From: Candidatus Woesearchaeota archaeon | GTDB lineage: Archaea > Nanobdellota > Nanobdellia > Woesearchaeales > SKGA01 | Assembly (NCBI GenBank): GCA_016926395.1 | Contig: JAFGOT010000019.1 | Span: 1 to 29,146, forward strand | Length of the DNA stretch: 29,146 nucleotides | Direction: 5' to 3' | Shown: positions 1-29,146 of the stretch, one piece after another | Layout of the letters: every line of letters begins with the position of its first letter | Position numbering within the stretch: the stretch's first letter is position 1 | Program-made: the position numbers and the translations under genes | The notes under the pieces: model-generated | The model's database searches: none | Seen by the model: the letters and a program-made list of their open reading frames with translations, nothing else | Told to the model about the DNA's origin: nothing

Positions 1-5
1 AAACA

Positions 6-13
6 TTTATAAA
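6..13 (+). promoter_or_regulatory. Archaeal TATA box (TTTATAAA) for the first ORF
   Basis: TTTATAAA lies about 26 nt before ATG 39, the spacing typical of a leaderless archaeal transcript. This favours ATG 39 over the ORF-track GTG 15. Confidence 0.55.
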
Positions 14-38
14 TGTGGAAATCAATATACTTAATGAA

Positions 39-1391
39 ATGGTAAAAGAGGTGCCTTTCACTGTCATTCGTGATGGGAAAGTAATGTATCAAAGTCATCC
101 TGAGAGTCAAAACACTCAAAAAAGACCTTCTAAACAGGTTAAACCCAGTCTTGACTCTGATTTTGTCTCTAAAGTCAAAAAATACTTTAATATTGGCTGG
201 AAGTCGGCACTTGCAACAGGAATTGTGGTTGGCGGGCTTACTTTAAACTCAATGTTTAAACCATTCTATCATCCTACTCAGATGACTGAAAAACAGTTAA
301 CCGAAATTCCTGATTCTACTCGAAATATGATGCGAGATTTAGCAGCTAGGAATAACTTGTCCTCGCGGCACTCATTATCTGTTGATGATTATTTATTTGA
401 TAAAACACAAGAAGTATTTGACACTATGAGCTACGAGCAAATTGTTAAAACTGCAAATCTTAATGGATTGTATAAAGATTTTGGCGGTCTTAAAGTTGGA
501 GATCATGTTGATTTTGAAAAAGGCTTTGCCTATATGTGGAATCAAAAAATAAATAGAGATAAGAAAAAAGACGGTGCTTGTGATTATGAGGATTATGCAA
601 AAGACTTAGTTAATAATTATTCTCAAACATGGTCAAGAAAATCAAACCTAAAAAAATATTCTAAATCATTAGAAAACAAAATTGAAGAATACAAAGAAGC
701 TTTTAATCTAGATTCTATGTTATTAAATCCAAAAGGGAAACCAATCCATCCAGAAAAAATTCGTTTAATAAAAAATTTTTATGATCATTTAGATGCAGAT
801 ATTTTAATATCTTATAATACAACAGAATTATTCCCAGATATTAATCCTAAACTAAATTTAATTATTTTTGAAAAATTACTTCAAGAAGCAGGACTTGATT
901 TTTTGTATGATGGAACTCCAGCTCAATGGGATACTCTAAACTCCAGAGGACCATCACAGCTAACGCCTTATGTTGTTAATGAAACTGCTATTGGCTCACT
1001 AAATCCTTTTTTACCTGATGAATATAAAATTCCAACTAGTATGGAGGATATCAAAACAAGAGATGATTATGATAAGGTGAGTTTTTTTAATTTAGTTTAC
1101 AACACTAAAAACTTATCTGGAAATTTATTTAAGATAAATACTCTGACTAACTTCAACAATTTATTTGAAAATCTAAACAATGAAGAACAAGACTTGTTAG
1201 TTACGGGAATTCTAACTGCGATGAATTATAGGCCTCATGATGTTGCAAAAGGAGTTGCAAATTATGTTGACGAAGCAAAAGCAGGCAGAGTTACCGATGA
1301 GGGAATCATTAATGGTTTGTGGGTTGGAAAAGCTCAAAACTATTATAATAAATCTGTTAAGAATTATTTAACTTTAACTCACGAGGATTAA
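39..1391 (+). CDS. Membrane-anchored hypothetical protein, possible lysozyme/lytic transglycosylase-like fold
   Basis: Long ORF (track start GTG 15; ATG 39 preferred) with an N-terminal hydrophobic anchor, SALATGIVVGGLTLNSMF. Segments YNTTELFP, NSRGPSQLTP and LTAMNYRP loosely echo the SLT catalytic Glu, GxxQ and AYNxG motifs. The CDS is secure; the fold call is weak (about 0.3). Confidence 0.8.
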   Translation: MVKEVPFTVIRDGKVMYQSHPESQNTQKRPSKQVKPSLDSDFVSKVKKYFNIGWKSALATGIVVGGLTLNSMFKPFYHPTQMTEKQLTEIPDSTRNMMRDLAARNNLSSRHSLSVDDYLFDKTQEVFDTMSYEQIVKTANLNGLYKDFGGLKVGDHVDFEKGFAYMWNQKINRDKKKDGACDYEDYAKDLVNNYSQTWSRKSNLKKYSKSLENKIEEYKEAFNLDSMLLNPKGKPIHPEKIRLIKNFYDHLDADILISYNTTELFPDINPKLNLIIFEKLLQEAGLDFLYDGTPAQWDTLNSRGPSQLTPYVVNETAIGSLNPFLPDEYKIPTSMEDIKTRDDYDKVSFFNLVYNTKNLSGNLFKINTLTNFNNLFENLNNEEQDLLVTGILTAMNYRPHDVAKGVANYVDEAKAGRVTDEGIINGLWVGKAQNYYNKSVKNYLTLTHED

Positions 1392-1392
1392 G

Positions 1393-1836
1393 ATGGAAAC
1401 TAAAAACAACTCTAAACAATTTTTTCTTATTGTTAATGGACCTTCCTGTGGGGGAAAATCATCCTTAATTAAAATATTAAAATCACAATTAGAAAATATC
1501 TTTTCTGCTAGCAGGGATAAGGTTAAATGGTTGATTTCAGATTACGCCTATAAAGATCATAAAGAAATTGTTGACGAGATGATGTTTGAAATGATTTCTG
1601 TGGCTTTGAAGCGTGGTTTGTCTGTTATTAAAGATGGTTTACTAGAGCCTGCCGATAACTATGTTGAGTTGGCAAAATCATTTGATGTTCCCATCTATTT
1701 TGTTAATGTTTTTCGTTTTGATGAATTAACTCAAATTTACGAAACGTACAAAGTTTCTTCATCTTTAGAATTTGATACTTCTGTTAATTCTTCAGAATAT
1801 ATTGCTGATGTGGTTATTGATTATATTAATTCTTAA
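1393..1836 (+). CDS. P-loop nucleotide/small-molecule kinase (AAA_33/NMP-kinase-like)
   Basis: N-terminal strand and Walker A, FLIVNGPSCGGKS; VIKDG Walker-B-like strand. Starts 1 nt after the upstream stop. Confidence 0.8.
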   Translation: METKNNSKQFFLIVNGPSCGGKSSLIKILKSQLENIFSASRDKVKWLISDYAYKDHKEIVDEMMFEMISVALKRGLSVIKDGLLEPADNYVELAKSFDVPIYFVNVFRFDELTQIYETYKVSSSLEFDTSVNSSEYIADVVIDYINS

Positions 1837-1869
1837 TGGGGTTCATTCTAACCTTCTTTAACAATCACC

Positions 1870-2039
1870 TTTATAAATAGAAATTGATTACTATTCACTA
1901 TTATATATTGTTTCACTTAAAACTTCAGGGCGATTAGGTATTTGAGTGATGATAAAACTTAATATGTAAGGAGTTAAGGAAAAGAGATTTTTTCGCCCCA
2001 CGAGAATTTGAGTTTACTTTTTCTAATTAATAATTTAAA
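1870..2039 (+). promoter_or_regulatory. Promoter and long, probably structured 5' leader of the DEAD-box helicase gene
   Basis: TATA candidates at 1870-1877 (TTTATAAA) and 1901-1908 (TTATATAT). GGGCGA (1928-1933) is complementary to TCGCCC (1993-1998), and AAACTT (1920-1925) can pair with GAGTTT (2010-2015). Confidence 0.45.
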
Positions 2040-3527
2040 ATGAACAAATTTAGACAATTAGGTATAGATGAGGATATTTTGTCCTCTATAGAAAATCTTG
2101 GTTTTAGCGAACCAACTGAAATTCAACAAAAAGCAATTCCTGTTGTAATCCAAAAAAAGGATTTGATTGCAGGTAGTGCTACTGGTAGTGGAAAAACTCT
2201 TGCTTTTGGAGCAGGAATAATTCAACACATAAGAAAGGGCGCAGGATTGCAAGCTCTTATTTTAGCACCAACAAGAGAATTAGCTGAACAAATTAGTGAA
2301 TCTCTAAAAACATTTGCTAAACATAAAAAATTAACTGTAGTTTCTATTTATGGTGGTGTTTCACTTAATCCTCAATTTTCTGCACTACAAAAAGCAGACA
2401 TTGTTGTTGGAACTCCTGGAAGAATATTGGATCACATGCAACGTGAAACTATTAATTTAACCAAAGTTAAACATTTGGTTCTTGATGAAGCTGATCGAAT
2501 GCTTGATATGGGTTTTTTAGATGATGTGCGGCGTATTATGAGTCAATGTCCAAAAGAAAAACAAACTCTTCTTTTCTCAGCAACTATCTCTCAAGATATT
2601 AGAGATTTATCTAGAAATTTTATGATTGAGCCTGTTAATATTTCTGCAACTCCTATGGTTGATCCAAGTAAATTAAAACAAGTTTACTACCAAGTTAGTG
2701 GTCCTTTAAAGTTTTCTTTACTTTATCATCTTTTGGCTAATGATACAAAAGGCGGTCTTGTTATGATTTTTTGTAACTCCAGACAGATGGTTGAAACTGT
2801 TGCAAAGAACCTTAAGAAAAACGGGATTGATGCTATGGGTGTTCATGGTGGTCTTTCACAAAACAGACGAAGTGACACTGTAAGTGGTTTTAACAAAGGT
2901 AAAATTACTGCTCTTGTTTGTACAGATGTGGCTGCTCGAGGTCTTGATATTCCTGGAGTTTCGCATGTTTATAATTATGACATTCCAAATGATACAAAGC
3001 AATATGTTCATCGAATTGGCCGAACTGCTCGAGCTGGTAAAGATGGTCTAGTTGTTAATCTTTTATCTCAAAGAGATCATGAGAATTTTGGAAAAGTGGT
3101 TTATGATCACAAAGATTTCAAAATAGAACGAGCTGATCCTCCTGTTGTTAAAAGAATAGAAACTTCTGCTGCTTCAAGCAATGCACGAGGTAATGGTAGA
3201 GGAATGTCAAGAAGTTCTTTCCGTGGTGGCGATCGTCAAGATGGTCGAGGCCGAGATAGAATGAGAACTCAAGGTGAACGTTCACGTCCTTTCGAAAGAA
3301 GAGAAGGTGGAAGTTCTGCTTCTCGAGGTCCATCTCATGGTGGTTCTTCTCGAAGCTCTGATGCTAGACCTCAAGGTTCTGGTTTTAGATCTCGTGGAGG
3401 TCAAGGCGGTCCTTCTCGAAGTTCTTTTGGTTCTCGAGGTTCTTCTGATAATCGTTCACACTCAAGTGATCGATCTCGTCCTAGAATGGGCGGTAATAGA
3501 AGTAACTCCTCTAATCGAAGAGATTAG
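2040..3527 (+). CDS. DEAD-box ATP-dependent RNA helicase (CshA/DeaD-like) with R/G/S-rich disordered tail
   Basis: Q motif GFSEPTEIQ, ATGSGKT, PTRELA, GTPGR, LDEADRM, SAT, ARGLD and HRIGRTARAG are all present. The last ~120 aa are a low-complexity RGS-rich tail. Confidence 0.97.
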   Translation: MNKFRQLGIDEDILSSIENLGFSEPTEIQQKAIPVVIQKKDLIAGSATGSGKTLAFGAGIIQHIRKGAGLQALILAPTRELAEQISESLKTFAKHKKLTVVSIYGGVSLNPQFSALQKADIVVGTPGRILDHMQRETINLTKVKHLVLDEADRMLDMGFLDDVRRIMSQCPKEKQTLLFSATISQDIRDLSRNFMIEPVNISATPMVDPSKLKQVYYQVSGPLKFSLLYHLLANDTKGGLVMIFCNSRQMVETVAKNLKKNGIDAMGVHGGLSQNRRSDTVSGFNKGKITALVCTDVAARGLDIPGVSHVYNYDIPNDTKQYVHRIGRTARAGKDGLVVNLLSQRDHENFGKVVYDHKDFKIERADPPVVKRIETSAASSNARGNGRGMSRSSFRGGDRQDGRGRDRMRTQGERSRPFERREGGSSASRGPSHGGSSRSSDARPQGSGFRSRGGQGGPSRSSFGSRGSSDNRSHSSDRSRPRMGGNRSNSSNRRD

Positions 3528-3552
3528 ATTTTTTTATTTTTTATTTTAAAAT
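3528..3552. terminator. Oligo-T terminator region between convergent genes
   Basis: T-tracts (attttttttattttttatttt) follow the helicase stop directly; the opposite gene stops at 3553. Confidence 0.55.
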
Positions 3553-3804
3553 TTATTTTCTTTTATTCTTAAAACATTCATCACAATAAACTTCTGGATT
3601 TCTAGGTTTAAATGGTAAAATGAATCTTTTTTTACACCTTATACATGTAACTTCGGTTGGCCATTTTCTCGCGTTTCCTTTCTCCTTTTCTCTGTCAAAA
3701 TTAATATGTTTATTGAACATTTGAAGACGTGGATTGGTTTTGGATTTAGTTGTGGCTGTTTTTTTAGTTTGAGGTCTTTTTTTTGCTAGTGTTGGTTTTT
3801 TCAT
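3553..3804 (-). CDS. Small basic zinc-ribbon protein (CxxC-x17-CxxC-like family)
   Basis: VTCIRCKKRFILPFKPRNPEVYCDECFK gives CxxC-x16-CxxC. Lys-rich N-terminus, with AGGA upstream of the ATG. Confidence 0.8.
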   Translation of the reverse strand: MKKPTLAKKRPQTKKTATTKSKTNPRLQMFNKHINFDREKEKGNARKWPTEVTCIRCKKRFILPFKPRNPEVYCDECFKNKRK

Positions 3805-3826
3805 TTTTTATCCTTTATTTTAATAT

Positions 3827-3858
3827 GTTTATATACTTTTCAGCTAAGTTTATATACT
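3827..3858. promoter_or_regulatory. Divergent promoter with duplicated GTTTATATACT (TATA-like)
   Basis: 11-bp direct repeat at 3827-3837 and 3848-3858 (21-bp period) between the zinc-ribbon and kinase starts. Confidence 0.5.
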
Positions 3859-3906
3859 CTTTGTTAAGAATATCATTAGTTTCTTATATTGTAGGATAGT
3901 ATTAAA

Positions 3907-6096
3907 ATGTTACCAAAGTCACAAGAAAGAATTATGCATTATAAGGATGTTTTATGTTCTATTCCAAGGGAGAACTTTGTTCTCCAAGAATTATTTGGAA
4001 GTGATTTTTTTAGTGGTGTTGCAGTTGTTACAAATGAGAAATTGGCAGGTAGGCTAGAAGATATTAAATTTTTAGACTCTTTAGAGCCTTCTTTAAGAGA
4101 GAGATTTCTAAAGGAGGGAAAAATACTTTCTGCGATAGATCATCCTAATATTCCTAAGGTTTATGATATTATTGAGCATGATGATATTCTGTTATTTAGG
4201 TCTGAAAATATTGAAGGTTTCACTTTAAGAGAGATTTTAGATGAATTAAAAATAAGAAAGCAATCTTTTCCTGAGGATGCTGCTCGTTTTATTATGACAA
4301 AAATTATTTCTGCTTTGAACTATGCACATAATAATTTAAAATATCATAATTCTATCTCTCCACTAATTCATTGTGATATAAAACCCGAGAATATTATTTT
4401 GCAATTAGATGGATTTAAACGTTCTGATGGTCTAAATGATTTTTCTTTAAAACTGATTAATTCCTGTTCGTTTAATCCTTATTTGATTGATTTTGGTATT
4501 GCAAAATTCAAAGAAGAAATAAATGATTCAAGCGGGACTCTTTATTATCTTTCACCCGATCAATTAAATTCAAAATCTCTTGATTGGAGAACTGATATTT
4601 ATCAATTATCTTTGGTTTATTTTGAAATGTTATCTGGTGTTACTCCTTATTCTTATCTTTCCAGACCTAATATTTTAAAATCAAAAAAAAATTCTGATTT
4701 TCGAGTTCTTAAGCGTTATAATATCTCCTCTTCTAATAGGCATTTTATTGAAAAAGGAACTTCATTTTCAGAAAAAAGATTTTCATCTGAATCGGATTTT
4801 ATTTCAAGTTTTCGCAAATTAAACAAACGTGCAAATATTAATAATTTTGTTCGTAAGAATAAAACGCCTGCGCTGGTTATTCTCGCTATTATATTATTGG
4901 TGTCTTTATTTTTTCCAACTTATGCTTACATTGATTATAAAACAAACAGTATTGATGCTATTGTTAATAAAATTAATTCTAATCCTGATCCTAGTTTTGA
5001 TGATCTAACTACTGCATTACATAAAATTCAAAAGCGTGGTTTTGAAAAAAAATATATTGAACCTTTGTTTGCGGGAGATTTTAGAGATAAGGAAACTGGA
5101 GAACCTCTTTATCCAAGTTACTTAGATTCTAATGGTGATTGGGTTTTATCAAGCAAAGACGAGACTGAATCAGGGGTTTTTGTTGGTTTGCTTTTTGAAA
5201 AATCTAATGATTATCCTCAACTTCTTCCTTATGCTATTGAGTATGCAAAACCTTTGTTGAACTCTAGTTATGAGGGATCTCAGCCTTTAAGATTTTATTA
5301 TGGATTAATTCCTGCTTACAAAGCAACTGGTGATGATATTTATTTAATCAAATTAATTAATATTTCTAACTCTTTGATTTCGGATATGAATAAACGACAG
5401 GGATTATTTATGAATGAAGATCTTTTTGTATGTGATTTCTTACTTGATATATACACTTTGACTGGTTATGATTACTATTTTAATTTTGTTGATTCTTATA
5501 TGCGTGGTTATCTATCAAACAATGTTGATGATGATGGTTATGTTTATTCTCTTTCTATGTCTAATTTCACTTTACCTTCTGGCTTAGTTCTTCCTGATGA
5601 CAAAAGTGGTTTGGCTATAATAAAGATGGGGAATCATAATTTGGGGGAGTTTGTTTCTGTTAATGAGTTAAATGAATCTGATTTTAAATCTTCAACTTCC
5701 GTTTTTTCAGTTGATTACTTGGTTCTAATTGATTTATTGAGTTTTTTAGTTAATCTAACTGAAGATGATTTTTATATTGATTATTATGCTTTTTTAAGAG
5801 ATTCTTATTTTGAATATCAAATTGATGATTTTGTTTTTATTTCATACAATACTTTTATTGATTATCCTCTTGATTCTCTTTCAAAGGTTTATTCTATTAA
5901 TGTGTTTTCTGATGACTCTTATTTTGTCAATAAAAAAATTCAAGCATTATTTAATTCTAATATTAATTTAGAATCTAAGAATGGTTTGCTTAGCGGTGTT
6001 GCTTTGCTTGCTTCAGGCAGGATCTATGATAATTCATTAGATTCTTATAAGAACCAAACTTACATTTTAGCTGATTATTATTTTCTAGAAATATAA
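3907..6096 (+). CDS. Single-pass receptor-type Ser/Thr protein kinase with C-terminal degenerate GH88-like (alpha/alpha)6 barrel
   Basis: Kinase motifs: RERFLKEGKILSAIDHPNI, HCDIKPENI, LIDFGIAK, SGTLYYLSPDQ, DIYQLSLVYFEMLSGVTPY. A TM helix (about aa 321-342) follows a basic patch. The outer domain has YPSYLDSNGDWVL..ESGVFVGLL, AYKATGDDIY, IYTLTGYDYY and terminal ADYYFLEI, matching the order of GH88 motifs (WTxGFxxGxLW ... ADYYFLEAL). Confidence 0.88.
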   Translation: MLPKSQERIMHYKDVLCSIPRENFVLQELFGSDFFSGVAVVTNEKLAGRLEDIKFLDSLEPSLRERFLKEGKILSAIDHPNIPKVYDIIEHDDILLFRSENIEGFTLREILDELKIRKQSFPEDAARFIMTKIISALNYAHNNLKYHNSISPLIHCDIKPENIILQLDGFKRSDGLNDFSLKLINSCSFNPYLIDFGIAKFKEEINDSSGTLYYLSPDQLNSKSLDWRTDIYQLSLVYFEMLSGVTPYSYLSRPNILKSKKNSDFRVLKRYNISSSNRHFIEKGTSFSEKRFSSESDFISSFRKLNKRANINNFVRKNKTPALVILAIILLVSLFFPTYAYIDYKTNSIDAIVNKINSNPDPSFDDLTTALHKIQKRGFEKKYIEPLFAGDFRDKETGEPLYPSYLDSNGDWVLSSKDETESGVFVGLLFEKSNDYPQLLPYAIEYAKPLLNSSYEGSQPLRFYYGLIPAYKATGDDIYLIKLINISNSLISDMNKRQGLFMNEDLFVCDFLLDIYTLTGYDYYFNFVDSYMRGYLSNNVDDDGYVYSLSMSNFTLPSGLVLPDDKSGLAIIKMGNHNLGEFVSVNELNESDFKSSTSVFSVDYLVLIDLLSFLVNLTEDDFYIDYYAFLRDSYFEYQIDDFVFISYNTFIDYPLDSLSKVYSINVFSDDSYFVNKKIQALFNSNINLESKNGLLSGVALLASGRIYDNSLDSYKNQTYILADYYFLEI

Positions 6097-6098
6097 TT

Positions 6099-6117
6099 GC
6101 CCAAGGTTCGCTTGGGC
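6099..6117. terminator. GC-rich hairpin between convergent kinase and peptide genes
   Basis: GCCCAAG-GTTCG-CTTGGGC forms a perfect 7-bp stem; an A/T tract at 6118-6132 reads as oligo-T after the peptide stop. Confidence 0.65.
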
Positions 6118-6132
6118 TTAAATAAAAATAAT

Positions 6133-6339
6133 TTAACAACAACTAGCTGATGCAGTGCATGAAATGTGAGGACACCAACTACATTTATACCAACATCCTG
6201 CTGCTAATGGTTGAACATATGTGTACATTGTGCTTGTTCCATCTGGATTCACTGCTTCGGTTTCATCCAAAGCCATTACGCTTGTCATGCTAACAACTAA
6301 AATAGCAACTAGTGCTAAAAGAATTAATATTTTCTTCAT
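6133..6339 (-). CDS. Secreted Cys-rich pre-pro-peptide (candidate signalling or antimicrobial peptide)
   Basis: Sec signal MKKILILLALVAILVVSMTSVMA, acidic pro-region ending VQPLA, and core AGCWYKCSWCPHISCTASASCC with 6 Cys in the last 20 aa. RBS GAGGTG (6352-6347) lies 7 nt from the ATG, and the gene has its own TATA (6383-6376). Confidence 0.85.
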   Translation of the reverse strand: MKKILILLALVAILVVSMTSVMALDETEAVNPDGTSTMYTYVQPLAAGCWYKCSWCPHISCTASASCC

Positions 6340-6346
6340 ATAAATT

Positions 6347-6405
6347 CACCTCTGTTTATCCCTTGCAATTTGCCGTATAAAAACCTTATTGATGTTTTGG
6401 GATAA
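6347..6405 (-). promoter_or_regulatory. Peptide-gene promoter: TATA flanked by inverted GGGATAA boxes, plus RBS
   Basis: Minus strand: TTTTTATA at 6383-6376, GGGATAA at 6362-6356, GAGGTG at 6352-6347. An opposite-orientation GGGATAA lies at 6399-6405. Confidence 0.6.
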
Positions 6406-6410
6406 TTTTT

Positions 6411-7286
6411 CTAGAATTGTATCGCTAGTATTGATGATAATATTCTTTTGATATTCTTATTTATTATGTTCATTTCTGTTTTTAATTCTTTTAATGATTT
6501 AATTTCTTGTTCCATTTCTTCTATTGAGCTTTTTATTCTTGTATATTCTTCAGTCGAGAATTGATAATGTAGATTGTATGTTTGGGTTATTATGTCCGAT
6601 ATTTTTGAGAATATTTTGTTTGTTTCTAAAGATATTATTTTACCTTCTTTTGTTTGTTCTAGGATGTTTGTGAATTCGTTGTTTATGTTATTTATGTTAC
6701 TTATTATGTTGTCATAAAAAGTTCCTGTTTTTTTATTTTCTTTAATTATTATTCGTCTGCAGTAATTAGATAATCTTGATATCGTGGTTTGGTATAATAA
6801 GTTGCTTTCTGTGATGTTGTTTTCATTTATCATTATTGACTCTGTTTTTCTTGCATATTCATTTGTCATTCGAAATATTCTTCTAAATAAATTATTGAAT
6901 TGATCACATGGAGGGTTAGATATGTTTCTTATTGTTGTGCTTTGATTACTTTGTTCTATTATTTCAAATCCAAGTTGTTCTTCATTTAGATATGTGTGTA
7001 TTTGTTTTGTTATGTCTTCGCAGTCAAAATTAATTTTTATTTCGTCATATCCTTGGTTGTGTAATGCTAAAAGAATGTCTTTCCAAGCGTGTTGGTTTTT
7101 TTCGTTTATTATTATTGTTTTTCTTTTAATTTCGTTGTTTTCATTTATTGGTTTAATTAGGAGCCCTTTATCATCTTCAAATACATCTATTTCATCACCT
7201 TTTTGAAGATTACACTCTTTAACCCAATTTGATGGTAATGATATTGTCAGACTGCTTGGTCCGTGGGATATTATTTTTCGTCTCAT
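6411..7286 (-). CDS. AbrB/MazE/SpoVT DNA-binding domain plus PhoU-like helical domains (archaeal phosphate-uptake-regulator family)
   Basis: MRRKIISHGPSSLTISLPSNWVKECNLQKGDEIDV is the typical swapped-hairpin AbrB N-terminus, followed by helical PhoU-like repeats (LFRRIFRM, RLSNYCRRII). Start moved from 7301 to ATG 7286. Confidence 0.85.
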   Translation of the reverse strand: MRRKIISHGPSSLTISLPSNWVKECNLQKGDEIDVFEDDKGLLIKPINENNEIKRKTIIINEKNQHAWKDILLALHNQGYDEIKINFDCEDITKQIHTYLNEEQLGFEIIEQSNQSTTIRNISNPPCDQFNNLFRRIFRMTNEYARKTESIMINENNITESNLLYQTTISRLSNYCRRIIIKENKKTGTFYDNIISNINNINNEFTNILEQTKEGKIISLETNKIFSKISDIITQTYNLHYQFSTEEYTRIKSSIEEMEQEIKSLKELKTEMNIINKNIKRILSSILAIQF

Positions 7287-7290
7287 GTAT

Positions 7291-7352
7291 ATTATGTACA
7301 TAATGTCATACTTAAATATATATTTTACTATTTTCTGGGATAACTTTAGGTG
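7291..7352. promoter_or_regulatory. Divergent promoter with 14-bp palindrome, TATA, GGGATAA box and RBS
   Basis: ATTATGTACATAAT perfect palindrome at 7291-7304; TTAAATAT at 7312-7319; GGGATAA at 7337-7343; AGGTG at 7348-7352. Confidence 0.55.
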
Positions 7353-7361
7353 TAATTTATC

Positions 7362-7673
7362 ATGGGAAAAATAATAAGTTCGAAAAGGAGCGGATCAGAA
7401 ATTTTATTTGAGGTTGAAGTAGGACCTGAAGAAGCCACTATTTTAAATGGTCATTATGATGATGTTCACCTTTTTACTGAACGGGTTGCAAACATTGATG
7501 CGAACATTTCTTCAAGGGGAAAAAATTCAGCTACAAAATACTTTCTTATTCCTCGTCAACTTAGAAAGAATCTTGATTATTTTCAACCTGTTGGTTGTCA
7601 AAAAATAGAGACGGGAGATAAAGTTATCTTTATTTATGTTGTTGATAAAGATGGTAAGCGAGTAACTACTTAG
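7362..7673 (+). CDS. Small conserved DPANN-type protein with AbrB-like hairpin, divergent partner of the AbrB-PhoU gene
   Basis: RBS AGGTG. The segment SRGKNSATKYFLIPRQLRK resembles the AbrB-type 'xxxxIPxxxR' signature. Confidence 0.7.
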   Translation: MGKIISSKRSGSEILFEVEVGPEEATILNGHYDDVHLFTERVANIDANISSRGKNSATKYFLIPRQLRKNLDYFQPVGCQKIETGDKVIFIYVVDKDGKRVTT

Positions 7674-7724
7674 TGTTGTTTTTTTAGTTATTCTTTTAAA
7701 TGGTTATTTTTTTCACTTATTTAT

Positions 7725-7967
7725 ATGGATTCAATACATGGACATGAGGTTATTACTTTTATCAAAGAATCAAAGCCACAAATTTCTAGACATAATTTGG
7801 AAATTGCAATCTCTAAGAAATTTGGGAGTGAAAGCATTTTTCATACTTGTGTTTTAAATAATCTTTCTGCTGCTGATTTAATTGCTTTTTTAGAGCGAGC
7901 AGGAAAATTAGTTGTTCGAAATGGTATTTCTTATATTAATTCGGATTTGATTTGCGATGATGAGTGA
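7725..7967 (+). CDS. yecH: YecH/DUF2492 family probable metal-binding protein
   Basis: SIHGHEV, KFGSESIFHTC, LxAADLIAFL.RAGK and terminal ICD match the YecH motifs (SIHGHEV..FG...FHTCS..C.H). Confidence 0.8.
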   Translation: MDSIHGHEVITFIKESKPQISRHNLEIAISKKFGSESIFHTCVLNNLSAADLIAFLERAGKLVVRNGISYINSDLICDDE

Positions 7968-8016
7968 ATTTTATGATTAATTTTATAAATAGATTTAGAA
8001 CTACGTAATACTTAAT

Positions 8017-8346
8017 ATGACTTTAACTAATATAGTTGGCAATGTCCAAGCAAAAGAAATTATGGATTATGTAGTTGAGCGATATGCTGAATCAGTTGAT
8101 AATTATGCTGCTAATATGGCTAGACTTCCTACAAAGGAGACCATCTTATCAGAAATTCAAGATTTAGCTGAATGTAACAATTGTGATGCTGTTAAATTAT
8201 TCCATCAGGTTACTGTTGACAAAGCATACCAAAAACAACTTGCAAATGCAGGTCTTCGAGTTAGTGCTGGTTTAATCGAGCCTAGTACTGAGTTAAAAAG
8301 ACAACGAGAACACAAGCAGTTTTTAGTGAATAAATATCAACAATGA
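8017..8346 (+). CDS. Hypothetical helical protein
   Basis: 109-aa ORF with a TATA-like TTTTATAAAT (about 7981-7990) about 27 nt upstream and an oligo-T after the stop. Confidence 0.7.
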   Translation: MTLTNIVGNVQAKEIMDYVVERYAESVDNYAANMARLPTKETILSEIQDLAECNNCDAVKLFHQVTVDKAYQKQLANAGLRVSAGLIEPSTELKRQREHKQFLVNKYQQ

Positions 8347-8377
8347 GTTGATTTTATTTTTTTTATTTTTTAGAATT
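8347..8377. terminator. Oligo-T terminator between convergent genes
   Basis: ttttatttttttttattttttag lies between the stops at 8346 and 8378. Confidence 0.5.
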
Positions 8378-9070
8378 TTATTCATCTTCCTCTTCAGTAA
8401 ATATTTCACCAAGAGTTGCTATTTTTTCATGTCTTTCTTTTCTTTTCTTATTGTGATCTTTTTCAAGAAGCATCAATATAACTCCTAAAAGTCCAAGTAT
8501 TATTATTGAGAATATGACATCTTTTCCAGTTAGTGCTTTCTCTTTAAGAACTTCAGGACTGCAAACATCTGAATTTTGTTTGTCATTTTCACCGATCGGT
8601 GCTTCATCTCTTGCTGTTGTTGTTTGATTATCTGTTTCTTTTTCTAAGACTATAGAATTATTATATGGTGAACTAGGATTTTTTTCCGGAATTGATGGGA
8701 TGTCAGCTGTTGTTGAAGATGGTTTTTGTGGTACTTCCCCGGGCACAAAAATTGTTAATTGTTGGTTAGTTACATTGATTGTGTCGTTTAATGTTATGTT
8801 TATTCTGTATATTCCCGGTGTTCTTGGAGCATATATACGACACGTTTGGTAACAATTGTTATCAACACAATATGAACAAGAAATAGTATTTCCATTTGGG
8901 TCTGTTATGAATGAATAGATATCTCTGCTAGTTCCTGGATTTAGATTCATGGATGTGATGGTGAGTGTTGGTAGGCTGTTAACGATGTTTGCAGTAGCTA
9001 ACGCTGCACTAACAAGTCCTATTAGTAAAAGAAATGCTGCCAAATAAGGCACTATTTTCGTGAAAACCAA
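8378..9070 (-). CDS. Membrane-anchored surface protein (signal peptide, small Cys-containing Ig-like domain, P/S/T linker, C-terminal TM with basic tail)
   Basis: TTG 9070 is preferred over ATG 9094 because GAGGT lies 8 nt upstream. Signal IVPYLAAFLLLIGLVSAALA; CSYCVDNNCYQTC; TM VIFSIIILGLLGVILMLL; several N-x-S/T sequons. Confidence 0.75.
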   Translation of the reverse strand: MVFTKIVPYLAAFLLLIGLVSAALATANIVNSLPTLTITSMNLNPGTSRDIYSFITDPNGNTISCSYCVDNNCYQTCRIYAPRTPGIYRINITLNDTINVTNQQLTIFVPGEVPQKPSSTTADIPSIPEKNPSSPYNNSIVLEKETDNQTTTARDEAPIGENDKQNSDVCSPEVLKEKALTGKDVIFSIIILGLLGVILMLLEKDHNKKRKERHEKIATLGEIFTEEEDE

Positions 9071-11769
9071 CTCATCAAACCTCTTTTTTTGCAATGTTTT
9101 TCGATAACTGCTATTGTTTCCTCTTTTGTGGTAACTAGCTTAATTTTATCGGATAATTTATTATCTTGGAAGTTATTTATTATAAAGTCTGCGATTTTGT
9201 TCTTCTTTTTGGTTACTAATTCTTCAAATTGTTTCTTATTTGCTTTTTGAATATATTCATATATGTCAAAAACTGACCTTAGATATGTCTTTCCAATTTT
9301 AATTGCGTTTTTAGGTGTTGTTGGTAATATGTATTTTGTTTTGAATTTTTTTTGCTCTTTTGCCTCTTCACTTAAGAGTTCTTTTCCAGGATTAACTGTT
9401 AAATTTATCAGCAATCCCATAGCAATAATCATAAATATTGAAATTAAACCCCATTTTATTGAATTACTTGATAGTCCAACTACGTTTCCAGTGATTTTAT
9501 TTTCTGTTCCTTCTTTGTAAATTAACACTTGCGCTGATTCTATTGGTTTTTTTATTAGTGTTTTTATTTTATTTGTGTTTGATACTTTTATAGCAAGACC
9601 TTCTTTTGTTTCAATTATTGGGTTGTTATCTGTAGTTTGTATTACATCTTCCTTGTTTATCTCTTTTGGGAGGATAACAAAGAATATAGCATCATCAAGT
9701 GTTGATTCTGATGTAATTTCATAAACGGTCTCTTTATGGTCTTCTGTTTCTATCTCAATTTCTTTTATAGTGTTGGTAAATACTATTTTTGTTTCTTTGT
9801 TATCATAACGCATTGATTTTACTAGTTTATTTGTGTTCGTTGTTGGTTCAAGTCTTAGTGTCCTTATTACTTCTTCATCAAATTCGTCAGTATTAGCAGG
9901 TATTTTAACATCTAAACTTTTAGAATTATCTTCTGTTATTTTTACAGGATATTTTTGAAGTTCATTTTCTAAATTTTCTAAACTCTCTTTTAATTCATCA
10001 AGCTCTTTTATTGTTGTACTTGCCTTTGTTAGTATTGTTTCTATTTTTGATTGAATCTCGTTTAGTTTGTTTTCATTTAGTTGCAAATCTGAAAAATATT
10101 TCTCGTTTAGAATGTTGTTTTTTGTTGTTGATTTTATTAAGTCAATTTTATTTTGATTTTCGTTTATCAAATCTTGAATGTCGCTGATGATTTCAAGTTC
10201 AGTTGAGCTTAGAATTTTGCTTTCTTCTTCTTTTTCTTCTTTTACTTCTTCAATTGTTATTGATTGAACTGCAGATAATAATCCTTCGTTATGATGATCG
10301 TCCACTGGTGAAACTCTATAATTGTATGTGTTTCCAACTTCTACGTTATCATCTTTATAGTAATTTGAAGATGTTCTGTCATATAAATCAAATTCATCGA
10401 CATTAGAATCATTTATTTTTCTATATATGTTATATGTTGCTATATCTTCGTTAGGTGCAAACCATTGCATGAATGAATCTGTTCCTTGTTGAGTTATTTG
10501 TATTGATGTAATTTTTTGTGGTTTTATTGGATCTACAACAAAATATTTGCCTTTTACAATTGAAATTGATTCGTCATTTTCTGTAAGTGCAAATTCGCCA
10601 ATTTGTTTTGCAGTAGATTCTTCTATGTTGAATAATCCCTGCCATTGGTCTCCATCTCCTTCTAATGGAATTACTCTTGTGGTTCCTGATGAAATAAGTT
10701 GATATGTTAATTCAGGATTTTCTACATCGAAATCTAAAATAACTTCCACTTCAAAGATTCCACTTGTTATTTCATCTTTGTCAAATAATATTGTTGCTTT
10801 ATTTTGCTCTTGTTTTTTTACTGTTATTGTTGTTGGATTAGACAGCTTTCCAAATTCATTTTCACAAATAATTTTTGCTTGTGTGTAGTCTGTGTTAAAA
10901 TACCATTCGTGATATGTTTCTGATAAGCTCATTGTTGTTTGCATATACTCTGGATTTGTAATGGATAAATCATATGTATAGTAACACTGTTTTGCATTTA
11001 ATGTGTTAATTCTAATTATTTGATCCCATTTTTTTAAATCGTATGTTTTAGGGTTATAATCAGTTACTTTAGCGTCTGGACTGTTTATACTAAAAATTAT
11101 TTTCTTTGGAAGTGAAAGAACATTATTTGTATTTTTACAAACCACGTTGAATTTTTGTTCCCCTTCATCTAAATATAAGCTTGCAGTGTGTTCTTTTTGA
11201 TCACCATTGAATGTATATTGCATATCATTAAATGTTGTTCTTGAAGAATCATATTTACAGATCGTATTCTGGTCTGTTGTTACTTCCAGAAGGACTGCGG
11301 ATACATCTAAGTCGCCCCTTGGTTTAGCTTGTATTATGTTTGGAGGATTAGTTGTTGCGTTGGCAGGGTTTATGGCAATTGTGTATGCTACTTGAGTTTC
11401 TTTTACAGATGATCCTTGTAATATATTTATATTTACTAAACCAACTTTCTGTTCGCTACACGTACTTTGAAAATTTATATTTCCTAAGTTTATTTCTTGG
11501 TTAGCAGTGTAATTTGCAATAAATAAATTTAATGGGGTACTTATTAAGTTAGAAATGTCGCTTGTTACTTCGATTGTTATGTTGTTGTAGTTTTGTTCCA
11601 AAACAAAGCTTGGTATTGTTTTTGTTGTGGTGTTTGGTTGGTCGCCACAAAGAGCGATATGTTCTTGAGTTATTTCAAATGCTTGAGCAATGCTTGTTAA
11701 TGATAGAGTTAAAACTATTAAAAACAAAATATTTATTGTTGTTTTAGTTTTTTTAGTTTCTGTGTTCAT
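9052..11769 (-). CDS. Large surface protein: Ig/Fn3-like domains, coiled coil, TM and cytoplasmic DUF5752-like domain
   Basis: Signal peptide; Fn3-like MQWFAP..YNIYRK..YYKDDNVEVGNTYNYRVSPVD; heptad-rich region; TM WGLISIFMIIAMGLLINLTV; tail GKTYLRSVFDIYEYI..NKIADFIINNFQDNKLSDKI. Confidence 0.8.
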   Translation of the reverse strand: MNTETKKTKTTINILFLIVLTLSLTSIAQAFEITQEHIALCGDQPNTTTKTIPSFVLEQNYNNITIEVTSDISNLISTPLNLFIANYTANQEINLGNINFQSTCSEQKVGLVNINILQGSSVKETQVAYTIAINPANATTNPPNIIQAKPRGDLDVSAVLLEVTTDQNTICKYDSSRTTFNDMQYTFNGDQKEHTASLYLDEGEQKFNVVCKNTNNVLSLPKKIIFSINSPDAKVTDYNPKTYDLKKWDQIIRINTLNAKQCYYTYDLSITNPEYMQTTMSLSETYHEWYFNTDYTQAKIICENEFGKLSNPTTITVKKQEQNKATILFDKDEITSGIFEVEVILDFDVENPELTYQLISSGTTRVIPLEGDGDQWQGLFNIEESTAKQIGEFALTENDESISIVKGKYFVVDPIKPQKITSIQITQQGTDSFMQWFAPNEDIATYNIYRKINDSNVDEFDLYDRTSSNYYKDDNVEVGNTYNYRVSPVDDHHNEGLLSAVQSITIEEVKEEKEEESKILSSTELEIISDIQDLINENQNKIDLIKSTTKNNILNEKYFSDLQLNENKLNEIQSKIETILTKASTTIKELDELKESLENLENELQKYPVKITEDNSKSLDVKIPANTDEFDEEVIRTLRLEPTTNTNKLVKSMRYDNKETKIVFTNTIKEIEIETEDHKETVYEITSESTLDDAIFFVILPKEINKEDVIQTTDNNPIIETKEGLAIKVSNTNKIKTLIKKPIESAQVLIYKEGTENKITGNVVGLSSNSIKWGLISIFMIIAMGLLINLTVNPGKELLSEEAKEQKKFKTKYILPTTPKNAIKIGKTYLRSVFDIYEYIQKANKKQFEELVTKKKNKIADFIINNFQDNKLSDKIKLVTTKEETIAVIEKHCKKRGLMSWFSRK

Positions 11770-12941
11770 CCTTTTTTTCTAATATATGTTATCAGTAATA
11801 ATGCAACAACAATTGCTATTGCTAAGAATAATAATACATTTTCAGTCGTGATTCCTTTTTCTTCCTGAGGATTAACATTTATTGGAGTTGTTTTCTCAAA
11901 TGTTTCTTTTCCATCATATTGCATTGTTCCTTGAATGAAATATTTTCCTGCTTTTTTTGGATTAAACTCTATTTCAAATGCTATTTCTTCACCAGGATTT
12001 ATTTGTCTTGATTTTGTAGCTATTACTTCTATTAGTTCACCATCAAGTTCGATTGTTCCTACAAATTGTGCTTCTTTAATTAATTGTGTTCCTGTGTTTT
12101 TTGCTAGGGCGTGAATTTTAATCTTGTCACCTGCATTATTCCAAACATTTTCAGGATATAGACTTGTAAATGTTAGTTGTGAACTGGTGCTTCCCCATTC
12201 TAGAATATCAAATGTTAGTAGTTTGCTGTAATCTTGACAGTTAGGAACTTTGACGTTGATAAAGTATTGTCCAGGTTTAAGACTTTGTTCGATTTCTTCT
12301 GTGATTGTTTTTCTTTGTGTAGGTCTAACTATTTCGTTATTTTTTTGACCTGTTATTTCTTCTTTATCATCTTTGTTTGTTATTGTGTATTGTATTTCTG
12401 GTTTTGCGTCGATGTTTCCGTTATTATATATACTAACATCCAGATTTAGCGGATCAAATATTTCTACGTTACTTATTTTTGCATCAACCACTCTACAGTC
12501 AGTTACTCTGTTTGACGTTATCGTTATGTTTAATTTAGAAACAAGGCCTGGTTCTATGATTACGCTAGTTTGCCCTTCGGGTGTTTGGTCTGATTTTATT
12601 GAAAATCTTAATGCGCCTTCATAATTTCCGTTTGCTACTGAATCTCCCGGTTCAATAATCATTTTGATTGTTTTAGGGTTATTTTCTGAAACATAAAATG
12701 AAGTTTCTTCTGGTTCAAATTTTATCCACTTGTTTATTGCTGAATCATCTAATTTCATTTCAACCAGTGTATCTTCTTGAGAATTTACATTTAGGAGAAA
12801 TTCTGTTTCATAATATCCTCCTTGGACCATGTTTGGTATTTCTATTGATGCCGGTCTTAGAGAAATCTGAAGTGCAGTCACATTACTCATTATTGTTAGA
12901 AAGATTAATACTGCTAATAATACTTTGATTGTTTTCGCCAC
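11766..12941 (-). CDS. Membrane-anchored surface protein with three Ig/CARDB-like domains (DUF916/chaperone-like N-domain)
   Basis: GTG start; signal ending VTA|LQISLRPASIEI; NGNYEGALRF; YNNGNIDAKP; KNTGTQ..PKKAGKYFIQGTMQY; C-terminal TM VLLFLAIAIVVALLLITYI followed by RKKG. Overlaps the next gene by 4 bp. Confidence 0.8.
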   Translation of the reverse strand: MAKTIKVLLAVLIFLTIMSNVTALQISLRPASIEIPNMVQGGYYETEFLLNVNSQEDTLVEMKLDDSAINKWIKFEPEETSFYVSENNPKTIKMIIEPGDSVANGNYEGALRFSIKSDQTPEGQTSVIIEPGLVSKLNITITSNRVTDCRVVDAKISNVEIFDPLNLDVSIYNNGNIDAKPEIQYTITNKDDKEEITGQKNNEIVRPTQRKTITEEIEQSLKPGQYFINVKVPNCQDYSKLLTFDILEWGSTSSQLTFTSLYPENVWNNAGDKIKIHALAKNTGTQLIKEAQFVGTIELDGELIEVIATKSRQINPGEEIAFEIEFNPKKAGKYFIQGTMQYDGKETFEKTTPINVNPQEEKGITTENVLLFLAIAIVVALLLITYIRKKG

Positions 12942-13088
12942 TTTGTTACACCCAAACCCCTTATAATATGTATATACTTTATTTTTGTTTCATTTATAAA
13001 TTTTGGTGTTGTGTTTAGTTTTGTTTTTTCTTATTTTTTCTTTATTTAGTTGAATTTACAAATTACCACTGTCTTGTAGTATGAAAAC

Positions 13089-13150
13089 TTTATAAACTTG
13101 GACGGGATAAATGTATACTGTTTGGGATAAAAAGTTCCTGGTTGGGATTA
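13089..13150 (+). promoter_or_regulatory. TATA box followed by three phased GGGAT(A/T)A boxes
   Basis: TTTATAAA at 13089-13096; GGGATAA at 13104 and 13124, GGGATTA at 13144, giving an exact 20-bp period. Confidence 0.65.
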
Positions 13151-13211
13151 ATCCTAGCAATTCATATTCCCCTCCCAAAAAACGCATCAAATATGCGAGG
13201 TGTGTAAAACA

Positions 13212-14102
13212 ATGAAATTAAAACTATTATTGACTATGTTTGTATTGGTCGGTCTTCTATCTGTTGGTGTTGTTCTTGCAGAAGATGGAACAACTCAGGT
13301 AACAATTCTTAACACTGCCCCTAGTGCAGGAACTCCTCAGTTAAATGATGCTGTTACTGGTGATGAAGTTATGACTTTAACTGCAAATGCTACGACAACT
13401 ATAACTTGTTTTGGTACTGCTTCCGATGCTGATGGCTTAACTGACATTACTGGTGTGAGTGGTGTTATTTGGTCTGCAAACTCAGCTTATGGCTCTGCAG
13501 ATGCTGAACCTAATCATTATAGTGATGCTGATTGTGGATATAATTCGGGTGATGGTTCTTACTCGTGTAGTTTTGACGTTCAATTTTATGCTGATGCAGC
13601 TCTTTGGACTTGTAATGTAACTGCAACAGACAATGCTGCTGATACTGGATCTGCAACTGATACTGCAACCATGAATCAATTAATGGCTTTAGATATTCCT
13701 AACAACACAGACATCGACTTTGGATCTTTATCCGTTGGTCAAAGTGCTGAAGGTGGATCTTTAAATGTTGTATTTGAAAATCAAGGTAATGTTGCATTTG
13801 ATGTAGATGTTGACGCTTGGGAAACTGCAGGTAACTCAAACAGTGCAAATTCATTTAGTTGTACTTCAGGAAACATTGGTATTGGTCAATTAAAAGCTGA
13901 CCTTGTTGATCAAGCATCTTATGCTGCATACACTTACACAATGACCACTTCTGGTTATGTAACTGTTGATGCGAGTTTAGCTCAACAAACAAGTGGTTCA
14001 ACTCCTACAAGCGACACTCTATACTTCGGTCTTCAAATCCCTGGTAGTGTTAGTGGTACTTGTACTGGTGTATTCTCCTTGCAAGCAACTGCAGATGTAT
14101 AA
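13212..14102 (+). CDS. Secreted acidic Cys-containing surface protein; candidate major filament/S-layer-like subunit (module A + terminal module C)
   Basis: ATG 13212 follows the RBS GAGGTG. Signal MKLKLLLTMFVLVGLLSVGVVLA; no TM anchor; T/S/D/G/A-rich. Shares both modules with the next gene and is followed by a strong terminator. Confidence 0.85.
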   Translation: MKLKLLLTMFVLVGLLSVGVVLAEDGTTQVTILNTAPSAGTPQLNDAVTGDEVMTLTANATTTITCFGTASDADGLTDITGVSGVIWSANSAYGSADAEPNHYSDADCGYNSGDGSYSCSFDVQFYADAALWTCNVTATDNAADTGSATDTATMNQLMALDIPNNTDIDFGSLSVGQSAEGGSLNVVFENQGNVAFDVDVDAWETAGNSNSANSFSCTSGNIGIGQLKADLVDQASYAAYTYTMTTSGYVTVDASLAQQTSGSTPTSDTLYFGLQIPGSVSGTCTGVFSLQATADV

Positions 14103-14135
14103 GGCTTAAGCCTTATTTTTTTTATTTTTTTATTT
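14099..14135 (+). terminator. Intrinsic terminator/attenuator
   Basis: Perfect 18-bp palindrome ATAAGGCTTAAGCCTTAT (14099-14116) overlaps the stop codon and is followed by long T-tracts. Confidence 0.75.
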
Positions 14136-14183
14136 CTATTTTTTAAGATAATTTTTTAAAGAACTCTTTCTAACTTTAATTCA

Positions 14184-16739
14184 ATGAAGTTGGGTATTTT
14201 GGGTTTGATGTTATTATTTTTATTAGTTTTAACTTCTTTAGTTTCTTCTCTGAGTTTTACAAGCAAGGTGGATGTAACTCCTAACTATCCTGGTTTTAAA
14301 GATGATATAAGTTGTTCTTGGGCGGGTAGTGGAGATGTTACTTCCACAACTCTTTATTGGTATAGAAATGGTGTTTTATATGATACAATAAGTTCTGCCA
14401 CATCTCCTCAAGTTATTTCTTGGAAAACACATTCAAGCGGTCAAACTTGGAATTGTAGTGTTGTTTTAAGTGATGGTTCTTCATCAATAAATGATTGGGA
14501 TTTAGTTCTTATAGGGAGTACTAATTCTGCTCCTGTCATAAACTCGGCAGAATTTAATGATGCTTCTGATAGTGGAGATGAGAACATAACAATTAACTAT
14601 GTTGGAACACATGCTGTTAGGTGTTTTGGAACTGTTACTGATGCAAATGGTAATTATGATTTAGAATCTGTTAGTGCTGTTTTATATCATTCAAGTTCTA
14701 GCGTAGGTGATGTTGACGACCAAAGTGATCATTATACTATACCTTTTTGTAGTTTTAATTATTCTGGAGACTATACTTGTAATACTTATATGACTCCATC
14801 TGCTCTAGCTGGAACTTGGACTTGTCAGGTGACTGCAGTTGATCAAGGAGCGGCATCTGGAACGAAAACCGATACTGTGATTGTGTATAAAATTTCTCCA
14901 CCTGATAATCCTCCTAATATTACAAGCGTTGAATTTAATGATGTTGGTGATAGTGGGGATGAAAACATTACTTTACCTGAATCCGGAACTTATCCAGTAA
15001 GATGTTTTGGTTATGCGAATGATGTTGATGGGAATTCTGCAATAACATCTATCAATGCTACTTTTTATCATCAATCATCGTCATATTCTGCTAGCGATAA
15101 TCCAACTTATCATTATTCTAACTCGTCTTGCTCTTATACTACTTCCACTGGTTATTATGAATGCATGGCAACATTCGAATATTACGCCGCTAATGAAACT
15201 TGGTATTGTAATGTTACTGCAAAAGATAATACTTCTTTAACCGATAGTGCTATTGATTCTGTTGTTATTTACAAACCAGTCATTCCTCCAATTATTCCTT
15301 ATTTTTCAAGTCTTGAGTTTAATGATGTTGGTGATAGTGGTGATGAATCCATAACTTTAACTTCTATTCAAACAAAACCTGTTCGTTGTTTTGGTTATGT
15401 TGTTGATAATGAAGGTCCAATTCATATTGATTCGTTAAATGCAACTTTTTATCATTCTTCATCTTCTTCATCTTCATCTAATAATAATTATGTGCATTAT
15501 ACAAATTCTTCATGTTATTATAGTAGCTCAACGGGAGAATTTGGGTGTGAAACTTATTTGTGGTTTTACGCAACACCTGGAACTTGGTATTGTAATGTAA
15601 CTGTTATTGATAATGATTTAAACATTAATTCTTCAACAGACAGTGTTGTTGTTAGTGCTGGTCCTCCTGCAGATGTAAGTTTTTTAGCTAATCCTTTCAT
15701 CACTCCACAATATCCTTCTAGAACTGAAAATTTAGTTTGTTCTTGGACTGAAAGCTTAGATGTCGAAAACAGAACTGTTTATTGGTATAAAAATGGAGCT
15801 CTAGATAGGACTGAATATCCTATTGCTTCAACTTCTACAGTTTTATCTGCAGACACTAAAAATGGTGAAACTTGGAACTGTACTGTTTTACTTGCTGGTG
15901 CAAATCTCACCGCGACTGCTAGTGATTTGGTTGTAATTGGGAGCTCTCCTCCAAATGCTATTCCTGTTATATCTTCAGTTCAATTAAATGAGGTCGGTGA
16001 CAGTGGTGATGAATCCCTACTTTTGCAAGCAGGCACAACGCAACCAATGAGGTGTTTTGGAACTGTTACTGATGCAGATGGTAATTCCGATATCAATACT
16101 GTTCGTGCAGTTTTTTATTCTAGTTTGGTTTTAGATGTTTCTCCTGATGCACCTAGAAATCATTATTCAAATTCTTCTTGTAGTTATGATACTGGAACTG
16201 GAGCTTATGAGTGTTCTGTTCCGATTTATTTTTATGCAAACCCTGGTACTTGGTCTTGTAAGGTTTATGTAAATGATAGTGTTTCAAATTTAGCATTTAG
16301 CTCTGACTCTGCAACGATGGGTACTTTACTTGCGATGGACATTCCTGATGGAACAAATATTGATTTTGGAGGAATGGTTGTGAATGAACAAAAAATATCT
16401 CCTAGTTTGAATATTTCTATTTTTAACATTGGAAATGTTCTTTTCGATGTTGATGTTGATACTTGGTTAACGGGAGGTGATTCTTCGTCTGCAAATTCTT
16501 TAAACTGCACAGTTAATAATATTCCTACGTCTAATTTTAAATCAAGCTTTACTTATGGTTCTTACTCCTCTTATACTTCGATGCTTATTTCTGGTTATTA
16601 TCGATACGATGCGAATCTTGATCGGCAAATATCTGGTTCAACCCCTACTCATAAAACGTTATATTTAGGTCTTCAAACACCCAGTGACGTTCAAGGTATT
16701 TGTAGTGGCGTTATTTCTGTCCTCGGGGTTGCTTCTTAA
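14184..16739 (+). CDS. Secreted repeat surface protein, paralog of 13212..14102 (modules B-A-A-A-B-A-C)
   Basis: Four copies of (E/Q)(F/L)N(D/E)xxDSGDE..(V/M)RCFG..HY..W.C.V (starting near nt 14550, 14931, 15315, 15981). Two copies of TPxYP..CSW..YWYxNG..TWNC. C-terminal DIPxxTxIDFG..SANS..QxSGSTPT..LYxGLQxP domain shared with the upstream gene. No TM anchor. Confidence 0.88.
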   Translation: MKLGILGLMLLFLLVLTSLVSSLSFTSKVDVTPNYPGFKDDISCSWAGSGDVTSTTLYWYRNGVLYDTISSATSPQVISWKTHSSGQTWNCSVVLSDGSSSINDWDLVLIGSTNSAPVINSAEFNDASDSGDENITINYVGTHAVRCFGTVTDANGNYDLESVSAVLYHSSSSVGDVDDQSDHYTIPFCSFNYSGDYTCNTYMTPSALAGTWTCQVTAVDQGAASGTKTDTVIVYKISPPDNPPNITSVEFNDVGDSGDENITLPESGTYPVRCFGYANDVDGNSAITSINATFYHQSSSYSASDNPTYHYSNSSCSYTTSTGYYECMATFEYYAANETWYCNVTAKDNTSLTDSAIDSVVIYKPVIPPIIPYFSSLEFNDVGDSGDESITLTSIQTKPVRCFGYVVDNEGPIHIDSLNATFYHSSSSSSSSNNNYVHYTNSSCYYSSSTGEFGCETYLWFYATPGTWYCNVTVIDNDLNINSSTDSVVVSAGPPADVSFLANPFITPQYPSRTENLVCSWTESLDVENRTVYWYKNGALDRTEYPIASTSTVLSADTKNGETWNCTVLLAGANLTATASDLVVIGSSPPNAIPVISSVQLNEVGDSGDESLLLQAGTTQPMRCFGTVTDADGNSDINTVRAVFYSSLVLDVSPDAPRNHYSNSSCSYDTGTGAYECSVPIYFYANPGTWSCKVYVNDSVSNLAFSSDSATMGTLLAMDIPDGTNIDFGGMVVNEQKISPSLNISIFNIGNVLFDVDVDTWLTGGDSSSANSLNCTVNNIPTSNFKSSFTYGSYSSYTSMLISGYYRYDANLDRQISGSTPTHKTLYLGLQTPSDVQGICSGVISVLGVAS

Positions 16740-16759
16740 ATTGTATTTATAAGCCAAGC

Positions 16760-16774
16760 CGGAATATTTATATA
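16760..16774 (+). promoter_or_regulatory. BRE/TATA-like promoter for the giant adhesin gene
   Basis: ccggaatatttatata lies upstream of ATG 16857, which is preceded by GGGGGGAG. Confidence 0.45.
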
Positions 16775-16856
16775 GAAATCCAAATTGAACTTCCTTAAGA
16801 GAGGTAACAAATAGTTATTATCTTTGTTTTTGGTTAAACAATCTCGGGGGGAGATT

Positions 16857-19800
16857 ATGCAAGTACAGCGAAAAAACGTATTTATACTGGGAATTCTTTT
16901 ATTAATGACTTTAGTTTTATCCACTACTGCTCAAGCGAGCACGACACTTTTTACGCAAGCACCGGGTCCTAGTTCCACGCCTCTTATTACTCTAGTGGAA
17001 CTAAATGGAAGTGCTTTTTTGTTAGAAAATAATTATTTGTCTGTCACACTTCAAGATCCTGAAGTTGATATTGACACCGTGCATCTAAGTCTTTTTGATC
17101 CCAGTTCAAACATGATTGTAGATGAAGATATTTCTCTATCTGCAGGCTATCCTGTTGGTGTTATTTATAAATTCGATTCATCTATTTTCTCCCTATCAGT
17201 AACTGGAACTTGGTCTATTAATATAACTGCAAATGATAGTGTAAATCATATTTCCACTCAAATAGTAACTTTTAATGTGGTAGTAAAAGATGATGCGGCT
17301 GTTTGGTCTCCTTTATCTGATCAAAATATTAATGAAGATTCTGTTGATGGAACTGTGGTGTATTCCAACCTAAAAAGTCTTTGTACTGATGTTGATACTC
17401 CAATAAAAACATTTACTGCATCAACAATTAGTCCTTATTTTGATGTATATTTCTCTGCTCTTGACAATGATTTGCGAGTTGAAAATATTAGTTCTAATGT
17501 TAATAGTGATGATGTTGGTTTTCAGCAAGTTACTGTTTATTGTAATGGTGTTGGCTCTTCATTTGATGTGTATATTAATTCTATTAATGATGATCCAACT
17601 TTAGCTCTTATGCCTGCACAAACTATTGATGAAGACACACTAAATAATGTTCTTCCTTTAGATTTGGCAACTTATGCTAGTGATGTTGATGGTGATTCTT
17701 TAACCTTCACTGCTACAGGCACTGCTGATCTTAGTGCTGTTGCTATTCCTGATGGTCTTGGTGGAGTCTATATTACTGTTAGCACTTTAACTCCTAATTT
17801 TTATGGTGATGTTTTGGTTGATGTAACTGTTAGTGATGGTAATGGTGGATCTGCTTCTAGATCTTTAACTGTTCATGTTAATGATGTTGATGAAACTGCT
17901 GTTTGGGCTCCTTTATCTGATCAAAATATTCCTGAAGATTCATTTGACGGAACAATTATTTATCCTAACGTTGAGTCTCTTTGTACAGATGTTGATAATC
18001 CAACAAAAACTTTAGTTGCAACTACTACTAGTCCTTATTTTGATGTGTATTTTTCTGCATTTGATGATGAACTTAGAATCGCAAACTTAACTGCAAATAT
18101 TAATGGTGATTCAATCTCTCCACAACCTATTGAATTATTTTGTAATGGTGTTGGAACTTCATTTGATTTAACAATTGATCCTGTTAATGACAATCCTTTA
18201 TTTGGAGTTCTTCCAGCTCAGACAATTGATGAAGATTCTGTAAATGTTGTTCTACCTTTGGACTTGGCAACTTATGCTAGTGATGTTGATGGTGATTCAT
18301 TAACTTTTACTGCAACGGGTGTCCCAGAATTAAGTGCTGTTGCAAATCCTGATGGTTTAGGAGGAGTTTACTTAACAGTTAATTCTTTATCTGCAAATTT
18401 TTATGGTGATGTGGTAATTAATATTGATGTTACTGATGGTAACGGAGGATTGACATCTCAAGGATTATTAATTCACATTCTTAATGTTGATGATGCTGCA
18501 GTTTTGAATTTGCCTGCAAGTTTAAGCGTTAATGAAGATAGTGATGATGGGACTGTTGTTCTTAGTAATGTTAATTCTGTTTGCACCGATGTTGACAGCC
18601 CAGTAGTGGTAAGCGCAACTGATACAAGTTCATTTTATGATTTACAAATAGTTGGTTCTGACTTAGTAATAAATAGTTTGGATGCAGATTACAATGATGT
18701 GGTTGGAACTGCAGTAAATTTCAACTGTAATGGTGTTTTAGGTTCGACTCTTCTTTATGTTCAACCAGTAAATGATAATCCTATTATTAATGGTTTTACG
18801 GGTGCGACTACTGCTTCTGAATATTCTTTAGTACAGTTAACAATTGATGCTAGTGATATTGATTTAGATACATTATCTTATTCTGTTATAAATCCTGTTG
18901 GTGACATGTCTTTTACTGGAAATGTTTTCTCTTGGACTCCTCAGACTTCGGATGTTGGAGTAACTAATGTTAATATTGAAGTAACTGATGGCTTAGCGAC
19001 TGATAATATTACTATTCCTATTACTGTTTTTAGAAATGTTGACTTTGATAATATTTTGATTACAACACCAAACTTTGCACCTTTAGTTGATGTGCAAGAT
19101 GGTGATAATATTGGTTTCTTGATGCCAGGAGACACGATGACTATCGATCTTGATTTAATCAATTCATTAAGTGATGGTCTTTCTGATATGACGATTACTG
19201 CGCAAATAAGTGGTGTTGATGTTGATCAAACGCCCCAATTTAATTTAGCAGCAGGAAGTAATACGAGTAAATCTCTTAGTCTAAACGTGCCTTATTCAGT
19301 TGCATCAGGAAATAATAATCTTGTATTAACCGCATCTGGTTATTCAACTGATGGTTTGGGAAATAATTTCCCTAGACAAGTAGTTTATACTATGCCTATT
19401 TCCATAAACAAAGATTCAAGAAAAATAATTATTCAACAAGAAAGTTTTACTCCAAGCACTGTAACTTGTGTTAGGGATACAACTCTTTCATTTGAATTAG
19501 TAAACATAGGCTTTAATGATGAAACTACTGCTAACACCTTAACCGTTACAATTCCTGGAATTGATTCTTGGCAAACAACTAATGTTGTTGTTCCTGCTGG
19601 AAGCACAAACAATGCAATTCAAATAAACGTTCCTCTAACTGTTCCGTATGTTACTCCTCCGGGTTCATACAATGCGCAGATTCAATTCGTCTATGATAAT
19701 GGGGTAAGTACTGCGAATGCAACATATCCTATAGTTGTAGATTTATGTCCTGTTCCTGCAAGTCTTGGAACGTATGATGAAGATGAAGTTATTGGAACAA

Positions 19801-22262
19801 TATTAGATTTAAATTCTATATTTGCTGATAGTTATTATAATAATCTAGTTTATTCTGTTTCAAGCCAAAATCCAAGCTTAGTGTCTTGTTCTGAAAATGC
19901 AGGATGGTTATCTTGTTCTTTGGTTGGCGATGCTTATGGCTCTGCTAATATTGATTTAACTTATAGTGAAGCAGGTTATTCAAACACTGTTTCTATTCCT
20001 ATGGCTGTTAATCCAATAAATGATAATCCTGTTCTGTCATTCGCACCAACATATACTATCGACGAAGATACTGTTTTAACTATAAATTGGAATGCATTGG
20101 TGTCTGATGTTGATAATTCCGATAATCAACTTCAAGTTAGTCTTATTGGAGATTCTGCATTTAGTTTTAATGTAACTCCAACTGAAATTAAAGTAACTCC
20201 AAATCATAATTGGTATGGTACTGGTGTTGTTTCGGTTCAAGTTACTGATCCTCTTGGCGGTTTTGCTCAAACTTCTTTTGATTTAACTGTAAATAGTCTG
20301 CAAGATGATTCTCCAGAAATATTGCAAATAACTCCGAATGTTTTTGACATTGCATCTCCTGAAGATAATGGTTTTGTTGAGAATTTTAATGTTCTTGCAA
20401 CCGATCCTGATGAAGCAGAAATATTAACTATAACTTGGTTTGTTGATGGTCTTCAAGTAAAAAATAGTGTTGCGTTCCAAGATTCAATAGATTTAGTAAG
20501 TGACGGAACTGAAAAAAATCACACAGTTCAGTTGTTTATTGCAGATGATGATGGTCATCAGATTAATAGAACTTGGCGTGTTGAACAAAGAAAAACTCCT
20601 CGAAGTTATCTTTACACTTCAAGTATTTTCTCGCTTAATGCAACGCAAATAGAAAATGTTTCTTCGTTTGTTATACGTGGATCTGACACTATTCTTACAT
20701 TTGCACCTGGACAAAACTTTAACTTATCAAGAACTGTTGACTTTGACAGATTCTTTAATTTAAGTAATGGTGTGGCTGCAATTGATACTAATCGTTTTAC
20801 AACATTTAATGGTGCTGATGCTCACGTTCAATTCTTGAATTTGAACTATGCTAAAGAACCTATATTATATTACAATCCAGCTTATATGACAACTGGTGGT
20901 GTTGAATGTAATAGTGTACTTTGTTTAAACCCTGTTTGGTCTAGAGTTGCAGATACATATACTTTTGATGTTCTTGGTTTTAGTTCATATTACTTAGCAG
21001 CTGATCCTGCAAACTATGCACCCGAAATAACTTCAACTCCAATAACATCTGTTAGAGAAAAAGAAGATTATGAGTATGAGGTAAAAGCTGTTGATTATGA
21101 AGGAGATACAATGATTTTTTCACTAACTCAAGCTCCAAGTGGAATGGGTATTAATCCTATAACTGGCGTAATCTCTTGGTCTAATTTTGAAATGGGTGAT
21201 TATGATGTTACTGTTCAAGTAACTGATGTTTTGGGACATTCTGCAACTCAATCATATAGTATTGAAGTACTTCCACCTAACGGTTTAGAAATAACTGATT
21301 TAGAATATTCTATATTGGGTGGTGATCAAGACGAATCGTTAAGAGATGGTGAAACTATTTATCTAAAACCTGGTGATCAGTTGACATTAAATGTTGCAAT
21401 TGAAAACATATTGGATAGTGATTATACTTTAGATAAAGTCAAAGCTGAATTTGTTATTCAAGGTATTAATGATGGCGAAGACGTTGACTTAGATAAACGA
21501 ATATCTGATATGGATGGTGGTGATGAACAAGATGTTGAGTTAATTGTTAACATTCCTTTTGATGCAGATGAAGATTCTTATAGTGCTATATTGACTATAA
21601 CTGCAGAAGATGAATTTAACTTTAAACACGAGGCTGAAATCGAGTTTGATGTTGAAGTAGAAAAAGAAAATGAAGACCTATACATCTATTTCGATGAAGA
21701 TACTCTTAGAACAATAAATTGTGAAACTGATTATTCAATTCCTCTTAGGATATATAACATTGGACTTGATGATATTAATTACGCACAATTAGTTGTATCA
21801 TCTGATTTAATTCCTGACGAGTACACTAGAATTGTTTCTTTAAGTGAATCAACCAATAGATATTTTTCAGTCCCTCTAACTGTGGACGAGGACACTCCAA
21901 CTGGAATAAATGAAGTTTATGCTACTATTAGTTATGGTGGTGATGTTCTTCATAAAATAACCATTCCTGTAAATGTCGGTTCGTGTCCTGTAAGAACAAC
22001 CACTGCTACTGTTAATAACAAAGCTACTCCTTTAACGCCTTCTATTTATGGAAAAGGAGGACCTGTAATTTCTACTAAAAAACAATCTTACTTTGCAGGA
22101 GATTTTAGAGGAAGCACTCTTTATTATGTTTTAATTTTTGCTGCATGGATTATTGCTTTGGCTTTATTTTTATTCGTTTACGCCTATATTGATTTAATTC
22201 AAAAAAGAAAACGACGAAGTAAGAAATTAGTTAAAAAAAATAATTCGCAGGTAAGAAGATAA
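16857..22262 (+). CDS. Giant membrane-anchored adhesin/S-layer-associated protein with cadherin-like (Big_9/tandem-95), He_PIG-like and CARDB-like domains
   Basis: ATG 16857 follows GGGGAG. Signal peptide; repeated xNDxP..IDED..DxDGD cadherin-type motifs; NYAPEITSTP..YEYEVKAVDYEGD..APSGMGINPITGVISW (He_PIG-like); TM YYVLIFAAWIIALALFLFVYAYI followed by a K/R-rich tail. Confidence 0.9.
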   Translation: MQVQRKNVFILGILLLMTLVLSTTAQASTTLFTQAPGPSSTPLITLVELNGSAFLLENNYLSVTLQDPEVDIDTVHLSLFDPSSNMIVDEDISLSAGYPVGVIYKFDSSIFSLSVTGTWSINITANDSVNHISTQIVTFNVVVKDDAAVWSPLSDQNINEDSVDGTVVYSNLKSLCTDVDTPIKTFTASTISPYFDVYFSALDNDLRVENISSNVNSDDVGFQQVTVYCNGVGSSFDVYINSINDDPTLALMPAQTIDEDTLNNVLPLDLATYASDVDGDSLTFTATGTADLSAVAIPDGLGGVYITVSTLTPNFYGDVLVDVTVSDGNGGSASRSLTVHVNDVDETAVWAPLSDQNIPEDSFDGTIIYPNVESLCTDVDNPTKTLVATTTSPYFDVYFSAFDDELRIANLTANINGDSISPQPIELFCNGVGTSFDLTIDPVNDNPLFGVLPAQTIDEDSVNVVLPLDLATYASDVDGDSLTFTATGVPELSAVANPDGLGGVYLTVNSLSANFYGDVVINIDVTDGNGGLTSQGLLIHILNVDDAAVLNLPASLSVNEDSDDGTVVLSNVNSVCTDVDSPVVVSATDTSSFYDLQIVGSDLVINSLDADYNDVVGTAVNFNCNGVLGSTLLYVQPVNDNPIINGFTGATTASEYSLVQLTIDASDIDLDTLSYSVINPVGDMSFTGNVFSWTPQTSDVGVTNVNIEVTDGLATDNITIPITVFRNVDFDNILITTPNFAPLVDVQDGDNIGFLMPGDTMTIDLDLINSLSDGLSDMTITAQISGVDVDQTPQFNLAAGSNTSKSLSLNVPYSVASGNNNLVLTASGYSTDGLGNNFPRQVVYTMPISINKDSRKIIIQQESFTPSTVTCVRDTTLSFELVNIGFNDETTANTLTVTIPGIDSWQTTNVVVPAGSTNNAIQINVPLTVPYVTPPGSYNAQIQFVYDNGVSTANATYPIVVDLCPVPASLGTYDEDEVIGTILDLNSIFADSYYNNLVYSVSSQNPSLVSCSENAGWLSCSLVGDAYGSANIDLTYSEAGYSNTVSIPMAVNPINDNPVLSFAPTYTIDEDTVLTINWNALVSDVDNSDNQLQVSLIGDSAFSFNVTPTEIKVTPNHNWYGTGVVSVQVTDPLGGFAQTSFDLTVNSLQDDSPEILQITPNVFDIASPEDNGFVENFNVLATDPDEAEILTITWFVDGLQVKNSVAFQDSIDLVSDGTEKNHTVQLFIADDDGHQINRTWRVEQRKTPRSYLYTSSIFSLNATQIENVSSFVIRGSDTILTFAPGQNFNLSRTVDFDRFFNLSNGVAAIDTNRFTTFNGADAHVQFLNLNYAKEPILYYNPAYMTTGGVECNSVLCLNPVWSRVADTYTFDVLGFSSYYLAADPANYAPEITSTPITSVREKEDYEYEVKAVDYEGDTMIFSLTQAPSGMGINPITGVISWSNFEMGDYDVTVQVTDVLGHSATQSYSIEVLPPNGLEITDLEYSILGGDQDESLRDGETIYLKPGDQLTLNVAIENILDSDYTLDKVKAEFVIQGINDGEDVDLDKRISDMDGGDEQDVELIVNIPFDADEDSYSAILTITAEDEFNFKHEAEIEFDVEVEKENEDLYIYFDEDTLRTINCETDYSIPLRIYNIGLDDINYAQLVVSSDLIPDEYTRIVSLSESTNRYFSVPLTVDEDTPTGINEVYATISYGGDVLHKITIPVNVGSCPVRTTTATVNNKATPLTPSIYGKGGPVISTKKQSYFAGDFRGSTLYYVLIFAAWIIALALFLFVYAYIDLIQKRKRRSKKLVKKNNSQVRR
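17298..18497 (+). repeat. Intragenic tandem duplication, 600-bp (200-aa) period
   Basis: gctgtttgg(t/g)ctcctttatctgatcaaaatatt occurs at 17298 and 17898. The identical 35-mer ttggcaacttatgctagtgatgttgatggtgattc occurs at 17664 and 18264. A more diverged partial third unit follows. Confidence 0.85.
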
Positions 22263-22657
22263 TGAAAACTACTAGAAATGTTTTAATTACTAATGACGAA
22301 CCTAGTAGTGTTTTTTTATTATCTGAATTTTTTAAGATTTATCAGCTTTCAAAAGATGATTTGTATATTAATTCGCTAGTTGCTTATAGTGGTTTAGAAG
22401 CTAAACATGTTGTTGAAAATCGTGAAGATCTTGATTTAGTTATAATGAATTGGGAAATGCCAAAAATGTCTGGTATTCATGCAACTGAGTTAATCAGGGA
22501 GATAAGACCAGATTTACCTGTTTTATTGTATTCTGCTTATGTTGGCAATCCTGTTTATGAACCTTTGATAAAATCATATTTTGACGATTCTATTCCTAGC
22601 CCTATAAATATTAATTCATTCACTAAAATTGTTGATAAATATTTGTTAAAGAAATAA
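22262..22657 (+). CDS. Stand-alone pseudo-receiver (CheY-like fold, phosphoacceptor Asp replaced by Asn)
   Basis: LITNDEP, LDLVIMNWEMPKMSGIHA, PVLLYSAY and SIPSPIN, against the canonical VDD, MDxxMP and KP. TAATG overlap with the adhesin stop. Confidence 0.85.
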   Translation: MKTTRNVLITNDEPSSVFLLSEFFKIYQLSKDDLYINSLVAYSGLEAKHVVENREDLDLVIMNWEMPKMSGIHATELIREIRPDLPVLLYSAYVGNPVYEPLIKSYFDDSIPSPININSFTKIVDKYLLKK

Positions 22658-22659
22658 CT

Positions 22660-23049
22660 TTAAATTACATATCTTTCTAGTATTTCTTGAAATTTTATTT
22701 CGTTTATTGGTTTTTCAAGACAACTGTTAAAACAGTTTGATGATTTATAAATTTCATTTATTCCCATATGTGCTGAATGTAGTATTATTGGAATATTTTT
22801 GTATTGATCTTTTATTTTTTTGGCTGCTTCTTCCCCATTTAATACTGGCATTTTCCAGTCCATAAATATTAATGAGATTTCTTTCTTATTATTCATTAAT
22901 TTATTAGTTATTGTTATTGCTTCCAAACCATTTGTTGCTTCATAAACATTTATTCTATTTTCTGCAGTCTGATAGTCTTCTATTTTTATTCTTAATAAGT
23001 ATCTATTTGGAATCTCATCGTCTACTATCGAAACGATTTTTTCATTCAT
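22660..23049 (-). CDS. Stand-alone CheY-like response regulator receiver (canonical)
   Basis: IVDDEIPNR, LIFMDWKMPVLNGEEA, IILHSAH, LEKPI. ATG 23049 is preferred over 23103 because a TATA-like TATAAATA lies about 25 nt upstream. Confidence 0.88.
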   Translation of the reverse strand: MNEKIVSIVDDEIPNRYLLRIKIEDYQTAENRINVYEATNGLEAITITNKLMNNKKEISLIFMDWKMPVLNGEEAAKKIKDQYKNIPIILHSAHMGINEIYKSSNCFNSCLEKPINEIKFQEILERYVI

Positions 23050-23099
23050 TAATGTGCTTTTTTGTTTAGAAATATTTATAGTTATTGTTTTGAGTATTT

Positions 23100-24032
23100 T
23101 CACTTTATAAGCGAAATATAATATTTATCCTGTTTTAATTTTTTATGTCCATATTTTTCTAAGAACTGTTTGTTAAGTTCGACTGATTTAAAACGAATTC
23201 CTGATTCATTACTGGTGCTTCCCAAAACTTTGTCTTTTCTTTGTTTATTAATAAAAATGTGTTTTAGATATCTGGCGTTACTTCTTCTTATAACATATTT
23301 AGTGTATTCTATTTCTTTTTTACATTCTTGGTGGTCAGGTCCTTCTGTTGCGACGCAAACCGGACATCTGTTTGTTTCTTTAAATTGATTTGGTGAGAAT
23401 AAGTGTTTATAATCTGAAACTTCCAGTATTTTTTTGTTTGGATTGTACATTGCAAGTTCTGGTAGGTATATTCCTTTGTGTTTTATGTATCTTGGTTTGG
23501 TTGCATTTTCTCCAATCGTTCTTTGATGAAGTGCCCAAATTATGAGTTCTGCTTGATTAAATTTTCTAATATCATAAAAAGGTCTTTGAAAATAGTTATT
23601 TCCAACTTGTTGTTTATTAAAACCTCTTTTGTTAACTAGTTTATCAACCCGTTGTTCTATGTTTGATTGTTTAAAATCGGTTTCTGATTGTAGAAAAACA
23701 AATCCAGGTGTAGCATCTGTTTTTTCATTTATGTCTATGACATAATCAATTATTTTTTCAAGCATTCCAAGAAGTTCTCGTCTATCGTTATCTAAAAGCG
23801 TAGAATCGTGCTCGTATGAGAAATTAATTAAGTTTTTTAGTTCTTGTTCACCACTGATTGCAATTATTTGGTGAAGATTATTTTTGTGATCTACAAATTG
23901 AAAGATGTTATTTTCTTTTTCTATTTTTTTTGCGACTGTATTGCTCTCTAAGAAATCGAACATTTCTTCTCTTCTTTTTGCCAGAGCACTTTTTTTAGTC
24001 ATTTTTCCATAATTGGTATGTATTATTTCCAA
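23100..24032 (-). CDS. Hypothetical protein with CPxC..H..C segment
   Basis: 310-aa ORF; the TTG start is preceded by GGAGTG (alternative ATG 24002). No family recognised. Confidence 0.7.
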   Translation of the reverse strand: MEIIHTNYGKMTKKSALAKRREEMFDFLESNTVAKKIEKENNIFQFVDHKNNLHQIIAISGEQELKNLINFSYEHDSTLLDNDRRELLGMLEKIIDYVIDINEKTDATPGFVFLQSETDFKQSNIEQRVDKLVNKRGFNKQQVGNNYFQRPFYDIRKFNQAELIIWALHQRTIGENATKPRYIKHKGIYLPELAMYNPNKKILEVSDYKHLFSPNQFKETNRCPVCVATEGPDHQECKKEIEYTKYVIRRSNARYLKHIFINKQRKDKVLGSTSNESGIRFKSVELNKQFLEKYGHKKLKQDKYYISLIK

Positions 24033-24618
24033 GAATCACTCCGTGTTTATTTGCGTACATTGTGGAGTGTCCTTCTATAATTCTATTCAGTTCAGTAAAT
24101 TTAGGTGTTACTCCTATTAATAATTTACGTACTTTTTCTAAATTAGGTGTTTGCTTAAATTTAGAATCCAATGGGCTAGTTATTACTTCATTGAATTTGT
24201 ATTCTCTATTGCCAAAGTATTCAATCATCGAGATTAGTGTTGAAAAAACTTCTTTTGAGTACAAATGTCCAAATAATAGTTGTTTACTATGATCTTTTTC
24301 GATTATTGCAGCTAACCCCATACAATCTGCTAATTCTTCTGTAAGAAATCTTGGGTTGTCATCTAGTTTCTGTATTAGTTGGTGTTTGTAGCCTCTTCTC
24401 CCTAAAAATCCCGTCCCATTTGCTAGGATTGCAGGGTCTGAGCCCGCTATTCTTGTTATGCTAAATATTTGTGTTGCAAAATACCAATTTTTTATTTCTG
24501 CGACTCTTTTACTGCTGTTTACTATTCTATATGATTCTATAACTTTTTCTGCTAGTTCAGATGCTTTGTGCATTTCTTCTCTTAATTGTTCTACTTGTTT
24601 TGTCTCTGTAGTTATCAT
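23995..24618 (-). CDS. Hypothetical protein, possible CheD/CNF1/YfiH-fold Cys-His deamidase
   Basis: FLTEELADCMGLAAII..LLFGHLY resembles the T.GL.SC..V....G.AH core. The CDS is secure; the fold call is tentative. Confidence 0.7.
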   Translation of the reverse strand: MITTETKQVEQLREEMHKASELAEKVIESYRIVNSSKRVAEIKNWYFATQIFSITRIAGSDPAILANGTGFLGRRGYKHQLIQKLDDNPRFLTEELADCMGLAAIIEKDHSKQLLFGHLYSKEVFSTLISMIEYFGNREYKFNEVITSPLDSKFKQTPNLEKVRKLLIGVTPKFTELNRIIEGHSTMYANKHGVILGNNTYQLWKND

Positions 24619-24659
24619 ATTTCTAAGAAGTATTCTTTTATTTAAAAATCTTATTTAAT

Positions 24660-25241
24660 TTACTCCTCTTTGATAGTAATTCCAACAAGAACTAACCAAA
24701 GTGTTGCAAGAGTAAAGAAGTAGATTTCCATGATTAAGTTTATCCCACTTATTACCCTAATTCCAAGTGTTTCAATTCCCATTACTGATGGTAATTTGGA
24801 TCTAATCCAAGCAAGACTTTTATTTGATATTCTGCTAATCTTGTTAAATTTTATTGCTATTATTATCATACTAAGTGCTAAACCAAGTCCTGTGAATGTA
24901 TGGATTATCTTAAACAGTAATTGTTTGTCATTATATGGTGTCCAAATCATCATTAAACCAATAATAAAAGCCACTCCAATTAAGATTTTAGTTTCTTTAT
25001 TTGGTTCTCCAAAATGATTAAAAGCGCTATATATGAATAAAAGTAGGGCAATTCCTATTAGTGTTGCAAAAACCGTAAAATAGGGCATTATTTGGGGAAT
25101 ATTGACTATTGTGCTAAGAGGTTCTTCAAGAAACGAGCTTACTGGAAAAACTGTTGCTAATACAATTGTGCTGGTAAGGATAGTTCCTCCAAGTAGACTT
25201 CCAAAAAGGATTGGATATTTCATTTGTTTTTTTAGGTTCAA
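24660..25241 (-). CDS. Multi-pass membrane protein (5-6 TM)
   Basis: Alternating hydrophobic segments; WTPYN..IIHT segment, loosely DUF998-like. Confidence 0.75.
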   Translation of the reverse strand: MNLKKQMKYPILFGSLLGGTILTSTIVLATVFPVSSFLEEPLSTIVNIPQIMPYFTVFATLIGIALLLFIYSAFNHFGEPNKETKILIGVAFIIGLMMIWTPYNDKQLLFKIIHTFTGLGLALSMIIIAIKFNKISRISNKSLAWIRSKLPSVMGIETLGIRVISGINLIMEIYFFTLATLWLVLVGITIKEE

Positions 25242-25276
25242 TACCTTTTTAAATAATGTGGTTTATTAATACTTAT

Positions 25277-25894
25277 ATGAAACCCCCTTCTTTGTCTAAG
25301 CATGAACTTCATGAGGAGCTTAAAGCTGAAGCAATAGCAGAATTTTTGGGCGAAGAAGAAGAGTTTCATCGAATTATTCATGAGGAAACCAGTCATTCAT
25401 ATAAGCAGTTTCTCATCTTTTTTGTTACTGCAGTAATACTAGGTTTGTTTGCTTCTTTTGCAATATTTTCTCCCGTTAATGCTGTTATTGAAGGGCAATT
25501 ACGTTCATCGACTTTAAACCACAACATAGTTATGTTTGGTGATTATTCTCTTTATTTTTCAAGATCGGTTGCTGATACTCTTCCCTCTTTGTATAATCAA
25601 AATCAAATTTCTAATGGTGTTGAATCTGCATATTGTTTGATTGGAGAATCAACAGGCAATAAAGCTTATGAAATAACGGGCATCTTATATCCAAAAATTT
25701 ATTCTCAAACTAGAACTCAGGTTAATTTTGCTCCTTGCCCTCCGGAAACTGTTGTCATGCTTCATACTCACCCCTATAAATCTTGTTTAGCTTCAGATGT
25801 TGATTTACAAACTCTAAAACAATCCCAAGTAAATAACAAAGATCTTCTGATGATTGTTATGTGCGAATCAATGCGTTTTACTGTTTATAGTTAA
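25277..25894 (+). CDS. Membrane-anchored JAB/MPN+ (JAMM) metalloprotease-like protein
   Basis: Intact JAMM motif E (VESAYCLIG) ... HTHPYKSCLASDVD = H-x-H-x7-S-x2-D. One TM (FLIFFVTAVILGLFASFAIF) after a His/Glu-rich N-terminus. ATG 25277 is preferred (TATA about 25 nt upstream). Confidence 0.82.
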   Translation: MKPPSLSKHELHEELKAEAIAEFLGEEEEFHRIIHEETSHSYKQFLIFFVTAVILGLFASFAIFSPVNAVIEGQLRSSTLNHNIVMFGDYSLYFSRSVADTLPSLYNQNQISNGVESAYCLIGESTGNKAYEITGILYPKIYSQTRTQVNFAPCPPETVVMLHTHPYKSCLASDVDLQTLKQSQVNNKDLLMIVMCESMRFTVYS

Positions 25895-25969
25895 TTTGCA
25901 TTGTTCGCGACCAATTATCTTTGATTATTGAGTATGGGAATCAATGCGTTTTACTGTTTATAGTTAATT
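25865..25969 (+). repeat. Exact 32-bp direct repeat separated by 41 bp, duplicating the 3' end of the JAMM gene
   Basis: gaatcaatgcgttttactgtttatagttaatt at 25865-25896 and 25938-25969. Confidence 0.9.
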
Positions 25970-26016
25970 AATTTCTATTCGTAGAGTATTTATACTAGTG
26001 CTCATATAATTTTAGC

Positions 26017-26523
26017 ATGGGATTAGAAGAAGAGTTTTCAAAGATTTATCTTGCTTCTCAGGCAGATGGTTTGATGTTATTTGTGAAAAATTCTAACCTC
26101 TATGTTTTTGATGGTAAGATGAACATTCATTTCTTTCCTTGTTCTACTTCTAAAAATGGTTTTGGATTTGAGCTTAATTCTCAAAAAACACCCTCTGGTC
26201 TCTTTCGTATTGCTCAAAAGATTGGCGATAAGCAGCCCTTGGGAATGGAGTTCATTGAAAGAAAGATTGCTGGTCTTGCTCACATTAACAGAACAAAAGC
26301 TCCTTTAGAATCAAAAGTTTTAACTAGAATACTTTGGCTTTCAGGTCTTGACAAAGAAAACTCTAACACACTTAACAGATTTATTTACATTCACGGAACT
26401 GCAAACGAGTGGGCGATTGGAACGCCAATCACAAATGGTTGTATTGTGATGAGAAACAATCATATTGTTCAACTTGTTGACATTGTTGTTGAAGGAACTT
26501 TAGTATATATTTTTGGTGAATAA
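26017..26523 (+). CDS. L,D-transpeptidase (YkuD) catalytic-domain protein
   Basis: KTPSGLFRI, LTRILWLSG, YIHGT..IGTPITNGCIVM, EGTLVYI; the catalytic His (HGT) and Cys (GC) are present. No signal peptide. Confidence 0.9.
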   Translation: MGLEEEFSKIYLASQADGLMLFVKNSNLYVFDGKMNIHFFPCSTSKNGFGFELNSQKTPSGLFRIAQKIGDKQPLGMEFIERKIAGLAHINRTKAPLESKVLTRILWLSGLDKENSNTLNRFIYIHGTANEWAIGTPITNGCIVMRNNHIVQLVDIVVEGTLVYIFGE

Positions 26524-26863
26524 TTTGGATGGATTAATCATAAAGAAACCTTGGATTGATAAAATACTTTCTGGCGAGAAGACTTGGGAACTTAGAGGGA
26601 GTGCTACTCACAAGCGAGGTCAAATAGCTTTAATTGAATCAGGTAGTGGTCTGGTTGTTGGCGAGGTTAAATTAGTAAATTGTTTAGGACCTTTAACTCA
26701 AAATCAATTCGAATCAAATGTTAAAAAACATTGTTCTTCACACTCTTTTTTAGAAATAAGTTACAAGAAAGTTTATGCTTGGGTGTTTGAAAAACCTTTT
26801 CGTTACAAAGAACCAAAACCTTACAAACATCCGCCTGGTGCAATAATCTGGGTTAAACTTTAA
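26513..26863 (+). CDS. ASCH domain (PUA-like) protein
   Basis: LIIKKPWIDKILSGEKTWELRG..GQIALIESG..VVGEV..YAWVFE, containing the GxKxxExR motif. Overlaps the L,D-transpeptidase stop. Confidence 0.9.
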   Translation: MVNNLDGLIIKKPWIDKILSGEKTWELRGSATHKRGQIALIESGSGLVVGEVKLVNCLGPLTQNQFESNVKKHCSSHSFLEISYKKVYAWVFEKPFRYKEPKPYKHPPGAIIWVKL

Positions 26864-27642
26864 GAAGCATGGTATTTGTATGCGTCAAAAATATATCTTT
26901 TATATTCATTAATTTCTTTTTTCCCAGATGCCCAAACTAATTTCCCACCATGATTTATGTGGTCAAGTCGTATGAATCTAATATCTCCATCCCAATCTCC
27001 TTGAAAACACCCATTTCGTATAAATATTAGTGCATCGTTAATTCTTGCAACTAATTCGTTTGGTTTGGTTTTTGACTGTACTACTTTGCTTGGTTCAATC
27101 CAACAAAAACCTCTTTTTTTTATGTTACCTTCCTCATCTTTGGGCATGTATCTGTCTTGAGAATAGAATGTGTATACTTTCTCAAGTCTATTCAAATTAA
27201 GGATTGGTTTTGCAACAAGTATGTTTCCTGTGGCATTTATTAATTCATAATCTCCATTCCAAAACTTTGGTTTTTTACCTTTTAATTTTAAAAATTGATT
27301 TGTTCCTTCAATGGGTATCGTTGGGTAGTATTTTTTATTGTGAATTTTATTCATTTGTTGCCAGCTAATCCACCCATTTCCTTTGTCAAAATAGATTACC
27401 TTTGGTTGTGCATAGTCTCTAGCTTCTATAATTGGAAGTTCTTTTGTTAGTTTCTCACTTACCTTAAGTGCCTCTTCTATTTGTTGTATGTTTTGAGGTT
27501 CGAGAGTTTCAAGTAGTTCTTTGTCTTTTACTGCCTGAGGATAGGTTAGTGTTTGAAATCTTAATCCTGTTTTTACTTCAGAAATGATTTGATTTATTGT
27601 TTTTGATGTTTGCAATTCTATGTCTAGAAGTTCTGTTATCAT
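26860..27642 (-). CDS. Hypothetical protein
   Basis: 260-aa ORF with minus-strand-typical composition; no family recognised. Confidence 0.7.
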   Translation of the reverse strand: MITELLDIELQTSKTINQIISEVKTGLRFQTLTYPQAVKDKELLETLEPQNIQQIEEALKVSEKLTKELPIIEARDYAQPKVIYFDKGNGWISWQQMNKIHNKKYYPTIPIEGTNQFLKLKGKKPKFWNGDYELINATGNILVAKPILNLNRLEKVYTFYSQDRYMPKDEEGNIKKRGFCWIEPSKVVQSKTKPNELVARINDALIFIRNGCFQGDWDGDIRFIRLDHINHGGKLVWASGKKEINEYKRYIFDAYKYHAS

Positions 27643-27751
27643 ATTATGGTTTGATTTATTTTCTTCTCCTTTTTATTATTTTCCTTGTGTTTTTAAATAG
27701 AAATATTTAATAAGCTTCTATCTTTTAAAACCGCTAGAAAGGGTGTATTGG

Positions 27752-29146
27752 GTGGAGATTTACAGAAAATTAATTAGTGATGTCTTTAAAGACTTTAATT
27801 CAACAAAACAAGGTCTTAGTTCTAAAAATATCCCTTCTCTTCAAAAGAAATATGGTTTAAACAAGCTAGAATCCAAAGGAGATATTAATTCAATAAAAAT
27901 ATTTTTTGATCAGTTCAAAAGTTTCATAATTTACATTCTTATTTTTGCTGTTGTTTTTTCTCTTGTTTTGGGGGAATATGTGGATGCAATTATTATTTTA
28001 ATAATTCTTATAGCTAATGCTATTATTGGTTTTGTCCAAGAGCTTAATGCCTATAAATCTCTTCAAGCGTTAAAGAACTTGCAAGTTGTTAAAACACGTG
28101 TTTATAGAAATAATAAATTAGTATTAATTGATGCGGTAAATCTTGTTCCTGGTGATGTGGTTTATCTAGAAGCCGGCGATCAAGTTCCTGCAGATATTAG
28201 ATTGATTGAAGCTACGCGATTAAAGGTTGAAGAATCTTCGCTCACTGGAGAAAGTATGCCTGTTCAAAAAAATGTTGATGTTCTTAAATTAAAATTAGCT
28301 CTTGGTGACCAAACAAACATGTTATTTTCATCAACCACTGTCGCATCTGGTTCTGCTTTAGGTGTTGTTGTTGCGACTGGTATGCAAACGGAAATTGGTA
28401 AAATTGCTTTAATGATTGATTCTGCTAAAAAAGAGATTACTCCTCTTCAAGGAAGGCTTGATAGTTTTGGTAAACGTCTAGGTTGGGTCATTATTGCAGT
28501 TTGCATTTTAGTGTTTGCATTATCTTTTGGTCAAGATTTATTTCGTAATGGTTACTCAATTAATGCTCTTTTTATGTTTCTTTTAATTGCTATAAGTTTG
28601 GCTGTTGCTGCTGTTCCCACTGCACTTCCTGCTGTTGTAACAATTGCTCTTAGTATTGGTGTAAAAAAATTATTGAAAAAAAATGCTTTAGTTAGAAAGT
28701 TATCTTCTGTTGAAACGCTTGGTAGTTGTGATATTGTTTGTAGTGATAAAACAGGAACGCTAACACGAAACGAAATGACTGTGCGTTATGCGTGGACTTT
28801 ATCTGGTGTTGCTAGTATTTCAGGAAATGGTTATTCTCCTATTGGAAAAATATCTAATACTCTTAACCCCTTGCTTTATGATATTGGCCGAGTATGCAAT
28901 AATGCTAGCCTTGATAATGTTAAATCTTCTTGGAAAATAACTGGCGATTCTACTGAAGCTGCACTTTTAGTTTCTGCTAAAAAAGCTAATTCAAACTCTT
29001 CTTACAAACGACTTGATGAACTCCCTTTTGATTCTTCAAGAAAACTCATGAGCGTTTTAGTTAGTTCTAAAAACTCTTTATTTACTTTTACTAAGGGGGC
29101 TCCCGATTCTGTTTTGAAACGCTGTACTCATGTTCTTATTAATAAT
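27752..29146 (+). CDS. P-type ATPase (P2A-like backbone), truncated by the window end; missing from the ORF track
   Basis: GTG 27752 follows GGGTG. My translation gives GLS..KYGLN, LVPGDVVYLEAGDQVPADIR, SLTGES, CSDKTGTLTRNEMTV (Asp codon 28745), GDSTEAAL, PFDSSRKLMS and KGAPD. TM4 reads AVPTALP instead of PEGL. Confidence 0.95.
   Translation, partial: MEIYRKLISDVFKDFNSTKQGLSSKNIPSLQKKYGLNKLESKGDINSIKIFFDQFKSFIIYILIFAVVFSLVLGEYVDAIIILIILIANAIIGFVQELNAYKSLQALKNLQVVKTRVYRNNKLVLIDAVNLVPGDVVYLEAGDQVPADIRLIEATRLKVEESSLTGESMPVQKNVDVLKLKLALGDQTNMLFSSTTVASGSALGVVVATGMQTEIGKIALMIDSAKKEITPLQGRLDSFGKRLGWVIIAVCILVFALSFGQDLFRNGYSINALFMFLLIAISLAVAAVPTALPAVVTIALSIGVKKLLKKNALVRKLSSVETLGSCDIVCSDKTGTLTRNEMTVRYAWTLSGVASISGNGYSPIGKISNTLNPLLYDIGRVCNNASLDNVKSSWKITGDSTEAALLVSAKKANSNSSYKRLDELPFDSSRKLMSVLVSSKNSLFTFTKGAPDSVLKRCTHVLINN

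Follow-up and report, generated by a model that had tools for sequence, protein, structure and literature searches.

Four adjacent genes in a 29,146-nucleotide stretch of archaeal DNA (the whole of which we call the window) raise the question of whether a receptor kinase, a Cys-rich peptide and two neighbouring regulators work as one system. All four open reading frames are present where the preliminary description had placed them. Because this rare set is kept together across very different genomes, and because a common DNA motif lies at the peptide promoter, it looks like an apparently undescribed cell-signalling circuit of a symbiotic DPANN archaeon. Its coding features, with the evidence for each in brackets, are as follows.

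3907-6096, plus strand: receptor-type Hanks Ser/Thr kinase, 729 aa (ORF, Pfam Pkinase)
~4087-4755 (residues 61-283), plus strand: cytoplasmic kinase domain (Pfam Pkinase, E 4e-27)
~4870-4929 (residues ~322-341), plus strand: single TM helix (one hydrophobic helix)
4930-6093, plus strand: extracytoplasmic GH88-like (alpha/alpha)6 barrel (model and structure matches)
6099-6117, no strand assigned: 7-bp GC-rich hairpin, terminator-like, between the convergent kinase and peptide genes (promoter/terminator scan, sequence)
6133-6339, minus strand: six-Cys pre-peptide, 68 aa, predicted to be secreted (ORF, homologues at kinase loci)
6411-7286, minus strand: AbrB-PhoU-like regulator, 291 aa from its MRRK start (Pfam, relatives, model)
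7362-7673, plus strand: small conserved protein, 103 aa (MGKIISSKR ... RGKNxATKYFLIPxxLR ... CQKIE) (homologues)

The receptor kinase and its ectodomain

The identification of the first gene as a receptor kinase is borne out by its Pfam Pkinase match, its TM helix and its catalytic motifs (K54, E70, HCDIKPxN at 155-162, and DFG at 195-197), which are invariant among homologues; by these motifs, the kinase active site is intact. The C-terminal ~388 aa adopt, in a model with pLDDT 91.5, an (alpha/alpha)6 fold, the best structural matches of which are GH88 unsaturated glucuronyl hydrolases (Foldseek TM 0.68/0.72), with VIA Z values of 29.9 and 28.8, as against ~23 for the next group. The barrel shares this fold with the GH88 hydrolases (PDB 3wiw, 1vd5, and 2zzr) over ~320 residues at an rmsd of 3.0 Å, whereas sequence identity is only 11-17%; unlike those enzymes, it forms one polypeptide with a TM helix and a kinase and has no polysaccharide-utilisation context. 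Full-length members of the barrel family are nearly all ~700-800 aa long, which suggests that they are likewise kinase fusions, and three members give weak matches to the GH88 Pfam family PF07470, under the gathering cut-off.

Since the barrel has a GH88-type glycan-enzyme fold, a glycan ligand would be at least as natural for it as a peptide ligand and, given that its nearest relatives act on glycans, is to be expected by default; we know of no peptide receptor with such a fold. It is possible, although on the unlikely side, that the barrel is a sensor of contact or glycans, responding to polysaccharide on a surface or a host rather than to the peptide, and that the kinase acts through the regulators on the Cys-rich peptide as an effector output, which would be either a defensin- or bacteriocin-like antimicrobial or host-directed, with adhesins also switched on in this genome. 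The fold, squarely that of a six-hairpin glycan enzyme, and the weak GH88 Pfam matches speak for such glycan sensing.

The barrel has a number of invariant Asp, Tyr, and Asn residues, which suggests that a working pocket is retained; moreover, the barrel and the peptide probably share the extracytoplasmic compartment, judging from the TM topology and the signal peptide, and their co-occurrence is strict. The barrel might accordingly be imagined to act on the peptide outside the cytoplasm, as an enzyme or a chaperone (in maturation, glycan attachment or removal, or folding), with the kinase reporting on or gating this activity. We consider this improbable, as (i) in a profile alignment of low confidence, no conserved acidic residue of the barrel corresponds to the His-Asp of the 3wiw HDLGF motif, (ii) the barrel contains no conserved Cys or His for a Zn site of the kind seen in LanC and prenyltransferases, and (iii) an enzyme-kinase fusion of this type is, to our knowledge, without precedent.

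The six-Cys peptide and its linkage to the kinase

The peptide gene converges on the kinase gene, and on the minus strand a T-rich tail comes after the hairpin between them. As the preliminary description had proposed for a secreted Cys-rich product, the peptide has a predicted Sec-type signal (~1-23), followed by a variable spacer and a C-terminal core, GC-x3-C-[SP]WC-x4-C-x5-CC, which forms the very end of the protein and is kept in homologues. Apart from its Cys and Trp residues the core is highly variable, and its Ser and Thr residues are not conserved. In the homologue alignment, Cys residues are lost in pairs (C1 and C6 in locus L010, and C2 and C4 in L013), which argues for a disulfide-bonded secreted fold. 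The layout resembles that of secreted disulfide-rich toxins or defensins, in keeping with an effector released upon glycan sensing, whereas the variability of the core outside Cys and Trp is that of pherotype signals, and the conserved core of the module includes no immunity or export gene.

A kinase next to an alpha/alpha barrel also brings to mind the class III/IV lanthionine synthetases, with the peptide as the precursor of a RiPP- or lanthipeptide-like pair. The NCBIfam LanL model weakly matches the kinase domain (E 2e-8, 33 bits vs a 650-bit cut-off), the barrel hairpins give weak LanCL sequence matches (E ~0.004), and Cys, Ser, and Thr are abundant in the peptide core. We nevertheless disfavour this pairing as the least probable of the explanations considered: the kinase lies inside and the barrel outside, with the TM helix between them, the peptide bears a Sec signal rather than a leader, there is no lyase domain, the barrel offers no Cys or His as Zn ligands, LanC-like structures score Z 15 vs 30 for GH88, and the core loses its Cys in pairs while its Ser and Thr vary.

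Both gene families are very rare, and comparably so: the barrel kinase has 20 clusters in a set of 1.84 billion representatives, and the six-Cys peptide has 12 in a set of 5.8 billion. Among 400 further genomes from the class, six of them from the same genus, none was found to carry the barrel kinase. Yet the kinase and peptide genes are adjacent and convergent in 12 independent loci with DNA (the window, L001, L003, L008, L009, L010, L012, L013, L015, L016, L029, and L050), which span 20-50% GC and 27-41% ectodomain identity, and one of which sits on an integrative island of a Desulfobacter chromosome. A 13th genome, G402, has both genes unlinked, and an additional contig, available without DNA, has a convergent 63-aa gene at the kinase. 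The regulator pair stays within at most 3 kb of the kinase and peptide genes despite rearrangement, lying on the other side in L015 and beyond an inserted gene in L016, while on one short contig a response regulator replaces the AbrB gene beside the peptide gene. Adjacency, which had been regarded as the only direct link, is thus superseded by synteny in 12 loci, a 13th co-occurrence, a regulator pair that follows through rearrangements, and a conserved palindrome (described below), and the kinase-peptide-regulator linkage is much stronger than adjacency alone. As to co-variation, which had been proposed as a check, the distances of peptide cores and ectodomains correlate with r 0.85, at least as high as for any other component, but this is weak evidence confounded by shared phylogeny.

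Apart from the one on the island, the loci all belong to a single broad lineage, and such non-independence inflates the statistics. Even so, it is very improbable that the genes lack a functional link and are merely neighbours retained through descent or hitch-hiking on one mobile element, because 27-41% protein identity and 20-50% GC indicate a long divergence in which the flanks have otherwise been scrambled, the operator is conserved despite being non-coding, and both genes are kept where they are unlinked. The patchy, island-borne spread, bacterial integrative island included, is typical of competition or accessory traits, and a peptide serving as the dedicated output of a glycan sensor explains the strict co-occurrence equally well; however, an output gene need not stay tail-to-tail with its sensor across 20-50% GC, and the regulators do move.

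The regulator pair and the GGGATAA elements

The longest open reading frame of the AbrB-PhoU gene extends to 7301, but its true start is likely at 7286, because homologues all begin with MRRK or MKRK. The protein comprises an AbrB/MazE domain (1-46; Pfam MazE_antitoxin, E 4e-9), an alpha/beta domain (55-121), and a six-helix PhoU-like bundle (127-290). Its earlier designation as an AbrB-PhoU regulator holds directly by Pfam for the AbrB part; the PhoU part, for which the window's protein has no Pfam match of its own, is assigned through the model (pLDDT 87), whose best PDB folds are PhoU proteins (for the C-terminal six helices) and MazE, and through distant relatives that bear PF01895 and the JGI name "phosphate uptake regulator". 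This combination of an N-terminal AbrB/MazE swapped hairpin with a C-terminal six-helix PhoU-like bundle is that of the archaeal AbrB(SpoVT)-PhoU factors, and the PhoU family is counted among the putative archaeal transcription factors of P. furiosus (PMC6316755). Unlike those factors, the DPANN subfamily carries an additional alpha/beta domain in the middle, and the window's member has a PhoU part too diverged for Pfam and is paired divergently with the ~100-aa protein. No phosphate genes linked to the module were seen at the locus.

The small protein is 47-69% identical across kinase loci and is present in 19 of 401 genomes of the class, although kinase genome G402 has no match to it. Its description as AbrB-like was not confirmed: the hhalign probability against the AbrB-PhoU family is 0.2%, there is no Pfam, family, or PDB sequence match, and no DNA-binding domain is demonstrable by sequence, so that the sole AbrB-like lead is a structural one from the Atlas, in which residues 43-99 resemble MazE-type clusters. 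The regulator pair commonly occurs without the kinase (19/401 genomes vs 1/401) and is, by gene content, a general DPANN cassette that is mostly kinase-free, which suggests that phosphorylation is not needed for its function. Neither a PP2C phosphatase nor an FHA reader was found in the source genome (82.5% complete).

The non-coding elements around the peptide and small-protein genes are as follows.

6346-6353, minus strand: peptide Shine-Dalgarno AGAGGTGA (seen also in several other loci)
6356-6362, minus strand: GGGATAA copy between the TATA and the ATG of the peptide gene (sequence)
6376-6390, minus strand: peptide BRE/TATA-like element AATAAGGTTTTTATA (seen also in several other loci)
6399-6425, minus strand: predicted operator palindrome upstream of the peptide promoter (GCGATAC-N13-TTATCCC, imperfect)
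7291-7343, plus strand: divergent promoter region of the regulator pair (order recurs in other loci)
7291-7304, plus strand: palindrome ATTATGTACATAAT in that region (sequence)
7314-7323, plus strand: TATA-like element AAATATATAT in that region (sequence)
7337-7343, plus strand: single GGGATAA, with the TATA ~20 nt upstream of it and the ATG of the small gene 25 nt further on

GGGATAA occurs three times in the module, at 6356 (minus), 6399 (plus), and 7337 (plus), and seven times in the window (2.7 expected); since the whole 1.017-Mb genome has only 60 copies, three within 1 kb are far above chance. A leader box common to the peptide and small-protein genes had been proposed, and copies do lie at 6356 (minus) and 7337 (plus); however, the 6356-6362 copy was not seen at the equivalent position in other loci, whereas the palindrome upstream is conserved. 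The BRE/TATA-like element and Shine-Dalgarno recur as well (for example, in L001, L003, L008, L029, and L050). In the window, the good half-site of the palindrome is GGGATAA at 6399-6405 (plus), and the AbrB-PhoU gene extends with its 3' end over the distal half. With up to two mismatches allowed, 9 of 13 regions upstream of the peptide gene contain GGGATAA-N13/14-TTATCCC, vs 3 of 2066 control windows (0.15%), and the palindrome always precedes the BRE/TATA by 8-12 nt. In genomes that lack the kinase, this palindrome is found between paired paralogues of the small protein, one such genome (G258) being without an AbrB-PhoU match, and in G403 a copy stands ahead of an unlinked gene for the small protein. 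As a putative operator, this conserved element links the promoter of the peptide gene with the family of the small protein, and the small protein is a candidate DNA-binding factor for it. At the regulator pair's own promoter, the order palindrome, TATA, (G)GGATAA is also found in L001, L003, and L050, and kinase-less loci L019, L020, and L027 keep this order with TGGATAA or AGGATAA replacing GGGATAA.

The proposed circuit, its counterparts and a possible output

The best reading, to which we give slightly less than an even chance, is an autoregulated circuit of secreted peptide, receptor Ser/Thr kinase, and transcription factor, self-contained and horizontally mobile in DPANN archaea. The pre-peptide would be exported by Sec, lose its signal peptide, and fold into a small three-disulfide knot (probably C1-C6, C2-C4, and C3-C5), which would be sensed outside the cell by the GH88-derived six-hairpin barrel, directly or jointly with a glycan. 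The active cytoplasmic kinase domain would modify one or both of the regulators, namely the ~100-aa protein and the AbrB-PhoU protein. The former, with its family motif RGKNxATKYFLIP, would bind both (i) the GGGATAA-N13-TTATCCC palindrome just upstream of the peptide BRE/TATA and (ii) the single GGGATAA at its own promoter, closing an autoregulatory loop, the sign of which we infer, as in peptide quorum-sensing and bacteriocin-induction circuits.

Gram-positive autoinducer and bacteriocin-induction circuits (AgrD-AgrC-AgrA, ComC-ComD-ComE, PlnA-PlnB-PlnCD, and nisin-NisK-NisR) likewise cluster a secreted-peptide gene with a membrane sensor kinase and DNA-binding regulators, place a repeat operator on the peptide promoter for feedback (with binding predicted here), and have an accessory, strain-variable distribution. 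The module differs in that its sensor is a Hanks Ser/Thr kinase rather than a histidine kinase, its regulators are an AbrB-PhoU protein and an unclassified ~100-aa protein rather than receiver-domain proteins, its peptide has a Sec signal and predicted disulfides instead of a double-glycine leader, thiolactone, or lanthionines, and its host is an archaeon with BRE/TATA promoters, the ligand-receptor relation being putative.

Plants pair Cys-rich peptides with receptor Ser/Thr kinases, as in SCR/SP11-SRK and RALF-FERONIA, where the FERONIA ectodomain has a carbohydrate-binding-type malectin fold, a glycan-type fold recruited for peptide binding. Common to both is a single-pass receptor kinase genetically linked (cf. 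the S-locus) to a secreted disulfide-rich peptide; however, the GH88 six-hairpin barrel is unrelated to plant ectodomain folds, the setting is prokaryotic, and the putative output is a directly neighbouring transcription factor, so that this is an analogy, with homology confined to the kinase domain. In B. subtilis, AbrB is phosphorylated by PrkC, PrkD, and YabT, a precedent for an AbrB-type substrate of Hanks kinases. The module kinase has the kinase-TM-extracellular sensor topology of PknB and PrkC; PrkC and PASTA domains have been described (PMC5786024, PMC6213207). In place of PASTA domains it has the GH88-like barrel, with no cell wall involved, and unlike PknB/PrkC it has a dedicated, co-inherited peptide gene, with phosphorylation of the regulators being putative.

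In the source genome, the loop would perhaps also act on a surface-adhesin operon.

13088-13150, plus strand: possible output promoter (TATA-like element and phased boxes)
13088-13097, plus strand: TATA-like element CTTTATAAAC, upstream of the three boxes
13104-13150, plus strand: three direct boxes, GGGATAA / GGGATAA / GGGATTA, in 20-bp phase (sequence)
13212-22657, plus strand: downstream operon for a secreted 296-aa protein, an 851-aa protein, a 1812-aa protein, and a CheY-like receiver

The 1812-aa protein is cadherin/Big_9 adhesin-like, and the phased boxes ahead of this operon would also suit glycan sensing. The proposal that surface genes are the output finds a counterpart here but not in three other module-bearing genomes, where no equivalent phased array was found; at 13104-13150 the array is the sole one of its kind in the 1-Mb genome.

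Composition of the four-gene module

All four open reading frames named by the preliminary description are present in the window, the DNA of which has ~32% GC and belongs to a genome of ~1 Mb:

3907-6096 (+), receptor kinase with a barrel ectodomain
6133-6339 (-), secreted peptide with six cysteines
6411-7286 (-), AbrB-PhoU-like regulator
7362-7673 (+), 103-aa small protein

Homologues of the window proteins carry the labels Nanoarchaeia, Woesearchaeota, or Nanoarchaeota, all of them DPANN archaea, which are obligate episymbionts with ~1-Mb genomes.

The kinase contains a Hanks-type Ser/Thr kinase domain (PF00069, Pkinase, in Pfam; 95.7 bits, cut-off 31.7 bits; E 4e-27), the catalytic residues of which, namely K54, E70, H155-C-D157-I-K159-P-x-N162, and D195-F-G197, show no change across 5 homologues; its Gly-rich loop is degenerate. 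A single hydrophobic helix lies at residues ~322-341, after a cytoplasmic domain at 1-320, and the kinase assignment made previously is upheld. The ~388-aa C-terminal domain, at residues ~342-729, was modelled as an (alpha/alpha)6 barrel (pLDDT 91.5), and the nearest structures of this model are clearly the GH88 unsaturated glucuronyl hydrolases, whose six-hairpin fold it shares. In the VIA ranking, the GH88 structures 3wiw (Z 29.9; rmsd 3.0 Å over 322 residues) and 1vd5 (Z 28.8) came first, followed by AGE-type epimerases (Z ~23) and LanC-like folds (Z 15), and Foldseek matched the barrel to GH88 structures at E 3e-12. By sequence, the barrel falls short of the GH88 family PF07470: the window protein scored 12.2 bits and two relatives scored 24.4 and 23.2 bits, below the gathering cut-off of 26.6 bits, and the sub-threshold match spans profile positions 34-104 only. 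In a weak profile alignment of the barrel with 3wiw, the His-Asp of HDLGF, the Asp of which we take to be the first GH88 catalytic residue, lies opposite a variable, non-acidic position, and the region of the second catalytic Asp falls outside the alignment. A near-invariant barrel Asp had been considered as that second residue and was withdrawn because the 3wiw spacing does not match. Several other positions (Asp, Tyr, and Asn) are invariant in the barrel family. We regard a role of the barrel as a maturation enzyme as improbable.

The peptide begins with a Sec-type signal, which a variable spacer separates from a core, C-x3-C-[SP]WC-x4..9-C-x5-CC, at the protein end. Two natural variants have four cysteines: one (locus L010) is without C1 and C6, and the other (L013) is without C2 and C4. 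On the premise that bonded cysteines disappear together, the sole consistent connectivity is C1-C6, C2-C4, and C3-C5. The paired losses thus argue for a putative disulfide-knotted secreted peptide and, together with the non-conserved Ser and Thr residues, argue against thioether (lanthionine) chemistry. Assignment of the kinase-barrel protein to the class III/IV lanthipeptide synthetases was likewise rejected, since (i) a transmembrane helix lies between kinase and barrel, and the lyase is missing; (ii) the barrel has no invariant Cys or His to supply the LanC Zn ligands; (iii) the LanL model scored 33 bits against a cut-off of 650 bits, and LanC-like folds rank far down the structural matches; and (iv) the peptide has its Sec-type signal and no leader. 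A ribosomally synthesized, enzymatically modified product, to which the kinase-barrel architecture might at first sight point, is therefore extremely improbable. The C-terminal CC was also considered as a prenylation-type motif read by the alpha/alpha barrel, and this was rejected because no Zn-site residues are conserved and prenyltransferases fall outside the top structural matches.

The AbrB-PhoU-like regulator, 296 aa in its longest ORF (to 7301) and 291 aa from a conserved MRRK start, is likely translated from 7286. Its N terminus carries an AbrB/MazE/SpoVT swapped-hairpin domain (PF04014; 36.7 bits against a 24.7-bit cut-off; E 4e-9), modelled with beta-strands at 5-46 and with MazE (1ub4_C) among its structural matches; an alpha/beta domain and six helices follow in the model (pLDDT 87). 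While Pfam returned no PF01895 (PhoU) match in the 296-aa protein itself, PF01895 is carried by five distant relatives, relatives of this protein being called 'phosphate uptake regulator'. Further, the family profile matches PhoU 2i0m at E 0.005, and PhoU proteins fill the top six rows of a Foldseek search with the model, at modest scores (E 0.01-0.08; TM 0.43-0.63 by target). The name AbrB-PhoU, already used in the preliminary description, is reasonable given the AbrB/MazE domain, the PhoU proteins as best PDB matches, and PF01895 in relatives, the PhoU part being putative.

With 47-69% identity, the 103-aa protein is better conserved than the other three; it had been described as AbrB-like, a label that the sequence searches do not confirm. 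No family match was found in Pfam, NCBIfam, or PDB sequence and profile searches, and its identity as an AbrB-domain paralogue was rejected on an hhalign probability of 0.2% against the AbrB-PhoU family and an empty PDB profile search. The one lead in that direction is an Atlas model, residues 43-99 of which resemble MazE-type clusters (TM 0.53-0.61 by target).

Rarity and linkage of the module genes

The barrel domain forms 20 clusters among 1.84 billion representatives, nearly all of kinase-fusion length, and a search of 400 further genomes from the class, six belonging to the same genus, did not find it; the peptide family forms 12 clusters among 5.8 billion. All barrel-kinase loci with sequence downstream of the kinase, L032 excepted, encode a peptide homologue convergent with it. 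The resulting 12 kinase-peptide loci (the window, L001, L003, L008, L009, L010, L012, L013, L015, L016, L029, and L050) range in GC from 20 to 50% and in ectodomain identity from 27 to 41%; the peptide gene had been miscalled by the source in L008 and was uncalled in L009. A further contig, available without DNA, has a convergent 63-aa gene. At L032 (genome G402), no ORF follows the kinase, and a peptide homologue lies on another contig of the same genome. Among the loci with downstream sequence, this is the sole instance of a kinase without a neighbouring Cys-rich small ORF, an arrangement that the preliminary description had held to speak against the module. Loci L004 and L031 were uninformative, as their contigs end or turn chimeric at the kinase gene. 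In L031, ~31% GC archaeal sequence switches abruptly to high-GC sequence at 4400-4903, and the barrel-kinase is truncated at 623 aa; this contig is probably chimeric and was left out of the synteny tally.

The AbrB-PhoU and small-protein genes form a divergent pair that adjoins the peptide gene in seven loci, is displaced but still within 3 kb in L015 and L016, and is interrupted by contig ends in three. The synteny of kinase, peptide, and regulator pair extends across genomes. The dependence is one-way: kinase and peptide are almost always accompanied by the regulator pair, but not the reverse, since 19 of 401 class genomes encode the small protein and 1 of 401 the barrel. Small-protein genes in those class genomes pair with an AbrB-PhoU gene or with their own paralogue, often beside a KaiC-like ATPase. 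At the kinase-less loci L018, L021, L025, and L051 (G403:C1 ~29,000-31,200), a KaiC/RadA-like ATPase gene often lies 3' of the ~100-aa gene.

In mirror-tree comparisons, the peptide correlated best with the ectodomain (r = 0.85), followed by the kinase domain (0.77), the small protein (0.72), and AbrB-PhoU (0.61). This direction fits peptide-ectodomain pairing and the co-variation foreseen for these two, but is not decisive, because all pairs correlate via shared descent. Judged from sequence comparison, the association of the module genes exceeds adjacency, which had been the only direct link and is now superseded by rarity, the 12 syntenic loci, and a conserved palindrome. That the genes have no functional link is very improbable.

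Conserved upstream genes for 185-aa and 147-aa products in L001 and L003 were considered as part of the core and placed outside it because they are unlinked in the window genome; L050 has a 182-aa gene at the same position. A second kinase, on contig C30, was discarded because its neighbour, which matched the peptide weakly, proved to be unrelated, a thioredoxin-like lipoprotein. The window genome (82.5% complete) yielded neither a PP2C nor an FHA partner, and an Rfam search of 3400-8500 returned no RNA family. Directly 3' of the small-protein gene, the window has a gene for a YecH/DUF2492 metal-binding protein (7725-7967, +; E 3e-20), which shows no conservation across the other module loci.

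The GGGATAA palindrome and its putative reader

GGGATAA, reported earlier as a leader box shared by the peptide and small-protein genes, is scarce in the window genome (60 copies per 1.017 Mb), and three copies do lie within 1 kb of the module. The element conserved at the peptide gene is, however, a palindrome, GGGATAA-N13/14-TTATCCC, found by locus comparison and situated 8-12 nt upstream of the gene's BRE/TATA-like AATAAGGNTTTTAT box; the gene also has a strong AGAGGTGA ribosome-binding site. Archaeal activators usually sit upstream of BRE/TATA. With up to two mismatches, the palindrome stands upstream of the peptide gene in 9 of 13 regions, compared with 3 of 2066 control windows taken from those loci, with a nominal P of ~1e-23 that is inflated by relatedness; at these protein distances, non-coding DNA is expected to be randomised. 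The window copy (6399-6425) has a decayed distal half-site, and an additional GGGATAA lies at 6356-6362, near the predicted transcription start. At the regulator-pair promoter, the conserved order is a ATTATGTACATAAT palindrome, a TATA box, and a single GGGATAA.

Two genomes without the kinase, G202 (L021) and G258 (L028), also have a full palindrome between divergently oriented paralogues of the small-protein gene, and no AbrB-PhoU match was found in G258 (92% complete). Of three palindromes found in genome G403, two stand ahead of module-family genes, and the third separates isoprenoid-lipid genes. These placements point to the small protein as the putative reader of the box. The ~100-aa family appears to be a new putative transcription-factor family that, through its cognate GGGATAA palindrome, would regulate varied targets across DPANN genomes. 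Several kinase-less genomes have the ~100-aa gene divergent to its own paralogue with the palindrome between them, perfect in L021 and L028. A perfect GGGATAA-N14-TTATCCC also separates divergent UbiA-like prenyltransferase and polyprenyl synthetase genes at L051 7180-7207 (G403:C1 ~32,180), a placement hinting that the small-protein regulon extends to lipid synthesis in G403.

In the window genome, 16 of the 60 GGGATAA copies are intergenic, and a regulon search found no convincing GGGATAA promoters beyond three in the window; the one other near-perfect palindrome (C6:22304) apparently lies within coding sequence. The 13088-22657 region of the window has three GGGATAA/GGGATTA boxes in 20-bp phase, placed after a TATA-like box and ahead of an operon. 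The operon encodes a secreted protein of 296 aa, a protein of 851 aa, a cadherin/Big_9/He_PIG adhesin-like protein of 1812 aa, and a CheY-like receiver with a single domain. This array is the sole one of its kind in the window genome, and three other module genomes yielded no direct-repeat array; the adhesin-type operon is a possible output of the module in the window genome. Stand-alone receiver genes recur near the module, namely a convergent pair in the window (22262-22657, +, and 22660-23103, -), two just upstream of the kinase in L016 (3905-4824), and one adjoining the peptide gene on the P0003 contig. They have no histidine kinase in view and are possible cross-talk partners of the module.

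A candidate signalling circuit and its possible transfer

The best reading of the module, to which we give slightly less than an even chance, is an autoregulated circuit of peptide, receptor kinase, and transcription factor. In such a circuit, (i) the peptide would be exported and oxidised; (ii) the exported peptide would be sensed at the barrel; (iii) the kinase would modify the co-encoded regulators, with the near-invariant Thr58 in the ATKYFLIP stretch of the small protein as a candidate site; and (iv) the small protein would act at the palindrome on the peptide promoter. As in autoinducer circuits, a signal-peptide gene, a sensor kinase, and a regulator are co-inherited (12 syntenic loci and one genome in which they are unlinked). 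Conservation of the putative operator, both on the promoter of the peptide gene and beside small-protein genes, may reflect feedback, provided that one of the regulators binds it. The main rival, which we consider rather unlikely, retains this wiring with a glycan as input and the peptide as a defensin- or bacteriocin-like output. Both the GH88 fold and an island-like distribution favour the rival, whereas the unbroken tail-to-tail linkage of peptide and sensor, as well as the pherotype-like variability of the peptide core, favours the peptide as ligand.

A complete four-gene module is also present in a 6.9-Mb record that bears the label of a Desulfobacter chromosome (L008 / L030; OY762069.1, G401:C1 ~2,580,000-2,640,000). 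The surrounding low-GC stretch (36-41%) is 60 kb or more in length and carries IS66-like ORFs, restriction-modification/helicase genes, two RadC genes, and one gene of ParB-like type. It extends as far as a serine-recombinase-like ORF (2638397-2640037); at this point GC rises from ~38% to ~50%, and the Rnf genes start. Provided that the assembly is not chimeric, this copy suggests cross-domain transfer on an integrative element and, with it, a module that moves between domains.

The peptide-sensing circuit would work like the Gram-positive three-component peptide circuits and resembles the plant pairs of Cys-rich peptide and receptor kinase, but is a member of neither, differing in sensor chemistry, regulators, peptide processing, and domain of life. 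We know of no archaeon in which peptide-based communication has been shown, and how DPANN archaea sense partners or one another is, to our knowledge, essentially unknown. A survey of DPANN quorum sensing is without the terms 'threonine kinase', 'Hanks', 'AbrB', and 'cysteine' and so does not cover the module (PMC7567580), and the literature that we searched yielded no relevant description of it.

Our most far-reaching proposal is tentative, with the chances lying somewhat against it: a disulfide-knotted encoded peptide would be sensed by a receptor Ser/Thr kinase through a repurposed glycoside-hydrolase barrel, feeding a new small archaeal transcription-factor family that reads GGGATAA palindromes, as a DPANN-native system of quorum sensing or kin recognition mobile to a Desulfobacter chromosome. 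If true, it would be the first prokaryotic pair of an encoded disulfide-knotted peptide ligand and a receptor Ser/Thr kinase, and the module, should the ligand relation hold, would potentially be more than a variation on known circuits. A glycosidase fold recruited as the putative sensor of a receptor kinase would be a new architecture. The unit is compact and conserved (four small genes, a 27-bp operator, and a soluble ectodomain), which makes an in vitro assay feasible without culture. Elsewhere in the window, a YkuD L,D-transpeptidase domain is encoded at 26017-26523 (+; E 2e-15), and peptidoglycan is presumed to be absent from this archaeon.

Follow-up and report, generated by a model that had tools for sequence, protein, structure and literature searches.

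The window analysed here, a 29,146-nt stretch of DNA assigned to Candidatus Woesearchaeota archaeon (contig JAFGOT010000019.1), contains a gene for a small, apparently secreted peptide with six cysteines, which converges on a gene for a receptor-type Ser/Thr kinase. The question raised by this locus is whether the kinase senses the peptide or, conversely, controls its production. Little is known about signalling between archaeal cells. DPANN archaea live attached to other cells and, to our knowledge, no archaeal Ser/Thr kinase has a known extracellular ligand. What is known of archaeal signal transduction was described as 'rather scarce' in a 2016 review (PMC5007285), and a search for quorum-sensing genes across CPR and DPANN genomes was limited to homologues of known bacterial systems (PMC7567580).

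The initial annotation had described the product as a pre-pro-peptide with a Sec signal at residues 1-23, an acidic spacer that includes VQPLA and a C-x3-C-x2-C-x4-C-x5-CC core, and our own reading of the sequence found every one of these elements in place (Table 1). The putative signal begins with the n-region MKK, continues as a hydrophobic h-region and closes with a c-region ending in V-M-A; because V-M-A fits the −3/−1 rule, cleavage is predicted to occur after residue 23. The spacer contains four acidic and no basic residues. The core that follows reads C49-x3-C53-x2-C56-x4-C61-x5-C67-C68 and is terminated directly by the stop codon, and its 20 residues include only one Lys and one His. 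The Sec-type features (basic n-region, h-region, small residues at −3 and −1) were kept across 31 homologues, and the genome from which the window comes (G000; 1.0 Mb, about 31% G+C, 82.5% complete) gave two matches above the curated cut-off for archaeal signal peptidase I (TIGR02228). Assignments of the peptide as a lipoprotein or as the bearer of a pilin-type signal or a C-terminal sorting signal were rejected, the corresponding motifs being absent from the sequence. Two plus-strand ORFs that overlap the gene (6150-6293 and 6221-6343) were without homologue support of the kind found for the peptide. In the AF2 model of the peptide the core reached a pLDDT of about 80; Foldseek returned 0 matches to this model and VIA-align matched the signal helix only (Z ≤2.3), the core being too small for such searches.

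Table 1. Positions in the window of the peptide gene, its neighbours and the associated sequence elements
Feature	Position	Strand	Basis
Peptide precursor gene, 68 aa, ATG start	6133-6339	minus	ORF reading and conserved family
Putative signal peptide, residues 1-23	6271-6339	minus	sequence reading
Acidic spacer including VQPLA, residues 24-48	6196-6270	minus	sequence reading
Six-Cys core, residues 49-68	6136-6195	minus	sequence reading; Cys framework kept in family
Peptide stop codon	6133-6135	minus	
Shine-Dalgarno-like GAGGTG, 7 nt ahead of ATG	6347-6352	minus	
GGGATAA box, between TATA box and start codon	6356-6362	minus	
BRE/TATA-like AAGGTTTTTATA	6376-6387	minus	
Second box TTATCCC, just upstream of TATA box; half of the dyad of orthologous promoters	6399-6405	minus	
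G+C-rich hairpin between the convergent kinase and peptide stop codons	6099-6117	.	folding
Receptor-type Ser/Thr kinase, 729 aa	3907-6096	+	profiles, model
Hanks kinase domain of the 729-aa protein	residues 61-283	+	
Single TM helix of the kinase, about residues 321-342	4867-4932	+	
GH88-like toroid ectodomain, residues 343-729	4933-6093	+	
AbrB/SpoVT-domain regulator, 296 aa, directly upstream of peptide gene	6411-7301	minus	profiles
Small conserved protein, 103 aa, AbrB-like motif YFLIPRxLR, divergent from regulator	7362-7673	+	
GGGATAA box in leader of the 103-aa small AbrB-like gene	7337-7343		

The closest relative of the peptide, P0001, was recovered by a word-based search and is 90% identical to it, with five of the seven differences falling within the last 11 residues. 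A three-member profile run against 1.84 billion representative proteins gave 13 matches of 68-99 aa, each of them full-length, and a 21-member profile gave 20 clusters with E values of 1e-24 to 2e-6; about 30 homologues, each roughly 70 aa long, make up the family. Among the 31 aligned sequences, C1, C3, C5 and C6 are invariant, C2 and C4 are found in 30 sequences, and the CC pair forms the protein C-terminus in 30/31. A P-[M/L] dipeptide lies 2-5 residues ahead of C1 in 21 of the 31, and the Ser and Thr positions of the core are not conserved. One member carries an extra, seventh Cys upstream, and homologue G279 has four Cys, both C2 and C4 being gone. By its own account, the initial annotation would have been refuted had no homologue kept the Cys spacing, and such homologues were recovered. 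The DPANN setting fits as well, since the taxon-labelled homologues belong to Nanoarchaeia or Woesearchaeota. All members with a named source come from MAGs of Nanoarchaeia, Woesearchaeota or Nanoarchaeota and are recorded as 'hypothetical protein'; NCBI records therefore do call these genes, contrary to the earlier remark that such small ORFs often go unannotated.

No known family matched the peptide significantly in Pfam or NCBIfam, and the best score in a search of the ESM Atlas, 0.75, was in the noise range. Consistent with the initial statement that no DPANN counterpart was known, we found no description of the family in Pfam, NCBIfam or the literature searched. Weak matches in relatives (E 0.003-0.1) mostly covered the signal peptide only and were discarded, and the unpublished genomes G128 and G259, on which no conclusion here depends, likewise gave signal-peptide-only matches. 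No paralogue was found in the window's own genome. A match in that genome at C30 (E 0.006) spans residues 4-61 and lies within a 142-aa frame. Taken together, the comparisons indicate that the peptide gene is a genuine conserved gene and not a chance ORF, and that its product represents a family that is new and undescribed, although its kind, the secreted pre-pro-peptide with a Cys framework, is familiar.

The six cysteines of the core are most likely bonded as disulfides. Because G279 has lost C2 and C4 together, which is the sole evidence on pairing, a C2-C4 bridge is suggested; these two would probably form one disulfide, with C1 and C3 pairing with the terminal CC. Relatives of the source organism are often anaerobic. 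In its 82%-complete genome we found neither VKOR nor a clear DsbA-type oxidoreductase, and Thioredoxin_4 matches were sub-threshold only.

The kinase gene ends 37 nt from the peptide stop codon, in tail-to-tail orientation. Its product combines a kinase domain (Pkinase, E 4e-27), in which the HxDxKxxN and DFG motifs are kept and are invariant in five kinase homologues, with a C-terminal domain of about 385 aa. When a profile of ten such ectodomains was compared with the PDB, GH88 unsaturated glucuronyl hydrolases were matched at E 6e-24 and LanC-like proteins at E 0.3-0.8. The AF2 model of the ectodomain (pLDDT 89.6, pTM 0.90) led to the same group, its ten best Foldseek matches all being GH88 enzymes. 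Homology to these hydrolases (PDB 3wiw, 3anj, 2zzr and 1vd5) extends over E values of 6e-24 to 3e-13 and TM scores of about 0.6-0.69. Unlike them, the ectodomain forms the C-terminal part of a fusion with a kinase and a TM helix, its first catalytic Asp is replaced and the segment of the second is shortened. HMMER aligned D115 of the Streptococcus agalactiae hydrolase (UGL) to a Pro in the window ectodomain, and over the ten homologues this position reads P/G/V/Y/S/E/E/E/A/G. The GH88 catalytic Asp pair is D115/D175 in S. agalactiae UGL and D88/D149 in Bacillus UGL; PDB entry titles name D115N, D175N and D88N mutants. The segment carrying the second Asp (D175) was handled by HMMER as a deletion and a nearby E-D is a possible counterpart; because this E-D may stand in for D175, we claim the loss of at least one catalytic residue, and residual enzyme activity is possible. 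The GH88-conserved positions W71, D315 and D382 (domain numbering) are kept.

Since no Cys or His is invariant in the ectodomain, the toroid has no Zn ligands. The protein has no N-terminal signal, basic residues precede its TM helix and the toroid lies C-terminal to the helix, so the toroid should face outward. Profiles and the predicted structure thus show that the ectodomain is of GH88 ancestry and has lost its first catalytic Asp, and we read the protein as a receptor kinase in which a disabled glycosidase toroid would serve as the sensor.

To find further loci in genomes and metagenome contigs, the kinase ectodomain was used as query and anchor. It was present in five of 400 sampled genomes of the order, and in all five a family peptide gene converged on the 3′ end of the kinase gene. 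Scanning metagenome contigs with the aligned ectodomains added four loci, with the peptide present in each of the three that extend past the kinase stop codon, and overall the convergent pairing was seen in 8/8 loci with enough downstream DNA. In addition, kinase homologue P0015 and peptide homologue P0030 each come from a contig of 630,824 bp labelled 'Candidatus Nanoarchaeia archaeon', probably one and the same. A phylum-wide sample of 401 genomes yielded the ectodomain in the window's own genome only, plus two weak matches. At the DNA level, comparison of the module region (3907-12000) with 13 congeneric genomes returned nothing except one 66-nt match inside the regulator gene, and the ectodomain protein query found nothing in the six congeners of the order sample. 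By these counts, the module is rare.

All-against-all comparison of the flanks left four conserved genes only, encoding the peptide, the kinase, the AbrB-domain regulator and the 103-aa protein. No conserved transporter, immunity gene, protease or maturase was found in the 10 loci compared, and no conserved tandem copies of the peptide. The window carries, 400 bp past the module, a DUF2492 gene that the other loci do not share. DUF2492 is a Pfam family of unknown function that is putatively metal-binding.

The two weak matches of the phylum-wide sample, G503 and G478, belong to a different order of the same class, and their loci (L052 and L053) have the same layout, in which an AbrB regulator gene and a small ORF encoding a signal peptide precede a kinase-toroid gene in convergent orientation. 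The small ORF ends in a proline-rich C-x10-C loop (PCIPPPPPYPNNC in one case, DCEIPPGYPNPC in the other) that is unrelated to the six-Cys core. From the occurrence of the same layout with another peptide, it follows that the slot for a secreted Cys peptide is older than the six-Cys family; the slot would be the constant element, the type of peptide changing together with the ectodomain. Within eight related loci, peptide divergence correlated more closely with that of the ectodomain (Mantel r 0.78) than with that of the regulator (r 0.55), a weak test given the small number and the relatedness of the loci, and the signal was greater for the leader (r 0.75) than for the core (r 0.50).

The other two genes of the module are read as genes for DNA-binding regulators. 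Each of the seven other loci with DNA extending that far has a homologue of the 296-aa regulator (phmmer E 5.5e-41 to 3.6e-77), and so do the distant loci L052 and L053. The gene is on the same strand as the peptide gene and directly upstream of it in the window and five other loci, and one gene away in two. A 'PhoU-like' label for its C-terminal helical part was unconfirmed by any Pfam, NCBIfam or PDB profile, and for this reason we name the protein an AbrB-domain regulator only. The gene for the 103-aa protein is divergent from the regulator gene in six loci, the window included, and its homologues adjoin the regulator in L044, L045, L046, L048 and L049, with 47-66% identity to the window copy. 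As this protein had no match in Pfam, NCBIfam or the PDB, its 'AbrB-like' label is read from the motif only.

The TATA element, the ribosome-binding site GAGGTG and the 7-bp hairpin reported initially were all located (Table 1), and the first two have counterparts elsewhere. GAGGTG or GGGGTG stands at the equivalent place in L043, L047, L048 and L049, and a ATAAGGTTTATA(TA) element is kept at the place of the TATA box in L047, L048 and L049. Just upstream of the conserved ATAAGGTTTATA(TA), L043, L047, L048 and L049 share the dyad GGGATAA-N12/13-WTATCC; the peptide promoter of the window has one copy of GGGATAA/TTATCCC upstream and one downstream of its TATA box. We compared the 110 nt upstream of eight peptide genes, 920 nt in total, and counted nine occurrences of GGGATAA/TTATCCC where the remainder of the loci would predict 0.13, an enrichment of ~70-fold (Poisson P about 3e-14) with the box present in 7/8 loci. 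The leader of the small AbrB-like gene has the GGGATAA box, too, in three cases (the window, L047 and L048). This is good evidence that GGGATAA/TTATCCC is a conserved operator, and we infer that it is bound by one or other of the AbrB-type regulators. The hairpin behind the peptide gene consists of 7 bp (5 G-C) and a 5-nt loop (dG −11.6 kcal/mol, z = −3.0), and as stable a fold arose in 0/200 shuffles; directly 3′ of the peptide stop codon there is a T-run, TTATTTTTATTT. The hairpin is not kept in the other loci, which have T-runs only.

How might these parts work together? We propose, with a probability of about 0.45, that the peptide acts outside the cell as ligand of the kinase, within a loop that regulates itself. 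The pre-peptide would be exported by Sec and relieved of residues 1-23 by signal peptidase I, leaving the acidic pro-piece and the core of ~20 residues, which would fold around its Cys framework. The peptide would then meet the outward-facing, GH88-derived toroid, a glycosidase fold reused as a binding module, and its binding would alter kinase activity inside the cell. The kinase would in turn act on the AbrB-type regulators of the module, presumably by phosphorylation, and the regulators would bind the GGGATAA boxes at the promoters of the peptide and the small AbrB-like gene, closing the circuit in an autocrine or quorum-like manner. In Bacillus, AbrB has been reported as a substrate of Ser/Thr kinases.

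Several observations favour the peptide as ligand. Its linkage to the kinase is strict (8/8 loci), and a Sec-type peptide and an outward toroid would share a compartment. The ectodomain, with its first catalytic Asp lost, resembles a binding module, and the kinase domain retains its catalytic motifs. L052 and L053 keep the layout with a different peptide, and the divergence of the peptide tracks that of the ectodomain, which lends weak further support. No immunity gene, transporter or modification enzyme is conserved, and the GGGATAA/TTATCCC boxes are enriched at the peptide promoters. By contrast, the ligand role is weakened by the fact that adjacency fits a regulator-and-target relation as well, that a glycosidase-derived domain might sense a sugar instead of a peptide, and that the possible second Asp leaves room for residual GH88 activity. 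It is also weakened by the absence of VKOR and clear DsbA-like matches in the 82%-complete genome of an organism with often anaerobic relatives, and by a Mantel signal that is driven by the leader over the core. Judged from gene order and sequence, peptide and kinase form the best candidate so far for an archaeal peptide signal and its receptor. The initial suggestion of a 'pheromone or archaeocin' divides: the invariable pairing with a receptor-type Ser/Thr kinase speaks for the pheromone, and the lack of a conserved immunity gene, transporter or tandem copies speaks against the archaeocin.

The main rival, which we consider doubtful, reverses the direction of the pathway: the peptide would be an output, namely a secreted effector or antimicrobial (like an archaeocin, or directed against the host of what is a probable episymbiont), whose expression the kinase-regulator pair would switch on when the ectodomain senses a glycan such as a uronic-acid polymer of the host surface. 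An ectodomain that derives from a sugar-acting enzyme and keeps W71, D315 and D382 would suit such a sensor. Regulators are commonly encoded beside their targets, and the operator-like boxes conserved in the peptide promoters fit a controlled product. The presence of another peptide in the L052/L053 slot would be expected of exchangeable cargo, and the clustering of the differences between the window peptide and P0001 near the C-terminus (five of seven in the last 11 residues) is common in toxins, as it also is in pheromones. Against an output role, a conserved immunity gene, a dedicated exporter and tandem copies are all absent, and the peptide is neither amphipathic nor cationic, its post-signal part being acidic and its core having a single Lys and a single His. 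Moreover, cargo genes usually wander, whereas the linkage to this one kinase is absolute.

A rather improbable alternative is that the hydrophobic stretch stays uncleaved and that the peptide is a type-II membrane-anchored subunit or co-receptor of the kinase. The stretch of ~20 hydrophobic residues could span a membrane, and a strict one-to-one linkage with a membrane protein suits a stable complex. In most of the 31 members, however, small residues at −1 and −3 (VMA, ALA, AFA, VAA and others) are followed by acidic residues, a pattern usual for substrates of signal peptidase I, whose genes are present.

Still less probable is that the cysteines bind an extracellular metal (Zn, Cu, Fe, or Fe-S in a small peptide) and that the module senses or handles it. 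This would accord with the C-x3-C-x2-C spacing, which is that of radical-SAM clusters and gave weak, chance-level matches to QueE and MiaB, with the DUF2492 gene near the module in the window and with the failure to find disulfide-forming enzymes in the 82%-complete genome. Yet a Sec-type signal without a twin-arginine motif means that a cofactor could not cross the membrane, the four-Cys homologue G279 breaks the C-x3-C-x2-C triad, DUF2492 is not kept in other loci, and the NCBIfam matches are far under their cut-offs (E 0.04-0.06). A CxxxCxxC motif of Fe-S or radical-SAM type was rejected for the peptide in view of the chance-level matches, the Sec-type signal and the triad broken in one homologue.

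A RiPP precursor (lanthipeptide, sactipeptide or ranthipeptide-like) served by the kinase as part of a LanL/LanKC-type synthetase is very improbable and already largely refuted: the core is rich in Cys, Ser and Thr, the fusion of a Ser/Thr kinase to an alpha/alpha toroid has a superficial likeness to class III/IV lanthionine synthetases and the NCBIfam LanL model matches weakly, but this match covers the kinase domain only (32.8 bits, the cut-off being 650), the toroid belongs to GH88 (E 6e-24; LanC-like E 0.3-0.8) and is without Zn ligands, a lyase domain is absent, the TM helix would separate kinase and toroid across the membrane, the leader appears to be a Sec signal subject to cleavage, the loci share no maturase gene of radical-SAM or other type, and the Ser/Thr of the core are not conserved. 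A LanL/LanKC identity of the kinase-toroid protein was rejected on its GH88 toroid, missing Zn ligands, intervening TM helix and missing lyase, and the SCIFF, ranthipeptide and sactipeptide classes on the lack of a radical-SAM gene among the four conserved genes, the lack of Pfam/NCBIfam matches and a leader with an export signal.

The proposed pairing of the peptide with the kinase as ligand and receptor has parallels of form in several known systems. In plants, cysteine-rich peptides and receptor-like kinases (SCR/SP11-SRK, EPF-ERECTA, LURE-PRK6; PMC4082320) likewise combine a small secreted pre-peptide with a Cys framework and a single-pass Ser/Thr kinase, and at the plant S-locus the genes for ligand and receptor lie in tight linkage and diversify as a pair. 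The plant pairs have no relation to the archaeal module in sequence or fold, their ectodomains being LRR, S-domain or malectin where a GH88 toroid is found here, and the archaeal pairing is putative. In Gram-positive peptide quorum sensing (agrD-agrC and comC-comD), as here, the peptide gene adjoins genes for a membrane receptor kinase and a transcription factor, and autoregulation acts via operator repeats in the peptide promoter, a feature whose archaeal counterpart is putative. In the agr and com systems the receptor is a polytopic histidine kinase with a response regulator, whereas the archaeal module combines a Hanks-type Ser/Thr kinase and regulators of AbrB type; the archaeal peptide would leave by Sec, and, unlike agr and com, the module has no processing or export gene of the AgrB or ComAB type.

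With respect to the peptide itself, the heat-stable enterotoxin/guanylin type offers the nearest comparison: a 72-aa pre-pro-peptide with a six-Cys core of ~19 aa that is the ligand of a single-pass receptor enzyme. Layout and size are nearly equal and both have a signal, a pro-piece and a C-terminal six-Cys core of ~20 residues; the Cys spacing and the receptor class are different and there is no Pfam match. The analogy is one of form only. With respect to the kinase, the PASTA-domain kinases (PknB/PrkC/Stk1) similarly join a Hanks kinase and one TM helix to an extracellular ligand-binding domain, the ligand being putative in the archaeal case. The best NCBIfam match of the kinase domain is indeed to the PASTA-kinase group, yet it scores 99 bits against a cut-off of 450, and PASTA kinases have an unrelated ectodomain and a cell-wall fragment as ligand, not a gene-encoded peptide.

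No counterpart of the four-gene module, a receptor Ser/Thr kinase with a GH88-derived sensor included, was described in the literature and databases searched. More tentatively than the ligand role itself, we suggest that it could be the first archaeal gene-encoded peptide signal with its cognate receptor. In such a system, a Hanks-type kinase would detect a six-Cys peptide secreted by Sec, using a glycosidase toroid that is catalytically disabled, with AbrB-type feedback on a GGGATAA operator. The whole would form a self-contained, horizontally mobile 'pherotype' cassette of DPANN archaea, in which peptide and ectodomain co-diversify and which may serve kin or host-associated density sensing. 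The module is confined to rare, uncultivated lineages, and the hypothesis, built on comparison, bears on an open question. If it is true, archaea would have a counterpart to the peptide/receptor-kinase logic of plants, a glycosidase fold would have been turned into a receptor domain, and the module may bear on how DPANN archaea recognize their partners. Even as an effector, the peptide would represent a new DPANN-specific family of secreted peptides with a defined regulator.

When window positions 3907-12000, which contain the module (the six-cysteine peptide, kinase-toroid, AbrB regulator and small AbrB-like genes), were compared at the DNA level with 13 congeneric genomes, no match was found except one 66-nt hit within the regulator gene, whereas the DEAD-box helicase (2040-3527) and zinc-finger (3553-3804) genes just upstream were conserved at 66-77% identity. 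On this pattern, the module lies in a variable region that was probably acquired. The DUF2492 gene just past the module was not conserved in the other loci compared.

Repeated ATGTACA-type palindromes (e.g. atgtacattatgtacat), which differ from the GGGATAA box of the peptide promoters, were found in the promoter region that separates the small AbrB-like gene from the divergently transcribed AbrB regulator gene at other loci carrying the module. These palindromes may constitute a second operator, used for autoregulation.

Positions of the features discussed
Feature	Position	Strand	Setting	E-value
DUF2492 protein	window 7725-7967		just past the module	3e-20
Two further GGGATAA copies, 20 nt apart	window 13104-13130		upstream of gene 13200-14102
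ATGTACA-type palindromes	L045:600-700		divergent promoter
ATGTACA-type palindromes	L047:3151-3361		divergent promoter
ATGTACA-type palindromes	L048:5031-5135		divergent promoter
ATGTACA-type palindromes	L049:2313-2420		divergent promoter
Secreted peptide, not six-Cys type	L052:2444-2743	-	between regulator and kinase
Secreted peptide, not six-Cys type	L053:1291-1476	+	between regulator and kinase

The gene that follows the two further GGGATAA copies encodes a 300-aa protein with no Pfam match and adjoins large surface-protein genes; through the box, the module's regulon may reach this surface locus. The 1812-aa protein encoded at 16824-22262 has cadherin-like, Big_9 and He_PIG Ig-like domains and is probably a giant surface adhesin; next to its gene come two that encode receiver domains (22262-22657, +; 22660-23103, -). 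Further along this archaeal contig, a YkuD-type L,D-transpeptidase domain (26017-26523; E 2e-15) is followed and overlapped by an ASCH-domain gene (26513-26863).

At L052 and L053, two distant kinase-toroid loci from the class of the window organism but a different order, the secreted peptides end C-terminally in one proline-rich C-x10-C loop (…DCEIPPGYPNPCAPYS and …DDPCIPPPPPYPNNCH, respectively), and may represent a second peptide class serving the same kind of module.
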